Positions 1-64,000 of a stretch of DNA of 64,000 nt are shown piece by piece. A program made the translations under genes and the position numbers. The notes under the pieces were generated by a model. That model was not told the origin of the DNA. It did not search any database and saw nothing but the letters and a program-made list of their open reading frames with translations. Position 1 is the first letter of the stretch; each line of letters starts with the position of its first letter. The stretch lies in the sequence record MW845759.1; one strand, 5' to 3'.

Positions 1-1
1 T

Positions 2-88
2 ATCCAATCTATCGTTGCTAACTTCACAGCGACGTACGATACCCGTTTCAATTTATCAACCGCCAACGCAGAGCTTGACGGCTTTTAA
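2..88 (+). CDS. 3' end of a virion structural protein (partial, starts before window)
   Basis: Open frame IQSIVANFTATYDTRFNLSTANAELDGF* ending TAA at 86-88; same ELDGF C-terminus as 2023..3552, 5536..6051 and 6109..6636. Confidence 0.75.
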   Translation: MQSIVANFTATYDTRFNLSTANAELDGF

Positions 89-99
89 AGGATACCGTT

Positions 100-1116
100 A
101 TGGCATTAAAACTTTCATGGGCGAATCCTAACAAGGCCGCCACAGCGATTCGTATTTATCGCAAAGATACCGATTTCGACAGCAGCACTTTGCCTGCGCC
201 GTTGACCTCAATCGGGCCAACAGAAACCACCTACATCGACACTACCGCAGTCGAAGGTAAAACGTATTACTACGTAGTGGGTACGGTTAGCGCTGTCGAT
301 GAAGTCTTTACCGCGAGTCAGCGCATTACCGTCACTGATAACCGCGGCGTTGGGCCGGGTGTGTTGGTGGGCGGTGACAACCTCTTAGGCTACTTCGGTC
401 AAATCCCTACTGAAGACTTTGTTAACAGCAGCGTGCTGTTGGCGGCCGCCGCCAGTGTCACGGGTATCCCTAACGCCCTCCAGACGCCGGCATGGCATAA
501 GTTCATTCGTAACGGGAAAATCCTTTATTTACCTGACCAGGTTATGGGTAGTACGGATTGGCGCTATTTGTATCAGGCTGGGTTCGTGTTCGGTGTCGAT
601 GCTAACGGCCCTCCCGGAGCTGTGCTCACCGGTGTAACCCCCACGAATCAGTTGCGTACGTTTGTCTTTAAAGGAAAAACGTATAAGATTCGGCTACTGC
701 GGGGTTGGGGCGACGGTCCGGAGACAGACATTACTGCTTATAACGGCGGGGCGGGTAACCACGACAATATCGCGAATACTAAGGATAATGAGTTCAACGA
801 TTTGGTGTATGCATTAAACATGTATACGCCGAACAAGCAGCGCACGCCGAACTTCCTTAACTTAGCGTGGGAAAAATGGATGGGTCAGCCGACCACCAAC
901 TGGAGCGATACAGCTAGCCTGAACGCGATGATTGCGGCTTATCGTATCACCTGTCAAGAACGTTGGCCTAATGGTAACGTACTGTCTCGTGGCCAACGCG
1001 AGGTTACTTGGGGACCGACTGCCTCACCACACACTCGTGCGCACGTCTCCAACGCTGCAGCTGCCGCCTACACCCAGTCAATGTACTGGTTGCCAGTTTT
1101 AGAACTTGTTGATTAA
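100..1116 (+). CDS. Putative virion structural/tail-associated protein, paralog type A (N-terminal FN3/Ig-like domain)
   Basis: 338 aa, RBS aagga; LxW...IYR...Y.D....G..YYY.V N-terminal pattern; GYFG motif; C-terminal WLPVLELV; paralog of 3562..4587. Confidence 0.7.
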   Translation: MALKLSWANPNKAATAIRIYRKDTDFDSSTLPAPLTSIGPTETTYIDTTAVEGKTYYYVVGTVSAVDEVFTASQRITVTDNRGVGPGVLVGGDNLLGYFGQIPTEDFVNSSVLLAAAASVTGIPNALQTPAWHKFIRNGKILYLPDQVMGSTDWRYLYQAGFVFGVDANGPPGAVLTGVTPTNQLRTFVFKGKTYKIRLLRGWGDGPETDITAYNGGAGNHDNIANTKDNEFNDLVYALNMYTPNKQRTPNFLNLAWEKWMGQPTTNWSDTASLNAMIAAYRITCQERWPNGNVLSRGQREVTWGPTASPHTRAHVSNAAAAAYTQSMYWLPVLELVD

Positions 1117-1125
1117 GGGATCAAA

Positions 1126-2013
1126 ATGGGCATTAAATTAAATTGGGTAGACCAGTCTGCCCAAAATCTCGACGCGATTGAGATTTACCGCAGTACCTCG
1201 CCTATCGATTCAGATAACCCCGGTAATCCGATTGCGACCCTACCCGGCAATGCAACCGGTTTTGACGATACGACCGTAAAAAATAAAAATGTTTATTATT
1301 ATCGTGTCGTCGCGAAGAAAGGGGTCGACCGCAGCTGGGGGCCGAACCAATTCACGGGCTATTTCGCGGAAACGGGACCGGGTCGTCCTACGCCGCTGCG
1401 TGGCGATTGGAACGCTGCGCTGATGGATCTCATCGCCCCTGCAGATTTTATTACCAACGTGGCGTTGCGTGCGAAGGTGCCGAGCCTAGCCGCGCTACAG
1501 GCGGGGTCAGAACCCACAGTCTGGTTTAAGATGTTTTCGAAGGGTAAAGTTTTCTTTGTACCTAACGCTAACATCGTTACCGCTTCGTGGGCACAACTTT
1601 ATAACGCTGGGCTCGTATATGGGGTCGACGGTGTCGGTGAACGTCCCGCGACGATTGGTGCCGGCGTTGTGAATCAAAAGGTCACCGTGGATATTGGCGG
1701 TCGCCGTTATTTGATTCGCTGCCCGCGACTCTCTCCGTTGCCGGAAACCTCCTTTGCGGCAGCACAGGCGGATACTATCGGTTCGGAATGGCGCACGACG
1801 ATGGGTCGTATGGTGCGAGAAACAGTAGACCCTCAACCGGGTAGCCTGACGCGACTGTACGACAACACGTCATTGCCAAACTTCTTCGGTACGCATTACG
1901 CGTCCGTTGGTAATATCGTTTCTGTAACCGGGACAAAGCCCGAAACCTACGCCACGACCCCCGGTGGGACGAACATGGCCGTGGGACTGGTATTAGAACT
2001 CATCATGCCGTAA
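1126..2013 (+). CDS. Putative virion structural/tail-associated protein, paralog type B
   Basis: 295 aa; closely similar to 4598..5485 (ETGPGRxTPLRGDWNA, LELIMP end). Confidence 0.7.
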   Translation: MGIKLNWVDQSAQNLDAIEIYRSTSPIDSDNPGNPIATLPGNATGFDDTTVKNKNVYYYRVVAKKGVDRSWGPNQFTGYFAETGPGRPTPLRGDWNAALMDLIAPADFITNVALRAKVPSLAALQAGSEPTVWFKMFSKGKVFFVPNANIVTASWAQLYNAGLVYGVDGVGERPATIGAGVVNQKVTVDIGGRRYLIRCPRLSPLPETSFAAAQADTIGSEWRTTMGRMVRETVDPQPGSLTRLYDNTSLPNFFGTHYASVGNIVSVTGTKPETYATTPGGTNMAVGLVLELIMP

Positions 2014-2022
2014 GGAGGCCAT

Positions 2023-3552
2023 ATGGGATTATACACACGTGGTTCGCTGGACTTACTGGGCCAGCTTATCAAACGAGATAACCCCGGCTTCAAAGGCGAA
2101 ATAAATAAGAATACCGTGCTCGTATTAGGCGGTCCTTATACCTCTGGATTAGGCACAAGCGGGCGCAACGCCCGCATAGTGTTGAATGGTAAGACAGGGT
2201 CTGGGGTGGTCGGTAAGAAAGAGTTTTTCTACGACCGCCTCAATATCGCCTCGATGTTCAACGGAATTACTGTTGTCTTCAAAGCCAACGGGCAATCAGC
2301 AACGGTTGCAGACCTTTTACCGGCATTAAACGAGCAGTACGGATTAGGTTTAACCGCAGAAGATATCAGTAACGGCTCTACAAAGCTCGGTACGGGCTAT
2401 TCACCCACGCCGGTGACTCTGACTATCTCTTCGACTTGTGTCGCGTATACAGGCTCTCTGAGCGTCATTTGGACACGTACGCCGGTCGGCGTCTATCCAG
2501 ACTCTGGTCCGGGCAGTAAGACACTGTTGGTTGGTTCTTTACAGGAGGGTTATTTCGGCACAGTAACCGACCTCGAACTGATGTACACCGATGTCCTACT
2601 GTATAAGCTGAATACCCAAGCGAAAACAAACTACGGGGTAAGTACGCAGCCAAGCTCAGGTATCTGGTATAAATTCGCCAAAGATAATAAAGTCTATTAT
2701 CTCGCATCTTCACATGCCAGTGTGATTCGTTGGATGGAGCTGTACAAACTCGGTGCGGTGTATGAGACCAAAACACCTGCGAATAAACAGTCACCGATCG
2801 ACAACGTACAAGTGCCCCAAACGACTCTCGTGAATGTAAACGAGAAAGGTCGCGCGTGGTATCTCTCACCTTGCCTGCCACAGCTTTCCACGACCGACCC
2901 GTGGGATTACTTGCCTGCCAACAAGCAGCCTGACCCTACCGGGGATGTCGCTCGGCTGTTTGCGAAGATTGTGAACAGTGGGACATATGCAACGGGCGAG
3001 TGGGATATTAAGACGCTGACGGGTTCCAGTGTGTGGTTCAGGAATACCGACCTTACGGATAAAACCAAGGGGGTAATCTCCAACCTAAACGGCACGGGAC
3101 AGTCTTTGGCACTTAAGGAGAGTGCACAGCAATGGTGGGTACCGATGCTGGAGCTGGTCGATTTAAATGGCACAGCTGTATCGTTGACTGATATTAACTA
3201 CGCTGTCACCGGCCGACCGCGTGCCCCGCTACTCTCTATTTCACGTGATGTCGACCCGAACCTCCCGGTGCGTTTAACTGATGTTCAGGCAACGTATAAC
3301 CTGTCGATTCGGCGACCGTGGCTTAAACCGCCTACGCTGCTGCCGCTGCTTGCTGTCACGGATGTCGTCCCATCTGCACGGGTTAACCTGCGCAGCTTCG
3401 GCCCGTACCGTGCAACAGCTAACCCACCGAAGACGATTACTGAGGTACGGGCAGTACAGACCTTGCGGCCTATCGCCTTTACCGCACAAACGGTGGTACG
3501 CGACAAAGTTGATCTGTCAACCGCATTTGGCGAGTTAGACGGTTTTAAATAA
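2023..3552 (+). CDS. Putative virion structural protein, mosaic of two local paralog families
   Basis: 509 aa; N-terminus resembles 5536..6051 and 6109..6636; centre has GPGS..L..G....GYFG and W.PMLELVD of types A/B; ends DLSTAFGELDGFK. Confidence 0.7.
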   Translation: MGLYTRGSLDLLGQLIKRDNPGFKGEINKNTVLVLGGPYTSGLGTSGRNARIVLNGKTGSGVVGKKEFFYDRLNIASMFNGITVVFKANGQSATVADLLPALNEQYGLGLTAEDISNGSTKLGTGYSPTPVTLTISSTCVAYTGSLSVIWTRTPVGVYPDSGPGSKTLLVGSLQEGYFGTVTDLELMYTDVLLYKLNTQAKTNYGVSTQPSSGIWYKFAKDNKVYYLASSHASVIRWMELYKLGAVYETKTPANKQSPIDNVQVPQTTLVNVNEKGRAWYLSPCLPQLSTTDPWDYLPANKQPDPTGDVARLFAKIVNSGTYATGEWDIKTLTGSSVWFRNTDLTDKTKGVISNLNGTGQSLALKESAQQWWVPMLELVDLNGTAVSLTDINYAVTGRPRAPLLSISRDVDPNLPVRLTDVQATYNLSIRRPWLKPPTLLPLLAVTDVVPSARVNLRSFGPYRATANPPKTITEVRAVQTLRPIAFTAQTVVRDKVDLSTAFGELDGFK

Positions 3553-3561
3553 GGAAGCATT

Positions 3562-4587
3562 ATGGCTCTTAAATTGAAGTGGAAGAACAACAACGTTGTT
3601 GCTAACACAGTAAAAATTTATCGCGGGGATGCGAAGCTCGACCCGGCGAATTTACCGGCCCCGCTGGTAACCTTGACCAACGGGGAAACCAGTTGGGTAG
3701 ATGATACCGCCGTTTACGGTAAGAAATATTTCTACATTCTTGCCGTCGTTACCGAGAATGATGTTATCCCAACAGCCAACCAAGAAATTTTGGTGGCAGA
3801 CAACCGCGGGGTAGGCCCATCAACACTGCTGTACGGCGACGACAACCTCGGTTATTTCGGGCAGGTGCTACCGTCTGACTTTGTGACTAACCTCGATGTG
3901 GTGGCCGCCGCGGTGCCGGGTCAGAATTTGCCGAGCACCTTAATCCAGACACCGTGGTACAAGTTTGTGCGTAAAGGTCGCGTGATTTACGTACCCTCTG
4001 CATCATTCGGTCAAGTCACCTATAATCAGCTCTACGCCGCAGGTTTGGTTTACGGTGTGAACAGCAACGGCCCTGCGGAAGCAAACTTGGGCGGATTAAC
4101 ACCAGTGAATCAGTATCGGCCGATTGAGTTTAAAAGTCAGAAATACATCCCCCGCCTGATGCGTGGCTGGAGCGATAAGCCGCAAAACAGCTTTGACGGT
4201 TGGGATTTCGCTACTGAGTTTCTGCCTGATAGCACAGCGTATGCGAAAGTTAATGAGTTCAATGACTTTATGTTTGGTGTAGTTAACTTTGTGCCGGAAG
4301 TTCAGCGTTCAGAAACCTTCGTTGAAGGTAACATGGATGCGTTTGTCGGTGCAGCAGGCCGAAGCTACGGGGCGAGTAACGAACACATCATTGGCCGCAT
4401 ACTCTGTCAGGAGCGTAATACTGCCAACGTTAACGTATTGGCACGTATGCGTCGAAACTTCGGCTACGGTAGCGGCGGGGCAGCGCACGATAAATCGTTC
4501 TTGCAGGCGGGCAACGCGCAAAGCCCGGTGCAGGGTACCCAGTGGGTACCAGTATTAGAGCTCGAAATGCAGACTGTTACTTTATAA
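3562..4587 (+). CDS. Putative virion structural/tail-associated protein, paralog type A
   Basis: 341 aa; MALKLKW, DNRGVGP, GDDNLGYFGQ shared with 100..1116. Confidence 0.7.
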   Translation: MALKLKWKNNNVVANTVKIYRGDAKLDPANLPAPLVTLTNGETSWVDDTAVYGKKYFYILAVVTENDVIPTANQEILVADNRGVGPSTLLYGDDNLGYFGQVLPSDFVTNLDVVAAAVPGQNLPSTLIQTPWYKFVRKGRVIYVPSASFGQVTYNQLYAAGLVYGVNSNGPAEANLGGLTPVNQYRPIEFKSQKYIPRLMRGWSDKPQNSFDGWDFATEFLPDSTAYAKVNEFNDFMFGVVNFVPEVQRSETFVEGNMDAFVGAAGRSYGASNEHIIGRILCQERNTANVNVLARMRRNFGYGSGGAAHDKSFLQAGNAQSPVQGTQWVPVLELEMQTVTL

Positions 4588-4597
4588 GAGGTGATTC

Positions 4598-5485
4598 ATG
4601 GGCGTTAAATTAAACTGGGACGATCAGAGCGACCAGAACCTCGATCGTATCGAGGTTTACCGCAGTGCCAGCAAATCAGACTTGCAAGACAGTAAGAACT
4701 TACTGACTTCATTACCGGGCACGGCTACCTCTTACGAAGACATGACTGTCAAAAGTAAGAATTTGTATTACTACCGAATTGCAGCTGTCAAAGGTACAGA
4801 GTATGCATGGGGTGAACCACAGCTTACCGGGTATTTCTCTGAAACTGGTCCAGGGCGTGCAACCCCCTTACGTGGGGACTGGAATGCTGGGTTAATGGAT
4901 CGTATACCGATTGCTAACTTCATCAGCGGGCCTGACTTACGTCTTAAGGCTCCGGAGTTGGCCGCAATGGGTGGGAACCAAAACCCGAACAACTGGTACA
5001 AGATGGCGTATAAGGGTAAGGTGCTGTATGTACCTGACTCGAACATTGTGGCTGCCAACTGGAATGAGCTTTACAATGCGGGGATGTTGTTTGGTGAAGA
5101 CGGCGTCGGTCAACTACCAACCGGTGCAGCAGGTACGAAGAACCAGCGCTACGTGATTAACATTAACGGTCTGGAATACATTCTGCGTGCCCCGCGTCTG
5201 TCAGCGTTACCGACTACTGACTACATTACCACCACCGCTCAACTTGTAGGTAGTGAATGGAAAGATTGCCTGAGTCGTTTAATTATCTCATCAGTCAACA
5301 ATGACGCAACTGCCCGTACACGCTTGTACGACCAAGCATCCTCGTGGGGTTCTCTCGGCCCGCATCGTGCCAATGCCACAGCTGCTGCCTACGTAGCGGG
5401 CACCAACAGCGAGATTATCGGGGCGCCGCAGCCAATCACCACCCGTCAGTGGTTACCGATGGTTCTTGAACTGATAATGCCGTAA
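4598..5485 (+). CDS. Putative virion structural/tail-associated protein, paralog type B
   Basis: 295 aa; paralog of 1126..2013. Confidence 0.7.
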   Translation: MGVKLNWDDQSDQNLDRIEVYRSASKSDLQDSKNLLTSLPGTATSYEDMTVKSKNLYYYRIAAVKGTEYAWGEPQLTGYFSETGPGRATPLRGDWNAGLMDRIPIANFISGPDLRLKAPELAAMGGNQNPNNWYKMAYKGKVLYVPDSNIVAANWNELYNAGMLFGEDGVGQLPTGAAGTKNQRYVININGLEYILRAPRLSALPTTDYITTTAQLVGSEWKDCLSRLIISSVNNDATARTRLYDQASSWGSLGPHRANATAAAYVAGTNSEIIGAPQPITTRQWLPMVLELIMP

Positions 5486-5496
5486 AAATAAGAGTT

Positions 5497-5537
5497 ACTA
5501 CTCTCCCGAAAGGGAGAGTAGTTTCTTTTCTTTTTTT
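5497..5537. terminator. Intrinsic terminator between convergent genes
   Basis: Stem actactctccc-gaaa-gggagagtagt followed by T-rich tract; A-rich upstream. Confidence 0.85.
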
Positions 5538-6051
5538 AGACGAAGCCATCCAGCTCAGCGTTCTTCCACGCCAGTACATCCTTACCAGTATAGACACGGA
5601 ACACGTAGCTACCCTGCCACTTTAAATGGTTCGGGCTAAAAGTCAATTTGATATCACGGTACTCGTCCTGATTCTCATCGACTGCCAATTCAGTACGGAC
5701 GATAGTGACTTCAGACATCAAGACCGGATGGTTAGGGAGCGACGCGTTCATTACCGACAACACCATGTCGTCACTATCCCAGTTGTACTGAGCATCGTTA
5801 ATGATACTGCTGGGTTCGTCTTCCCCGTTCGGGTGGGTAAAATTAAACCGGAAGAAGTGGTATTCTTTACTGCCTGTAAAATTCGGACTGTCTGCTTTAG
5901 CGGTGATCACTAACGCGGTGTTTCGCGTGTCGCCGTCACCAGTGGGTGCGTAATTCGTGGGGTTACCAAACTCAACATCGGATAAAGCTAAACCCAAGTT
6001 CGGGTTTTTGGCATTAATCATGCCAATGAACTCTTCCTGCAATGTAGCCAT
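5536..6051 (-). CDS. Putative virion structural protein (ELDGF-tail family)
   Basis: 171 aa, RBS ggagg; paralog of 6109..6636; ends KNAELDGFV. Confidence 0.7.
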   Translation of the reverse strand: MATLQEEFIGMINAKNPNLGLALSDVEFGNPTNYAPTGDGDTRNTALVITAKADSPNFTGSKEYHFFRFNFTHPNGEDEPSSIINDAQYNWDSDDMVLSVMNASLPNHPVLMSEVTIVRTELAVDENQDEYRDIKLTFSPNHLKWQGSYVFRVYTGKDVLAWKNAELDGFV

Positions 6052-6064
6052 TTCGTACCTCCAA

Positions 6065-6094
6065 AGAAAAAATAAAGAGGGGCCAAAGCCCCTC
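6065..6094 (-). terminator. Intrinsic terminator
   Basis: gaggggc-caaa-gcccctc with A-run on its left (U-tract on minus strand). Confidence 0.7.
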
Positions 6095-6108
6095 CAGATT
6101 ATTTACCT

Positions 6109-6636
6109 TTACGCGGTAAAGCCGTCCAGTTCACCGTCAGTGGTGCTCAGGTCGGTTTTCACGATCTCTTCAGTTACCGTGTAGGTCGCAATCTGACCTT
6201 CGTGGTACTTGATGTGGCCAGCGTTGATAGACACACTGATAATCAGCGGGTCTTCTTCGGTACCAGCACCGTCACGGGTGATGGACAGCTCAGCCAGTGT
6301 GAACGCGTCTTCCGCGCGGCCCGCTGCAATCACGTCAGCATTCAGGACAGCCAATACTTCTGCATCGGTATCCCAGTCAGCCAGATCCGCGGTTACCGCT
6401 TTCGGACCAACTACACCTGCAGACAGACGGATGTAGTGCAGTTCGACATTACTGGTGAAGTGCTCACTCTCTGCTTTTGCAGTGATAGTGATTTTGGAGT
6501 CACGACCGCCAGTACCACCGTCTAGTGCAGAAGCGGCGCTGAAGTCAACATCGGCCACAGACAACGCCTGCGCCAGACCCGGGTTTTTGGTGTTAAACAA
6601 CTCTACCAGCTGCTGCTGGAAACTCTTAATAGCCAT
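6109..6636 (-). CDS. Putative virion structural protein (ELDGF-tail family)
   Basis: Start moved to MAIKSF at 6636 (RBS gaggg); ends DLSTTDGELDGFTA. Confidence 0.7.
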   Translation of the reverse strand: MAIKSFQQQLVELFNTKNPGLAQALSVADVDFSAASALDGGTGGRDSKITITAKAESEHFTSNVELHYIRLSAGVVGPKAVTADLADWDTDAEVLAVLNADVIAAGRAEDAFTLAELSITRDGAGTEEDPLIISVSINAGHIKYHEGQIATYTVTEEIVKTDLSTTDGELDGFTA

Positions 6637-6682
6637 GTTGCAATTCCCTCTGTTAACAGTTGAGGTGACGGGTGTCGTCATA

Positions 6683-6722
6683 AGAAAAAGGCTAAACCGC
6701 TATCCCGGTGAAAGGATAGCGG
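6683..6722 (-). terminator. Intrinsic terminator
   Basis: ccgctatcc...ggatagcgg stem with aagaaaaag on its left. Confidence 0.65.
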
Positions 6723-6727
6723 CCGTA

Positions 6728-7252
6728 TTACAGGTTCGGAACGATTTTATTCCATTCGATAGGTTGCTGTTTAATCACCGTTACCACCCCACGCGTTGGC
6801 GACCATACGGTTAAGTCCGGTTGGTTACGCACGTCGAAATGGAACCAGCTAATATCGGTTTCGAGGAAGTGAATGAACGGGAACTCATTCGGGTTCTGCT
6901 GAATGTAGGCACGCACAGCCTGCGGCGTATAACTGACGAACGTCAAGTCCATCGCCCCGCCGTATTTGTGCATGCTGTCAGACGCCGCATAAAGCTCGTG
7001 AGCGCGTTCTTTATAATTGCCACCCTTTGGTTGCTCTTGATTAATAAAGAACTGTAGCGTGCGTACAGAGCGCTGTGTCATGCCTTTCGCTGGTGAGTTG
7101 ACAATGATAGCACCGAATTTGTTACGCAGCTGCTGTAACGTGAGCATCACCAACGGGTTAATGATGTACGCCGCGTTCTTCCCCCGGCGTTTGATGATAT
7201 CCGGCGGCATTAACTCTTCGAGTTTAAACTGGTTGGGGTTGGGCTGAAACAT
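6728..7252 (-). CDS. Peptidase M15-family Zn metallopeptidase (possible peptidoglycan hydrolase)
   Basis: SMHKYGGAMD (H-x6-D) and WFHFD motifs typical of LAS/M15 peptidases. Confidence 0.75.
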   Translation of the reverse strand: MFQPNPNQFKLEELMPPDIIKRRGKNAAYIINPLVMLTLQQLRNKFGAIIVNSPAKGMTQRSVRTLQFFINQEQPKGGNYKERAHELYAASDSMHKYGGAMDLTFVSYTPQAVRAYIQQNPNEFPFIHFLETDISWFHFDVRNQPDLTVWSPTRGVVTVIKQQPIEWNKIVPNL

Positions 7253-7916
7253 TTGACTCTCCTGCGGTAGGGATAGGGTAGGTCAGAAATGCGCGTTTCA
7301 CGTTTAAGTAATGTACGTGCGCCTGCTGATGGGTTCGCACCATGGTCATGTCCTGCGGCGGAATACCCACCGATGGAAACTCACGGACGAACTCATAGTT
7401 GGCGTTCATGTTAAACGTGTATGCGTTCGGTTTAAAGTAAATGCATCCTTTGTTGTTGTCGATAAACGACGTCAAGCCAAAATGCTTCACTGCCAAATAA
7501 AAGGACTGACGTGTAACCCAATTTACCCCGAGCGCTTTCATGGCGTACAGGAACATGCGGTCCGCGAAGTTCTTGTCGATAAAGGCGTTCAGTTTTCCCA
7601 CCCCGTCGGAGGGGTAGTTGCCGATAATCGGAATCTTCTGGTAAAGCAGGTCGTGCAATGCGGCCGCGGGGCCGTAGTCACCTTCCGGTTTAAACAAAAA
7701 CTGGAGCTGTGTGGGTATTGATGCTAAATCGGTTACAAACCCTTTCGGGGCAACCAAATATAAAGGCATATCGGCTTTTAACCCGGTTTCCTTTAAAATG
7801 ACCTCGAGACGTGTCGGGTCGTCCTCAAACAGACCAGCTAAAGTAAAACCGAAGGTGTAGTCTTTCGTTAAGATAAACCACTGCTTATCAAAACGGCAAT
7901 ACTCGAACTTATCCAT
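7224..7916 (-). CDS. DUF1353-domain protein
   Basis: GFVTDLASIP, AAALHDLLY and ADRMFLYAM motifs characteristic of DUF1353. Confidence 0.8.
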   Translation of the reverse strand: MDKFEYCRFDKQWFILTKDYTFGFTLAGLFEDDPTRLEVILKETGLKADMPLYLVAPKGFVTDLASIPTQLQFLFKPEGDYGPAAALHDLLYQKIPIIGNYPSDGVGKLNAFIDKNFADRMFLYAMKALGVNWVTRQSFYLAVKHFGLTSFIDNNKGCIYFKPNAYTFNMNANYEFVREFPSVGIPPQDMTMVRTHQQAHVHYLNVKRAFLTYPIPTAGESNVSAQPQPV

Positions 7917-7946
7917 CTTGTTATCCTTCGTTTTACGTGGGGGTCA

Positions 7947-7982
7947 TAAAAAAAGAACAAAAGTGTGCCCCGAAGGGCACAC
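7947..7982 (-). terminator. Intrinsic terminator closing the radical SAM/Cys-repeat cluster
   Basis: gtgtgccc-cgaa-gggcacac (UUCG loop on minus strand) with A-run on its left, directly after the stop at 7985. Confidence 0.85.
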
Positions 7983-7984
7983 GC

Positions 7985-8641
7985 TTACAGCTCAGCGACA
8001 AACTTCTCTTTCAAACCTTTGAGCGTCGTGTAATCACTCTTCTCAGCGGCTGTCCGAGCAGTCTGTTTAAAGTCGGTCATCTTTTCATGCAGCCCATTGG
8101 TACGCGCAACAATGGCTTCGTTCAACGCTTTCAAATCATCCAGCGTGAATTCGAATTTCGCATTATTGGTATCGACCCAGTAACCCGGGTCTTGCTCTGT
8201 CGAAAGGTAACGACTGATCGCCGCTAACGCTTTCTCATCGGTTTGATAAACCCGACCGTTCAGTTCGAGTGGGGCGACCACTGCTTCACTGTACGCTTGG
8301 TTTACCCACGCAATGAGTTCGGTCAGTAACGCGACACACTTCCCGTGCGTCGAGATGCGCTCCGCCTGACGCTGGGCCAAATCAATCCCCAGCACATCAC
8401 TGATAAAGGTGTGTGCGGACTTAAGCGTGAACTTAATCTCCAGCGGAGACAAGCCCTGCGCTTTCAGTTGGGAAGACAGCTCTTCGTCTTTCATCCCGTC
8501 CAGCAAACGGTAATGTGCCAGACGAGACAGAGACGGGTTCCAACGCGAGTCACTTAAATGTCCATCCACGAACTGGCCGTGACGGTCAATCAGTTTCCCG
8601 CTGTTGAGAAAGCGATCTTTTATTTGGTCATTACTAAGCAT
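7985..8641 (-). CDS. DUF4376-like protein (tail-fibre-associated/chaperone candidate)
   Basis: C-terminal NGRVYQTDEKA...YWVDTNNAKFEFTLDDLKAL..AI pattern resembles DUF4376, which is often found beside tail fibre genes. Confidence 0.6.
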   Translation of the reverse strand: MLSNDQIKDRFLNSGKLIDRHGQFVDGHLSDSRWNPSLSRLAHYRLLDGMKDEELSSQLKAQGLSPLEIKFTLKSAHTFISDVLGIDLAQRQAERISTHGKCVALLTELIAWVNQAYSEAVVAPLELNGRVYQTDEKALAAISRYLSTEQDPGYWVDTNNAKFEFTLDDLKALNEAIVARTNGLHEKMTDFKQTARTAAEKSDYTTLKGLKEKFVAEL

Positions 8642-9183
8642 TCAGTTTTCCCCAGGATGCCGACGTCTTTCAGCAGACCGTAGTCGAGGAACGAGTAGTC
8701 CTTCGCCAAGTCATACTGCCAAACGAGGTTAGACACGCGCGATTCCACCGGCGTTTCTTCAGCAGTGTTGAACACCCCGATATGATCCCACAGCTCAAAG
8801 TAGTTGCACTGGTCTTTGTTGTCGCGCACCACTTTGATTTTGTTGTTCGGGAACGATTGCGCCAAGGCAATCAGCGAGTCAACCTGCTTGTTACGTTTCG
8901 CACGGAACAGCACAGTCAACTTGCTCGGCGGGGTATCCAGCATACGCTGCTCTAAGCCGGCGTTACGCAGTTCAGCGTTCGCCAGTGAGTTATGGCCGTT
9001 CTCCACACAGTCCAGCTCAATGTGCACGTTCAACGAGTGACGTACAACCAGCTTTTTCACTGTGTCGGTGTAGTGCTCTGCTTTACACAGGATGCTTACA
9101 TCGAACAGCTTATGCTTCGTCAGAAAGGCATCCAGCAGCGTGGTATCAAGCCGAGTAAAATTGTGAATCATCAATGACTGCAT
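8620..9183 (-). CDS. Hypothetical accessory protein of the radical SAM cluster
   Basis: Likely start MQSLMIHNF at 9183 (or 9171); overlaps both neighbours, suggesting translational coupling. Confidence 0.7.
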   Translation of the reverse strand: MQSLMIHNFTRLDTTLLDAFLTKHKLFDVSILCKAEHYTDTVKKLVVRHSLNVHIELDCVENGHNSLANAELRNAGLEQRMLDTPPSKLTVLFRAKRNKQVDSLIALAQSFPNNKIKVVRDNKDQCNYFELWDHIGVFNTAEETPVESRVSNLVWQYDLAKDYSFLDYGLLKDVGILGKTECLVMTK

Positions 9184-10492
9184 TAGGCTTTTCCTGTTTT
9201 GCATGAACGTGTGGTTGAACAGCCTCTGGTTTCGCGCCAGAGAGTTTTGGAAGTTTGTTTTCCTGCGAGGCTTTAACACGGCACTCGTAGCAGTTGCACG
9301 ACAACGGTTTGAACTGGTCGCCATAGGTACCAAAACGACGTTCCCACCATTGGGCAGTTAACAGCTTAGCGGTGGTCCAGCCGCACTGGCGACGTTCCGA
9401 GTGATACTGCTTACGCGCATCCTCTTCACCGTCACCATTCTCGTACGCTGCAGCTACGCAGGACGCACAGATGTGTTTGGCCGGGCAGCCCAGACAAGCA
9501 TCGGGGTACGACTGCCACTGGGTCTGGACTTCGTTCAGGAGCTTACCGCCGTCGGTGTTGACAATCTCACGACCCACGAGCTTCGCAATTGCCTGACGGG
9601 TGGTTACGGTGGACATGAAGCGGTTACAACCGTAGATGTTACGGTCAAAGCCGAGGCAGGTCATGTGAACCGTGGTACCACAGTGCGGTTTCAGACGTTC
9701 AGGGTCGTAACGAATCTGATCGTTATGCTGTAACATCTCACGCCATTCCGGAGCCCACATGTTATCGATGTTCATACCACGAGGGGTGATGTGCCCCATC
9801 TCAGCGGTCGGGTCTAAGTGCAGACCTTTACCAATCCAGTATTCCAGCACTTCAATCATCTGGTTAGAGATGCCGAGTGCCATATCACGTGGAATGATGT
9901 CTTCGAAAATCATGTTACCGTAAATAGTGCCGCCACCAGACTGGTCAATCAGCGACTTCATGGACGCCGCGTAATGCTTCAGCGTGTCATGGGTAAAGGT
10001 CGCTTTAATCCCGAGGTCGTTGATTTTCATCGACTTCAGGTAATGATAACCTTCCAGCGCTTTCTCGTAGGAACCTTTACGAGAGGTGGTGAAGATACGG
10101 TGACGGTCGTGGGTTTCCGGCAGACCATCGATTGACACGCCGATAGACAGTTTCGGATACCAGCGCTCAATGATTGAACGGTTTAACGGCTTATCAAAAA
10201 GCGTTCCGTTCGTGGAGATGGAGAACATGTATGGGCGGTTATCACGCGCCGCTAACATCTCTGCAGTTTCGAAGGCCGCAATCAGCAGCTTCGGTTGCAG
10301 GAACGGTTCCCCACCGATAATGTCGATAATCGCGCCGCCTACATTCGGCTTGCCGCGGTCACGGTCAAAACAGGCGTGGATGAAGTCAACCACGTCATCT
10401 ACACGGTTGTTACGCGGGAACTTGCGCTCGTAGCAATAATCGCAATCGAGGTTACACGACAAGTTCGTAACAATCTGATACGTTACGTCCAT
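9146..10492 (-). CDS. Radical SAM enzyme with SPASM-type domain; predicted peptide maturase
   Basis: CNLDCDYC, GGEP, STNGT, SIDG motifs; C-terminal C-x7-C-x9-C ... CxxC-x5-C-xx-C ... C; extra CNCYEC tail. Confidence 0.9.
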   Translation of the reverse strand: MDVTYQIVTNLSCNLDCDYCYERKFPRNNRVDDVVDFIHACFDRDRGKPNVGGAIIDIIGGEPFLQPKLLIAAFETAEMLAARDNRPYMFSISTNGTLFDKPLNRSIIERWYPKLSIGVSIDGLPETHDRHRIFTTSRKGSYEKALEGYHYLKSMKINDLGIKATFTHDTLKHYAASMKSLIDQSGGGTIYGNMIFEDIIPRDMALGISNQMIEVLEYWIGKGLHLDPTAEMGHITPRGMNIDNMWAPEWREMLQHNDQIRYDPERLKPHCGTTVHMTCLGFDRNIYGCNRFMSTVTTRQAIAKLVGREIVNTDGGKLLNEVQTQWQSYPDACLGCPAKHICASCVAAAYENGDGEEDARKQYHSERRQCGWTTAKLLTAQWWERRFGTYGDQFKPLSCNCYECRVKASQENKLPKLSGAKPEAVQPHVHAKQEKPNAVIDDSQFYSA

Positions 10493-10505
10493 TACAACAT
10501 CCCCC

Positions 10506-11381
10506 TCAGGACTGTGGCAAATTTAGGTAGGTGTGCAGATACTTGTAAGCCTCTACACCGATGATTTGGGCCATGGCATTACAGCCTGAGTTGACGTAGA
10601 AGTCTACGTTCTCATTGTGCTTAATGTCACCGTTGGGTTCTACCAGTTTCAGCTGACCGCAAGCGTTACAGTTGGTGTGGTCGAAGAACTTCTCCAGACG
10701 GAACACCGTATTGATACCGTTAACGCTATTGAGATGCTGCATCTGTTCTTCAATACGCTTGTAGCCGTAAATGAAGTTCAGCACGTGGTCCTGATTGAGA
10801 GGTTTGTGCATCAGTTTATCAAACGTCAGGGTCATAGCACCCACACGTAAGTGATGCAGCGCAGCATGCAGGCGCATGGTGTCTTCAAACCAGCGCGGTT
10901 TGCTAACGTGTTCGCGGGTCAATACGCCCCACGTAACAACATTGTCCAGCGCGTGCATGACTTCAAACGCTTCGTGCGCCCCTTCTTCCACAAACGCCAT
11001 CAGACTGCGCTCACCGCCTTCAAAATGGTCGATGGAGACGATGATGCGGTCAAACGTTTTCAGGAAGTCGAGCTGCGAGAGTTTGAGTTTTCGGCCGTTG
11101 GTAAACAGCAGGTGTTTTGCGGAAGGCACTTGCTCACGTGCTTCGCCTACAAAGTCAACTAACTTCTGGTAGGCCAATAACGGTTCGCCGCCCGTCCACA
11201 GGAATTCCTCTACTTGAGGATTTTCTTTTATAATGTCCACCATTGCCTCTTTGTGTTTTGTTTTCGAAACATCACCCTTGGCCATGTGAGCTGCCCCTCC
11301 ACAGAAGGAGCAGTTCAGGTTGCACTTAGACGTCAGGGCAATGTCAATCATGGTAGCAGACGACTTAGGGGTATCGTGCAT
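10506..11381 (-). CDS. Second radical SAM enzyme (short C-terminal Cys motif)
   Basis: CNLNCSFC, TGGEPLL, FTNG, VSID motifs; C-terminal CNAC...C; likely start MHDTP at 11381. Confidence 0.88.
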   Translation of the reverse strand: MHDTPKSSATMIDIALTSKCNLNCSFCGGAAHMAKGDVSKTKHKEAMVDIIKENPQVEEFLWTGGEPLLAYQKLVDFVGEAREQVPSAKHLLFTNGRKLKLSQLDFLKTFDRIIVSIDHFEGGERSLMAFVEEGAHEAFEVMHALDNVVTWGVLTREHVSKPRWFEDTMRLHAALHHLRVGAMTLTFDKLMHKPLNQDHVLNFIYGYKRIEEQMQHLNSVNGINTVFRLEKFFDHTNCNACGQLKLVEPNGDIKHNENVDFYVNSGCNAMAQIIGVEAYKYLHTYLNLPQS

Positions 11382-12303
11382 CAGGGTTTTTGTTCCACAG
11401 ATTTTCCATGAACGCGAATAACGGGTCGGAGACACGAACGTCTTCACCCGGGACGATCAGTTTCGGGTCATGGTACGCTTTAAGAATAGCATCCAGCACC
11501 TTGTTGCGATCGTTTAAACGCAGCAGCTCATCCACCGTCACGGTCTGACGGGTAAAGGAACTGACCGCATTTTGCTCTTCGGCCGACAGCAGACCCGCTT
11601 CATTGACTTTACCGACCAAGAAGGTCAGCACACGATGTAAGTCCGCGGTAGTGTTAGGTTGCTCACCGTACTCATACTGCAACAGATAGTTGGTCCACGG
11701 CTTACGAATGCGTTTGGTAATCTCATGCGCATCGGTAATTGCGGTCCACTTCATATCACGGTGGTCCCATGTAAATTTATAGGAATACGCGAGCAGGTCG
11801 GCCAGACAGTCAATACCTAACTCTTCGTACCCTTCAACCGGGTAGTAACGCTCGAGGTTGAAATAGCCGTCATCAACGGTACCTTCTTCAACCAGCGTAT
11901 AATAGAACGGGAACGACGACGGGTATTCCCAGTTCCACTGACGCTGAATCATCGGTTTCATGCCGTGTTCTTTGAACGAGGCAAACACCATCTCCAGCGG
12001 CATGGAATAGTTCAGCACCGCATCCGTGAAGTAATACTTTTCATTGACGAGCTTACCGACGTACTCCGTCGTGCCGTCGAGGTTGTACAGAATTTTAATC
12101 CGTAACCCATCCGGCGTGGTAAACTCTTCACGCACTTCTGCATGATTTAAAATATCACGCGGACGCAGACGAGGAAATTCACCCGGGTTCATGCAAATCA
12201 AACGCAGGCGATCATTCACGTGGTCGTTTACCGCATCGGGCAGCCCAAGATGGATTGGGTAGTTAAAGTTGGTACGAAACGCCAAGTGTTCATTATTCTT
12301 CAC
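11365..12303 (-). CDS. Hypothetical accessory protein of the radical SAM cluster
   Basis: 312 aa, GTG start with RBS taaggag 10 nt after the preceding stop; aromatic-rich; no recognised motif. Confidence 0.75.
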   Translation of the reverse strand: MKNNEHLAFRTNFNYPIHLGLPDAVNDHVNDRLRLICMNPGEFPRLRPRDILNHAEVREEFTTPDGLRIKILYNLDGTTEYVGKLVNEKYYFTDAVLNYSMPLEMVFASFKEHGMKPMIQRQWNWEYPSSFPFYYTLVEEGTVDDGYFNLERYYPVEGYEELGIDCLADLLAYSYKFTWDHRDMKWTAITDAHEITKRIRKPWTNYLLQYEYGEQPNTTADLHRVLTFLVGKVNEAGLLSAEEQNAVSSFTRQTVTVDELLRLNDRNKVLDAILKAYHDPKLIVPGEDVRVSDPLFAFMENLWNKNPDARYP

Positions 12304-12313
12304 GGATAGCTCC

Positions 12314-12523
12314 TTACGATGGCCACGTTACCGCTTTAGTGCCACCTGATGCTGACCAGCTGCAGCTGCCGTTACAACGGTAGGCCCCAGCCGGAATATT
12401 GTTTAAACGGTTCGCGTTATTCACCGTCCCCCGCGTGGCGATATAGTTATTCGCAGACGCAGTCGTGATGTACCCTTCGAGACGGGCGATTTGTTGCGCA
12501 ACCTCGTTCAGTGAAACAGCCAT
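12314..12523 (-). CDS. Short paralog of the Cys-repeat proteins (2 Cys only)
   Basis: RBS taaggag; MAVSLNEV leader, NANRLNN, RCNGSCSWS. Confidence 0.8.
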   Translation of the reverse strand: MAVSLNEVAQQIARLEGYITTASANNYIATRGTVNNANRLNNIPAGAYRCNGSCSWSASGGTKAVTWPS

Positions 12524-12532
12524 AGCGACTCC

Positions 12533-12931
12533 TTACGGTCCTGAGCAACCAGAGCATCCCGTACAAGACGACGAACAGCTACCAGAGCAGCCGCCTGAAC
12601 AGCCTCCCGAACAACTTGTAGAGCACGTACCGGAACAGGTTCCCGTACAGTTACCCGAACAACCCCCAGCACAACCACCGGTGCAGTTAGACGAGCACGA
12701 ACCGCCGCACGTCCCTGAACAAGTGCCTGTACAACCGCCAGAACATGCAGAGCCGCATGACCAGCTACAAGTGCCGCCACAGTGGTAATAGTTGGCGTCT
12801 TGACCGGCTAATCGGTCGACGTTGTTTGAAGTTTTACCGCCGATGTACGCTTGAACCCCTGCTTCTGTTTTCAGTGCAGCGGACTCAATGTTGTTCATCT
12901 GGTTCTTTACTGCATTAAGTGATACAGCCAT
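12533..12931 (-). CDS. CXXX-repeat Cys-rich protein 2 (putative radical SAM substrate)
   Basis: RBS taaggag; 50-aa leader plus 82-aa core with 21 Cys in Gly/Ser/Thr-rich CXXX repeats. Confidence 0.88.
   Translation of the reverse strand: MAVSLNAVKNQMNNIESAALKTEAGVQAYIGGKTSNNVDRLAGQDANYYHCGGTCSWSCGSACSGGCTGTCSGTCGGSCSSNCTGGCAGGCSGNCTGTCSGTCSTSCSGGCSGGCSGSCSSSCTGCSGCSGP
12536..12781 (-). repeat. Coding CXXX tandem repeat (12-nt period)
   Basis: 18 CXXX units followed by CTG CSG CSGP. Confidence 0.9.
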
Positions 12932-12942
12932 GGTCGCTCTCC

Positions 12943-13329
12943 TTACATCGGACCAGAACAGGCCGAACAGCCCGTACAGGAACTAGAACAAGAGCCAGAG
13001 CACCCGTGACCACATCCGCCGGAGCACGATGAGGAACAAGCACTACCACAGCCACCCACGCAGGTGCCGGTACACGTGCCGGAGCAACTCCCGGAACACG
13101 TACCAGAACAACCACCGGAGCAGTTACCGGAACAACTCGAGCAACCATAGGAGCACCCAGACGAACATGTCCAGCTACAGCTACCGTTACAGCGAATGTC
13201 CCCGGGTGACATACCACCCAGATTGTTTGCGTTAAATGCTTTGGTTGCAACCTGATTGTCCACAGAAGGTCCTGTGGCCAAAGACAGTCTCGCAATTCGC
13301 GCATTAACGTCATTAAGTGAAACGGCCAT
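12943..13329 (-). CDS. CXXX-repeat Cys-rich protein 1 (putative radical SAM substrate)
   Basis: RBS aagga; 46-aa leader plus 82-aa core with 21 Cys. Confidence 0.88.
   Translation of the reverse strand: MAVSLNDVNARIARLSLATGPSVDNQVATKAFNANNLGGMSPGDIRCNGSCSWTCSSGCSYGCSSCSGNCSGGCSGTCSGSCSGTCTGTCVGGCGSACSSSCSGGCGHGCSGSCSSSCTGCSACSGPM
12946..13191 (-). repeat. Coding CXXX tandem repeat (12-nt period)
   Basis: CXXX units with one early CSS unit, ending CTG CSA CSGPM. Confidence 0.9.
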
Positions 13330-13383
13330 ATGCTTCCTTTAACGGGCGAACTCGCATAGAGTAACGCCCTGACGTTATAAGAG

Positions 13384-14583
13384 TTATCTGGTACCTGCAG
13401 CCGACTGGAGATCGTCGCGGGTAGTGAGGCTGTTGTTAACGTGAACAGCCGCTTGCACCACGCCACCGGTGTTTTTGTTGAGGTACTGGTCGTGTGGGTT
13501 AGCCGCGGATTTGTGTGCTGCGAGATCCGAGTTGGTGTTGGCCAACGCCTGCTCCAGAGCCGCGATGCGATTTTCGAGACCTTGGTTCGCTGAGCTCATG
13601 TTCGCAATCTGCTGTTTCAGGTTACTGATTTCCTGATTCGCTGCTGCAAGACCCTGAGTAAGGGTACCGAGCTGTTGCGAGAGCAGACCGACCTGCGTTT
13701 CCAGCACCAGAATCTCATCCATCAGCTCAGCAATCTGCAGCTGGGTTTTCTGGTAGTTCTGGTCGACGGTGTTCAGCTGGGTGTTCCACGTCCCAATCGA
13801 GCTAACCAGTGCGGCAATCTGCTGCGTTAAGTTAGTGTCGGTTGCACCCAGGGTGCCGATATCTTGCAGGACAGCGTTAATGCTACTCTGTACTGTTTGA
13901 ATCTGCGCCCGGACTTCGGCGGTGGAGTAAACGTCCAACTGGCCACGGGTAATGTTGTGCACGTTACCTTCAGCCGTACGGTGCTCTTCTAATGCTGACA
14001 GCATTTCTTGACGATACGCTTTGAGCATGTTCTGAATCTGCACCATTTCAGCAGACGCGCCGATACGGATAGCGTCGTTAAGCTTAGACAACAGCGTAAC
14101 AATATATTCAAAACCGAAGAAGTCGCCCATGTCACGAAATGCCGGTGCACCCGCAAACTCGTCAGGCACATCGCGCAGCTCAGCGAAGTTAATTGTGGGG
14201 TCATCTAAGTTCAGCGTATTGATACATTGAATGATGTTGTCCACGTTCGCGGCATACGGCCCACCAACAATCTGAGCCGACGCGGTAATGTCTGCTGGGA
14301 CTGTCGATTTAGTAATAACGATGGCTGTGGCAATCTCACGTCCACCGGCTTGTTTAGTCAGGGACGGGTGGAGCAGAATCACTTCGTAGTTGGTGCCCCG
14401 AACGAGTGGCTGATTAGGCGCATTCACCGGAGCCATTCGAAGCGTATCAACAAAGAACGGACCTGTCGGGAAAGCAAACGCTCGGTTAACAGTACCGGTA
14501 CCGAGTTTAATCGGATGCGATACGGCATTACTGAGGTTGGTTCCGAACAGGTCCAATGGGTATTGCATTGCTACCTTACTCAT
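13384..14583 (-). CDS. Putative short fibre/whisker protein with long coiled coil
   Basis: N-terminal YPLDLFG..N domain shared with the three large fibre proteins; roughly 130-residue Gln/Leu heptad region; H...NPH motifs. Confidence 0.7.
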   Translation of the reverse strand: MSKVAMQYPLDLFGTNLSNAVSHPIKLGTGTVNRAFAFPTGPFFVDTLRMAPVNAPNQPLVRGTNYEVILLHPSLTKQAGGREIATAIVITKSTVPADITASAQIVGGPYAANVDNIIQCINTLNLDDPTINFAELRDVPDEFAGAPAFRDMGDFFGFEYIVTLLSKLNDAIRIGASAEMVQIQNMLKAYRQEMLSALEEHRTAEGNVHNITRGQLDVYSTAEVRAQIQTVQSSINAVLQDIGTLGATDTNLTQQIAALVSSIGTWNTQLNTVDQNYQKTQLQIAELMDEILVLETQVGLLSQQLGTLTQGLAAANQEISNLKQQIANMSSANQGLENRIAALEQALANTNSDLAAHKSAANPHDQYLNKNTGGVVQAAVHVNNSLTTRDDLQSAAGTR

Positions 14584-14610
14584 CGGAAAAACTCCTTGTG
14601 GTGAGTAAAG

Positions 14611-14634
14611 AGTGGGGAGCCGAAACTCCCCACT
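14611..14634. terminator. Hairpin between tail fibre gene and short fibre gene (weak terminator or processing site)
   Basis: agtggggag-ccgaaa-ctccccact; only a weak U-tract on the minus strand. Confidence 0.5.
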
Positions 14635-14638
14635 TTAT

Positions 14639-17600
14639 TTACACGCTCAGGGTGGAATCATGAATCATAACATCAAGGACAGTTGCCGTTGTTGCATCAA
14701 AATAGATGTCAACGTACTTGCCGCCCGCGAATGCACGTTCTTCCGTCCAGAACATAACCGGAGCTTTCGCCCCGCCCGATTGACGCATTGCCAGAATATA
14801 GTCTTTCCCCGTAGGGACGACGATGGTCTGGCCGCCCACTGCATTAGTACCGGTCAACGTCGTTGGACTTGCAGGGTTAGGCAGTTTAACACCTGTCATC
14901 GCCGCATTGGATACCGCGAGTTTTGTCGTACCGTCTTGCACCAACTCGAATGCAATATAGCACGGCGAATTACCCGGGGCTTCCTTAACAACGAAGGCTA
15001 ACGCGTTGGGTTGATTTAACAGCGCACCTGTCAGTGTCAGGTTAGCGTTCCCCGACAGCGTCCCTTTGGAGACACCGTTAAGGTACACATCCACCGAATC
15101 ATCAACCTGCACGTTCAGCACCAACGATGAAGAGGTTGGCGTGAAACTGGTCTTTGTTGCCCATGCAGTTCCGGCGGCCAGTTTACTCTCCGGCAAGAGA
15201 GTAATTGCAGGCGAGGCTAATGGTGGACTATAGGCGCTAGCTCGAGTCCCAACATTCGGCCAAAGCTTCTCGGCATAGTTGGTCAGCAGCATCCACGGGA
15301 ACGCCGACGCTGGGAAAGTCAGGCGTTGGATGGCGTTGAAGTTACCGCCTAACTGGTTTGCTGTTTCCAGCGCCGCAGCTGTGCCGTAAGACTTCGTTAA
15401 ATCCGCACCCGGACGAGTGATGTTCCAGAACCGTGTAGCATTCTGAGACGTTGCCCCGTACCCGAACCGACAACTGCGTGCAAAGGTCGGCGCCGCCGTC
15501 ACCAAGTCCACTTCCGCGTATTTATACGTGGCTGTGTTTCTTAGCTGACTTAACGTTAACCCCTTCTTCGCCGCAATGATGGCGCGGATGTTGTCATCCC
15601 GCACACCGGTGGTTGGCAGTAACGCGTGTTCTACCGCGATATACAGCTTGTTACCGCGCCGTTCAGCATACACGTGCGCATACCACTTACTCCATGCCAG
15701 CAAGTCCGTGGTGTCCGCATCCAACGTAGTGATTAAACGGGAGGATGCTTGGCGGTAGTTCTCTTTGAGCTGAATCAGGCCGGACAGGTTAACGTGTGAC
15801 TCAATCGAGTTGCCGATAGCCAAACATAACGTCTGCTCTACATTAGCCGCAGTGTCTTCCTTCTTCAATGCTGCGAGCACCACCGCAACACCGTCGTTGT
15901 CACCGTCGTTAGAAGTGACGACCGTATTGAACACATAGTCGCCCACCAATTCGTCCGAGATAAAGCCCACGAACGTTGCGGTGTTTAACGTACATTCAAC
16001 AACGTCGTCCGCTGCCACGTATCTCCATGCCACTAACTCTGACTCGTTCGCAGGTTGCGCGACGGTAGAGTTGTTGTGGCTGAAACGGTACCAGCTATTA
16101 TAGATGTCTTCGAACGATGGGAAAGCAAACGAGTCTACCGTCCCTAAGTTTTCCATGTTCGAGTACAACGTATCCGGCGCCGCCGCACTTGGCAGGTAAC
16201 CGTGTGCGTAGCGGTTATCGGCATGACTCAACAGTGCACCAACGCGCCCCAGTCGTTTAACGCGACTGATTTTCGCATCTGTGATTGCATTGCTGGTCGT
16301 CGTGGCATAACCAATATACAGCCGGGAAGCGGTGTCCGGCAGCTGGGTTTTCGACACTAGATACTCAGCCACTCCAGATGCATTTAACTGCACGTGGAAA
16401 TAGAACGTTGCATCTTGGTAGTCCGTAGGGAATAGCGTTTTGAAATCGAACGTCGCCGCAGGGACAAGGTGGTCTTCCATCTTCGCAAAGAACGGAACCG
16501 CTTGCGTGATGTACAGAATCATCCCTTCTGCGACTTGCGGGCCAAAGAGTATTGTGGGGCGCCCGCCGGTTTCAAACGCAATACCTTTCCCGCTGTAAAC
16601 CGTCCCCCCGAGATAAACTCCGAGCATTACAAAACCAATTTTTGCGATCTCATCTGTTTCCTGAAGATACACATAGTCGATTTCATTATTAGACGGGTTA
16701 AACGAAATACGCGTACCTGTCCATGTTGTCAAATCTTGAGAGATTTTCAACAGGTAACTCAAGTCGGTGCTAGAGCTACTGGTATTCACACGACATAGCG
16801 TTCTTGTCCTTAATAACCAGCCGTCGGAACGCTTAATCAAACGCATCTGGCTCATCTCTGCCAAATCATTGAGCGTGACCGCAGACACCCTGAATTTCTC
16901 TTCCTTCCACACCTCGATACCACCGAGCATCGACAGCGAAATAATTCCATTGTCAAACGTCATCGGGATACGGTAGAAATAAGTGCTGTTATCAAACCCA
17001 CCGGCCGTCGCGTTCGGGGTCAGAATACAAGTTTGCAGCACGCAGAGGTTTTGTCCTCCGAAGTCAAAGATACTCAGCCAAGCGATTCGCAGCGTAGGAT
17101 CAATAGCCAACCAGCCCGGAATTTTCGCGTCTAAGAAGTTTTCAATAGCTGACCACTGCTCAGCACTGATAGTAACCCTCTCGTTGGTGATGGTGGTGGT
17201 GCCTGCGATATTTCGATACGCACGACTTTCTGCCTTTCTAAACGAAGCACCGTTGAGATAGGACTGACTACCGTTATAGACTTGTCCCAGGCGACAAATC
17301 GCTTCGTAGTCATTTTGCGACACGACCTCACGATCATTAGACGGCCCCCAACCCACATAATCCGGCACGCCGTAGGTAGTGTCCGTGTCGTACGCAATGC
17401 TCATACACGACCCGGTACTACGTTGACGAAGAAGCATTTTCTTGGCAGTGCCGCCCAAAGCCGCCATCCCGCGCATTCTAAGAATGTACGGCGAAGCGTA
17501 TGGTCCAAGCACATTCACACTGTTTCCAATTGAGTTGGTCCAATCGGCATTCCAGCGGGCGCTTTCAAACGCGTCAGCATTTGGTAAGCGGAAACGCACC

Positions 17601-20323
17601 AAAAAGTCTTCTGCATCTGAGTTGCCGATACCAGTGACCCTATCTCCCTGAACGAACAGGCACATGGTGTACCCGTAGAAAAGATTGTTCGAGGTTTGAT
17701 CGTATTTCCCTTTCGGGAAGGTCAATCCGGTTTCATCAACACACAACGGGAAGAAATCGTCGTCGAGCGTGGCCGTTTTCGCGGTGAGATCGATAACATA
17801 AGACACCGTCCACTGAGGATCGCTATTTCGAATACCCTGCGCCTGCAACGAAGAACGGGCATGCAAACGAACACGAATTTTATTGCCTTTTGCTGCAGCA
17901 TAAATGTTTCTGCGGCTAAAGCTGATCATATTACGCGAAGTCCATTTCGCGGCCCCTTCTGGCGTGATGTACCAAAAGTTTGTCGTGTTAGGGTCAGTGG
18001 AGTTGGCACCATACGTTGAAAAACGCGCAGCATCGCCGGCGGGGTACTTCCCAGTTAGCGGCACTTTGGACATCAGCAGGTCGGAAGTTTTCCCGACTAG
18101 ACTTTCATCCAACGTCCAAATACAGGTATAAAAGTCTTGGGGGACCAAGTACATTTTAAGCAGGCACACTTTCCCCTCGGTTAACACCAACCGGTCTTCA
18201 TTGGTGTTAAAGTACGAAGGGGTAATTGGGTCGACTGTTCCGCCATTAAGCGCTTCCAAGGTCACGCGCGAGACACGGGTGTGTTTCGCCATGTTCATGG
18301 TGCCGTCAAACATAACCAAATAGTATTTGTTATCGGTCCCTTGGAAAATACCGCATTCATCACCAATGACAGTGACCGTTTTGAACTTCACGTTCGGGGC
18401 GATAGCTTTTAGCCCCACGGGCACATACTCTACGGTGGTTGGAATCGGATTGGAAACTGCGCCTGTTTCACTCACATCCGCTGTCCAATACAACACCATC
18501 TCGGAGCCGGCATACCCGCTCGTGGCATTACGAAGCACATAGAACTTACCGTTCTCTTCCCGTCCGATGTTTGCCCGAAGTGCGGCTTCCATTTGTTGAG
18601 ACGAGCCGTCGTAACGTCCGGCAGTAGGGATAGGCAGAAAGCCACTGTCTCCGTAATACGTCCCGCTGGCCACCCACGACGGTAACAGGTTGTTGGCTTT
18701 GTCTTCTGCCCCATCGATATCCAGTTTCAACTGGTAACCGAGTTTAGAGACCGCCGCCCGTTGTGTCGTGTAGTCAATGCCTGCCGCCAGATACGCCAAG
18801 CCTGACAGGATTGGAGACGCCGTTGGGACGTTCTGCAAGTCTGCTGCAACGTGGGTGTGGACTTTCAGCGCCTTAGTGGTTAACTGGTCACGGAACACCT
18901 GCGTCACGGGCTTGTCAGCCGGTGCTGTGTTGTTGACCTTATCCAGACCGAACGACAGCGCCGTCAGGTTAATGGTTTGGGTCGAACCGAAGGCTGCGTT
19001 GTTGATTTTGAAAGTCTCATCAACGTAGTTATTCAGTTTCAACAGCAGGTCGTTCACCCCCTTCTGCGACAGCGCGTAGTTCGGTGCAATAACCTCTACA
19101 CTGTCTGTCAAACGGAACAACCCTTCTACGGTATTCGTCGCAGCCGGGGTTTGAGCCGTCATGTTCAGTGGGGACTGCGTTGAGCCATTACCGCCCATCA
19201 ATACTGTCGACGTGGACTTGAAGCTTGGTTGAGCATTCGAGTTCAGTGGGGCATAGAGGTACAGGTTAATGGACTCCGGGGTAATTAAGAAAGCGCCGTT
19301 GTAAATCGGACGGACATCTTTCGCCCCTGCAGCATTACCTTTGGACGGCACGAACAGTTCATCGTAACCTGCACGGGAGGACACCCCTACCCCGCGCTGG
19401 TTGTTGTCACTGTCTGCCGCCAGCTCAATGACGGCTTCTGCACCGGTCAACAGGATTTTGCCTGCAGTAAACCGCAGAGCAGACTTCCCGTCTTGCGTGG
19501 CGTACATCAGCTCATCGTTATTGATAGCACGGAACCGACCGAAGACCTGACCCATGGTATCTTCGAGCAGCCCATCCACAATACGCTGTGAGATTTTGTG
19601 CTCGACCATAATCGCCACTAACTCAGCAAGCGTCTTACTGAACGCTTTCACCGCGTTGGTCGCCGCATCCCCAGCCGCTAACGCCCCGATTTGCGCCGGG
19701 GTGTATTTGTGCTGATGAGGCGTTTTATGGTGCTGTAACAGTTTATCCGCATACAGCTTTTGGGCTGCACGAGACAGGGCGGTTAAGGCGGTATTAATCT
19801 CGGTGTCGAGTTGCCCGGCCTTCGCTTCAATCTTCAGACGGATACCATCAATCGATTTGGCCACCTCATCACGCTGTAGCGCTTCAGCAAGCGTAGCAGG
19901 TGGGTCAATCGGGTCAATGGTTATTGGATAACGCATCAACGATTTCCAGTCGATGTTGCGCGGTTCTGTCAGTTCCGGATTAACTAAGAAGATGCCAATG
20001 TCCGATTCAGGAACCGAATAAGACGAGCCGAGAACCTGAGCTTTATAGGTAATCTCGGTTTTGGTCAGTAGCATTATCCCGCCGAAAAGCTGAGCGTTCG
20101 CGGCGTGAGCACCCTCTGAGTAATACAACGCGAGGTAATAATCGATACCTTCGAATAACAGATTCCCCGCTGTGTCCTTAACCTCTAAGCCGTTACGAAA
20201 GAAGGGTGCCTCGAGAGGCACCACTAAATTGAAACGGTTAGGATAAGTGGACGACTTGAGGGAACCTTCCGCGATGTTATCAGGACTTTCGCCCGTCAAA
20301 TCTTCGGGATAATGTTTTCTCAT
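14639..20323 (-). CDS. Putative long tail fibre/receptor-binding protein (1894 aa)
   Basis: YPEDLTG N-terminus; AT...G..L fibre repeats; DKVNNTAPADKPV motif; distal lectin/jelly-roll-like segments (SNDGDNDG, VDDSVDVYLNG). Confidence 0.75.
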   Translation of the reverse strand: MRKHYPEDLTGESPDNIAEGSLKSSTYPNRFNLVVPLEAPFFRNGLEVKDTAGNLLFEGIDYYLALYYSEGAHAANAQLFGGIMLLTKTEITYKAQVLGSSYSVPESDIGIFLVNPELTEPRNIDWKSLMRYPITIDPIDPPATLAEALQRDEVAKSIDGIRLKIEAKAGQLDTEINTALTALSRAAQKLYADKLLQHHKTPHQHKYTPAQIGALAAGDAATNAVKAFSKTLAELVAIMVEHKISQRIVDGLLEDTMGQVFGRFRAINNDELMYATQDGKSALRFTAGKILLTGAEAVIELAADSDNNQRGVGVSSRAGYDELFVPSKGNAAGAKDVRPIYNGAFLITPESINLYLYAPLNSNAQPSFKSTSTVLMGGNGSTQSPLNMTAQTPAATNTVEGLFRLTDSVEVIAPNYALSQKGVNDLLLKLNNYVDETFKINNAAFGSTQTINLTALSFGLDKVNNTAPADKPVTQVFRDQLTTKALKVHTHVAADLQNVPTASPILSGLAYLAAGIDYTTQRAAVSKLGYQLKLDIDGAEDKANNLLPSWVASGTYYGDSGFLPIPTAGRYDGSSQQMEAALRANIGREENGKFYVLRNATSGYAGSEMVLYWTADVSETGAVSNPIPTTVEYVPVGLKAIAPNVKFKTVTVIGDECGIFQGTDNKYYLVMFDGTMNMAKHTRVSRVTLEALNGGTVDPITPSYFNTNEDRLVLTEGKVCLLKMYLVPQDFYTCIWTLDESLVGKTSDLLMSKVPLTGKYPAGDAARFSTYGANSTDPNTTNFWYITPEGAAKWTSRNMISFSRRNIYAAAKGNKIRVRLHARSSLQAQGIRNSDPQWTVSYVIDLTAKTATLDDDFFPLCVDETGLTFPKGKYDQTSNNLFYGYTMCLFVQGDRVTGIGNSDAEDFLVRFRLPNADAFESARWNADWTNSIGNSVNVLGPYASPYILRMRGMAALGGTAKKMLLRQRSTGSCMSIAYDTDTTYGVPDYVGWGPSNDREVVSQNDYEAICRLGQVYNGSQSYLNGASFRKAESRAYRNIAGTTTITNERVTISAEQWSAIENFLDAKIPGWLAIDPTLRIAWLSIFDFGGQNLCVLQTCILTPNATAGGFDNSTYFYRIPMTFDNGIISLSMLGGIEVWKEEKFRVSAVTLNDLAEMSQMRLIKRSDGWLLRTRTLCRVNTSSSSTDLSYLLKISQDLTTWTGTRISFNPSNNEIDYVYLQETDEIAKIGFVMLGVYLGGTVYSGKGIAFETGGRPTILFGPQVAEGMILYITQAVPFFAKMEDHLVPAATFDFKTLFPTDYQDATFYFHVQLNASGVAEYLVSKTQLPDTASRLYIGYATTTSNAITDAKISRVKRLGRVGALLSHADNRYAHGYLPSAAAPDTLYSNMENLGTVDSFAFPSFEDIYNSWYRFSHNNSTVAQPANESELVAWRYVAADDVVECTLNTATFVGFISDELVGDYVFNTVVTSNDGDNDGVAVVLAALKKEDTAANVEQTLCLAIGNSIESHVNLSGLIQLKENYRQASSRLITTLDADTTDLLAWSKWYAHVYAERRGNKLYIAVEHALLPTTGVRDDNIRAIIAAKKGLTLSQLRNTATYKYAEVDLVTAAPTFARSCRFGYGATSQNATRFWNITRPGADLTKSYGTAAALETANQLGGNFNAIQRLTFPASAFPWMLLTNYAEKLWPNVGTRASAYSPPLASPAITLLPESKLAAGTAWATKTSFTPTSSSLVLNVQVDDSVDVYLNGVSKGTLSGNANLTLTGALLNQPNALAFVVKEAPGNSPCYIAFELVQDGTTKLAVSNAAMTGVKLPNPASPTTLTGTNAVGGQTIVVPTGKDYILAMRQSGGAKAPVMFWTEERAFAGGKYVDIYFDATTATVLDVMIHDSTLSV

Positions 20324-20326
20324 TAC

Positions 20327-23300
20327 TTATTCCTTTTCAAGATTTAGCTGCTTAACCACGAAGTCCCAGTTACGCTGGGTCAAGTTCCATGGGTTCTGCA
20401 TTGCAATCATTGGGATTTTACCGAACTCGTACGCGTACCAATCCGCCACGTTTGTTTCGAGTGTCTTGGTCGTGTTGTCGTTGTACGTGATGGTAAACTT
20501 CGCCTTCACAAAACACGTTAACGCGCCGGCTGTTGGTTCAGTGGTTACGGTGAAGTAACCTTTAAAGTTAGCACTCGGCACATAATTGATAGTTGCCGTA
20601 GCGTTACCCACTGCACCCGCTTGGTTGGACTTCGCAACCTGTTGGCCATCTACCCACGCACTCAGTACACCCTGACCCGCAATATTCACGGATACGGTTT
20701 TGGCGTTGGTCAATAGTCCCGGTTCGATATGCGTTGCCGCATAACCCCGGCGATTAAGGTTTGCCAATCCGATGGCAGTCCCTGCGTCGGTTCCTGGGTT
20801 CAGGAAATCGTCCGCCGGTACCGGGGTGACACCAAACGTCGACTCACGTGAACCTACTTGCCACAGCCCGTGAGGAACGGTGTACGTCGCGGTATCACGC
20901 AGAATGTTCGTCGTCTCTTCGGTGAGTATCACCTGAGTGGCAATATCCGCGTCTACCATTTCCGCCCCTAAGAAGAACCCAACACGTCCGCGCTGAAGTC
21001 CGTTCTTTTTCGCCGCATACGCCGACAGCTCAGAGCCACGGATATACGACTTGATAAGGCCAGTGTGGTAGTTCAGACGCGTCAGGTATTCCGTTGGGAT
21101 GTTACACTCGAAGATAGACCCCATGATGCGGTAGCCTGTTTTGCCGGTTGAGGAATATCCCACGTACGGCCCTTCGAAGAAACGCGAAATGTCCTGACTG
21201 AACACCAACGAACAGAAGCGGTGTGCTTCAGTACGGGTAGACTCACCCACGCCACCAATCATGATATTCAAGCGATTCTCCGCCGGAATATAACGATATC
21301 GGATTGCAATCACCCGTGGCTTTTTAATTGACACGCTATCCACGTGGGTCGGGAAGGCAAAGTCAGCAGCGACCGCAACATCTTCTTCACGAGTAAACGG
21401 TACCAGATTCGTGAGGGCGATATTAACGAACGGCTGAGCAACTGGCTGCGGGTTGACCTCATTAACGAACGCGATGGACGCCGTGCCCGTCGCAGCGGAA
21501 TCAATAGCAAACAAAGACAACACTTCATGTTTACCGTTGATTGCACTGGCAACGAACTCGATAACCCCGGATTCATTAGCCATGAAAGAACCGTCGTACG
21601 TGACCCGGCGTTTTGCCTGAGGGTTCGCCATGTTCTTCCAACGGAACGGGGATTGTCCCTTCACACCTACCCACAGACGTAGCGGTGCAGCCGCTGCAGC
21701 ACCTTCTGCGACAATCAGTGTACCTTGCGTACGTAAAGTCATCCCAGCAGCATCAGAGAACAGCGCGACACTCGGCGTGGAGGTAACGGCTTTATCAGCC
21801 ACCCCGTACGGTTCAGTAATCTCCAAGCCCGGCACTTTCACATCAGCAGGACTGTAGTCGCTCGCTGTTGTATCAATACCGCCGTGAGCACGCTGGTCAG
21901 CAATATGCTCTTGCAACTCACGGAACTGACCGAAGTCAATCACTTGGTTAAACTGAATCGGCCCGCCTGAAGTCACGACTGCCGTCGCGTTAGTATCAAC
22001 ATAGCCCAGATAGAGCATCTCGGTGTTCAATGAGTCGCTCGGTACTGGCGCCCCTACCGCCTGGAATTTACCCAATGTTACGTTCCCGTAAATAAAGAAA
22101 CGCATATTCGCAGTTGGGAAGTTGGTGGCAATGGTGCCAATGCGGGTTGCGGCTGAACTGGTGTATACCGGGGTGGTGTCGTCCATGATGTCAAACGCCA
22201 TAGACGCCGGTTTGGTAGTGTCTTCGCACAACGACATAATAGCAATCGCATGCACACCCGGCAGTAACTCAATCTCCACATTCGGATCGGTCGCTGCTTC
22301 CACAACCGGGTTTTCATCTACCCAGATAGACACCTTACCTGCAGAACGCACACGGATTTTGATGATGTCATCTGTAAAGCGTAAACGCACCTTCGAGGCC
22401 AACTTAAGACCTGCTGCACCTAAGCGGTTGTTCGCCATCGAAACAGCAACCGCTTGCGGCAGTGGGTTAGTCGGCTGAGTGGTATGTACCACGCCGGCAC
22501 TCCAGTTGTTCTCGATACCGCACGCGGTGTAATACCACGTTCCGCTCGGAACCGCTGCAAGGTTAACCACACCGTCAAACGTCCCTTCTGCCGAATCTAA
22601 CGCGCGGGCTACGAAATAACGGTATGCAGTGGTAGGTGTCAGGTTCCAGCCGGATACGTTAAAGGTGACCGACTCCACCGAGGTGAACTCTAAGGTGTCT
22701 TTGTACATCACACCGAAGAAACGTTTGTTGATATCCACCAAACGGTCGTTCAACGCCTTCAGTACCGCTGGCGCAACAGCCTGACCATCTTCCACTTCGG
22801 AAAGTTGGGAGGCCACCTTAACCGTACCGTACGCCATACGCGTGGCTTGCCCGATTTGCAGCATTGACCAATCGTGCTTGTGGTCTTTGGCTACTAAGGC
22901 ATCCGTACGCGCTTTCTGCGGCGTTGAGAGCGGTTTATTCAAGTCAGCAGTGTTATCTACTGAACCCAAATTTAAATCGCTCTTATCGAGGGTAATGCCG
23001 GCACCGGACATCGGCTTGTTATTAATCAGCAGTGTCTTCGGCACCATGTCATTGAAACCGTCGTTGTACGGCTTACCGGAGGCAGGCGTTGCCGCCACCC
23101 CATCGGCCACCGCGCCCGGACCGGTTACGAGCTTTACCTTACCCGGCAACGCCTTGGTCGCTTTCGGGATATTCAGCTCAGCTTCAAGTGGCGCAGACGG
23201 TGTACCTTTCCCTTTGAACGTCATGTTCGTTGAGGAGATATTAATCTGCACGTTCTCCGGGTCACCGTTGGCGTCTTTCGACTGGTACTTCTTCACGGTA

Positions 23301-24349
23301 CGGCCAGTCAGTAAAGCGACACCGTTCAGGGTGAGTTTATCGACGCCTAACGCGGTACCGTTGGTGGTGACACGCAGGGTGTTCGTTCCACACACGTACT
23401 CCACGTATTTAGCGCCTGACAAATCCGTCCCTGCTGCCGCCACAATACCACCTTGAGTAATCAGCTGAATCTTCGCAGCCGACAGAATCAGTTTAGTCGT
23501 ATTGGTGCTATCGGCGATAACGGTTGCCCCGTCCGCAAACTGGAAGGTGCCTTTAACGTTCTTCGACAGATAGCGGTGGATATACAGCTGGATATCGGCA
23601 TCAGACAAACCCTGTGAGCGGATGTTTTCAATCAACTCACGCAGGTTCTTTCCGTAGGCCAGAAACGTGTCCGGCACTTCCAACCCAACCGGATGCGCAT
23701 TAAGTTGGGTCGGGGTGACAGCGTGCGGGTCAGTTGCCGCAATGTGTGCCGGATAGTTAAATGCTTCAATATCGGTGAACAGTTGGTTCGCTTGTTGCGT
23801 CAAGACCTGCAAGTCTGTTTTCAGGTCTTGCACATCCGCATCAACAGCAGCGGCCACATCATCCACCGCAGAGGCAGTGTACTGTTTGTTCTTGGCATCG
23901 GCCCAACTGGTGTAGCTGGGCTTTTGTGGGAACAGTGCAGGCACCCCATTCAACGAACGGTAGCTGGCCGAACGGGGGTTATTAATGTATTTAATCAGGT
24001 AGTCCAGAATCTCCGTCAGGGGATCGTAGAAATCACCCCCCAACAGATTTCCGTTGAACACGAGATTGCCACTGATTTCAGGATTAATGAACTGGACACC
24101 GCAGTAGACCGGTGGTGCATCTGTAGCCAATGAAGCCTTCAGTGCCGACAGCTCATAAACGTATTCGTAGTCGGAGCCTTCATCCAACGGGGTGGTGCTG
24201 TTCCCGTTGAAGATTTGTAAAGCCCCGAAGAACGGGGCATGGCTTAACATGATAACACGGTCGGTGTTCTCATTGGACTCGAGAATACGCTCCTCAGTGA
24301 AGACGTTGGTGGTCGCCTTCCCTGTCGGGTCGTACGGATATCTAGTCAT
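20327..24349 (-). CDS. Putative long tail fibre (1340 aa)
   Basis: YPYDPTG N-terminus; LGSVDNTADLNKPLS; ATKALPGKVKL and ATRMAYGTVKV repeats; two W(V)D jelly-roll-like modules. Confidence 0.75.
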   Translation of the reverse strand: MTRYPYDPTGKATTNVFTEERILESNENTDRVIMLSHAPFFGALQIFNGNSTTPLDEGSDYEYVYELSALKASLATDAPPVYCGVQFINPEISGNLVFNGNLLGGDFYDPLTEILDYLIKYINNPRSASYRSLNGVPALFPQKPSYTSWADAKNKQYTASAVDDVAAAVDADVQDLKTDLQVLTQQANQLFTDIEAFNYPAHIAATDPHAVTPTQLNAHPVGLEVPDTFLAYGKNLRELIENIRSQGLSDADIQLYIHRYLSKNVKGTFQFADGATVIADSTNTTKLILSAAKIQLITQGGIVAAAGTDLSGAKYVEYVCGTNTLRVTTNGTALGVDKLTLNGVALLTGRTVKKYQSKDANGDPENVQINISSTNMTFKGKGTPSAPLEAELNIPKATKALPGKVKLVTGPGAVADGVAATPASGKPYNDGFNDMVPKTLLINNKPMSGAGITLDKSDLNLGSVDNTADLNKPLSTPQKARTDALVAKDHKHDWSMLQIGQATRMAYGTVKVASQLSEVEDGQAVAPAVLKALNDRLVDINKRFFGVMYKDTLEFTSVESVTFNVSGWNLTPTTAYRYFVARALDSAEGTFDGVVNLAAVPSGTWYYTACGIENNWSAGVVHTTQPTNPLPQAVAVSMANNRLGAAGLKLASKVRLRFTDDIIKIRVRSAGKVSIWVDENPVVEAATDPNVEIELLPGVHAIAIMSLCEDTTKPASMAFDIMDDTTPVYTSSAATRIGTIATNFPTANMRFFIYGNVTLGKFQAVGAPVPSDSLNTEMLYLGYVDTNATAVVTSGGPIQFNQVIDFGQFRELQEHIADQRAHGGIDTTASDYSPADVKVPGLEITEPYGVADKAVTSTPSVALFSDAAGMTLRTQGTLIVAEGAAAAAPLRLWVGVKGQSPFRWKNMANPQAKRRVTYDGSFMANESGVIEFVASAINGKHEVLSLFAIDSAATGTASIAFVNEVNPQPVAQPFVNIALTNLVPFTREEDVAVAADFAFPTHVDSVSIKKPRVIAIRYRYIPAENRLNIMIGGVGESTRTEAHRFCSLVFSQDISRFFEGPYVGYSSTGKTGYRIMGSIFECNIPTEYLTRLNYHTGLIKSYIRGSELSAYAAKKNGLQRGRVGFFLGAEMVDADIATQVILTEETTNILRDTATYTVPHGLWQVGSRESTFGVTPVPADDFLNPGTDAGTAIGLANLNRRGYAATHIEPGLLTNAKTVSVNIAGQGVLSAWVDGQQVAKSNQAGAVGNATATINYVPSANFKGYFTVTTEPTAGALTCFVKAKFTITYNDNTTKTLETNVADWYAYEFGKIPMIAMQNPWNLTQRNWDFVVKQLNLEKE

Positions 24350-24359
24350 TACGAATCCT

Positions 24360-27300
24360 TTATTTCGTCGAGCGTACCATCAGCATTGCATACGCTTTTT
24401 TGTTTGAATAGTAAGAACAGTTTTCTGGCAAGTAAGTAATGCCGCGTGAATCCGCTGTCAAGAAGGCGGGTTGTCCTACCTCTGTTTGGATTTGTGCCTG
24501 CGTCAGCGTTGCCGAGGACAAGTCCCCGCGGGCAACACGCACTTTAGACAATGGGGAGACGTTATCGATTAACGACCCCAGCGTACTGTACATACCCGCA
24601 GGGTTAACCGTAGGGTGTATCTGGAACGTATAAGTGCTTTTCGACTTATACAGACCCAATACACCAACCATCGCGCTACCCAAGAAGAAATCGGTAGCAA
24701 TGCCTTTCGCACGCATTAACGGCTCCAGTTGGGTCGTTTTACTTTGACCTAAGCTGTTGCTAACAACCACCGTCATAGCGTCGAAGTCGATAACAAACTT
24801 TTCCGTTACCGCATCTAAGCTGCTGACCGCGCCGGGCTGAACCGTAAAGACGTTCCCGACACGAGCGATGACTATTGGCTTAACGACTAATTGAGAAAGC
24901 TTCTGGGTCGCAGACCGCGCAGTAACACCCGGAATGATAATCTGCGAACTCTTACCTGCATCGATAACGACTGCATGGATAGTAGGCTGCCCAGAATCAG
25001 TTACCCAACCCCCCGCATCGGGGTTAGCAATGATGGAGAGGGTATGTTCCTCCGTTTTCACTTGTCGATAAGACAGCAACCAACCTAACCACCCGCCGTT
25101 GTCAGCGGTGGTATCAGTCGCAACCGTACCCCTCAAGGTATAACCCGCCTGCTTCTGAGAATGCACCAGACCGGTAGCGTTGACCTGTCCAGCGCCATAA
25201 TTGGTAAGCATCAATGTTTGACCGGCCTGCGTCCACGTTGCGGTATTAAAGACACTCTGCCAATCTCGGAGACCGTTAGTGAACCCGACTTTGTAGTTGC
25301 CGACAGCAGCAGGGATATTCCGAATACTGGACAGCCCCACGCTGTCTTTATCCACCGTGGTCACGTTATGCGCATTTGGGTTATCCACATGTTCAGTGAA
25401 CTCGCGGAAGCCACCTAAACGGGTAACGTTGTTAATGACCGCACGAACAATCGAGTCACCGTCCGTTACCACGGTGCCGATTTCGGTCAAGGTATCGTTT
25501 TCCTGACGGCGGGTCCCACTGATGGAGTACACTGCTGTACCGTCCGCTACCGCATCAACGTATACGTAGAACGTTTTATTAGTATACGCGCCCGGGAACA
25601 GGTCGACCAAGTTGTAAGACTTCGCCGCCACGGTACGTTTGCCACCGCAGTAGTAAGAGCTGGCTGGCAGGGAGACCATGTAGTCTTCAGTTTCCACGCC
25701 TTCAATCAGCCCGGTACCGGAATTACCATAACGCAGGATGTTGATGACTGCCGGAGACAAGGTATCACTCGACTCGGTATCAACCGCATCCAACCGTGCA
25801 GACTGCGCCAATACTTCACGCCCGTCCAATGCAATAGTGGCATCGTTTTCAAGTCCGCCCAGTTTCACCAAGCCTTTGACCGTGGTCGTGGCATTGACAA
25901 TACCGAACATGCTCGCGGGGTGGGTGTGGTTAGGGTCGTTTTCGTAGTCGGCAATCAACGTTTCCATTGCGGTCGACATCGGCATCAACATGTCCGAGAT
26001 ATCCACCACCTCTGACAGCCCATACATGGACTTGGACAGGGTGATAGAACCAGCGAGTTTAACACCGTTGATGTTCGCCGTGCCCTTCAACAGTTTACCG
26101 GTGAAGTTTGCGGCAAGCTTCGTAATCAGCGCCGGTGTAGCGGCCAGTGCAGAGCTGGTGCCGAAATCATCAGTTACCATACGCATGGCCAACGCACTTA
26201 AGTCAGCCGCCGACGGTTCTTTCCACGTGGCCACAAACGGACTGGAGCCAATGCCCTTACCGGTTAAGGTAATAGTCGCCGTACTGACACCCACGAACCC
26301 TGCAGCCGCAGCGCCCCCTTGAGGGATATACGGACCGACAGTATCGTGCGTTAACAGCTTAGAACCGTTCCACGTTAAACCACGCCCGTCGTTATACAGT
26401 CGCAGCACACCGGTACCCGCTTTGATATCAATGTACTGCGCAGCAGTGACAGAGATGTTATCATTACGAGCAATCAGCCACGACTGCAGCTTATCGAACT
26501 TCGACAGGATGCGAATGTTGGAGGCATCAGAACCTTGCGTATGTTGGGTCAGACCTTCGACGCCGACAATGGTTCCGCGCAGTAAACGCGCAGTGGTCTC
26601 ACGACGCACTTTGGTGGCGAGGTTAGCCGCGGTAGGAGCCAGTCCATTGACGTAAGTGGTTAACTGGGGCAGCGTACGGTTATAGATACGCACCGCATCC
26701 GCAGAGATACCGTTACGCACCAACGCTTTAATCCAGCCAGCCTCTTCGTTGTGCGGGTTGTCCTTACGCAGGATATGCTCACGTGCCGGAGACTGGTCGA
26801 AGCTCTCGCGGAGCAGTTTATACCAAACGGTTAACAGCCCTTTGATATCTTCCGTGATGCCAGCAGTAAAGCCCGGACACTGAAGGATTTGCATGTAACC
26901 CGTGTTACGGAACTGCACCGTGGTACGTAGGTCAGTTGGCCCCGCCAGACGCGCAGCAACATTATACTGCGCATACGTGTTGGCAATCGCTGTTGGTGGG
27001 TTGTTGTGCTCCACCTTCATTTTACCCAGCACACCAGCATCGTTGCTAATCTGCACTTCTACGGACTGGTTAGGTTCTGAACGGGCAATGCGCACACGGA
27101 ACGGTTTGGTGAAGTTCGCAACCGGGAACGCAACACTGGCGATGTCGTAATACTGCCATACGCTCGAAACCGACACCATCAACTGGAGACGGAACGCCCC
27201 GTTAATGTGGCGCAGACAAATACAGACAAACGGGGAAGCCCAGCTGTTGTCAACTAAGCTGTTGAACGCTTCTTTTGTCACATCAGTATTCAATGCCGCT

Positions 27301-27989
27301 TTCGGCAGGTAATATTCAGCCTCGAAAACATAGTTCTCAAGGGCCGCGGCTTTCCCATTGCCAAAATCAAAGCGCCAAATGGTGTCCAGTGCAAAGTTGT
27401 GACGGCCTGTGGCGGCATCAAAGGTAACACGGGCTGCGCTATAGTCAGACGGTGGGTTGGCAGAGACGCTCGTTAATAACGGGTCTTTCTGAGGCTGCTT
27501 GTATTTCAGACCGTCGGCTAATACACCAAGGGCATCCATCAGCTCGCGCTCACCGCACCAGTTATCCCAGTCAAACTGAAGATCGACCGGTGGGAAATAC
27601 GGGTCACCTACAACGTCTTCCCAATACTTATCGGTGAAGACGGTGTTCCCGGCAATAAAAGCAGTTTTTTGTGCTGCCGTAGCAGCATTGATTCCTACGG
27701 GATGGTAGGTCACTGTTAATGCACGAGAAACGGTATCGTCAATGACTAAAATCGCACCGTGAATACGACGGGCAGTACGCAGCACCCCGGTGGCATACGG
27801 CAACACTTTATAATAGTGCACCTGCTCTTGGAGCTCCTTCGTACCATCGAAAAGCTTGAACTCAAGGTCGGTATAGAACGGACCGTGGGTTGGGAAAATA
27901 AGTCGCGGGCCAGTAGCGGGCAGAGTTTGTGCTTCTTTTGTCTGCACGTTTTCCGCTACAGTCCCATGTGGATCAAACACGACAGACAT
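24360..27989 (-). CDS. Putative long tail fibre (1209 aa)
   Basis: FDPHG..EN N-terminus; HILRKDNPH, ATTTVKGLVKL and HVDNPNAHNV motifs. Confidence 0.75.
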   Translation of the reverse strand: MSVVFDPHGTVAENVQTKEAQTLPATGPRLIFPTHGPFYTDLEFKLFDGTKELQEQVHYYKVLPYATGVLRTARRIHGAILVIDDTVSRALTVTYHPVGINAATAAQKTAFIAGNTVFTDKYWEDVVGDPYFPPVDLQFDWDNWCGERELMDALGVLADGLKYKQPQKDPLLTSVSANPPSDYSAARVTFDAATGRHNFALDTIWRFDFGNGKAAALENYVFEAEYYLPKAALNTDVTKEAFNSLVDNSWASPFVCICLRHINGAFRLQLMVSVSSVWQYYDIASVAFPVANFTKPFRVRIARSEPNQSVEVQISNDAGVLGKMKVEHNNPPTAIANTYAQYNVAARLAGPTDLRTTVQFRNTGYMQILQCPGFTAGITEDIKGLLTVWYKLLRESFDQSPAREHILRKDNPHNEEAGWIKALVRNGISADAVRIYNRTLPQLTTYVNGLAPTAANLATKVRRETTARLLRGTIVGVEGLTQHTQGSDASNIRILSKFDKLQSWLIARNDNISVTAAQYIDIKAGTGVLRLYNDGRGLTWNGSKLLTHDTVGPYIPQGGAAAAGFVGVSTATITLTGKGIGSSPFVATWKEPSAADLSALAMRMVTDDFGTSSALAATPALITKLAANFTGKLLKGTANINGVKLAGSITLSKSMYGLSEVVDISDMLMPMSTAMETLIADYENDPNHTHPASMFGIVNATTTVKGLVKLGGLENDATIALDGREVLAQSARLDAVDTESSDTLSPAVINILRYGNSGTGLIEGVETEDYMVSLPASSYYCGGKRTVAAKSYNLVDLFPGAYTNKTFYVYVDAVADGTAVYSISGTRRQENDTLTEIGTVVTDGDSIVRAVINNVTRLGGFREFTEHVDNPNAHNVTTVDKDSVGLSSIRNIPAAVGNYKVGFTNGLRDWQSVFNTATWTQAGQTLMLTNYGAGQVNATGLVHSQKQAGYTLRGTVATDTTADNGGWLGWLLSYRQVKTEEHTLSIIANPDAGGWVTDSGQPTIHAVVIDAGKSSQIIIPGVTARSATQKLSQLVVKPIVIARVGNVFTVQPGAVSSLDAVTEKFVIDFDAMTVVVSNSLGQSKTTQLEPLMRAKGIATDFFLGSAMVGVLGLYKSKSTYTFQIHPTVNPAGMYSTLGSLIDNVSPLSKVRVARGDLSSATLTQAQIQTEVGQPAFLTADSRGITYLPENCSYYSNKKAYAMLMVRSTK

Positions 27990-28020
27990 GGATTACTCCT
28001 TTGTAAACTGGGCCACCGAG

Positions 28021-28035
28021 GGTCATATTATGACC
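28021..28035. promoter_or_regulatory. Perfect palindrome GGTCATA-T-TATGACC between divergent structural genes; candidate bidirectional late promoter/operator
   Basis: Places TATG on both strands; TATG is the reported phiKZ late-promoter core. Confidence 0.5.
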
Positions 28036-28058
28036 TTTCTTCTAACGAGGAACCCCTG

Positions 28059-29306
28059 ATGGAAGCGATTTATCAAGTGCGGTCTGACAACGCTTTCGGC
28101 TATAATCGCAGTACCCGCATTTGGGAAAATGTTGATATCACGCTGCCGATTAAGACGTTGCTCGACCAGTATCATGAAATTGAAGTCGGGATTACTGACT
28201 TTAAATCAGACCCCTTTACTTTTTTTACCCAATTGCATTTGTCTGCACTCAGTAATTTCACTGGCAACCTTCAGGCGTGGTTTACCTCGAAAGCCGGTAT
28301 TGCACTGACGACATTGAAAGCTGGTTTCCCAACGCTGGAGTTCAATCACGCTTACTACCAGTCGCTGTTCTGGGATATCGGCATCAAAACCCATATCTGT
28401 CCGCCGGGCACGCACTTCACGCAGGACTTTGCCTTGGATGACGCCACAGATGTCGTTATTGAAGTAGAGAAGGAAAGCTCTGAGCTCTACAACAACTACG
28501 CCCTGTACAACATCGACGGCTACTGGGTGCCGCACGTTTATGACGATGCGGGTGTGCGCCTTACTGCAGCCGGTAAGATTGTCAAACGCAGCGGGCGTGT
28601 GTCGGTGGGTTGTCTGGTGATGAAACATATCGCCAAAGTCAAGACCATACCGATTACAGACGATATGTTATTCCGTGTTGACAGTTCTCTGGAATGGACG
28701 TCTAACCTCCTTCTGAAGGTTGGTACAGGACTGACAGGGAAAACTGTCGGGTTGGTGATTGGTGGTGTCCTGCGCTGGCTGAAGCCCTCTCAGATACTGT
28801 CTGACACCACAGCTACCGTGTCGTTGTCCAATCTTAACCTGTTAAAGCAGCTTCTGATGTCGGATACGCATTACGACTGGGATGCGTTAGGACTGGGTGA
28901 CTTCGTCTCACCTTCATCCGTTGCCAAACTCCGCAATACGGAAACCTTACGGACGTTGCTGAAACACGAGTCGTCTTTCTTGGTGACCATCGATACCCCG
29001 TATCTGGAAATCAGTGAAGACTACGTGAACCATACTGCTAACGTCGGCATCTTCTATTACGCTGATAAAGACGGCGACAAAACCCTTGGCGTGTTAACCA
29101 ACGACCTAGGCAAATGCATCGACTATTGGCCTATCTGGGAAGAAGGGGAATGGACGCTCAACACCAATGAACTGTCCAGTCCGAACTATGTCGCTTTCAC
29201 CTCGAAGTGGCAGGGTCACCATGCGGTCAACAATGCACAACGTCACACTGACCCGTGGCGGAAACCGATGACCAAGATGTCGCAGTTCCGTGCCAGAAAA
29301 AAATAA
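28059..29306 (+). CDS. Conserved jumbo-phage hypothetical/virion structural protein
   Basis: Real start MEAIYQ at 28059 (RBS gagg); the upstream extension in the ORF track overlaps the antisense fibre gene. Confidence 0.7.
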   Translation: MEAIYQVRSDNAFGYNRSTRIWENVDITLPIKTLLDQYHEIEVGITDFKSDPFTFFTQLHLSALSNFTGNLQAWFTSKAGIALTTLKAGFPTLEFNHAYYQSLFWDIGIKTHICPPGTHFTQDFALDDATDVVIEVEKESSELYNNYALYNIDGYWVPHVYDDAGVRLTAAGKIVKRSGRVSVGCLVMKHIAKVKTIPITDDMLFRVDSSLEWTSNLLLKVGTGLTGKTVGLVIGGVLRWLKPSQILSDTTATVSLSNLNLLKQLLMSDTHYDWDALGLGDFVSPSSVAKLRNTETLRTLLKHESSFLVTIDTPYLEISEDYVNHTANVGIFYYADKDGDKTLGVLTNDLGKCIDYWPIWEEGEWTLNTNELSSPNYVAFTSKWQGHHAVNNAQRHTDPWRKPMTKMSQFRARKK

Positions 29307-29311
29307 GAGTA

Positions 29312-29349
29312 ACTACTCTCCCGATGGGAGAGTAGTGCTTTCTTTTTTT
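29312..29349. terminator. Intrinsic terminator, near copy of 5497..5537
   Basis: actactctccc-gat-gggagagtagt followed by T-tract. Confidence 0.85.
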
Positions 29350-29554
29350 ACGCGTCTGCTTTGTACACAGTTGCGTTGCCGAACATTTTGTTGTCACCGC
29401 CAGCGGCAGTAATAACGATAGCGTCGCCGCCCAGCTCGGCTGCTTTCGCTTCCAGTGCTTTCTCGACGTCATTCAGAGTAGCTTTACCAGAAACAGACAC
29501 GGTGCCGATTTCAGAGTAGCCAGCTGGTACAGAACCTTTTGCGAACTGTTGCAT
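29348..29554 (-). CDS. DUF1471 (YdgH/BhsA/McbA-like) domain protein without signal peptide
   Basis: IGTVSVSG..TL.DVEKAL..KAAELGGDAIVITAAGGDNKMFGNATVYK; RBS gagga before MQQF at 29554. Confidence 0.8.
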   Translation of the reverse strand: MQQFAKGSVPAGYSEIGTVSVSGKATLNDVEKALEAKAAELGGDAIVITAAGGDNKMFGNATVYKADA

Positions 29555-29867
29555 AACATCATCCTCAGTTGTGGGTGAACGACAAGACACAATGCCTTTC
29601 GCTCTATGTGCATACTAAGGCAAACAAAAATTAGAATTCCCCCTAGACGAGGTTGGCGCGAATCATTTATCGGCCGAAACAAGTCGTAGGGGGTATTCAT
29701 TTTTTGGTTCGCATCGGCAATCGCAATCGCGTATCGAATCCACAGGCACGCATGCCAGTAATGGGCTAATCAAAGCCTCTGTAAGTTTCAAATTGTGGGC
29801 ACTACTATTTGCACTGATTAAACAGTTCATGTTGCATATAATAGTAACCAGTGTTGTTATTGAACTT

Positions 29868-30776
29868 TTACTTCGGTTTAGACACGTCTTTACCGTCACC
29901 TTGCTCGGTGTGTACGTGCAGTGTGAAGGTAATACCAGCAATAATTGCTTCGGTAACCGTGAATGTGCCTTTACCTGTCCCTTTACCGTTATAGGTAAAG
30001 TCTTTATCCACGAGGAAGTTACCTGTCGTTTCGTGTTCAGGCGTATCGTGCGTCACTTTGGTTTTGGCTACCGTGGTTGCGGTGTCGCATTCCACTAACC
30101 ACTCTTTCGTCTTCCAGTGAATCTTATCTTTCGCCCAACCGTACACCTCATCACGGAACATGTGCATCTTGGTACCGAAGGAGTTCTCTGAACCGATATC
30201 CCCTTCTTCCGAGGCCATCCAGATTTTGTTCCCTGCATCATCCATGATAACCACTTTGGACTCTTCGGTGTCAATCTGCAAGTCGTAGCCAAACTTCTCC
30301 CCGTTCATCTTTGAAGTGTGGAGGGTGATATGTTTGTCTTCAGGTGAGAACGCCATCCAATAGGCGTTGGCCAAGTTATTAACCATTCCCCCGTTCGGGT
30401 CAGCACCAAAGGCAAAGACAACGTGCTCTAAACGCTTCACGTTCATGCAGTTCATGTCTTCCCAGTAATAGATATCCGTCTCACCTAAACGGCGCAGGTG
30501 AACTTGGTCACCTTTCTTGACGTCCGGTGAAGTCACCCGGTTACTGTTAAGATGCAGCCACGTCGCGTCAATGGTTTTACCCATGGTGACCTTCAGGTTA
30601 TCCTGAGCACCTTTCGCGTTCTTGTAGCTCATCTCAATTTCAGCTTCTTTGGTATCGATAGTTGTCGCGTTGGCGAAGTTAACCTCGATTGGGATGACCT
30701 TGATGACGTCCGTACCCCGAGCTTTATCTTCCGCAACGATACCGTAGCTGTAGGGCTTCAGTTGTGAAATTTCCAT
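29868..30776 (-). CDS. Putative baseplate central spike (gpV/gp5-like)
   Basis: OB-like N-terminus, beta-rich repeats, C-terminal GITFTLHVH (HxH metal-binding apex). Confidence 0.7.
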   Translation of the reverse strand: MEISQLKPYSYGIVAEDKARGTDVIKVIPIEVNFANATTIDTKEAEIEMSYKNAKGAQDNLKVTMGKTIDATWLHLNSNRVTSPDVKKGDQVHLRRLGETDIYYWEDMNCMNVKRLEHVVFAFGADPNGGMVNNLANAYWMAFSPEDKHITLHTSKMNGEKFGYDLQIDTEESKVVIMDDAGNKIWMASEEGDIGSENSFGTKMHMFRDEVYGWAKDKIHWKTKEWLVECDTATTVAKTKVTHDTPEHETTGNFLVDKDFTYNGKGTGKGTFTVTEAIIAGITFTLHVHTEQGDGKDVSKPK

Positions 30777-30818
30777 TAGTCACCTCGTTGTACGTTACAT
30801 AGTAAATCTTTTCTCTTA

Positions 30819-30850
30819 TTTTTTACGTTACCACCCTAGGTTATAGAGGG
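30819..30850 (+). promoter_or_regulatory. Candidate phage promoter, class 2 (TTTTTACGTTA-N-CCTA-N-TATAG)
   Basis: Motif recurs at about 34593, 46064 and 60238, each just 5' of a plus-strand gene block. Confidence 0.45.
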
Positions 30851-30970
30851 ATACGTGAAAGACGGTTTCTGGGGAGAGGGGGCTTTTAATACACGGAGCG
30901 TAGCGACATCCTTGTTCTTAATGTTTTCATCTAGCCTTCCTCCTTATCCTTCTTTTTCTAATGAATTTAT

Positions 30971-30997
30971 TTTCAGATATATATTACCTACGTGATA
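30971..30997 (+). promoter_or_regulatory. Candidate early (virion RNAP) promoter, class 1
   Basis: tttcagataTATATTACctacgtgata contains the phiKZ early consensus TATATTAC; near copy at 37578. Confidence 0.65.
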
Positions 30998-31075
30998 AGG
31001 ACCTTGTGTTCTTTAACTCCCCGCTTTCCTTTAGTGAATTGACCGGGGCTCTGAGACTACTGTGAGGATTTAAGC

Positions 31076-32134
31076 ATGACTAATGTAAAACTGACCAACG
31101 GCATCGCATCCCTGCTGAACCGTTTAGCGGATAAACAACTCGACATCAACGACCTCGCCAAAGAACTGGCGGTTGTCCTGTCGGATGTCGACGACCGTAA
31201 CTGGGTTGTGGCAGAAGTCCCGACTATCTCCCAACTGAACTGGCTTGCCGAATGGGTGGGTTCCAATCATGGGATTGATATTACTCAACCCGGTACTGGG
31301 ACAGCTTTGTCTAACACATTGCAAGGCGTGTCCGATTCTATCTACGCCAATTACGGCGAAGGGAAGCCGGTATGGGCGGCCTACTACGCCGGTAAGAAAC
31401 TGCTGATTAAACAGACCATCCGTGGAGAGGTTCTGTACGCCGCGGTACTCGAACAGCGTGAAGCTGACAAACAGGAGTTAGTGCAGATACCGGACGGTCG
31501 TTTCAATGGTCATTTGCTGGCGCTACGTGACCGCGTAAAAGACAGCTACACAGATTTAGCTACCCGCAGTGTGGTGCGAGAAGCGTTGGTACATGCAATT
31601 AATCGCAGTACCAACATGCGGTGGAAACTGACAGAGGTGCAACTGTCTGCGGATGGGATGATTGAAGGCGTGTTCGCCGCCACTTTCCCTTCAGATGACG
31701 TGTTACACACGTTAGCGAAATATGTTCGCGATGGGGTGCAGGAGTTCTACAGCACAAAAATCACTGTAATCCCGTCGATGAAAACTGGCATGGTCGGCAT
31801 GGCCCGGTGCATGGAAGTATGTTTGGAAGCACGCGACACAGATATGGTCTATCGCGTCAAAGCTTTAATGACGCTGGACGATGTGGACATGTTCGACATG
31901 GTTGACAACGCTCCCACACCGAGCTTGTCTGACCAACACATTTTAGAAACAATTCCAGACTCGGGTGACCGGAGCCGTAATGAGCCGGTGTATCTGATGT
32001 CGGCGAAAGCCACACGCTCTTTATTAGACGGCCGTTTACTCGACCGTTCCCTTGACGACATTCGCCGTGTCGCAAAGCAGCAGGGGTGGAGCGATGTGCA
32101 AGCGTTTGGACAGCAACTGCTGTTCTCATGCTAA
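31076..32134 (+). CDS. Hypothetical protein
   Basis: 352-aa ORF with RBS, first gene after class-1 promoter. Confidence 0.75.
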   Translation: MTNVKLTNGIASLLNRLADKQLDINDLAKELAVVLSDVDDRNWVVAEVPTISQLNWLAEWVGSNHGIDITQPGTGTALSNTLQGVSDSIYANYGEGKPVWAAYYAGKKLLIKQTIRGEVLYAAVLEQREADKQELVQIPDGRFNGHLLALRDRVKDSYTDLATRSVVREALVHAINRSTNMRWKLTEVQLSADGMIEGVFAATFPSDDVLHTLAKYVRDGVQEFYSTKITVIPSMKTGMVGMARCMEVCLEARDTDMVYRVKALMTLDDVDMFDMVDNAPTPSLSDQHILETIPDSGDRSRNEPVYLMSAKATRSLLDGRLLDRSLDDIRRVAKQQGWSDVQAFGQQLLFSC

Positions 32135-32210
32135 AACTATAAGTTGTATCACTGGGGGTGTCCATGCCACCCCCTACTTTAGAATTCGTTGCCTTAAAGA
32201 GGTACCAAGT

Positions 32211-32498
32211 ATGTTTGACTTTATTAATAAACTGATTATCGCCGCGTCTCTTTCCAGTAAGGAATCTGCCGCCTACCTCCGTGCGAACACTGAGCTCGGA
32301 CGTTGGCTTCTCCGCCGCGACAATCGTATCGATTTAGATAAAGTTCAACGTTTAGTCAATGAAGACTACGACGTTCGGTTTATTACCCGCCACCCTGAAT
32401 CCCACGTGGCGCTGCGTGATGCTAACACTAAAACCGGCGACGTTGTCGTTATCAAACATAACGGGACGGAGTTCGAATACGAATACCGCCTCGAATAA
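32211..32498 (+). CDS. Hypothetical protein
   Basis: Start MFDFINK at 32211, RBS gagg. Confidence 0.65.
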   Translation: MFDFINKLIIAASLSSKESAAYLRANTELGRWLLRRDNRIDLDKVQRLVNEDYDVRFITRHPESHVALRDANTKTGDVVVIKHNGTEFEYEYRLE

Positions 32499-32525
32499 AA
32501 TTTAATTTTAATCGGAGTGTGTAAG

Positions 32526-33095
32526 ATGAATCATAAGCTGAACTTTAGTCGTTCTCTGGCGGTGCGTACCACTGTCGAGGATTATTCTGCTACGGAGCTG
32601 TGCGCTTTAATGAAGTCTATTGAAGTTAGTAACTCTGCAAGAGTAGTGGCCCTTAATGGCACACGTGAAATGCTGGAAGCCGTCTTAAACACTCCGCAAC
32701 TTAACTATTATCTGCGTTGTAACTATAAGGCAGTGATCGATGCTGTTGAAATGGGACGCTGTAGCTTTAAACAATGGGACGCTCCTGCCCGTGCAACGGT
32801 GGTGGTGACTGACCATCCACAAGGCGCACGAGTAAGCATTCTGGGCACCGAGATGTCGGTGGTTGTTCCAGATGGTTTTGTGGAGAAGTATACTGTGGAG
32901 CAAAACAGTGTGGACGGGGTCTTCTTGGACTCTGACCGCTTTGATTTTGTCTTCGCCTTCCCTGCGGCTGTTTCTTGCTACCACCCACTTATCAAAATGT
33001 TGCGCGAAGCGTCACAGCACCTCGAGTGTATTGACAGCTTCCGTTCTATAGACACGTTAGGACAAACGGAGAGCGCTCTGCGTCTATTTGCCTAA
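32526..33095 (+). CDS. Hypothetical protein
   Basis: Start MNHKL, RBS ggag. Confidence 0.7.
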   Translation: MNHKLNFSRSLAVRTTVEDYSATELCALMKSIEVSNSARVVALNGTREMLEAVLNTPQLNYYLRCNYKAVIDAVEMGRCSFKQWDAPARATVVVTDHPQGARVSILGTEMSVVVPDGFVEKYTVEQNSVDGVFLDSDRFDFVFAFPAAVSCYHPLIKMLREASQHLECIDSFRSIDTLGQTESALRLFA

Positions 33096-33120
33096 CCTCG
33101 GCACCATCTGAGGAGTAATT

Positions 33121-33633
33121 ATGTTTAACCTTACCCGTATGAACAAAGTATCCCCTGCACAATTAGCAGCAATGGCGTCCACGCTGTGCCAGATGCAGGA
33201 TTTAGAGCTGCGTATCTTAAACGGTACCGGCAGTATTGAGAAGGCAGCACGCCAAATCAATATCCGTCTGTACACCGCAGCGCAACGAAGTGGTGCATTC
33301 CATAAATCGTTGTTTGCATTACCGATGGTTACCGCGTACAGCGACAACCACGGTTTGCCGTTCAATCGGGACTTCCCCCTGCAGTTGAACCTGTGTCAGT
33401 TCGTGGCGTACAAACCGCTGTTCGGGGATGTACGTATCCGTAACTTACAAACCGGTGAAGAGTTTGTGACCTCTAACCGGGGAATTCCGCTCATGGAGAA
33501 GTTTGGGGAAATACTGGTGTTCAACGGGGCAAGGGTCCTTAACAACACTCCGTACGAAGACATTACTGGCACTTACTACCCAGCCAATCCCGTTAAAGAA
33601 GTTGAAGAAGACGACGAACTGGTAATGGGTTAA
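33121..33633 (+). CDS. Hypothetical protein
   Basis: 170 aa, RBS gaggag. Confidence 0.75.
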   Translation: MFNLTRMNKVSPAQLAAMASTLCQMQDLELRILNGTGSIEKAARQINIRLYTAAQRSGAFHKSLFALPMVTAYSDNHGLPFNRDFPLQLNLCQFVAYKPLFGDVRIRNLQTGEEFVTSNRGIPLMEKFGEILVFNGARVLNNTPYEDITGTYYPANPVKEVEEDDELVMG

Positions 33634-33664
33634 ACGTGCCCAACGTTAGGTTCATGGTGAACCG

Positions 33665-33695
33665 GGAGGACAGGGAACTGTCCTCCTCTTTTTTT
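33665..33695 (+). terminator. Intrinsic terminator
   Basis: ggaggacag-ggaa-ctgtcctcc plus T-tract. Confidence 0.85.
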
Positions 33696-33720
33696 CTAAT
33701 ATTAAAATTGTGGAGCAAAC

Positions 33721-34557
33721 ATGACTGGTAATAATTTAGGTAATCGCGAAATTTTTGGTATGCACGCATTTGCACGCTCATCTGGCTACGACAACCAGCG
33801 CCAGCGAATGATTGCAAAGGCGATGGGGTCTTTAATTATATCAGTGTTGTCTGACCCGAGCTTACCTCTGGGTGGGTCAGTCAAAACCAGCGGGAACGGT
33901 AAGGTTGAAATACTGACCAGTGACGAGCTGGAATATTTCCTCACGACCAAAGAAACTGAACCTGCGAAATATTTCAAGGATCTTTTCCAGCACAAAGAAA
34001 TGCCGGCTTATGTACTGACGGAAAGTCGGTTGGTGAGTGGACCTGCACCTGCTACTATGTTAGCCGCGTACACAGAGGTGTATAAAAAGACCCTTATCAT
34101 TTCTATTGTAGGTATGGCGGGTAAAACATTCCATTGTGATGAAAACGACATGTGTACAGAAGAAGAATTTAGCGAGCTTCTAACCTGCATCATGTTCTTT
34201 GGTCCTGCCGCGAAACTCAGAACCGTCCCTCGTAAAGCGTATAAAGTTTTACGTGAATTGATGGTCGAGCCGCTGGCGCACTTTGAACCACGTCTTGACA
34301 ATCTACTGGACGTGATTAACGCAGCCCGCGCTGACATTGACCATAAAGTTGGTTTTGAGGGGCGTGCCAAATTATTAAGCGCGCCGCTGGCACTGGCAAT
34401 TGCATCTCTCGGCGATGTTACTAAACGCCGCGACCTGATATCTTGGATTACGTCTGAGGCTACTCGTGACCGTGCTGCGTTTTTCGCTGCCTGTGAACTT
34501 TTGAATGTTAGCATCAAGTGCGGCGACGGTGAGCTGACAGTGACGTACGAAGATTAA
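33721..34557 (+). CDS. Hypothetical protein
   Basis: 278 aa, RBS ggag. Confidence 0.75.
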   Translation: MTGNNLGNREIFGMHAFARSSGYDNQRQRMIAKAMGSLIISVLSDPSLPLGGSVKTSGNGKVEILTSDELEYFLTTKETEPAKYFKDLFQHKEMPAYVLTESRLVSGPAPATMLAAYTEVYKKTLIISIVGMAGKTFHCDENDMCTEEEFSELLTCIMFFGPAAKLRTVPRKAYKVLRELMVEPLAHFEPRLDNLLDVINAARADIDHKVGFEGRAKLLSAPLALAIASLGDVTKRRDLISWITSEATRDRAAFFAACELLNVSIKCGDGELTVTYED

Positions 34558-34564
34558 AAGAATC

Positions 34565-34589
34565 GGGTCTTCGGACCCTTTCTTTTTTT
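34565..34589 (+). terminator. Intrinsic terminator
   Basis: gggtc-ttcg-gaccc plus T-tract. Confidence 0.8.
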
Positions 34590-34592
34590 GTC

Positions 34593-34622
34593 TTTTTTAC
34601 GTTAGAGACCTAAAGTATAGGG
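34593..34622 (+). promoter_or_regulatory. Candidate phage promoter, class 2
   Basis: ttttttacgttagagacctaaagtatagggt between terminator and sbcC-like gene. Confidence 0.45.
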
Positions 34623-34641
34623 TAACTTATCGGTACTAAAA

Positions 34642-37152
34642 ATGTTCAAAGTAAACCGTATTAAGCTTAAAGGGTTCACGGGAATGGCGCTGCACGATGT
34701 TGCAGAATTCGACTTCTCGATTAAAACCCCTATCACTATTATTCTCGGCGGGAACGGAAGCGGCAAGACCAGTTTACTTTCTGTCTACTTTCCGGTCTGC
34801 CCCCCAAAGGAAGATTTAAAAGACGGCGGGTCGTACACCAACTATTGCCAGATGGATGACGTGCGCTATAAATGCTACGTTAAACGTACGGGCGGCACAC
34901 TGCATTGTTCTATCACGAACCTCGAGACTAACGAGGAAATCGTTTCTAAGGTCAACCCGAAAGTTTATAACGCGAACATCGAAGACCTGTTCGGTTTAAC
35001 CAAAGAACGTAAAGACCTGCTGAACGGTGAGAGCATACTGACTCGTGCAGGCACCTCACAACGTCGTCAGTGGTTCACCATGCTGTCGACTTCCAACCTG
35101 ACCTACGCATTGGGTTTCTATACGCGTCTGCGTAAGCACCTGACTGCGCTGGGTAATCAGGCGGATTATGTTCGTGGTAAGATTGCCGAAACCAAAGTCC
35201 GTGTCGTCGAAGACGAGACAGAGCGTTTGCAATTAGAAGAACGCTTAAAAGTGCTTGAAGCTGAAATCAGTAAGCTGGCGGCATCGTTAGCAAGCACCCC
35301 AGCAACTGACCCGAACGTCGATGAGAATTATATTCGTCATCTATTAGCGCAGTGTGCAGATGTCAGTAAGTTTGTCGTCGGTGGTCAAGCGATTCCCGTG
35401 CAGGATGATATCGACAGTGCCCAGTTAACCATCCAGAACTTGAATGCGTCTATTCAATCGTGGGGCGCGGTGTATACCGAACGTAACAAAGCCCTGTCTG
35501 CATTGATGGATGAAGAAGCCCGTCAGCAGTATCTGATGCGTAACCATTCGGGACTGAAAGAGCAACTCGTCCAATTGACCGCGACGGTGCAGCAGTACGA
35601 AGCGCGGGACTACCTGTTCAAGTCGCTGTTTGATGTGCAGCTTACTATCGATGAGTTGAAATCAGCTAACGACGCGGCTCGTGACTTTGCTCATACCCTG
35701 CAGACGAATGTCGATGCACTGACTACCCGTGAAACGATTCGCTCTATTCAGGAGTCGTTGATTCCGATTGAGAACCGGATTACGGAACTGTCTGGTAAGG
35801 TGGTGACATTAGAACGCTTGCTGGCAGAAGACCAAGCGATGTTGCAGCACATTCGCGACACTGACGAAGTGAGTTGTCCAAACTGTTCTCACACTTTTAA
35901 GCCGGGTGTGGGTAAATTAACGGAAACTGATTTGCAGCAGCGTATTCTCGCGGGTACGAATCACATCACCGTTCACACGACCGAAATTAATGGCCAACGT
36001 CGTGAACAGACTGCGCTGTTAGACGAAATGAAACGTCTGCAAGCCATCCGTGAAATCGTCATGACCTATTCGCGTGACCGTGTACTGTCCATCCTCTTTA
36101 AGAAACTGACAGAGGAAGGGGCGTTTCGTGAGAACCGTTCGAAGTTCGGCGGGATTGTTACGGCGTTCTTTGATGAAGTCACTGAAGCGACACATTACTT
36201 GCGGGAAAAACTCCAGCTGGAGAAGACTCGTGAGGAGTGGGCAGAGATTGCACGGGCACAGGGTAATGTCGACACCACACTGGAAGCACGGCTGGCTGTA
36301 CAACGTGATGCAGTAAATGAAGCACTGCAATCCAAGTACAATGTCGAAGGTTCTCTCAAGCACGCACAGGCACAACTCGACAGTCTACTGCGTACCAAAG
36401 CAGCAGTAGAGAATTTCAAAGTGTTGGAAGGTCGTTTAGAATCAGCAATGCGTCTGTATTCAAACAACCTTGCGGTCAAAGAAGTCGAGGACTTCCGCGA
36501 CATGCGCTGGGACCAGTATTCGGTTGCCCGTGAACGCTACCGTTTAATGCAACAGGAGCTGGACAAACTCGCGGAACTTGAGAAAGAGCTGGAGCGGTTA
36601 TTAAAGCACCAACACACTGCCAAGTTAATGGTCACCAGTTTCTCTCCGGAGAAAGGGGTATTGCGTCGTCACTTCTTTAACTCGATTGCGCGCGTCACCG
36701 AGATGATGTCGAGTTATATTGAACACGTCTGGGCGTACCCGATGCAGGTGCTGCCGTGCGACATGTCAGAAGGGGATTTGGACTACCGTTTCCCGTATCG
36801 CCTGAAAGACAATCCAGAACCAGTGTTCGATATCTGCAAAGGGTCAGCGGCACAGCGGGATATCTTTGACTTGACCTTCCGTTTAACGGCGTACCGTTGC
36901 CTCGGTCTGAAACAGTATCCGTTGCTGTTAGACGAACCGGGTGCCACCTTCGATGAAGCACACCGTAATGAACTGGTGGACTTCTTGAAAATGCTGTTAA
37001 ACTCCGATGAGTTCTCACAAATCATCGTGATTTCTCACAACTCGGAAGTTCACTCTAAACTCGTAGGTGCCGATTATTGCGTACTGGAATCGGAAGGGAT
37101 TACCCCTCCACCGGTTTATAATCAGAACGTGAAAATAACTTATACCGATTAA
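34642..37152 (+). CDS. sbcC: SbcC/Rad50-like SMC ATPase
   Basis: Walker A GGNGSGKTS, long coiled coils, Zn-hook CPNC, signature GSAAQ, Walker B LLLDEP, H-loop ISH. Confidence 0.9.
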   Translation: MFKVNRIKLKGFTGMALHDVAEFDFSIKTPITIILGGNGSGKTSLLSVYFPVCPPKEDLKDGGSYTNYCQMDDVRYKCYVKRTGGTLHCSITNLETNEEIVSKVNPKVYNANIEDLFGLTKERKDLLNGESILTRAGTSQRRQWFTMLSTSNLTYALGFYTRLRKHLTALGNQADYVRGKIAETKVRVVEDETERLQLEERLKVLEAEISKLAASLASTPATDPNVDENYIRHLLAQCADVSKFVVGGQAIPVQDDIDSAQLTIQNLNASIQSWGAVYTERNKALSALMDEEARQQYLMRNHSGLKEQLVQLTATVQQYEARDYLFKSLFDVQLTIDELKSANDAARDFAHTLQTNVDALTTRETIRSIQESLIPIENRITELSGKVVTLERLLAEDQAMLQHIRDTDEVSCPNCSHTFKPGVGKLTETDLQQRILAGTNHITVHTTEINGQRREQTALLDEMKRLQAIREIVMTYSRDRVLSILFKKLTEEGAFRENRSKFGGIVTAFFDEVTEATHYLREKLQLEKTREEWAEIARAQGNVDTTLEARLAVQRDAVNEALQSKYNVEGSLKHAQAQLDSLLRTKAAVENFKVLEGRLESAMRLYSNNLAVKEVEDFRDMRWDQYSVARERYRLMQQELDKLAELEKELERLLKHQHTAKLMVTSFSPEKGVLRRHFFNSIARVTEMMSSYIEHVWAYPMQVLPCDMSEGDLDYRFPYRLKDNPEPVFDICKGSAAQRDIFDLTFRLTAYRCLGLKQYPLLLDEPGATFDEAHRNELVDFLKMLLNSDEFSQIIVISHNSEVHSKLVGADYCVLESEGITPPPVYNQNVKITYTD

Positions 37153-37161
37153 GGAGCTATC

Positions 37162-37491
37162 ATGGGTGGGGCCGTTGTCATCGTAACGACGGCTGCTGCT
37201 AACGCGGCAGCCAGTGCATCCATTGCAGCCAGTAATGCAGCCAACAACTTCAGATACTCCGGTGCCGATGGGGACGTCGGGCTGGAAATGGTGTTTGTCA
37301 TTTTGTTTATGCTGGTTCTCATTGGTGGCGGTGTGCGTGTTACTGACTCAAAATGGGAACGTGACTGGGCGCGGGGACATGACCATGCAAAGTACGTGCA
37401 CTTTCACAATCAAATGGTTTTACGGGGTGTGTGCTTAGCCATTGCGTTGAGCATCATTGCTATTCTTGGCATTTTAACGGTGGCACTATAA
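37162..37491 (+). CDS. Membrane protein (two TM segments, Ala-rich N-terminus)
   Basis: Two hydrophobic stretches; RBS aaggag. Confidence 0.7.
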   Translation: MGGAVVIVTTAAANAAASASIAASNAANNFRYSGADGDVGLEMVFVILFMLVLIGGGVRVTDSKWERDWARGHDHAKYVHFHNQMVLRGVCLAIALSIIAILGILTVAL

Positions 37492-37577
37492 TGAATATCA
37501 TGACTCTGGTAGGACGTGTGATTAAAGCAATTATCCGTTCCATGTTCACACGGAAGAAAGAGCAACAAGAAAAATAA
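37491..37577 (+). CDS. 28-aa small protein not in ORF track
   Basis: TAATG overlap; MNIMTLVGRVIKAIIRSMFTRKKEQQEK, amphipathic and basic. Confidence 0.45.
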   Translation: MNIMTLVGRVIKAIIRSMFTRKKEQQEK

Positions 37578-37604
37578 TTTCAGATATATATCATCTTCAT
37601 GCTA
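37578..37604 (+). promoter_or_regulatory. Candidate early promoter, class 1
   Basis: tttcagatatatatcatcttcatgcta; first 14 nt identical to 30971. Confidence 0.6.
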
Positions 37605-37626
37605 ATCAATCCATTTGGAGTTAATC

Positions 37627-38367
37627 ATGTACCAGTTTTTAAGACAGCTTGGAGATGAGCGTTCGCAGACAGCCCGTGACAGTTGGCTGGACGAGTTTGA
37701 TAAGTTCTACTTCCCCGTGCGGGAAAGAGGGGTAACCATCCAACGCACGATTCATACTTGGAACGGTGTAGCCCTTCCGAACATCATGTGGCGACTGCGC
37801 GCATTTGATGCGTTGGAGAAGTGGTGGGTTGGCTCTGGTTATGCAGATTGCCCTGTAGCAACTTATGCCCCGTCGTGGGACGAGCATGTCTATCGACAGG
37901 CGTATGAAGAGATGCAGTTCCATGCACCGTTTGATACGGCGGCGTTCTTAGCTGCCATCGACGCCAAGACTGGGCGTGACCTGTTGATATTTAAAAGCAT
38001 CATTCTGCCTGAGTGGACACTCTCACCGTCGTACAATTACGTTGATGAACCGTCCAAGCTTTATCGCGTGATGCGCGACATCTGGTACGGCCCTCGCGCA
38101 CCGAGTGTTCGTTTGGAATTCAGTGACTGTGCCATTCAATACGCGTGGCACCAGAACCACTATTTCCTGTACCAGCCTGAACCGGAGCTGTGGATGTGGA
38201 TAGCCCATCATGCTAAACCGTCCTACGCTAAAGGCCGTTTGTATGCACTCAACGTCAAAAACGATCTGAGTGTATTAGAGGAGCGCTACTTGCATTCTCT
38301 GGTGAATATACAAGTCACTAAACCAAACGGGAAGAAGGCATTATGGATGGGTGGACGGCCGAGCTAA
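37627..38367 (+). CDS. Hypothetical protein
   Basis: Start MYQF, RBS ggag; Trp/Tyr-rich. Confidence 0.75.
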   Translation: MYQFLRQLGDERSQTARDSWLDEFDKFYFPVRERGVTIQRTIHTWNGVALPNIMWRLRAFDALEKWWVGSGYADCPVATYAPSWDEHVYRQAYEEMQFHAPFDTAAFLAAIDAKTGRDLLIFKSIILPEWTLSPSYNYVDEPSKLYRVMRDIWYGPRAPSVRLEFSDCAIQYAWHQNHYFLYQPEPELWMWIAHHAKPSYAKGRLYALNVKNDLSVLEERYLHSLVNIQVTKPNGKKALWMGGRPS

Positions 38368-38465
38368 TCGGTAGTGGTATATTTTTAGCTACTTCGTTTT
38401 TATTTCTCTACATTATTCATCGTCGGGACAGGAAGTCCAGAAGGGGTTCGAATGAAAAATCCTAA
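38343..38465 (+). CDS. 40-aa single-pass membrane protein not in ORF track
   Basis: MDGWTAELIGSGIFLATSFLFLYIIHRRDRKSRRGSNEKS; TM followed by basic tail. Confidence 0.5.
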   Translation: MDGWTAELIGSGIFLATSFLFLYIIHRRDRKSRRGSNEKS

Positions 38466-38598
38466 AGTTATTTTTGGCGTTGTCATGTTGGGTCTGTTCC
38501 TCATGAAGCAGTGGTGGTTATTCTTACCGATGTTCGGTTTCGCGCTGGGCTATCTGATGCGTCGAGAGATTGACCGTCAGGCGAGTAAGAAGTCATGA
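38452..38598 (+). CDS. 48-aa membrane protein not in ORF track
   Basis: MKNPKVIFGVVMLGLFLMKQWWLFLPMFGFALGYLMRREIDRQASKKS; ATGA overlap with next gene. Confidence 0.6.
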   Translation: MKNPKVIFGVVMLGLFLMKQWWLFLPMFGFALGYLMRREIDRQASKKS

Positions 38599-38894
38599 AC
38601 CCGTTCTTTAAGCCGGTGGAGAATCCGGCTTTACTCCCCGTAGTGGTCAAACATCCGCAGCTGCTTTCTGCTGACTTTGATGGGGATTCTCCAAACGGAC
38701 TAATCAGTCCGTACGACCCATTGTGCGTCTGGGTAATGAATCACATTGTTCCGGGTATGCGTGCTATTGTTGGCGCATTCCGAGACATTGTTACCAGTCA
38801 CGGTTTCAAAGTGGCGGTAGCTAAAGCACGTAAACAAAAACGGTTGAAAAACCAAAGACGACGTCGCAAAACTAAAGCGATGCGTAAAAAGTAA
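38595..38894 (+). CDS. Small basic-tailed protein containing ADFDGD
   Basis: 99 aa; HPQLLSADFDGD; C-terminus KRLKNQRRRRKTKAMRKK. Confidence 0.65.
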   Translation: MNPFFKPVENPALLPVVVKHPQLLSADFDGDSPNGLISPYDPLCVWVMNHIVPGMRAIVGAFRDIVTSHGFKVAVAKARKQKRLKNQRRRRKTKAMRKK

Positions 38895-38939
38895 TAACCC
38901 AAAAGACATATCTATCAAACATACCGTGGAGCATTCAAA

Positions 38940-39905
38940 ATGAACGAACAAAAGAAAGTTACTTTACCAGGCAGCATCTCTAACATCCCAACCACCAACT
39001 ACGGTCGTGCGTATTCTATCATGAGCACGTGGGGACACATGTACACCGCTGATGAAATGAAGCGCATGCTTATTGGGCGCGGGGTTGATATCACCGATAT
39101 CGATGTTGATGCGCTGCACAAAGCCTGCACCGCTTCTCTAGAAGGCTTAACTGAGCCTAACGCGTCGCTCGAAATCACGTACGAAGACGGCACGAAAGAA
39201 TCACGTTCTGCCTCTGCGTCTCTGATGAAGCCTAAAACTCCCGAAGAGCAGGAGAACGCGTGGACTGAACGTAAACGTGGTTTAATCGTTGCGGCATTGG
39301 CCAGACATCAAAACGACCCCGCTAAACTGATTGATGTTGAGAATCTGACTCAGCGTCTGTTTAGCAAGGACCGTAGCTTCTCCGAACGGGGAAGAGATAT
39401 GATGGAACTCTCATCACTACTGGGCGTAGGCACGCTGAACGAAGACCCGGCATGGGAAACGTTTAAATCTCAACTGGTAGAATCGGTACCGGGGATGCAT
39501 CGGCCGACACCTAATCGTTGGTCCGGTGAGTCTGAGTTGGCGCGTCTTAGCGATTACGATGGCCGTACCCGTTTTAATCCGGGTAATGACTTGGTCAATC
39601 GCTTACTGACCCAAGGGTATCATTCGGACGAAGTTAAGCTTGCTGATTTGGGCGTGGGTAAATTGTTGGACGCTGCTGCTTTCATGGCACCGCATCACAT
39701 GACCATTCATACGAGCACTCCGGGTGAAGATCAAGTTCTTATTGTCCCTAAACCAGCGATTACACGTCAGCGCCTTTCCCATCCTTACGGTCATGCGTTC
39801 CGCACTTACAGCGATGACTATCTGCGCGAACTGGCCATTAAACGTAAAGCGAAACGCATTAAGAATCAACGTCGTCGTCGTAATGCGAAAGCTCGGAGAA
39901 AATAA
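38940..39905 (+). CDS. Hypothetical protein with basic C-terminal tail
   Basis: 321 aa; ends KRKAKRIKNQRRRRNAKARRK. Confidence 0.75.
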   Translation: MNEQKKVTLPGSISNIPTTNYGRAYSIMSTWGHMYTADEMKRMLIGRGVDITDIDVDALHKACTASLEGLTEPNASLEITYEDGTKESRSASASLMKPKTPEEQENAWTERKRGLIVAALARHQNDPAKLIDVENLTQRLFSKDRSFSERGRDMMELSSLLGVGTLNEDPAWETFKSQLVESVPGMHRPTPNRWSGESELARLSDYDGRTRFNPGNDLVNRLLTQGYHSDEVKLADLGVGKLLDAAAFMAPHHMTIHTSTPGEDQVLIVPKPAITRQRLSHPYGHAFRTYSDDYLRELAIKRKAKRIKNQRRRRNAKARRK

Positions 39906-40087
39906 TGGAAAAGGAATTTCAGTTGCAACCCGTACCTTTTATCGTGCGTCCTCCTGAGGAGCCTGAAGGTACGGTACTGCGCTACCGGACAAAGACCACC
40001 ATTGCCGGTAAAGACTATCTGTTATACACACCGGGCCCGCAAGACGACACGTCCGAGCTCGTCGAGGTAAAGTTAAATGAATGCTGA
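39905..40087 (+). CDS. Hypothetical protein
   Basis: 60 aa, TAATG overlap, RBS ggag. Confidence 0.6.
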   Translation: MEKEFQLQPVPFIVRPPEEPEGTVLRYRTKTTIAGKDYLLYTPGPQDDTSELVEVKLNEC

Positions 40088-40277
40088 TGATTTGATTCTG
40101 TTTCAGAAGTTTCTCGGTGTGCTCAGTATTGGCGTCGCCCTGATTGTTGTGGTACTGGCAATCAAAGTGGGGATCGATAAATACGTTGACCGCAATAACT
40201 ACTTTGAAGAGGAAGAGGGTTCAAGTAATGACGATGATGTGGCACACGAAACACGAACATTACCACACTCTAAATAA
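40077..40277 (+). CDS. Small single-pass membrane protein
   Basis: TM FLGVLSIGVALIVVVLAI, acidic C-terminus; RBS gagg. Confidence 0.6.
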   Translation: MNADDLILFQKFLGVLSIGVALIVVVLAIKVGIDKYVDRNNYFEEEEGSSNDDDVAHETRTLPHSK

Positions 40278-40545
40278 CGAGATTGCGGAATGGGCGAAAG
40301 TGAACGTAGGGCCAAACTGGGATTTGGAAACCACCTATACGTTCATCTGGTTTGATGGGGAAGAGCGTCTGTTCCGTGAAGATGTTCGTGAGAAAGTGAT
40401 GTCGAAGATGGAAGGGCATCCGCCTATTCCAGAGAACCATCGCCGTCTTTACAACCTCTATCAAAACTACAATCACAATCCGGTGAAGACGTACTTCACG
40501 TACATCGACGTACCGGCTGAAGACTGTTACGAGAAAGAGCGGTAA
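40228..40545 (+). CDS. Hypothetical protein
   Basis: Likely start MTMMW at 40228, RBS gaggg. Confidence 0.6.
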   Translation: MTMMWHTKHEHYHTLNNEIAEWAKVNVGPNWDLETTYTFIWFDGEERLFREDVREKVMSKMEGHPPIPENHRRLYNLYQNYNHNPVKTYFTYIDVPAEDCYEKER

Positions 40546-40547
40546 TC

Positions 40548-41045
40548 ATGCTATCATTAAAGTTTCTTCGCGAGTCGACTATCGACGGGAATTTGTTCAA
40601 CGCACCGGAGACGTATAAAGTCGTTACGGTGAATCAAGTCGGGGCTATGGGTCGGGGCATAGCACTCTCTTGCAAAGAACGTTATCCCAATGTCTATCGG
40701 GAGTACCGTAAGGCATGTCGTGAGAAACTTTATTTCCCCGACGATGTCATGGTGTTCGAAGAGGAGAAGATTATTCTCCTCGCCACTAAAGACGACTGGA
40801 AAGCCCCATCCACGGTTGAAATTATTACACGTGGGTTATATGGTTTGAGTCGTCAACTCCCGAACCTTAACGCCTCCATTGCCATTCCGCCGTTGGGAAT
40901 GGTTAATGGGTGGCTGAAGAAATCCCAGCGTGCTGAGATTTTTTCTTTGGTCGTTGAACTTTTCCACAAACAAGACTGTAACGTGAGAGTGTACCTCCCG
41001 GACGTTTTGTATGAGGAGGTACGTGAGTTGTACCATTCCAAATAG
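40548..41045 (+). CDS. Macrodomain protein (DarG/TARG1-like ADP-ribosyl hydrolase)
   Basis: VN.VGAMGRGIAL..KERYP, ATKDDWKAPS..E.I..GL, SIAIPPLG..NG motifs. Confidence 0.8.
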   Translation: MLSLKFLRESTIDGNLFNAPETYKVVTVNQVGAMGRGIALSCKERYPNVYREYRKACREKLYFPDDVMVFEEEKIILLATKDDWKAPSTVEIITRGLYGLSRQLPNLNASIAIPPLGMVNGWLKKSQRAEIFSLVVELFHKQDCNVRVYLPDVLYEEVRELYHSK

Positions 41046-41046
41046 G

Positions 41047-41073
41047 CATGGATATATATTCTCATTGTGGCTA
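41047..41073 (+). promoter_or_regulatory. Candidate early promoter, class 1 variant
   Basis: gatatatattctcattgtggcta upstream of the lytic transglycosylase gene. Confidence 0.4.
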
Positions 41074-41197
41074 ATAGATTAGTCCGAGAACATCACTTTA
41101 TTAATTTCCGCAGGAGGCAGACTTAGGAACACCACGCCATTGGGGTAGTAGCATTACTACAAACCAGCGTCAACCACTCTCACGAGGAACACGTTAA

Positions 41198-42055
41198 ATG
41201 AAACATTTACTTTTAGGCTTAGCAATCCTGCTGACAAGCCTGCCCGCATTAGCATCAACATCCACGAGCGCTTCATGGGACCGCCATAAGCAGACGGTAG
41301 CCAAAGCAGCACACAAAGTTGGAGTGTCACCCAAATTAGCCACCGCCATTGCCGGCCGTGAATCCGGCGGTAACGCCAAGGCAAGAAATCCACACTCCTC
41401 GGCCTCGGGCCTGATGGGTGTCACGCGACCGACCGCTCGCTCCATGCTGCGTAAATACGGTAAAGAGTTAGGGCTCTCCCGTAATGCGGATATCATGAAC
41501 CCAAAGGTCAACGCGCTGTTAGGGACTGTCTATTTAAGAGAAGTCCGTCAGGAAATGAATCAACGCTTGGGTCGTCCAGCCCGGGATCACGAAGTGTATC
41601 TTGCATATCACTTTTCTCCCGCAAAAGCTGAACGCATTATTAAAGCGCGCCCTTCGAAACGCATGGTAGATATCTATCCCTCCGCAGCACGCGGTAACAA
41701 GGCATGGTATTACCACAAAGGCGGAAAGGCGAAATCTGCTGCTGATGTGATTAGCATGGCACGAAACAAAGTCGGCAAAGAGTCGAAGTATGGTCACGAA
41801 GCTGTGTCAATAGCCGAGAATACACAGAAGGCTAAAGCCGCTCCTACAACGTTAGCGAGTATGGCTACCACCACACCGGTCTGCATGGCAGACGTGGTAT
41901 CTGAGTCGTCTCAGCCTCGTGAACACCCTTTATTGGTGAAAGGTACGTTAGGCACAAGCGTGATGTCACGCTGCCGTGACACCTCCACCTTGGACCCGGA
42001 GTTTGATACTGCGATGGTGCGGTACTCCCTAAAAGAACAGTATTTGCGTTATTAA
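41198..42055 (+). CDS. Signal-peptide-bearing lytic transglycosylase (SLT/GH23-like)
   Basis: MKHLLLGLAILLTSLPALA signal; RES (catalytic Glu), ASGLMG, LGTVYL and YLAYH motifs. Confidence 0.8.
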   Translation: MKHLLLGLAILLTSLPALASTSTSASWDRHKQTVAKAAHKVGVSPKLATAIAGRESGGNAKARNPHSSASGLMGVTRPTARSMLRKYGKELGLSRNADIMNPKVNALLGTVYLREVRQEMNQRLGRPARDHEVYLAYHFSPAKAERIIKARPSKRMVDIYPSAARGNKAWYYHKGGKAKSAADVISMARNKVGKESKYGHEAVSIAENTQKAKAAPTTLASMATTTPVCMADVVSESSQPREHPLLVKGTLGTSVMSRCRDTSTLDPEFDTAMVRYSLKEQYLRY

Positions 42056-42068
42056 TCAGGAGCAGACG

Positions 42069-42542
42069 GTGAAACAGAAACAGCCGGCTTATTATCGCCC
42101 TATCGCGGAAGCATTACGCCTTACCGCGAACCAGGCAGTGAGTCAGACGTTGAAGAGTAACTTTGGCGTGAAGAGCACGTTTTATCGTGTGCATGATTGC
42201 CAGCATACGTTAGAGCATGCCTTAGAACGCCGTCATTTTGACTTTGACACAGCGTACGGATTGCTTTATCTGATGGGTTATCGCCCGTCGTTATTAGAAA
42301 CGGCTGACGGCCATGCGTTGTTGCTGCTCCCGTCTACGACCTATAACCGAACCATCACACTGGAAATTGCGACTCAGGAAGCGAAAGTGTATCTGGCCAG
42401 AACACTGAAGCTCTCTGATGAAACGCTTTCTATTAAGAAGCAGTTGGCAGCTTTCGGCGACGGCCGTCAGATTCTGCGCGATACTTCACTTCCACGTGAG
42501 AAGTTCTTACTTGAGTACAAACGTTATGAAGACGCTGCTTGA
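42069..42542 (+). CDS. Hypothetical protein
   Basis: GTG start, RBS aggag. Confidence 0.7.
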   Translation: MKQKQPAYYRPIAEALRLTANQAVSQTLKSNFGVKSTFYRVHDCQHTLEHALERRHFDFDTAYGLLYLMGYRPSLLETADGHALLLLPSTTYNRTITLEIATQEAKVYLARTLKLSDETLSIKKQLAAFGDGRQILRDTSLPREKFLLEYKRYEDAA

Positions 42543-43035
42543 CCTGACCCGCTTTTACAACCAGCCAGACAGCAAGGAAGTGTTAGCGCTGACTATGCCG
42601 GTATTGGTCGAGGCGTGTCGTCTTGACGTCTCTGTGGAAACTGCACTCATCTCCTCAACCGCCATTACGGACTACGATGTCGAAGCGTATCTAAATTCGC
42701 AACATATCGTCGTACCGTATAACATGCACGTGGTGATTGCGCCGGAACATCGGATGGTGTATCAAACAGCCACACCGGTTCCGTTGTTTGGGGATGCCTT
42801 ATCCTACGACCTGACAGCAGCAACCTTTTTCAAAACCGGTGTTGGCATGTCCTATCGCAAGTGGGCTCTTGCGGTGTGGGAAGACAACGCGGATGCGATT
42901 ACGGTGCTCGCAGTCATGGACGAAGAACGGCTGGACCCTGAGGTGATTACTGTTACCAATGTTGAAGGGCGGACGAACGCGTGCATCTTTACGCCAGAGA
43001 TGTGTTACGTGCGAATCGACCCAAGCAAACAATAA
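42526..43035 (+). CDS. Hypothetical protein
   Basis: Likely start MKTLL at 42526, overlapping the previous gene end. Confidence 0.65.
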   Translation: MKTLLDLTRFYNQPDSKEVLALTMPVLVEACRLDVSVETALISSTAITDYDVEAYLNSQHIVVPYNMHVVIAPEHRMVYQTATPVPLFGDALSYDLTAATFFKTGVGMSYRKWALAVWEDNADAITVLAVMDEERLDPEVITVTNVEGRTNACIFTPEMCYVRIDPSKQ

Positions 43036-43043
43036 AAAGGTAC

Positions 43044-43080
43044 CCTACCCCCGACGGGGGTAGGTCCTTAGTTTATTTTT
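43044..43080. terminator. Bidirectional terminator between convergent genes
   Basis: cctaccccc-gac-gggggtagg with flanking A- and T-rich tracts. Confidence 0.75.
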
Positions 43081-43692
43081 TTAGCCCTTACTTGCCGCAA
43101 TTTTCATCAGCTCATCATTGAGCTTTTGCAAGTCGTCAGCACGCTTCTGTAAAGTCGCCACTTGTTCCTCCAGTGGCACCGCGTCACGAATGTTCTGTTT
43201 ACGCTTACTTTCCATTTCCACGTGCTGGGCGTTGTCGACCTGACCTTCGTAGCGCATTGTGGAGATATACGGCGTAGGGAGAATACCCAACTTACCCTGC
43301 AGGTAGTTCGTGAAGTCCCCAGTAAAGGCTTGCACATCCACATAGTCAGGCAGGAGGGCTAAGTCCACCACCAACACATTCCGGTTGTACTTTAACCCGG
43401 TTAATCCCGGGTAAGAAGACAGGTACGTGTTCGGCACATAACGTACTTCGCCGTCGTTTGCCTTGAACACCAGAATCGATGCACTCGCCGCCGCATCGGC
43501 CTTGTAATCGGCCTGAGTGATGTTATGAGGCGCATAGTACGTGTCGTATACCGGCTTATTGTTGCGTTCTAACTCCGGGAAGGTACGAATCGCGTCTAAG
43601 CGATAGATAACCCCTTGCGGTAATTCAAACGGCGAGAGACAGATAAATGTCCCTTCGCAGTTGATGGGGGGCGTTAGTGGTTTACGCGCCAT
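43081..43692 (-). CDS. Conserved jumbo-phage protein, probably virion structural
   Basis: 203 aa, RBS aggag, C-terminal coiled coil; assignment by resemblance only. Confidence 0.55.
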   Translation of the reverse strand: MARKPLTPPINCEGTFICLSPFELPQGVIYRLDAIRTFPELERNNKPVYDTYYAPHNITQADYKADAAASASILVFKANDGEVRYVPNTYLSSYPGLTGLKYNRNVLVVDLALLPDYVDVQAFTGDFTNYLQGKLGILPTPYISTMRYEGQVDNAQHVEMESKRKQNIRDAVPLEEQVATLQKRADDLQKLNDELMKIAASKG

Positions 43693-43701
43693 TTATTCTC
43701 C

Positions 43702-45039
43702 TTAGACGACTTCAGGCCAGACCGAAGTGCGACTGAGCACACGGTATTCCACGTTCTCATGTTCGAAGACGTAGAAGGCCAGCTCTTTGTTGTTTTCATC
43801 AACAACCTTCACCACATCGGTGGTGCCGGCATACGGATGGTACTCTTCAGCTGCAATCAAAGCCTGAATGTACAGACGAATCCACTCGGTGGTGGGTTTC
43901 GATACGCGTGAGATTTCACTGGACGACGTAGAGATTAACGCGTAGTCCTTGATGGTCTCATGCAGTGTCTTTTTATTGTCTGCGTTTTCAGGTCCGCTGA
44001 TGCACACTGCACTCAGCGATTTGTACTGGGCAGGGACGAGACAAACATCGGTGGTTGGGAGTTTGTGCGGATTATCTTCATCGATAGCCGCCGTAGACCA
44101 TTCACCAAACGTGTCAATCGACTTCAGGATGAAATCGTATGGCAGCATCGGGGAGTACAGTGAAGCGACATCTTCCATGTTTGGAATGCCGCGAATCTTC
44201 CACCCCGGAATAAAGGTAAAGCGTGTGGTCGAGAACAAATCTGGGAAGACTTTTGCCCAGTCCTTTCGGCTATACCCCGACTGCGACAGAACCGCATCTT
44301 GATACGCTTCTTTGACGTAGGTCGGATTGCGACCCTGTGGGCCGTAAATGATACAGGTAAAGACAATATTCGGGATAGTGGATTCACTGTCCTCACGGTC
44401 ATGCCAGGTGTAGTAGTTTGTCTGGATGGCCGTATAGGGGAACTTGTTTGCCATCTCGTTCACTTTATCGTGATGGTCAGGCAACGTCCACCCTGCTAAT
44501 GCTTTTTCGACCACTGTCTTAACTGACTGGAAAGTGTCGATAGGATTCAACATCAAAATGACTTCGATGTCATAGCCACGGTAATCCTTGGCAAAATCTG
44601 CATCGGAGAACCAGAGACGGATTTCGTTCTCTTCCTGCCCTTCGAGCGTGTAGGCAATCCAACGTGGGAACCAGTTCCCCTTGCCTTCCACCATCGCGCC
44701 GGTAGAAACCTTAGAAATTTTGGATGAAAACTGTCCGACCAGCAGACGTTGGAACTCGACCTCGTCGTTTTTCAACACGCCGTTAATCGCTTGTGAGTAG
44801 ATCCACTGCGTAACTGTTAAAACGTTATCGGAGAACGACGACGGAACAGTAATGGCTACCTTATCTCGTTTTGAGGTGAAGGCAACCAGTTCCACCTGGG
44901 CGTTTGCTTTACTAAACCATTGTTTATCTTTAGCAAAGCTGGTAGCATACTCTGAGAGCTCCCCTACAGGAGCTGTAACACCGCCGGGTGTATTGTCTTT
45001 CAGCGGGCCAATATTGATGAACCCTTGTAAATCGTACAT
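43702..45039 (-). CDS. Conserved jumbo-phage protein, probably virion structural
   Basis: 445 aa, RBS ggag; assignment by resemblance only. Confidence 0.55.
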   Translation of the reverse strand: MYDLQGFINIGPLKDNTPGGVTAPVGELSEYATSFAKDKQWFSKANAQVELVAFTSKRDKVAITVPSSFSDNVLTVTQWIYSQAINGVLKNDEVEFQRLLVGQFSSKISKVSTGAMVEGKGNWFPRWIAYTLEGQEENEIRLWFSDADFAKDYRGYDIEVILMLNPIDTFQSVKTVVEKALAGWTLPDHHDKVNEMANKFPYTAIQTNYYTWHDREDSESTIPNIVFTCIIYGPQGRNPTYVKEAYQDAVLSQSGYSRKDWAKVFPDLFSTTRFTFIPGWKIRGIPNMEDVASLYSPMLPYDFILKSIDTFGEWSTAAIDEDNPHKLPTTDVCLVPAQYKSLSAVCISGPENADNKKTLHETIKDYALISTSSSEISRVSKPTTEWIRLYIQALIAAEEYHPYAGTTDVVKVVDENNKELAFYVFEHENVEYRVLSRTSVWPEVV

Positions 45040-45059
45040 ATAACTACTCCGAGGTAAAT

Positions 45060-45572
45060 ATGGTAGCGGGTATAATTAAGCTCCTACCACTATTGACGTT
45101 TCTGCTGGAAGTATTCAAAACTGACGACGGGAAATTCACCGCGAAAGCTAAGGCGTTTTGTCTCGCCATGTTCGCAGTATTCAGTTTCGCTGCTTACGTT
45201 TCGTACGCATACGTTCAGCAGTTTCACGCTTTAGTGGAACTGAAAGCTCATCAGCAGTACCTGATAAAGTCCGAAGGTGAGGCAGTCGGTCGTGCTCTGC
45301 GTTTAGAGAACAGGATAACCGAGTTGGAAAACAAACTCGATATCTGCCGCTCCCGGCCGCCATATGAAGGTGCGTCGTTAAAGCAACCACCTCCCAAAGC
45401 GGCGGACATTGTCCCTATCCCGGTCGTAACAAAACCCGCCCCGATTCCCAAACGTCCCATTCCTTTCACGCCCGACGCCGTCACTCATGTGACAGCCATC
45501 CCTCCTCGTGAGGATAAAGAGAAAGGGATTGCCGACCGTATGGATAAAATCACAAGGCACATTAATAATTAG
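45060..45572 (+). CDS. Putative inner-membrane spanin (i-spanin-like) or holin-like protein
   Basis: N-terminal TM segment(s), coiled coil, Pro-rich linker; followed by a lipoprotein gene. Confidence 0.55.
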   Translation: MVAGIIKLLPLLTFLLEVFKTDDGKFTAKAKAFCLAMFAVFSFAAYVSYAYVQQFHALVELKAHQQYLIKSEGEAVGRALRLENRITELENKLDICRSRPPYEGASLKQPPPKAADIVPIPVVTKPAPIPKRPIPFTPDAVTHVTAIPPREDKEKGIADRMDKITRHINN

Positions 45573-45580
45573 AGGTTTGT

Positions 45581-46027
45581 ATGCCGTGGGTAATTTTGTT
45601 TTTAGCAATGGCAGTGTCAAGTTGTTCGCAGTTTGGTGGTCGCTATACGGGTCCAGTTCAGCAGCTCAAGGATGGGCCGAACGTCTCGGAATACCAGACC
45701 AGCCAGCGTAACGACGCCGCGTTGCGTGAATACGTCACCGCGGTCAATCTTTATGCCTTCTATGTTTTCAACTACACGAAGTCCCTGAACGAGTATGCCG
45801 CCAGTCACGGCTGGAAAGCATTGCCCATGTCTCCACTGTGTGAGCAATACCAAATGCCGGGTTTGATGGACATTCCCGATTTCATGTTCCGGCGTGGGAT
45901 TAAAACTGATGAAGAGGTAGACTTGGCACTAGCCGACTACATTCGTCGATTGCGGATACGCATGGAAGAAAATGCCCAGCGGGTTAATGATGCATTTGTT
46001 AAACACCGTGATGCGTGCATGTACTGA
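45581..46027 (+). CDS. Putative outer-membrane lipoprotein (o-spanin-like)
   Basis: MPWVILFLAMAVSSC lipobox-like signal. Confidence 0.6.
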   Translation: MPWVILFLAMAVSSCSQFGGRYTGPVQQLKDGPNVSEYQTSQRNDAALREYVTAVNLYAFYVFNYTKSLNEYAASHGWKALPMSPLCEQYQMPGLMDIPDFMFRRGIKTDEEVDLALADYIRRLRIRMEENAQRVNDAFVKHRDACMY

Positions 46028-46033
46028 AAAATG

Positions 46034-46068
46034 GGGACTGTCCTTCGGGGCAGTCCCTTTTACTTTTT
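46034..46068 (+). terminator. Intrinsic terminator
   Basis: gggactgtcc-ttcg-gggcagtccc plus T-tract. Confidence 0.85.
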
Positions 46069-46093
46069 TACGCTATGACCTAATAGTGTGTAT
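46064..46093 (+). promoter_or_regulatory. Candidate phage promoter, class 2
   Basis: ttttttacgctatgacctaatagtgtgtat upstream of the exonuclease gene. Confidence 0.4.
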
Positions 46094-46111
46094 ACAATAA
46101 GGAGACTGCCA

Positions 46112-46840
46112 ATGGCGATTTATATTCCCAAACTTCCGGTCATCATTCATGCTTTTGACTGCGAAACCAAAGCGTTACGTCCTAACGCCTACATCCTGAG
46201 CATGGGTGGTTCAACGTTCGATGTGGCCACCCTGACTATGCTGGGTTGCACCTACGTTGCGGTTGACCCGAATGACCCTGAGGCAGATAAAATCTTCGAC
46301 ACTGACTCGGGCACAGTCGCGTGGTGGAACGGCGAAGGTAATCCGGACTACGCACCGACCCCCGAGGCTAAGAAAGCGGCATGGGAAGGCACCACCAAAA
46401 TTGACGTGGCCCTGAAAATCGTCGTCGAATACTTCGAAGGCTTTAAGAAGTTCGACTCGGTGTTGGTGAGCCGCGGACCAGAGTTTGATATGCCGATTGT
46501 CTGTAATGCGCTGGTTGCCTGTAATCAGTTCCAAGGCATCTTCCGTAAGTTCTCCGCCTGTGAGTCTGACCGGACTGTAGAACGTTTGATGCTGGCGTTC
46601 GGCATTGACATGGACGAAGCGGTGGAAGGGCATAACTGGCTGAAGAAAGGTGAGTGGGTTGAGCATCACCCAAGCTTTGACTCGGCACGCAGTGCATATC
46701 GTACGGCGCGTGCTTATCATTTGGCACACATCGCCAAGAACTACGGGTTTGATAAAATGCTGTTAGCGCATAATGCGCTGCGCGCAGGGAACTATAACCC
46801 GGCCTTAGGATTCAAAGGGGAATTCAATGGAGCAGGCTGA
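46112..46840 (+). CDS. DEDDh 3'-5' exonuclease
   Basis: FDCET (Exo I), RGPEFD (Exo II), HHPSFDS (Exo III); start MAIY, RBS aaggag. Confidence 0.8.
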   Translation: MAIYIPKLPVIIHAFDCETKALRPNAYILSMGGSTFDVATLTMLGCTYVAVDPNDPEADKIFDTDSGTVAWWNGEGNPDYAPTPEAKKAAWEGTTKIDVALKIVVEYFEGFKKFDSVLVSRGPEFDMPIVCNALVACNQFQGIFRKFSACESDRTVERLMLAFGIDMDEAVEGHNWLKKGEWVEHHPSFDSARSAYRTARAYHLAHIAKNYGFDKMLLAHNALRAGNYNPALGFKGEFNGAG

Positions 46841-48368
46841 TTTAGCGGTTCTGTATACGGACGGTAGCCACTTCCCTGACCCACTGGGGTCAGGTGCCGG
46901 TATCTTCGTGTACACCGTTGACAAAGTGGATGAAGGGTTTGCAAACGGGTACAGTTTCCCGGGTATTCCCGAAGCTATCACGTCGGAGGGGCTTGTCCCC
47001 ATGACGTTGTCTGACCCGAAACCGCTTTTACCGGAAGGACGGGTCAAGTTTTACGAAGCCGTGATTCCAGTACGTCCCTCCTCAGCGCAGGTCGGTGAAC
47101 TGGTGGCATTCATCGCGGCTTTTGACCAGACGCCGTTCAAAGCGAAGAAGTACATTATCTACGCTGACTCCAACTACATGATTAATACGGTCACAGACTG
47201 GATTTGGGGCTGGGAGCGTAAAGGTTGGATGCGTGCTGATGGTACACCGTGTGCTAACCTTGACTTGCTCAAACGCATGATTGTCATTCTGCGGGCGATT
47301 AAAGAGCAGGGTATCACGTTGATTGTGCGCAAGATTAAAGCGCACAACGGTCACTTCGGTAATGAAGCGGCTGACCAATTAGCCAAGCAAGGTGCAGCAG
47401 CGTCGGCGTTGACGAACGAACATAACTTCACCCCGTTCTGGCGTGAAGCGTATAATGACGTTGCCGATGAAGAGGACGTGCCGGAGGTCTTCAACAAACC
47501 GGAACTGCCGGGTGGCGGAATGGACATTACGTCTCTGCCGTCTATCATGTCGCACAAATGGCATTATCTGCTTTCCGAAGAAGAAATGCCGAGCTTTACT
47601 TTAGCGAACGGTGAGCGGTGGGAGTATGTGTTGTCTGGGCATCATGCTAAGGACAAGAACGACTTGGTGCTGGTTGGGAAGTTCCTGCCGGATGCCATGT
47701 TCTCCGTGACAATGCATAAAAGCGCGCCGAAGAATTTGAAGTTCATTGTGGACGAACATGCCAAACGTGCATGGGACGGCGTGCCGATGCTGAAACAGTT
47801 CCGTGCCATTACCATGGTGAACGGGGACTACCTCAAACGTAAGAAATTTGTGGAAGCAGCGAAAGACGGCCTGCCGGTTGACCAGATGGAGTTCAAGTCC
47901 GACGGTAACGCGTGGATGTTTGAAGACACCTGTATCAGCTACATGTTGCGACCAGCTCTGCTGTCGTACCGTGCGCTGGAGATTCGTGATGAACTGGCTG
48001 CAATGTTGAAAGACGTTGTAGAAGGACATCCGAGCGTGGTGTTCAATGACATCACGTCGAACTTCTTTGACGACGACCATAAACCGAAAAAGGATTACTA
48101 CCGTAACGTTGACCGCAGCATTAAATTGCCGGTGAGCTATCCGGGCAGTGATAAAACTATCGATGTGATTCTGTCACGGTCTATCGATATGCCGTCTCGT
48201 ACTGAACTCAACCGCATCTATGAACCGGGTGGGCGATTCGGGATTGCGACATGGCGTCGGGATACCCATTTAACGGTCTACGCTCTGGTGTATTTGGGCA
48301 AAGACTCACACGGCCTATGGATGGGATACTACAGCGCTAAACGTATCCTAACAACAGAACAAATTTAA
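46827..48368 (+). CDS. rnhA: Ribonuclease HI with long C-terminal extension
   Basis: YTDGS, AQVGEL, YADSNY, W..KGW, NLDL, KAHNGHFGNEAADQLAKQGA. Confidence 0.9.
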   Translation: MEQADLAVLYTDGSHFPDPLGSGAGIFVYTVDKVDEGFANGYSFPGIPEAITSEGLVPMTLSDPKPLLPEGRVKFYEAVIPVRPSSAQVGELVAFIAAFDQTPFKAKKYIIYADSNYMINTVTDWIWGWERKGWMRADGTPCANLDLLKRMIVILRAIKEQGITLIVRKIKAHNGHFGNEAADQLAKQGAAASALTNEHNFTPFWREAYNDVADEEDVPEVFNKPELPGGGMDITSLPSIMSHKWHYLLSEEEMPSFTLANGERWEYVLSGHHAKDKNDLVLVGKFLPDAMFSVTMHKSAPKNLKFIVDEHAKRAWDGVPMLKQFRAITMVNGDYLKRKKFVEAAKDGLPVDQMEFKSDGNAWMFEDTCISYMLRPALLSYRALEIRDELAAMLKDVVEGHPSVVFNDITSNFFDDDHKPKKDYYRNVDRSIKLPVSYPGSDKTIDVILSRSIDMPSRTELNRIYEPGGRFGIATWRRDTHLTVYALVYLGKDSHGLWMGYYSAKRILTTEQI

Positions 48369-48389
48369 AATATATGTTATCGCGTGATA
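48364..48389 (+). promoter_or_regulatory. Candidate early promoter, class 1 variant
   Basis: tttaaaatatatgttatcgcgtgata; shares atatat...cgtgata with 30971. Confidence 0.45.
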
Positions 48390-48409
48390 CCATTTGAGGA
48401 GTAATAACA

Positions 48410-49186
48410 ATGCAAGTAGTAATGAGTTACGAGTTGTCGAAACTGAACGTTGCGTTTCGCAACCGCTTAATGAAACACCTCATCACGCGATACTTTGAGG
48501 AAAACAAAATCCCCGATACGTGGGCCGAAGAAAAAGAAACGATTGTTGACGAGCTGGATATTCCAGCGCAGTTGATTATCAGCCGTCTGTTTGGCGGTTG
48601 GTTAGACGCTGCCATTAACTGCGCGAACAGTGGCGACCCTGTATTCAGTCCAGAGTCGTTGGTCGAGTACCCGCACAACATCGATGACCTGTACGATATG
48701 TACAGCTTCGAAAGTGAGAAAGAGTACCACCGTGACTTCTCCGGTTACATGGACCAGACCGCGTGGGAGTTCATGACTCGCGCCTCTGAATTCCTGACCG
48801 AAGACGCGATGTTGGGTTCTATCCACAAATACCTTGTGAATATTGTAGTTGAGCTATACGGCACCATCTCAGCTTTACGTGGCGGCGGGTGTGCTGGTGT
48901 TTGGCACACTCTTGAACAATACGAGCAGCAGGTTTGGATGGGTAGACCGGTTCTGTTTGCGATTTACCCGGAAGACTATACGGTTCTGCATGAAGGGCCG
49001 AAACCAGAAGTGTTCGTCGGGTCTGAGCAGGCTAAAGCCACAGCAGGACAGGGCGAATATTTCTTCCTCTGGGATGGGCATATGTTCACATTGTCGAAGA
49101 TTGACGAGGTCCCTACCGGGTCGGTCATTCGTACTTGTGAGTTGACCGATGAAGCAGTTAGCTGGATTGAAGGAAACTGTGAATGA
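48410..49186 (+). CDS. Hypothetical acidic protein
   Basis: 258 aa, RBS gaggag. Confidence 0.75.
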   Translation: MQVVMSYELSKLNVAFRNRLMKHLITRYFEENKIPDTWAEEKETIVDELDIPAQLIISRLFGGWLDAAINCANSGDPVFSPESLVEYPHNIDDLYDMYSFESEKEYHRDFSGYMDQTAWEFMTRASEFLTEDAMLGSIHKYLVNIVVELYGTISALRGGGCAGVWHTLEQYEQQVWMGRPVLFAIYPEDYTVLHEGPKPEVFVGSEQAKATAGQGEYFFLWDGHMFTLSKIDEVPTGSVIRTCELTDEAVSWIEGNCE

Positions 49187-49989
49187 AGAAAGTCATCAGT
49201 GGCGTAATCACTTCGCTCAAAACGTCCATTCGTAACGAATGGGATACGTGGTGGGAGAGTGAATTCAGTGTGGCAACACCTGAGCATTATCGTCCGTATG
49301 TTGATGGCATCAATGTCTCTGGTCAGTTAGGTATCGAGCAGACGAAAAGTCTGCCGTACTGGACAATGGCTAACGATGCGGTGCAGGAGTTTCAGGTTCG
49401 GCTCTTTGAAGCATTGTTTAAAGAGTACAACCTGTCCGACACGTACGACCATTCGCATTTCATGCATGTGTTGATGGATGTGTTCGGTGAGACGTGGGAT
49501 AACGACCTGCAAGTGCTGCTCGACAAAGTGGACACCAACGACTGGGAACATCGTGATGCGTGTGACACGTTCGTTAAGAACATGCTTACAACGTTCATGG
49601 ATCAGCTCGTGGAAATCATGACCTCGGAATGGTCGGAAGCCTTCTACTTCGGTTTCTTCGAAGAGATGGACGGCATCAAGGAAAGCTTGCCAGCGTTAGG
49701 GATTACGCCGCAAGTCGACCTGCGTGACTTCGCGGCTGATCCGCAATGCCGTATCTGTATTATCGAAAGTGATGACGTGTCCTACGAATCGATTAAGACG
49801 TGGGACGGTTCGCAGGAGGTAATCGAATGGCTCCGTCAGGGGCTGGAGAATGCCCATCTGCAACGAGTCATCTGGCTGGTTAACGGTCAGGTGGAACTCG
49901 ACATGGCACACCGTACGTTGAACTCCGGTGACGTCGTTAAGAAATGTCTTTTAAAATTAGGAGCTAACCCAAGTGCAGTTAATCATTGA
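49183..49989 (+). CDS. Hypothetical acidic protein, probable paralog of 48410..49186
   Basis: 268 aa, ATGA overlap; shared F..RL...L...Y...DT(W/Y) and MDQ motifs. Confidence 0.7.
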   Translation: MKKVISGVITSLKTSIRNEWDTWWESEFSVATPEHYRPYVDGINVSGQLGIEQTKSLPYWTMANDAVQEFQVRLFEALFKEYNLSDTYDHSHFMHVLMDVFGETWDNDLQVLLDKVDTNDWEHRDACDTFVKNMLTTFMDQLVEIMTSEWSEAFYFGFFEEMDGIKESLPALGITPQVDLRDFAADPQCRICIIESDDVSYESIKTWDGSQEVIEWLRQGLENAHLQRVIWLVNGQVELDMAHRTLNSGDVVKKCLLKLGANPSAVNH

Positions 49990-50506
49990 TTTTCGTAACC
50001 ACGATGTATCCGAGGCGCTGCGCAATCTCAGCAACGGCATGAAGACCAATGTTATGCTTCTGATTGAAGAAGCATTGAGCATGTCGGAAATCAACCTGTC
50101 CGTATCGACGGGTAACGATCATGTGTTTATCAACAACGCTAATTTGGCTGACATTGTAGAGGATGTCATCACCCGCGAACTGCAGCGTATTTTCGGACAG
50201 GCGGTAACCATTAACACCGGTAATTTCAGCGACGTGAGTGAGTTCCTTGAACTCTGTTCACAACGTTTCGGTGAAATCTTTAATCGACTGGTTACCGAAG
50301 CGCAAGCAACGGAGCTAACCGCGAAGATGTTGGTCGATGGTCAACCCGCGGGCAACTTCAAAGATACCTTAACCAATCTTATTCCTGCGGAAACGTGGGC
50401 TGGTATTGAGAAAGAGTTCGATGAAGGTCGTCAGCAAGCTCTCCGCATTATGCGTACTTCGCTGGAAAGTTTGATGGCATCCCTTGAACCGGGGTCAGTC
50501 ATGTAA
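49973..50506 (+). CDS. Hypothetical protein
   Basis: GTG start, RBS aggag. Confidence 0.7.
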   Translation: MQLIIDFRNHDVSEALRNLSNGMKTNVMLLIEEALSMSEINLSVSTGNDHVFINNANLADIVEDVITRELQRIFGQAVTINTGNFSDVSEFLELCSQRFGEIFNRLVTEAQATELTAKMLVDGQPAGNFKDTLTNLIPAETWAGIEKEFDEGRQQALRIMRTSLESLMASLEPGSVM

Positions 50507-50516
50507 GGAGTGGCGT

Positions 50517-50972
50517 ATGCAATACGTCTTCTCGTTATCGTACGACCAACTCTCGATTGCCCATCGGCGCGATCTGCGTAACGCTATTGCTCGGCTTCGT
50601 CGGGCGTTAGCATCAGGGATTGTGTTTTCGCATGGAAAGGGAAGTTGGCGAGGGTGTAGTAAAGCAGTGACTCATCAAGCTGTGGGGGAAATTCAACCCC
50701 ACTTAAAGAAAACACACACAGTTGAGATTAAGCGCGTGGGGACTGCGGAAGCGGTCTTCAAAATCCTTCGGGATGCTGCAAACCTTGAAGTCGTATTGCC
50801 TGACAATATCCAGTTCGCTGAAAAGACCACGCGTGAGCTCTCGCCTGAAGCGAAAGGTCGCATGCAGGGTGCTTGGCATTACTTCCGGGACACCATTAAG
50901 TGGATTACCGATGAAGAACTGCACGAGCAAGCGGAGCGGATATACGCTCAGTTGATTGCTAACAAAAAATAA
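50517..50972 (+). CDS. Hypothetical protein
   Basis: Start MQYVF, RBS aaggag. Confidence 0.7.
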   Translation: MQYVFSLSYDQLSIAHRRDLRNAIARLRRALASGIVFSHGKGSWRGCSKAVTHQAVGEIQPHLKKTHTVEIKRVGTAEAVFKILRDAANLEVVLPDNIQFAEKTTRELSPEAKGRMQGAWHYFRDTIKWITDEELHEQAERIYAQLIANKK

Positions 50973-50979
50973 GAAACTG

Positions 50980-51018
50980 CCTACTACCCTCGCGGGTAGT
51001 AGGTCGGTTTTATGCTTT
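50980..51018. terminator. Bidirectional terminator
   Basis: cctactaccc-tcgc-gggtagtagg between convergent genes. Confidence 0.75.
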
Positions 51019-51771
51019 ATCTTTTTTTGCCAGCGTTTTAATCTGGTCGGTGGTACCGTTAATGCAGTTGGTCATCTCGTCAATCTGACGCATGAACAGA
51101 CCGAGCAACTGTACCCACGCATCACACATGTCCACGAGCTTCACCAGTTCTTTTGCAACGGTCGGGTTGACGTCTGCTTCACTGATGATTTCACACGAAC
51201 CGGAAATGGACTCTACCAGATTCAGGGTGTCGTTACGTACGGACTTGCTGATGGAGTCACGCAGAATCTTCGCTCGGTGGAAGGTGGTTTCCAGTTCACC
51301 GGCGGAACGGTAGGTCTTTTCAAACGCACGTTGGTCAATGTTAGCAGCCACGTAGTTCTTAGACAGCTTACCAGTCAGGTCATCTGGGTTGACGTTGGAC
51401 AGCGGGTATTTAAAGCCCGACATGCGGAAAGACACCGGCACGGTTAACATCGCAGGGGCGTTAGCCAGACCTGCCAGTTCGTTATTGACAGGTTTCAGCA
51501 CCCCATCAACAATCCCTTCCAGCACTTTCCACACATCTTCCAGTTGTTTGATGTGGTCGAACATGTACGCATTAAAACCCGGCGGGACTGGAACCTGCAT
51601 GCCAAGGAAGTTGGCGTACTGCTCACGCTTAATCCATTTGCTAACTTCCTCGACATCGGTGTGGGTGGCCAGTACGACGTCGTCTTTCGTGCCGCTGAAG
51701 AAACGCGGAACGATGGTGGTCACGTTACTGACCATGGTCGCCATTGCTGGCGCGATGTCACGGATATTCAT
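51010..51771 (-). CDS. Hypothetical protein (helical, possibly virion)
   Basis: 253 aa, RBS aagga. Confidence 0.7.
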   Translation of the reverse strand: MNIRDIAPAMATMVSNVTTIVPRFFSGTKDDVVLATHTDVEEVSKWIKREQYANFLGMQVPVPPGFNAYMFDHIKQLEDVWKVLEGIVDGVLKPVNNELAGLANAPAMLTVPVSFRMSGFKYPLSNVNPDDLTGKLSKNYVAANIDQRAFEKTYRSAGELETTFHRAKILRDSISKSVRNDTLNLVESISGSCEIISEADVNPTVAKELVKLVDMCDAWVQLLGLFMRQIDEMTNCINGTTDQIKTLAKKDKA

Positions 51772-51874
51772 TATAAATCCTTGTGGTTAAGGGTCCGAAT
51801 CATACTAATGATACTTTTTACAACTCAACGATAAGATATGTATAACTAACCCACATTTCAAATGGAGCACTACG

Positions 51875-53353
51875 ATGGCTGGTCCGAAGAAGGCTACTCA
51901 AGGTGAGGCTATTCGCCCACGTTTTAACATCTGGACAATTTTTGACCATGCGCTGGGCGAGTACGTAAAGGGCGATGACGGCCTGTGGTACCTCAACGGT
52001 GGCTTTGGGCACATCATGGGCTTCGCAGGGCGCGGTAACACCTTTAAGTCGTTCCTGCTCGATTACTGCATCATGACCATTCTGTTGCGTTACCGTGCCG
52101 AGTGGGCATCAAAGTACGACACCGAAGTGTCTGCCCAGCTCTCCCGTATGCAAACCGTCGTCCGTTGTGTGTGTATTGCCAACGGCTGGACGTACGACCA
52201 TGCTGAGCATGCGGTCGAAGTGATGATGGAGAAAGGTTGCTTTAACATGCAATCTTCCGAGCTGGTGCCGGGCGAACAATGGTGGGCCGACTACATCCGT
52301 GATGAAGTTGAAGACCGCTATAAGCAATACATGGGTAAAAAGAACCTGCGTGAAACGCCGTTCCCTGACCCAATCCGTAAAGAAAACAAAAAGATGCTCA
52401 ACCCGTGGGCGTACGGTTGCGATTCTCTGTCTGAGTGGAAAACCTCGAAGATGGAAGATGCCCGTGACGACTCCAACGTGGGTGACTCTGAGCAGAACGC
52501 CTTGGCAGCACAGGATGCCAAACAGAAGTCCGATATGATGGGTCGTTGGCCGAATGCCTTAGCGCGTGGTCACTTCTACATGGGCTTTGTGGTCCACATT
52601 ACCGACAACATGCAAATGGGTCGTATTGAACCGGGTAAGAAACTCGACGAGTTCAAAGGCAACATCAAGTTCGCTAACGTGCCGGGTCGTGCGGTTACCT
52701 TCCTGACGAACTCCCTGTTGGTTGCTACTCACTCCGGCGACTGTAAACAGCCGGGCACCTTTAACAGTAAGACCGGTACCGAAGAGCCGATGTTCCCGTC
52801 CTCGAAACTTAAGGGCAAGAGCAGTTCGGTTAACGACCTGAAGATTATCCGTTACACTCAGTTCCGTGCGAAGTCTGGCCCGACTGGTGTCAAGATGGAC
52901 ATGATCTATTCTCAGGAACTCGGTTTCATGCCGCACCTGTCATTGTGGTACTACCTGAAAGAAACCTTGCAGGGCGATTACGGCTTTAACCGCTCAGGAC
53001 ATTTCTATGAGCTCCAAATCCTGCCGGGTGTGAAATTCGGTCGTACGACTATCTTTGACATGGCGTTAGAGAACCGTCGTTTACAGCGTGCATTAGAAAT
53101 TACTGCGGGCTTAGCCTACATGCAGAACAACTGGTTCCGTCTGGAGCCGGAGTACCACATCACGCCACAAGAGCTTTACGATAAGGTGAAGGAAGCCGGA
53201 TACGACTGGGAACAAATCCTTGACGATACGGTTGAATATTGGCAGTTCAAAGACCAAGAGACAAAAACGTCTAAGCGTTGCGTCACTGTGAAGACGCTGT
53301 TAGACATGGCGTTGAAAGGTCTTAAGCCGAAGTTCCTCACTGCGAAAAAATAA
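51875..53353 (+). CDS. uvsX: UvsX/RecA-like recombinase
   Basis: Walker A-like GFAGRGNTFKS, Walker B-like CDSL, RecA-like C-terminal FRAKSGP strand; lies near the vRNAP beta-C and RNase H genes as in phiKZ-like phages. Confidence 0.75.
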   Translation: MAGPKKATQGEAIRPRFNIWTIFDHALGEYVKGDDGLWYLNGGFGHIMGFAGRGNTFKSFLLDYCIMTILLRYRAEWASKYDTEVSAQLSRMQTVVRCVCIANGWTYDHAEHAVEVMMEKGCFNMQSSELVPGEQWWADYIRDEVEDRYKQYMGKKNLRETPFPDPIRKENKKMLNPWAYGCDSLSEWKTSKMEDARDDSNVGDSEQNALAAQDAKQKSDMMGRWPNALARGHFYMGFVVHITDNMQMGRIEPGKKLDEFKGNIKFANVPGRAVTFLTNSLLVATHSGDCKQPGTFNSKTGTEEPMFPSSKLKGKSSSVNDLKIIRYTQFRAKSGPTGVKMDMIYSQELGFMPHLSLWYYLKETLQGDYGFNRSGHFYELQILPGVKFGRTTIFDMALENRRLQRALEITAGLAYMQNNWFRLEPEYHITPQELYDKVKEAGYDWEQILDDTVEYWQFKDQETKTSKRCVTVKTLLDMALKGLKPKFLTAKK

Positions 53354-53362
53354 CTTTTGGCC

Positions 53363-53383
53363 GGGTAGGGGGCAACCCCTACC
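53363..53383 (+). other. Intergenic hairpin without U-tract
   Basis: gggtaggg-ggcaa-ccctaccc directly before the RBS of the next gene. Confidence 0.5.
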
Positions 53384-53399
53384 CTAAAGGACTTTAAAC

Positions 53400-53711
53400 A
53401 TGCGTTATCAAGACGTGATAGTAGAGCGGTTGCGTCAAGGTCTTGCAGGCGTTGACCACAGCCTCGCTCAGGAATTTGTTGATTGTTGTAGTCCACCGGC
53501 GACCACCCTGTATGAATTCTCTGACCGTGTGAACCAGCACTTTGCTGGGTTATTAAAAGCACACGGCGTGAAGCCACAGGCAAAGGACTTCGAAGTGCCG
53601 GAGGACAATGACGCCATTCCGTACTGGGTGGAAGATTTGGAGAACCGTGTACACCCGGTATTAAAAGCTGCGCAGGGGAAGAAAGATGGCACTGAATCAA
53701 CAGCTGCGTAG
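53400..53711 (+). CDS. Hypothetical protein
   Basis: 103 aa, RBS aagga. Confidence 0.7.
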   Translation: MRYQDVIVERLRQGLAGVDHSLAQEFVDCCSPPATTLYEFSDRVNQHFAGLLKAHGVKPQAKDFEVPEDNDAIPYWVEDLENRVHPVLKAAQGKKDGTESTAA

Positions 53712-54357
53712 AAAAGCCGAGGCGTATATCTATTCGGTACTGGATGCGGTTGACCCGTCCGGTATCAATACGAAAATCGCCAAGGAATGTATTCCGGCTA
53801 TGTCTGACGACAAGTTCGTTGAAATGGCAGGCTTAGGCATTCCGATATATCAACCCGTCGGCGGTAAGACACAAATCTCGTATCAGAACAACATCAAAGT
53901 GGCTGAGAAGATGGGGATTCCCCTGTCTGAGAAACTGTGGCTGACCGAACCGAAAACCGGTATTACCACTCTGACCCGTCATCCTCATCTGGTACTGCTG
54001 CTGCCGATTCGTCGTCAAACGCAGATGCTGGAAAAGAAAATGTCGGTGTCCAAGCACGATAAAATTCGTGACAAACTCACCGGACAGGTGACCGGGCCGT
54101 CAAAAGCCTCAGGAATCTCATTCCCGGAAGCCTACATTATCTATTCCGATAAACTCGATGAGTCGCTGCAGGAGTTTCTGCATGCACGTGGCGGTAACGA
54201 AGCTGTTAACCGTTCTTTCTATCAGGCGTTACGCATGACCGGCCGTGGGCGTATCCATATTCCGGGGGCTGAGCGCACTTCTGCAAAATCCACCCGTACA
54301 TGGGCTGCGTATTATACCGCCATGCACATTGGTAGTAACATAGGGAAACCGCAATGA
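53686..54357 (+). CDS. Virion RNA polymerase beta subunit, C-terminal fragment (phiKZ gp149-like)
   Basis: LTGQVTGPSKASGISFPEA...LQEFLHARGGN...FYQAL aligns by eye with the RpoB C-terminal TQQPLGGKAQ...EME...LQEMLTVKSDD...Y segment. Confidence 0.75.
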   Translation: MALNQQLRRKAEAYIYSVLDAVDPSGINTKIAKECIPAMSDDKFVEMAGLGIPIYQPVGGKTQISYQNNIKVAEKMGIPLSEKLWLTEPKTGITTLTRHPHLVLLLPIRRQTQMLEKKMSVSKHDKIRDKLTGQVTGPSKASGISFPEAYIIYSDKLDESLQEFLHARGGNEAVNRSFYQALRMTGRGRIHIPGAERTSAKSTRTWAAYYTAMHIGSNIGKPQ

Positions 54358-55076
54358 TATTCACGCGTCGGAGTTTGGTAGACATTAGTTGTTTGGTAGA
54401 CGACCGTCTGGGTCTGGTCGCCGTCCGTTATCCAGAGTTGCTGGAGAAGCTTGATGTGGATGCGTACCGTTTACGCATTACGGAAGTGTGGGCCAAAATC
54501 ATCGGTATCGATAATTTCGTGGAGGAGTACGCTACCCGAGATATCGAGGTACTGAAAGCATCCCTGCCGACGCAATTTATCAAAGCATTCCGCGAACGTC
54601 TCGAAGAAGACCTGCTGGCCATTAAGCTGTCCGCCCCTATCGAGCGTCCCACCGTTACCATCAACCTTTATCCGTACAGTCATCTCAACGTGACTGAACG
54701 TAACGAATTCAAACAGGTGTTCACGGAACTGTTTCCAATGGTGCAAGTTAATGTAGTCTGCATTTCATTGGAAGACTTGACGCCGGAATACTTGCGTTCT
54801 ACATGGGATGGGTGGTTCACGTATGACTTTTATCCGTGGATGAAAGCCAATGCGAAACGTCTGGGTAATCGCATACCTCGCTTTGTGATTCATCGCCCCG
54901 GTATCCTGACTGACGAGTTGACGCCAGAAACGATTGAAGCCATTAAACGTGATAAGGCTGACCCGTTCACCGAGTCAAAAAAATTCCTTGCCGAGTACGT
55001 AGCTGTTGAAACGCTCAAAGCTGAGCTTTTCTGCCACGTACCCGGGTTGGACATTATGCCGAAACGTTCGATTTGA
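54354..55076 (+). CDS. Conserved jumbo-phage hypothetical protein
   Basis: 240 aa, ATGA overlap. Confidence 0.7.
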   Translation: MIFTRRSLVDISCLVDDRLGLVAVRYPELLEKLDVDAYRLRITEVWAKIIGIDNFVEEYATRDIEVLKASLPTQFIKAFRERLEEDLLAIKLSAPIERPTVTINLYPYSHLNVTERNEFKQVFTELFPMVQVNVVCISLEDLTPEYLRSTWDGWFTYDFYPWMKANAKRLGNRIPRFVIHRPGILTDELTPETIEAIKRDKADPFTESKKFLAEYVAVETLKAELFCHVPGLDIMPKRSI

Positions 55077-55521
55077 TTTTGCTGAATTCGTTTTCCATGA
55101 TTTGCTCTACGTCGATAGATTCACCGACCGCGGATAATTCGCCGTCAATGTGATTCGCCGCCGGGATATCTGGAATCTCAGGATGGTAATCACCGGGAAC
55201 GTCGGCAGGTTCGTCGTGGCGTTGTATCTTCGCGCCCAGACGCTCACCAAGAATTTGGTTAATGGCGTTGGCCAAATCGCCGACTTTATCTGCTGATTTC
55301 TCTTGTGCCGCGATGCGACGACGGTTTGTGATTTGCCCATCAATACCTGACAGCATTTTATTGAGACTGTTAATCTCGTCTTTGTCTAATGAACTGGCAG
55401 GCTTGGCCATAATCGCATCGGCAACGACGACACGTATACCCTGAGTATGGCGCTCAAGCGCAACATCGTCAGCAACGTCACCTTCGAAGCTTTGATGCTT
55501 CAGCTTTATTTCCTCGCTCAT
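55054..55521 (-). CDS. Hypothetical protein
   Basis: Likely start MSEEIK at 55521, RBS gagg; 3' end overlaps the convergent gene. Confidence 0.65.
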   Translation of the reverse strand: MSEEIKLKHQSFEGDVADDVALERHTQGIRVVVADAIMAKPASSLDKDEINSLNKMLSGIDGQITNRRRIAAQEKSADKVGDLANAINQILGERLGAKIQRHDEPADVPGDYHPEIPDIPAANHIDGELSAVGESIDVEQIMENEFSKIKSNVSA

Positions 55522-55550
55522 ACAGCACCTCTCTAAAAGGAAACGGATAT

Positions 55551-56072
55551 ATGTTATCAATGTGCATGGGGTGGTTTAGAAAGCGTCTCTATAAACGTCG
55601 TAGAGAGCAGCTGCTAGCCACGTTTCATAATAACAGTAACAATCTATACCTGCACGTGATTACTGGCTTAGAACTGCTTACAGAGCCGTTAGAATATGGT
55701 TCTGAAAACTATGCTCCGTTGCCATTATTTGGCCGGATTGACAGTAGCGTTGCCGACTTCAATATTCTGCAATTGCGACTGGAATGGCACCTTGAAAACT
55801 TTGAACGCGTGATACGAGGAGGAGATTACCACACTATCCCTGATGCGTTATCGCGTCAGAAAGATTTACCCCTGCCACGTTGGAAAGACCAGTTCTTTCA
55901 GACAACCTCTTCTGATATAGTCCGTCAGCAGCTGGCAGTTATTAGACAACTTCTGGTTACGTACGAAGCTGTGTACTTCAATCGGCATAGTCGATCAGAA
56001 GAAGACGTGCTGTGGCGACAAACCCAACCCGTCTTACGAGAGTTAGAGATTATAGTGGAACACTTTCTCTGA
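55551..56072 (+). CDS. Hypothetical protein
   Basis: 173 aa, RBS aagga. Confidence 0.65.
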   Translation: MLSMCMGWFRKRLYKRRREQLLATFHNNSNNLYLHVITGLELLTEPLEYGSENYAPLPLFGRIDSSVADFNILQLRLEWHLENFERVIRGGDYHTIPDALSRQKDLPLPRWKDQFFQTTSSDIVRQQLAVIRQLLVTYEAVYFNRHSRSEEDVLWRQTQPVLRELEIIVEHFL

Positions 56073-56104
56073 CATCACCGCCAACCTTGGAGCAAGGATG
56101 GAAA

Positions 56105-56926
56105 ATGGACGACTTACAAAACTCGATAGAAGCCGGGCCACCGCAAGACCCGCCTACAGGCCGATATCTACAGAAGTGTTTCTGGGATCTCAACGATACG
56201 TTAGTCATTACCCCAGCTATCTGGAAACGTCTCGTAAAGGAGTATGTGGAAGATGAGCGGTTCGTCGGCAAGTCGACGGCGACACCCGAAGAACGCATGT
56301 CTCGTCTCACCACCGCATTGAGTCGCGGTAGCATTAAGCACCTGCAACCTGATTTAACATGGAAGCGGTTTATTGAAGGCTTAGTGTTTCTCAAGATTCA
56401 GTCATTACGTGTCACGGCAACCGCGAAACGCGGGAACTGGGGCGAGTCAAAGACGGTCTCTGCCATCACCCGTCCGGAAACGGACCATCTGAGAGCAGTG
56501 AATAAAGAAGATGAAGAAGTCTCGACCGAATCGGTGGGACGGACGCTGAATCGGTTCTTTGACAACCCGGATAAAACCGCGACTCGGGTCATGGAACACA
56601 TCTTACTGAAATTGTTCTGGCAGTTCATTGCTGCGTACAAGATTGATAGCCGTCGGTGGAAGGAGTTGTTAATCGCTTATGTGAACAACCCGAAAAACTG
56701 CCCGCAAATTAAATCGCGCCGTAACGATGCACGTCATAACCTTCAACAATCCATTCGTCGAACCAAGAAGTTAACATGGCGCTTCTTCCTGAAAGCTCTG
56801 CAGGCTATTGATGTCCGCGAGTTGAAGATGGCGTTTCTCTTTACCACCGAAAGCGGGAAAGAGATCGAGTGTTACTTCAAAATTGATTTGACGAAGCATA
56901 CGTTTAAGAGTGGTAAAGATGAGTAA
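56105..56926 (+). CDS. Hypothetical protein with internal two-fold repeat
   Basis: Start MDDLQ; FW...I....WK.L...YV...LTW..F...L occurs twice. Confidence 0.7.
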   Translation: MDDLQNSIEAGPPQDPPTGRYLQKCFWDLNDTLVITPAIWKRLVKEYVEDERFVGKSTATPEERMSRLTTALSRGSIKHLQPDLTWKRFIEGLVFLKIQSLRVTATAKRGNWGESKTVSAITRPETDHLRAVNKEDEEVSTESVGRTLNRFFDNPDKTATRVMEHILLKLFWQFIAAYKIDSRRWKELLIAYVNNPKNCPQIKSRRNDARHNLQQSIRRTKKLTWRFFLKALQAIDVRELKMAFLFTTESGKEIECYFKIDLTKHTFKSGKDE

Positions 56927-58121
56927 TACTGTTCAGCCTGACCCGCGGCTAGTACAGGCCATGACCGAACTGCAAGACTATCAGGACAAGCTCGGCGAAC
57001 GTATTAAAGCCGCGTCTGTTCGTGGTGCCGGCAGCGGTACTGGCCCAACTACCCGACCCACCATCTTTGAAACTGACCCGAAAGGTTTACTGCCCGACTT
57101 AGACCCGTTGCTGCGCAAGGTAGCAACACCGTTTGAGGGGATGGATAAACTCGGGGACAGCGTACTGAAGTATTTTGACCCCACTGGAAAGTTGGGGAGC
57201 TTTGCGAAGAAGGCGGTTAACGCTTTACCGAGCGAGTTAAAAGAGGCCGGTACCAAACTGGCCCGTGGCGACGTCGTCGACGCTGCAAAAGGTATTACGG
57301 GGCTTAACAACTTCCGCGATTTGAAAAGTCTGGTCACCACAAAAGACGGTTCCTTCGGTTTAGACTTCTCTTCAGTGAAAGGTCGCATCGAGAAATCGTT
57401 TGGACTGGGTGGCAATGGTTTAGGTGGACTCTCTCCGGACGTGCAGAACCTCATTGGCAAAGCCGCGAATGAAGTGATGGGCGAAGGGAGTATGGGGATG
57501 GTGTGGAATGAAGTCTTCACGGCGGTACAGGGAGCGGACTTTGCTTCTGTCTCCAGCGTGACGGACGTCATTAACCGCATCACAAAACAGTCCGACCTCT
57601 GGGATGTGTTTGACCTTAGCGGTGCCGCGGCATTGATTTACGGCTTGTCTGATAAGCTTATCGAGTGGGATGCCCCCGATATGCTCGACGACGTGCTGGA
57701 TAAAATCAAAGATGTGAATGCGCAGAAAGCGATGCTCGATGAGCTGGCGATACGTGCGTCTGCATCCGGTTCATTGTCCTCGACAGAACATTACGTCGGT
57801 CGACTGGATGCAAACCGTAAAGCCGCGATTGCTGACTTGGTCATCACGAACATGATGCGTAGCGTCAGTTTCTGGGCCTCGGATTCTCGTGACACCTCGT
57901 ATGCTGAATACGGGAGTCGTCTGAAGAAACTGTTCGATAGCCTCGATCCGAACTGGGATAAAGACCCCTACGACAACACCGGGCACAGCTGCTATTACTT
58001 CACCCTGATGAACGATACGGCGTATCAGGCGTTCTTAACGACCGACAAACGTCCGTTCTGTGCCGTCTTCGGCATCGTTCGTAGAGAAGATGTGGACACC
58101 ATCATCTCTAACAACTTTTAG
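56919..58121 (+). CDS. Hypothetical protein (Gly-rich, possibly virion)
   Basis: About 400 aa; start MSNTV overlaps the previous stop. Confidence 0.7.
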   Translation: MSNTVQPDPRLVQAMTELQDYQDKLGERIKAASVRGAGSGTGPTTRPTIFETDPKGLLPDLDPLLRKVATPFEGMDKLGDSVLKYFDPTGKLGSFAKKAVNALPSELKEAGTKLARGDVVDAAKGITGLNNFRDLKSLVTTKDGSFGLDFSSVKGRIEKSFGLGGNGLGGLSPDVQNLIGKAANEVMGEGSMGMVWNEVFTAVQGADFASVSSVTDVINRITKQSDLWDVFDLSGAAALIYGLSDKLIEWDAPDMLDDVLDKIKDVNAQKAMLDELAIRASASGSLSSTEHYVGRLDANRKAAIADLVITNMMRSVSFWASDSRDTSYAEYGSRLKKLFDSLDPNWDKDPYDNTGHSCYYFTLMNDTAYQAFLTTDKRPFCAVFGIVRREDVDTIISNNF

Positions 58122-58132
58122 TGGGAACGAGT

Positions 58133-59149
58133 ATGACTACAATTGACCCGAAAGTAGTACCGTTAACCCGTCTTGCAGGACTGTTGAGAGTGTTAACGCT
58201 GGGTACGCGCTACGACCAGACTTGCCAAGGAACAGGTAAAGAGAAAGTCATTGCGCGTATCAGGCACGATATGCTGTTAGAGCAGGTCTTCCCGTCAAAG
58301 TTCGAAGAGGGGATGTCTGAGCTAATGCTACTCGAGATTTATAAAACGGGGAAATACGACGCGAACTACGGCGTGGCGATGGCGCAACGTAACGGCTTAA
58401 ATATACCGAAAGCGAATGCCAATGACTACGATGTCACCAAATGCAGTGTGAAGTTACTGAGTCACTATCCCGGCCCTGTTCGTCACGATCGCGATACGGA
58501 ATTTTTCATTCACATGCGCCGCATCGGTGCCGTACCCATTACGGGCGAGAAAGATGACAGCACTGACGGGGTTAACCATGTCAATATCTATTCGGACGGT
58601 CGCACCACCGTAGGTCGTCTGGCAAGCAATTTCAGTGAAGGCCCCTTTGACACATTGGACGGTACGTTCTTTACACTTGAAGGCTACTACCACTGGCTGC
58701 GCATTCGTGACTGGACACTGACCACCAAATACGCTTTTAACATGGCGGCGATGGAGGACATGTATCCGGGTCTACGAAAATTGCGGGTCGTGACAGGTAC
58801 GGAAGCAATTCGCTTAGGGCGCACACTCAAGTCCAACATCTACGGCGGCACGAAATACCGCACGGGACCCTTCTCGAAAGAGTCGCTGGAGCGTTTTCGT
58901 TGGGCGTTGGCCGGGAAGTTACACGAGCTGCGTTACAATAATGTGACACTGGGTAACTATTTGTCGATGATGGTGTATTGTGGTTTCACGTTGACGCATT
59001 ACTACGTGTACAACGGTAAAGCGAAATACCCGGACTTCCGCGAGTGGTTGCCTAACTTATTGTCTGGCTTGTTGGAACATATCGACCCCAATGATTCGGA
59101 CTTTGATTTGGCTGCGCTACAAGCGAAAATAACTGAGGGTTCCGTATGA
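58133..59149 (+). CDS. Protein with NADAR-like C-terminal domain
   Basis: HVNIYS...GRLASNFSEGPF....GTFFTLEGYYHWL resembles the NADAR (YbiA) SNF..PF...F.T.E.YY motif. Confidence 0.5.
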   Translation: MTTIDPKVVPLTRLAGLLRVLTLGTRYDQTCQGTGKEKVIARIRHDMLLEQVFPSKFEEGMSELMLLEIYKTGKYDANYGVAMAQRNGLNIPKANANDYDVTKCSVKLLSHYPGPVRHDRDTEFFIHMRRIGAVPITGEKDDSTDGVNHVNIYSDGRTTVGRLASNFSEGPFDTLDGTFFTLEGYYHWLRIRDWTLTTKYAFNMAAMEDMYPGLRKLRVVTGTEAIRLGRTLKSNIYGGTKYRTGPFSKESLERFRWALAGKLHELRYNNVTLGNYLSMMVYCGFTLTHYYVYNGKAKYPDFREWLPNLLSGLLEHIDPNDSDFDLAALQAKITEGSV

Positions 59150-59814
59150 GTGGTTTCAGTCTGAATAGCCTGCTACAAGGGCTGGAAAAAGACAAGGAGT
59201 GGGGTCATCAACAAGCTGCTCAAGAATCAATCTCCACGGAGAAAGAGAAAGAGTATTGCCTGTGGGTGAAGCCGACGTCGGCCGGGTGGCAGTGGTTGGG
59301 TGAGCAACAGAGCACACCGACACTGGATATCCTGATGCCTATTGAAGGCGCACGGCGGCGTTGCCGTATCCGTCCGGACGGGGCACAGCTGACGTACAAG
59401 CAGCGGGTGAACAACGAGACCGTGGAAGAGAACAGCGATGTCGGTTTTGCGATGGCGTTGTCGTTCTATGCGGATGGGTTTAACTCGCACCTGTTCCGTC
59501 GGGTTCGTCTGGAGGCCAGTCCCGAGCTGATGGGTCAGGGCGCGAAGCATTGGGACATCGATATTTTCCATATCGTGCCTCAGCATCCTAACCTGCCGGA
59601 TATTCAGGCGCTGAACGAGCTGTCTGACACCTTACGTCAAACTACCGCGTACGGTGATTTGGTCAAAGTGGAGCTGGAGGTAGAGAAGTTCTTTACTGAC
59701 AGTATCCGTGACCTGATTCCGTTTGAAGTGGAAGCGGTGTATTCCTCTCGTCCGAAAGACGAAGAGACGCAAGTGATGCTTGCGGATTACTGGGATAACG
59801 TCACCAGCATTTAA
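59146..59814 (+). CDS. CYTH/triphosphate-tunnel family protein
   Basis: EKEKEY (ExExK), RCRIR, LTYK, EEN, WDIDIF and VELEV motifs. Confidence 0.65.
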   Translation: MSGFSLNSLLQGLEKDKEWGHQQAAQESISTEKEKEYCLWVKPTSAGWQWLGEQQSTPTLDILMPIEGARRRCRIRPDGAQLTYKQRVNNETVEENSDVGFAMALSFYADGFNSHLFRRVRLEASPELMGQGAKHWDIDIFHIVPQHPNLPDIQALNELSDTLRQTTAYGDLVKVELEVEKFFTDSIRDLIPFEVEAVYSSRPKDEETQVMLADYWDNVTSI

Positions 59815-59820
59815 TGAGCA

Positions 59821-59853
59821 CCCAACCCTTCGGGGTTGGGGCTTTCTATTTTT
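59821..59853 (+). terminator. Intrinsic terminator
   Basis: cccaaccc-ttcg-gggttggg plus T-rich tract. Confidence 0.85.
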
Positions 59854-59868
59854 ACCTGTGGAGCTTTC

Positions 59869-60237
59869 ATGAAGAAAATAAGCTGTAACAATCGGGCTGT
59901 GTTGGTTGACGGTAAACCACGCTACGCCCCAAACGTATTAGGACATCTGCATTTCTTTGAAGGGATTACTGAGGCGGTGATTATCGCCCCCGAAAACCCA
60001 GGCAATCTACTCAGTCCCCCGATGACCGATGCCAGCATCCAGCATGTCAGCTTTATCCGCATTACCGAAGGGGCACGACTGGCCCTGCTGAACGATGTGG
60101 AAGAACTGCCAACGAACTGGCGCGAATTGACCGTGCTGATTCTCCACCGCCGTAAATACGACGGGGTCGTTATCGATGAGCTGTTCCGCGTTGAGTCCCG
60201 TGACCCTGTTGCGGATGAGGACGACGTGGAAGAGTAA
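59869..60237 (+). CDS. Hypothetical protein
   Basis: Start MKKIS, RBS ggag. Confidence 0.7.
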   Translation: MKKISCNNRAVLVDGKPRYAPNVLGHLHFFEGITEAVIIAPENPGNLLSPPMTDASIQHVSFIRITEGARLALLNDVEELPTNWRELTVLILHRRKYDGVVIDELFRVESRDPVADEDDVEE

Positions 60238-60268
60238 TTTTTTAACGTTACACCCGTTAGTTATGTAA
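60238..60268 (+). promoter_or_regulatory. Candidate phage promoter, class 2
   Basis: ttttttaacgttacacccgttagttatgtaa. Confidence 0.35.
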
Positions 60269-60291
60269 ACCTTCCTGAGGCCCCAATTTAA

Positions 60292-60438
60292 ATGCGCAAA
60301 AAGTTCTGGCGTTCGGTTCTAACCTTATTAGTTCTCCTGTCGATTATCGGCTACGGTTGTACCCTTGTACAGTCACTAATTTGGTCAGGTGTCGTACGAA
60401 CGTCTAACGCCAATTACTTCCGAGGATACGATGAATAA
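60292..60438 (+). CDS. 48-aa membrane protein or lipoprotein not in ORF track
   Basis: MRKKFWRSVLTLLVLLSIIGYGC...; basic n-region, hydrophobic core and Cys; RBS gagg. Confidence 0.55.
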   Translation: MRKKFWRSVLTLLVLLSIIGYGCTLVQSLIWSGVVRTSNANYFRGYDE

Positions 60439-60889
60439 ATTCGATTTTACTGAAGACCACCGAATGGTACTGAACGGAATGACCTCCGAGCCGGTAGCGG
60501 AAGAAATCGTTGGCATCTGTGAGCGCCTTCGTGAATTTGCGAAAGACCGCGAATTCAAAATTCTCCTGACCACCAACCCGTTGGCCCCGTTGCCGAAAGA
60601 AGTGGACGATCAGATTCTGATGCCGATGTACGAGCCGATACCGCTGTATGCTGCTGACTTTATCCTGGCCATAGGCAATCTGACCAACGACATCGACGGT
60701 CACTACGGGTTAGCCTGTGTAAAGGCGCGCGTACCGTCGACTGAAAAGTGGGAAGTGCGTGAAGACGGCCGTGAGCTGTTGACTGGCCGTGACCTCGTGC
60801 TGTCGTACATTCCGGGGGAGAACGAAGACCCGCGCACTTTCGTTACTTACTGGGGAGCCGGAGACAATGCCGAACAAACTGAAGATTGA
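60431..60889 (+). CDS. Hypothetical protein
   Basis: Start MNKFDF, RBS gagga. Confidence 0.7.
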   Translation: MNKFDFTEDHRMVLNGMTSEPVAEEIVGICERLREFAKDREFKILLTTNPLAPLPKEVDDQILMPMYEPIPLYAADFILAIGNLTNDIDGHYGLACVKARVPSTEKWEVREDGRELLTGRDLVLSYIPGENEDPRTFVTYWGAGDNAEQTED

Positions 60890-61265
60890 AAACGACCAGA
60901 TTGTTATCAATGACAAACCCATTGGTAACCTCGGACTGGCTCGTTGGGTACTGGACGAGTTAGGTAGCAAGTTCGAACACGATTTCTATTTGACAGTTAT
61001 CGGTACTCCACCGACGAACGAACACTGGAAAAACCGTCTGCCGGTGATGCGTCAAATCAGCGAAGAGCAATTCGTGACGCTGTACAAAGCCGCGACTATC
61101 CGCGGGTGGATCACCGACCCGGAAGTGGCTGCGCACCTTGCTATGGTCGCGCAAAAGGCTGTCCCGTTTGCACAGGGGCCTGTCCCGGCCGGTGCAGACG
61201 ATATGTTGTTGTGGGCTAACCACGACATTGAAAACAAAACCACAACCTATTTTATCGTTTATTAA
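60867..61265 (+). CDS. Hypothetical protein
   Basis: Start MPNKL, RBS ggag. Confidence 0.7.
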   Translation: MPNKLKIENDQIVINDKPIGNLGLARWVLDELGSKFEHDFYLTVIGTPPTNEHWKNRLPVMRQISEEQFVTLYKAATIRGWITDPEVAAHLAMVAQKAVPFAQGPVPAGADDMLLWANHDIENKTTTYFIVY

Positions 61266-61274
61266 GGAAGCGTC

Positions 61275-61706
61275 ATGGAGCAGTCAATGCTAAACACCCT
61301 CGAGTACAGCGACGAAGACCTGTACGTTAATAACCTGACCATCGTGCTGGACAAACTCGATCCTGAGTACCTCACTGGTCTGATAAAGCGCTTCCCTGAA
61401 CCGGTGGCGATTGTGCAGTTGTCGCGTCTGGCCCAACTCCCTGTTGAAGGTGTGGTTGGTCAGCTTGAAGTGAAACCGATCGCCTCCTACGAAGCGTCCG
61501 GGATTGTGAACTCGTCCAGTGCTTATTCTCTGGTTGATGACCCATCAATCAAGAAAGTCGTCTGCAAAGAGCTCATCGGTTCCCCGCATGATATGGTGAT
61601 GGCCGCACCACAGCCTCCTGCAGACTTTGATTACAAGAACGCGTTGTACATTGTCTTTACGGCGACAGACGCCGGAATCGAATACGCGTTAGCGTATTTT
61701 AAATAA
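61275..61706 (+). CDS. Hypothetical protein
   Basis: 143 aa, RBS aagga. Confidence 0.7.
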   Translation: MEQSMLNTLEYSDEDLYVNNLTIVLDKLDPEYLTGLIKRFPEPVAIVQLSRLAQLPVEGVVGQLEVKPIASYEASGIVNSSSAYSLVDDPSIKKVVCKELIGSPHDMVMAAPQPPADFDYKNALYIVFTATDAGIEYALAYFK

Positions 61707-61712
61707 CACAGT

Positions 61713-61738
61713 GGTGTCTCTTCGGGGACACCGTTTTT
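61713..61738 (+). terminator. Intrinsic terminator
   Basis: ggtgtctc-ttcg-gggacacc-gttttt. Confidence 0.8.
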
Positions 61739-61763
61739 AATTATTTTTCGTGAGGTACTCATC

Positions 61764-62147
61764 ATGTTGAAGAAACTCCTGGTCGTCATGTGTTTATCGC
61801 TGTTCAGTTTCTCTAGCCACGCGTTGGCGCTCTCGTTTAAAGAAGTGGCAAGTTGGCCTGAGCCCATGCGTCCGCAGTTTAAAACCGTCGTAGGAATGAA
61901 CGACAACAAGGTTGCAATTCAGGCCGGTAGCTTTATGCTGATTCGCGCTTATGCTGGGGATGCTTGTCCTGCGGGGCAGTATTTCTTAGCGAACCTTGAA
62001 CTGCGTACCGTCACCGCGGTGGAGATTGGCACCTGTGACGAAGAAGAACTTACCTTCGGCGTGAACAAAGCCAAAGGAACCACTACCAATAAATCGATTG
62101 ATGTGTTTAGCCACGGTGACTTGGCTGCTCGTATTCCGGTCTATTGA
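61764..62147 (+). CDS. Secreted/periplasmic protein
   Basis: Sec signal MLKKLLVVMCLSLFSFSSHA; two Cys in the mature part; RBS gagg. Confidence 0.7.
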   Translation: MLKKLLVVMCLSLFSFSSHALALSFKEVASWPEPMRPQFKTVVGMNDNKVAIQAGSFMLIRAYAGDACPAGQYFLANLELRTVTAVEIGTCDEEELTFGVNKAKGTTTNKSIDVFSHGDLAARIPVY

Positions 62148-62162
62148 TAAAAAAATAAAAGG

Positions 62163-62196
62163 TACACCCCCGGTGGGGGTGTATTCTTTTTTTTGT
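62163..62196. terminator. Bidirectional terminator
   Basis: tacaccccc-ggt-gggggtgta flanked by A- and T-tracts. Confidence 0.85.
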
Positions 62197-62199
62197 TTC

Positions 62200-63999
62200 T
62201 TACAGTCGAGATGGGCCGCCCATGAACGCTGCCACGATACGGGCAGGCGGGGTGTCCATTACGGCGTTGGTGATATTACTCACTGACGCAGCAGACTTCC
62301 AGCTCATCAACCATTTGTTCCAGTTCATGTTCAGCATCTCAATCCCTTTGGTACGCTGATGTAATGACGCACCACCCAACACCGCCATAAAGTCTGAGAA
62401 CTTGTTATCGTCATCAAACACGGACGGGTCGGTTACCAGCGGCATGTGCATTACACGAGACAGGTCTTTAATGGTCACGCTGATATCGACACTCAACGGG
62501 ATACCGTCTTTACGCCAACCCAAGTTACCTACCCCGAAGGTCATACTGACGTTGGTCACCATCGCATTACGGAAAGCAAAGCGACCACGGGAATAACACT
62601 CAAGGTAGAACGGGTGGATGTACGACTGTTTACCGGTCGACAGCGGACAAACTGCTGCAATCCAGAACGCGATAGGTACGATGATTTCTTGGAACACGTC
62701 CAAGTCGTTACCCGACCAAGCACGCAACGGGATGTTAAGCGTCAGGTCATCGCCCGAGGTGTCAGAGGAATCCCACACTTCCGGGAAGTCAACCACCGAC
62801 TGACTGTAGAGTGCGGCCAGTCCGGTTAAGTGCAGCGTATCGAGTGCCCCACCTAACGCCGACTTCACCCCCTCAATTGCCCCATCGACAAAGTCCGCAC
62901 CGGTTTTCCCGCCGGAGGTATTGACGTCCAAACTACGGGCGGCCGAGGTCATGCTGTTAACTTTGCCAGAGATTTCCGGTTCTTTGGTGGAGTTTGACCA
63001 ACTACGCTGTGTGGTGTCACGTCCATCAATGCGCCATGTAACCCACTGTGCGCCGTCTTGCAGCTCAGACAAGGCTTGGGTACCGATTTGTGTTTTGAGC
63101 TTGTTGACGGCCTCTGCAGCGCCATCTACGAAGCTACCAAACAAGTCACCCATGGATTTCCCGCCGGTTTCATCAGCGTACTTCGAAATCTCCTCATCGG
63201 TTAAGCCACCGGTCGCCAATTTCTCGACGCCACTGGTGGTCATTACCGGTTCAGGCGCGGCACCGTCTGCTGAAGGGGTCTGCTGCTGCGTGTAGTTCTG
63301 GCGCAGCTGATTCAGGGTACCTTCGGCTTCTGCCGCTTTCGCATCGTCAATCCCTAAATAACCGGCGTTGGATTTGTGGTACAGTTCCAAATCCGCCAGT
63401 GAGACTTCGTACTTCTGCGCTGACTCACGCACCTGCTGGGTATAACGGGCATTACGGTAGAAACGTTCCAGCTTAGCTTCGACGTCTTCCGTGTTACTGC
63501 CATCGTTGTAAATCTGCTCCAGCATGCTCGCCTGATAGTTCGCCAAGGTCTGGTAGCGGTTAATCATCTTGTAGATGTCAAACTCACCACTCGACTTCCA
63601 AATGCCCGGCAACATACCGTACAGGTCTTTACGGTCATTGAAGTATTTGTTCTCTGGCTTATCAATCCCCTTCATCTGCGCTTGCTGGCGTTTGTCATCG
63701 TACACGTTCCACTGTCCTAAGGACTGAATAGGGACGAGGCGGCGATACAAGAGCTGGGTGTTGACGATGTTCTGTACCGCACGCAAGTACAGGTGCATCG
63801 TGGGTCGTACGTAGTAATACTTCGACGACTGTTTGTTCAACACCATTTTGATGATGCGTGGGATAATCAGAATCGCTGCGAACGCAACAGTACCAGTAGC
63901 GGCCCAAATAGCTGCCCCCGTCACCCATGACGCGACGGTACGAATGATACGGGTGTAATCACCGGTACGGGCCAGATACGCCAAGTTCGAATCGTACAT
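62200..63999 (-). CDS. Putative virion structural protein, baseplate/tail-tube-initiator-like (5' partial)
   Basis: Runs off the window end; C-terminal AMVTNVSMTFG...W...G.P.SVDISVTIKDL resembles tube-fold baseplate proteins. Confidence 0.5.
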   Translation of the reverse strand: MYDSNLAYLARTGDYTRIIRTVASWVTGAAIWAATGTVAFAAILIIPRIIKMVLNKQSSKYYYVRPTMHLYLRAVQNIVNTQLLYRRLVPIQSLGQWNVYDDKRQQAQMKGIDKPENKYFNDRKDLYGMLPGIWKSSGEFDIYKMINRYQTLANYQASMLEQIYNDGSNTEDVEAKLERFYRNARYTQQVRESAQKYEVSLADLELYHKSNAGYLGIDDAKAAEAEGTLNQLRQNYTQQQTPSADGAAPEPVMTTSGVEKLATGGLTDEEISKYADETGGKSMGDLFGSFVDGAAEAVNKLKTQIGTQALSELQDGAQWVTWRIDGRDTTQRSWSNSTKEPEISGKVNSMTSAARSLDVNTSGGKTGADFVDGAIEGVKSALGGALDTLHLTGLAALYSQSVVDFPEVWDSSDTSGDDLTLNIPLRAWSGNDLDVFQEIIVPIAFWIAAVCPLSTGKQSYIHPFYLECYSRGRFAFRNAMVTNVSMTFGVGNLGWRKDGIPLSVDISVTIKDLSRVMHMPLVTDPSVFDDDNKFSDFMAVLGGASLHQRTKGIEMLNMNWNKWLMSWKSAASVSNITNAVMDTPPARIVAAFMGGPSRL

Positions 64000-64000
64000 G

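Follow-up and report, generated by a model that had tools for sequence, protein, structure and literature searches.

Cysteine-repeat proteins encoded in a jumbo-phage tail-fibre operon as candidate enzyme-cross-linked rod pieces

CXXX-repeat proteins A and B are encoded by adjacent genes, both without annotation in the record of Erwinia phage pEa_SNUABM_38 (MW845759.1), in a stretch of 64,000 nucleotides that was analysed as a whole and is referred to here as the window. Judged by profile matches, both are members of a known, uncharacterised family of CXXX-repeat radical-SAM targets (TIGR04114/PF27846; phrog_6085), and they are encoded inside a tail-fibre/baseplate gene module (Table 1). In the SPN3US-like lineage it appears to be the number of Cys slots, 21, and not the number of residues that is held by selection. 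We argue that A and B are most likely, though with considerable room for doubt, enzyme-cross-linked rod pieces of phage fibres whose length is set by the lineage.

Table 1. Genes and features of the operon around A and B, in window coordinates
Feature	Position	Strand	Description
Fibre or baseplate-periphery protein	14639..20323	minus	1894 aa; position of SPN3US gp168
Coiled-coil virion structural protein	13384..14583	minus	399 aa; directly upstream of A; phrog_2163 E = 2.8e-100
CXXX-repeat protein A	12943..13329	minus	128 aa; 46-aa helical leader/junction and 82-aa core, 21 Cys
CXXX-repeat protein B	12533..12931	minus	132 aa; 50-aa leader and 82-aa core, 21 Cys
Truncated paralog C	12314..12523	minus	69 aa; leader and CxGxCSW head as in A and B, then only 2 Cys
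Accessory protein, phrog_8030	11365..12303	minus	312 aa; third component kept in phage CXXX cassettes
rSAM2, short radical SAM	10506..11381	minus	291 aa as annotated; Pfam Radical_SAM E = 6.7e-11
rSAM1, long SPASM-type radical SAM	9146..10492	minus	448 aa; CX3CX2C at 13/17/20
phrog_7988 protein	8620..9183	minus	187 aa; overlaps both adjacent genes
DUF4376 protein	7985..8641	minus	218 aa; last gene of unit; Pfam DUF4376 E = 3.5e-11
Terminator-like hairpin	7963..7982	minus	8 pairs, 6 G-C, then T run; directly after DUF4376 gene
Tail assembly chaperone	7224-7916		downstream of cassette

The cores of A and B consist of tandem Cys-x-x-x units, in which the first X is mostly Ser, the second is mostly Gly and the third is Ser, Thr or Gly. 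Cys makes up 26% of the cores at a regular spacing of four residues, and only small side chains lie between. The first Cys is residue 47 in A and residue 51 in B, and a direct count agrees with the original prediction that both cores have 82 residues with 21 Cys. Both open with C(N/G)G(S/T)CSW, as had been noted, and both share the C-terminal end CSGSCSSSCTGCS(A/G)CSGP, except that A carries one more residue, a Met, after it. The Cys spacing is 4444 3 4444444444444 33 in A and eighteen 4s followed by 33 in B; that is, it departs from 4 at one internal CxxC, present in A and absent from B, and at the last two units of both. The equal length of A and B thus arises from two compensating differences, the extra Met and the internal CxxC of A, and is partly coincidence. 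A, B and the truncated paralog C all begin with hydrophilic helices; the leaders contain Lys and Arg but lack a twin-arginine (RR) motif. Monomer structure prediction, which had been proposed as a check, was run for B: the AF2 model from a 16-sequence alignment had a mean pLDDT of 47.6 and was uninformative beyond the N-terminal helices, the only part predicted.

That the shared tail uses different synonymous codons was borne out, as the last 22 aligned residues of A and B have 19 identical amino acids and 7 identical codons, with 43 of the 66 bases matching. The original prediction had reasoned further that tandem repeats normally drift in copy number, a premise that fails at the DNA level: the longest exact DNA repeat in either core is 9-10 nt and no 12-mer is repeated, so that substrates for slippage are absent. 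Codon scrambling under selection was also considered and rejected, since the DNA repeat content equals that of synonymous-codon shuffles and thus gives no sign of anything beyond ordinary synonymous drift.

A, B and C are real genes, and the Cys frame is their coding frame. Between SNUABM_38 and Phobos, pN/pS in the Cys frame is 0.17 for A, 0.10 for B and 0.12-0.15 for C, against 1.2-5.8 in the other two frames, in a comparison where pS (~0.7-0.8) is near saturation. It is because values of 0.10-0.17 are found there only that we take the Cys frame as the coding one. In the same comparison, pN is lower in the core (0.06-0.07) than in the leader (0.10-0.20). Ribosome-binding sites are present for all three genes: a GGA-rich site lies upstream of A, and a GGAG site precedes B, which begins 11 nt past the stop codon of A. 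The spacers that join A, B, C and the following gene measure 9-11 nt.

It could be argued that the Cys-rich frames arise artefactually from GC-rich DNA of low complexity and that the true genes are the ORFs annotated in Derbicus, Phobos, CR5 and SPN3US, where alternative-frame or opposite-strand ORFs do occupy the locus (SPN3US gp166 is in the wrong frame, and A is unannotated there). We regard this as extremely unlikely, since only in the Cys frame are the differences between SNUABM_38 and Phobos overwhelmingly synonymous, ribosome-binding sites precede all three genes, the Cys frames give significant family matches and the ORFs are kept in 30 loci. Genes in the alternative frames or on the opposite strand are refuted by the pN/pS values. 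What is exposed instead is a consistent annotation error, with A and B missing here and mis-framed or placed on the wrong strand in relatives. Because of this error, A and B were never looked for when the proteomes and structures of these model jumbo phages were studied.

Family membership was assessed by profile searches. TIGR04114 matches B with 23.8 bits and A with 20.0 bits, the latter exactly at the curated NCBIfam cut-off of 20 bits, and gives no match to C. All three are matched by phrog_6085 (A, E = 4.5e-43; B, E = 5e-40; C, E = 4e-24). Most of the 181 homologs carry PF27846 (tSAM_targ_Cxxx_rpt), and some are named 'Cys-Xaa-Xaa-Xaa repeat radical SAM target protein'; a Pfam release without PF27846 gave no match for A, B, C or distant homologs. 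In the searchable literature we found no report on the function or chemistry of CXXX-repeat systems, bacterial or phage, and nothing on CXXX repeats or on radical SAM in phage tails.

Comparison of orthologs separates the number of Cys from the number of residues. The ORFs of A, B and C recur in 30 loci from SPN3US-like jumbo phages, where three distinct paralogs are kept across five genera. All 20 distinct orthologs of A have exactly 21 Cys, while the length of the core ranges from 78 to 84 residues, and cores of 78 and 82 residues occur within one genome. Among the 21 distinct orthologs of B, 4 have 21 Cys, 14 have 20 Cys and one conserved Cys-to-Ala slot, and 3 have 23, which gives 21 Cys slots in 18 of 21; the 23 Cys of Wellingtonvirus B show that exceptions to the count occur. 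The CxGxCSW head does not vary, whereas the leaders are only ~45% identical between genera. In a second phage clade, the T7- and lambda-like group, 18 Cys are kept among proteins only 33-42% identical, and across the wider family the number of units varies from ~10 to 163. Of the fixed length that had been proposed, the 21 slots therefore stand and the residue length does not. Likewise, the suggestion that the repeat is not free-running holds within the SPN3US-like lineage and, with 18 Cys, in the second clade, but not family-wide. Widely variable repeat numbers without conserved termini, which would have spoken for a free-running repeat, are not seen in the lineage, although unit number does vary in the wider family.

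The longest common strings of the A and B tails average 10.9 residues within a genome and 7.9 between genera. We considered concerted evolution of the two tails and found the evidence ambiguous, as Stratton A has 19 residues in common with the B tail of SNUABM_38. The latter observation suggests that much of the similarity between the A and B tails is an ancestral motif.

From the fibre genes onward to the terminator-like hairpin, the genes overlap or lie close together and form one unit; a sigma-70 promoter scan found fewer sites than in shuffles and was not used. Three features of this unit lie beyond the original prediction, namely the radical SAM enzymes, the third paralog C and the tail-fibre setting. 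Every related phage has C, with either 2 or 4 Cys, and a leader HMM scan of the 64-kb window detected no leader-like domain beyond A, B and C. The accessory protein that follows has a confident AF2 model (mean pLDDT 83.9), which gave no PDB fold match better than E = 0.1 and a sole match in BFVD, the Asesino ortholog; the HMM of its family matches proteins in the same position in other loci (L039, 234 aa; L041, 239 aa; L011, 289 aa). L011 also has, at the same position, a weak homolog of the phrog_7988 protein. The DUF4376 protein has a match to phrog_8169 and a weak match to a tail protein.

rSAM2 has CX3CX2C at residues 20/24/27 and three C-terminal Cys, and it shares a lineage with ~270-aa radical SAMs that adjoin CXXX proteins in T7-like and lambda-like phages. 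The C-terminal Cys of rSAM1, at 271, 279, 289, 333, 336, 342, 345 and 370, form a SPASM-like set. rSAM1 scores 113 bits against the PapB family (E about 1e-32), 55 bits against TIGR03906 and 111.5 bits (E = 6e-32; 340 of 359 profile positions) against TIGR04115, the CXXX-repeat maturase; as equivalog cut-offs are 340-350 bits, and 350 for TIGR04115, it is a homolog and not an equivalog of that maturase. Its closest solved structure, and sole PDB match, is CteB (5WGG/5WHY, E = 8e-8), in an alignment that begins at CteB residue 106 and leaves no counterpart to the N-terminal RRE region of CteB. The SPFM2 record names the ortholog of rSAM1 AlbA.

Since two radical SAM genes are in the operon and the long one is nearest to PapB, CteB and the CXXX-repeat maturases, a thioether ladder would be the most plausible chemistry, in keeping with the defined ladder topology that was among the original suggestions. 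The Cys runs could also be held by metal and not covalently, either as metal-thiolate or iron-sulfur rods or as sulfur or iron-sulfur carriers serving the radical SAMs. A Cys content of 26% at a regular four-residue spacing, with only small side chains between, would suit such a rod, and metal-stabilised fibre domains do exist in other phages, as in the T4 gp37 needle with its iron-binding His repeats. Yet in NCBIfam TIGR04114 is modelled as the target of a radical SAM and TIGR04115 as the corresponding maturase, the closest characterised enzymes make thioethers, and dedicated radical SAM genes accompany the CXXX protein in every phage context that we examined. Moreover, profile searches with Pfam and NCBIfam gave no match to metallothionein or ferredoxin families. 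We therefore consider a metal-held rod or carrier rather unlikely.

The genomic setting connects A and B to the tail. A, B and C come directly after the genes of the 399-aa virion protein and three giant fibre paralogs and ahead of the tail assembly chaperone, a gene order that recurs across five genera and IMG/VR contigs. SPN3US gp167, the ortholog of the 399-aa protein, has been detected in virions (PMC5694885 supplementary file 3). The 1894-aa protein is a paralog of two large genes upstream, and SPN3US gp168 is a tail protein that has been likened to phiKZ gp131 (PMC5105663, which also describes particle preparations with and without tails). In SPN3US, gp167-170 are virion proteins, while gp161-166, the radical SAMs included, are not on the list (PMC5694885). 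The published SPN3US proteomes could not detect A and B, because A was unannotated and gp166 was in the wrong frame.

The absence of gp161-166 from the virion list raises the question of whether A, B and C are radical-SAM-modified assembly factors (a scaffold, ruler or chaperone for the large fibres) that are discarded before or at completion of the virion. The operon does hold assembly-type genes, the tail assembly chaperone and the DUF4376 protein, and some fibres release C-terminal domains after folding, as the endosialidase-type chaperone domains do. For A and B, however, absence from the proteome carries no weight, as neither was in the searched database, and the arrays of 100-163 CXXX units fused to fibre-like proteins look structural and not catalytic or transient. 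A discarded assembly factor is in our view unlikely.

That the rod pieces would belong to fibres is suggested by the other phages that carry the module. The junction motif and CXXX run form the C-terminus of genuine tail-fibre proteins in other phages. P0191 unites a tail-fibre domain (phrog_5073, 6.5e-52) and collagen repeats (2e-21) with the junction motif and 15 Cys; P0175, P0171 and P0237 are similar, and P0012 and P0029 also carry the module on a tail-fibre protein. Downstream of both P0191 and P0175 come an accessory-protein gene and then genes for a short and a long radical SAM. Among phages in which the CXXX protein is separate, it adjoins radical SAM genes inside the tail module of P22-portal podophages (L008 and L019, with collagen-like fibres next to the CXXX gene), lies with radical SAM genes within the tail module of a T7-like podophage (L010), and comes with radical SAM genes directly after gpJ in a lambda-like siphophage (L020). 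The longest run, of 163 units, is on a phage-like contig. A run length that can be tuned in this way is as expected of a modular rod.

A and B have the layout of RiPP precursors, a leader and a Cys-rich core beside a SPASM-type radical SAM as in ranthipeptide and sactipeptide clusters, and they could be diffusible peptides (bacteriocin, signal or anti-defence peptide) from which the leader is removed and the core is released at lysis without ever entering the virion. Two observations would fit such a role: in bacteria the family consists of small peptides exported by Tat, and in L011, a distant jumbo-like contig, the cassette is not beside recognisable tail genes. In the phage operon, however, Pfam, NCBIfam and phrog searches gave no family match for peptidase, exporter/transporter or Tat genes, and rSAM1 has no equivalent of the RRE-bearing N-terminal part of CteB, although the accessory protein, with its orphan fold, might have a role in recognition. 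In genuine tail-fibre proteins the 'leader' motif lies inside the chain, close to the C-terminus, and is hence not removable there. The module is also found within the tail-fibre gene sets of four unrelated phage types, and three distinct paralogs are retained in five genera. These observations make a released peptide quite unlikely.

We propose that A, B and C are stand-alone versions of a C-terminal module of phage tail fibres. The module consists of a short helical junction ending ..L.G.....Y.C.G.CSW.C, followed by a Cys-x-x-x run of Ser, Gly and Thr. A, B and C would be translated from the late tail-fibre operon and modified in the cytoplasm by the products of the cassette downstream (accessory protein, rSAM2 and rSAM1). 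The Cys thiols would most likely be converted to thioether cross-links, as in PapB, CteB and QhpD, yielding a slender rod held by covalent staples that would resist reduction and proteolysis. The count of units would determine how long the rod is, and the rod would join the fibre apparatus of the virion. Several observations speak against this proposal: the repeat units have no conserved acceptor residue, rSAM1 scores far under the equivalog cut-offs, the L011 cassette is not beside recognisable tail genes, and B of Wellingtonvirus departs from 21 Cys.

A broader and more tentative reading, which we hold with somewhat less than even confidence, is that phage radical SAMs cross-link a virion structural protein into a stapled rod of ~10-163 units that is common to jumbo myophages, T7- and P22-like podophages and lambda-like siphophages. 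SPN3US-like phages would then have three co-evolving subunits, A, B and C, with A and B kept at 21 slots by in-register assembly. Should the virion indeed contain the rod in cross-linked form, this would represent a radical-SAM-dependent post-translational modification of a phage structural protein; we found no description of radical-SAM modification of a phage virion protein in the searchable literature, and a 2026 review of jumbo phages makes no mention of radical SAM. It would also provide a function and a tractable model for the CXXX-repeat radical SAM family, so far named only, and a reason for the two radical SAM genes among the tail genes of SPN3US-like phages.

Among known systems, the nearest is the CXXX-repeat/radical SAM maturase system (TIGR04114 and TIGR04115; PF27846), which is bioinformatically defined and typified by Bacteroidales. 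Phage and bacterial versions share tandem Cys-x-x-x units rich in Ser, Gly and Thr and a SPASM-type radical SAM nearby, and phage rSAM1 is homologous to the bacterial maturase at 23-25% identity (E 1e-13 to 5e-27; 23% for the maturase of L018). They differ in that the bacterial members are peptides of ~100 aa with a twin-arginine signal, encoded beside TatA and TatC (L018), whereas the phage version has a tail-fibre-type junction motif and no signal peptide. The phage version also comes as three paralogs or fibre fusions, and it has two further companions: another radical SAM, which is short, and an accessory protein that is specific to phages and to which the 342-aa partner in bacteria has no detectable similarity.

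The best-scoring characterised families for rSAM1 are the ranthipeptide systems freyrasin/PapB and SCIFF/CteB. According to PMC9413430, the substrates of PapB also have short units with Cys that recur along the chain, and a small thioether ring is formed in each. PapB requires an acidic acceptor, Asp or Glu, at the fourth position after the Cys, whereas the phage repeat units hold no acidic residue and no conserved acceptor such as the Asp of PapB substrates. rSAM1 in turn lacks the region aligning to CteB residues 1-105 and scores far under the equivalog cut-offs, and its candidate substrates are proteins of 128-132 aa or fibre domains and not short secreted peptides. Sactipeptides (subtilosin/AlbA, thuricin CD) likewise have Cys at regular i, i+4 spacing, cross-linked by SPASM/twitch radical SAMs, but there 3-4 Cys are joined to a Cys-free acceptor half in a hairpin, while A and B have 21 consecutive Cys units and no acceptor half. 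QhpD, to which the TIGR03906 match of rSAM1 relates, offers a precedent: it is a SPASM-type radical SAM that makes Cys thioethers in QhpC, the small subunit of quinohemoprotein amine dehydrogenase, and this protein stays in a larger assembly; QhpC, however, has few cross-links, to Asp or Glu, is non-repetitive and has no link to viruses. Finally, the collagen-like (Gly-X-Y) repeats of fibres are also simple short-period repeats in which segment length scales with unit number, and they occur in the same protein as a CXXX run in P0191. The CXXX repeat is set apart by a period of 4 and not 3, by an invariant Cys and not Gly, and by its presumed need for dedicated enzymes.

The window comes from Erwinia phage pEa_SNUABM_38 (MW845759.1), a Derbicusvirus jumbo phage of 224 kb, to which bases 10400-14700 are 100% identical. 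This phage and its relatives infect bacteria, and the region has no bearing on viruses of animals, people or crops. Three tandem ORFs on the minus strand encode the CXXX-repeat paralogs A, B and C, each with a leader followed by a core that runs from the first Cys to the C-terminus. ORF C was not part of the original prediction, which held that the cores of A and B share 82 residues and 21 Cys while their common tail uses different codons. Our recount from the first Cys agrees with these numbers, and in the shared tail 19 of 22 residues are identical but only 7 of 22 codons. Cys, Ser, Gly and Thr make up nearly the whole of both cores; within the four-residue units, Ser predominates at X1 and Gly at X2, with Ser, Thr or Gly at X3. 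The equal length is in part accidental, because A has one internal CxxC and an additional C-terminal Met, both absent from B.

Features of the CXXX region and its surroundings (window coordinates)
Feature	Position	Strand	Description
Tandem paralogous genes	100-5485	plus	five genes; 338, 295, 509, 341, 295 aa
Terminator-like hairpin	7963-7982		after DUF4376 gene
DUF4376 protein			218 aa; after 187-aa gene
187-aa protein			after rSAM1
rSAM1			448-aa radical SAM protein; after rSAM2
rSAM2			291-aa radical SAM protein; downstream of 312-aa gene
Accessory protein	11365-12303		312 aa; phrog_8030
C	12314-12523	minus	69 aa; core 20 aa, 2 Cys
B	12533-12931	minus	132 aa; core 82 aa, 21 Cys
A	12943-13329	minus	128 aa; core 82 aa, 21 Cys
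Giant genes	14639-27989	minus	three paralogs; 1894, 1340, 1209 aa

A, B and C are real genes missed by the databases. MW845759 has no annotation over the stretch with A and B (window 12524-13383). Among relatives (identity over window 10400-14700: Derbicus and EarlPhillipIV 96%, Phobos 80%, Cronobacter phage CR5 76%), the ORFs annotated there are gp161 and gp162 in frames other than the Cys frame in Derbicus (record L002, 5109-5914), gp167 and gp168 on the opposite strand in Phobos (L003, 5129-5950), and the single CR5_157, also on the opposite strand, in CR5 (L004, 5495-5707). In SPN3US, gp166 (L005, 3570-3905) is out of frame relative to B, and Stratton gp185 is the only annotated ORF that exactly matches the Cys frame. 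Over A-C, SNUABM_38 and Phobos differ at ~25% of bases with zero indels. In this comparison, where synonymous sites are close to saturation, pN/pS in the Cys frame is 0.17 for A, 0.10 for B and 0.15 for C, as against 1.2-5.8 in the remaining two frames, and the cores (pN 0.06-0.07) are under stronger constraint than the leaders (0.10-0.20). Each gene is preceded by a GGAG-type ribosome-binding site and stands 9-11 nt after the preceding stop, and all genes of the region are intact. C is present but unannotated in SPN3US (L005, about 3905-4140) and SPAsTU (L016, about 2905-3140), with an apparent non-ATG start codon, 4 Cys and the ending ...GAGNR; Derbicusvirus and Wellingtonvirus have the 2-Cys form.

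The three proteins belong to the CXXX radical SAM target family. Against TIGR04114 (NCBIfam 'Cys-rich repeat-containing protein', model tSAM_targ_Cxxx; cut-off 20 bits), B scores 23.8 bits and A 20.0 bits, and phrog_6085, a family with no assigned function, matches all three. Searching 5.8 billion proteins gave 181 homologs; most of them carry PF27846 (tSAM_targ_Cxxx_rpt), and the name 'Cys-Xaa-Xaa-Xaa repeat radical SAM target protein' is attached to a few.

The original prediction took the equal cores as a sign of a fixed length, set by a structural ruler or a ladder topology. We compared 30 loci, namely the window, 11 GenBank phages belonging to five genera, and 18 contigs from IMG/VR that in part duplicate phages of the GenBank set. 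A, B and C fall into three groups of orthologs, each with its own leader signature; leader identity between genera is only about 42-46% for A and 42-56% for B. All 20 distinct A sequences have 21 Cys, in cores of 78-84 aa. The 21 distinct B sequences (cores of 80-84 or 92 aa) have 21 Cys in four cases, 20 in 14, all with Ala in the same Cys slot, and 23 in three of Wellingtonvirus type; the 22 distinct C sequences have 2 or 4 Cys in 20-21 aa. Since A keeps 21 Cys across 78-84 aa and the slots of B are near-constant, it is the number of Cys slots, and not residue length, that is conserved, and this holds within lineages. The original interpretation is thus supported in part, for a fixed number but not for a fixed length. 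The ~210-aa proteins of one clade of T7-like and lambda-like phages have 18 Cys throughout at 33-42% identity. L011, a more distant jumbo-like contig, has the full cassette, yet 15 and 16 Cys, and consecutive CXXX units range from about 10 to 163 in the whole family.

Part of this stability is explained without a ruler. In their DNA, the cores of A and B are not tandem repeats. The only arrays detected by TRF are short, with 65-81% identity; exact repeats reach no more than 9-10 nt and no 12-mer recurs, just as in synonymous-codon shuffles. Substrates for slippage are therefore absent, which accounts for part of the constancy. Nevertheless, indels of one residue (CxxC versus CxxxC) arose without A ever gaining or losing a Cys, which points to selection acting on slot number.

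Downstream, genes overlap or stand 10-13 nt apart. Within the tail-fibre unit, A-C lie together and in one orientation with an accessory gene and two radical SAM genes. The accessory protein has a confident AF2 model (pLDDT 83.9) with no significant PDB match and only its own ortholog in BFVD, and appears to be an orphan fold restricted to phage CXXX cassettes. rSAM2 is a member of a separate, short radical SAM lineage. rSAM1 carries a CX3CX2C motif and eight C-terminal Cys in a SPASM-like pattern; its top family matches, PapB (ranthipeptide maturase, 113 bits) and TIGR04115 (CXXX-repeat maturase, 111.5 bits, E = 6e-32), are both well under equivalog cut-offs. Two IMG/VR contigs (L035 1892-2803, L036 1893-2804) have an extra short radical SAM gene (303 aa) between A and B, additional to the usual downstream copy, which hints that short radical SAMs may be paired with particular CXXX substrates.

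Immediately 5' of A lie genes for a 399-aa coiled-coil virion protein and three giant proteins. The latter are distant paralogs (23-35% identity over segments), in line with PMC5105663, which sets out a paralog family around SPN3US gp168 and compares this tail protein with phiKZ gp131 at the baseplate periphery. In SPN3US, the relative studied most closely, the genes run gp168, gp167, A, B, C, gp165, gp164, gp163. Its virion proteome list includes gp160 and gp167-171, and gp161-166 are all absent (PMC5694885 supplement), and so the radical SAM proteins, like gp165, behave as non-structural factors. The absence of A and B from that proteome is uninformative because they were never in the searched database. 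Elsewhere in the window, the five tandem paralogous genes share 25-50% mutual identity; at the corresponding positions, Stratton and Kwan have genes annotated as virion structural proteins.

In other phages, we show that the CXXX module is a tail-fibre domain. The jumbo-phage proteins and those of unrelated phages share the junction motif ..L.G.....Y.C.G.CSW.C and, after it, a CXXX run. In a podophage with a P22-type portal (L008), an 843-aa tail fibre (phrog_5073, 7e-86) is followed by a separate CXXX gene and a long radical SAM; the similar L019 has a separate CXXX gene and a collagen-like fibre after the radical SAM. A T7-like phage (L010) encodes a protein with the T7 tail-fibre N-terminal domain, a small tail protein, a CXXX protein and a short radical SAM, and a lambda-like phage (L020) has gpM, gpL, gpK, gpI, gpJ, a CXXX protein and a short radical SAM. 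In fused forms the module is the C-terminus of the fibre protein itself: P0191 (432 aa; tail-fibre domain, collagen repeats, junction motif, 15 Cys), P0175 (429 aa; tail-fibre or tail-spike N-terminal domain, 25 Cys), and P0171 and P0237 (fibre domains, 21 Cys). The genes of P0191 and P0175 are each followed by those of a ~235-aa protein matched by the HMM of the 312-aa family (E = 1e-8 and 5e-7), a short radical SAM and a long radical SAM 32-35% identical to rSAM1. The phage cassette thus comprises, in order, a fibre protein with a CXXX run at its end, an accessory protein and two radical SAMs, the short one before the long SPASM one. In SPN3US-like phages, three small paralogs represent the split-off fibre part. 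Proteins P0149-P0157, P0164 and P0173 (1460-1800 aa) end in uninterrupted runs of 94-163 Cys-x-x-x units. The phage-like contig of P0149 (L042 6001-11358) encodes a 1785-aa protein with 163 units, and also a T4-type portal, a Listeria-Bacteroides-repeat protein of 1464 aa and a radical SAM whose gene is split by Hint/intein domains.

The proposed thioether ladder is plausible. The radical SAM enzymes would act on A and B and, by analogy with PapB, CteB and QhpD, would form thioethers; the product would be a stiff rod that is part of the virion. It is conceivable that A, B and C assemble via homologous helical leaders, with C as cap or initiator, and that A and B share a slot number because they assemble in register.

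The system is a variant of a known, uncharacterised CXXX family, and its interest lies in the consistent tail-fibre setting of the cassette, of which we found no description in the accessible literature searched. CteB is the sole PDB relative of rSAM1 by sequence, and since the alignment begins at CteB residue 106, rSAM1 has nothing that corresponds to CteB's N-terminal recognition domain. Unlike the phage cassette, the bacterial prototype, a Bacteroidales locus (L018 6001-9906), encodes a 102-aa CXXX peptide with a Tat signal and, after it, a radical SAM, proteins of 342 and 89 aa, and a TatA and TatC of its own, which suggests that the modified bacterial peptide is exported in folded form.
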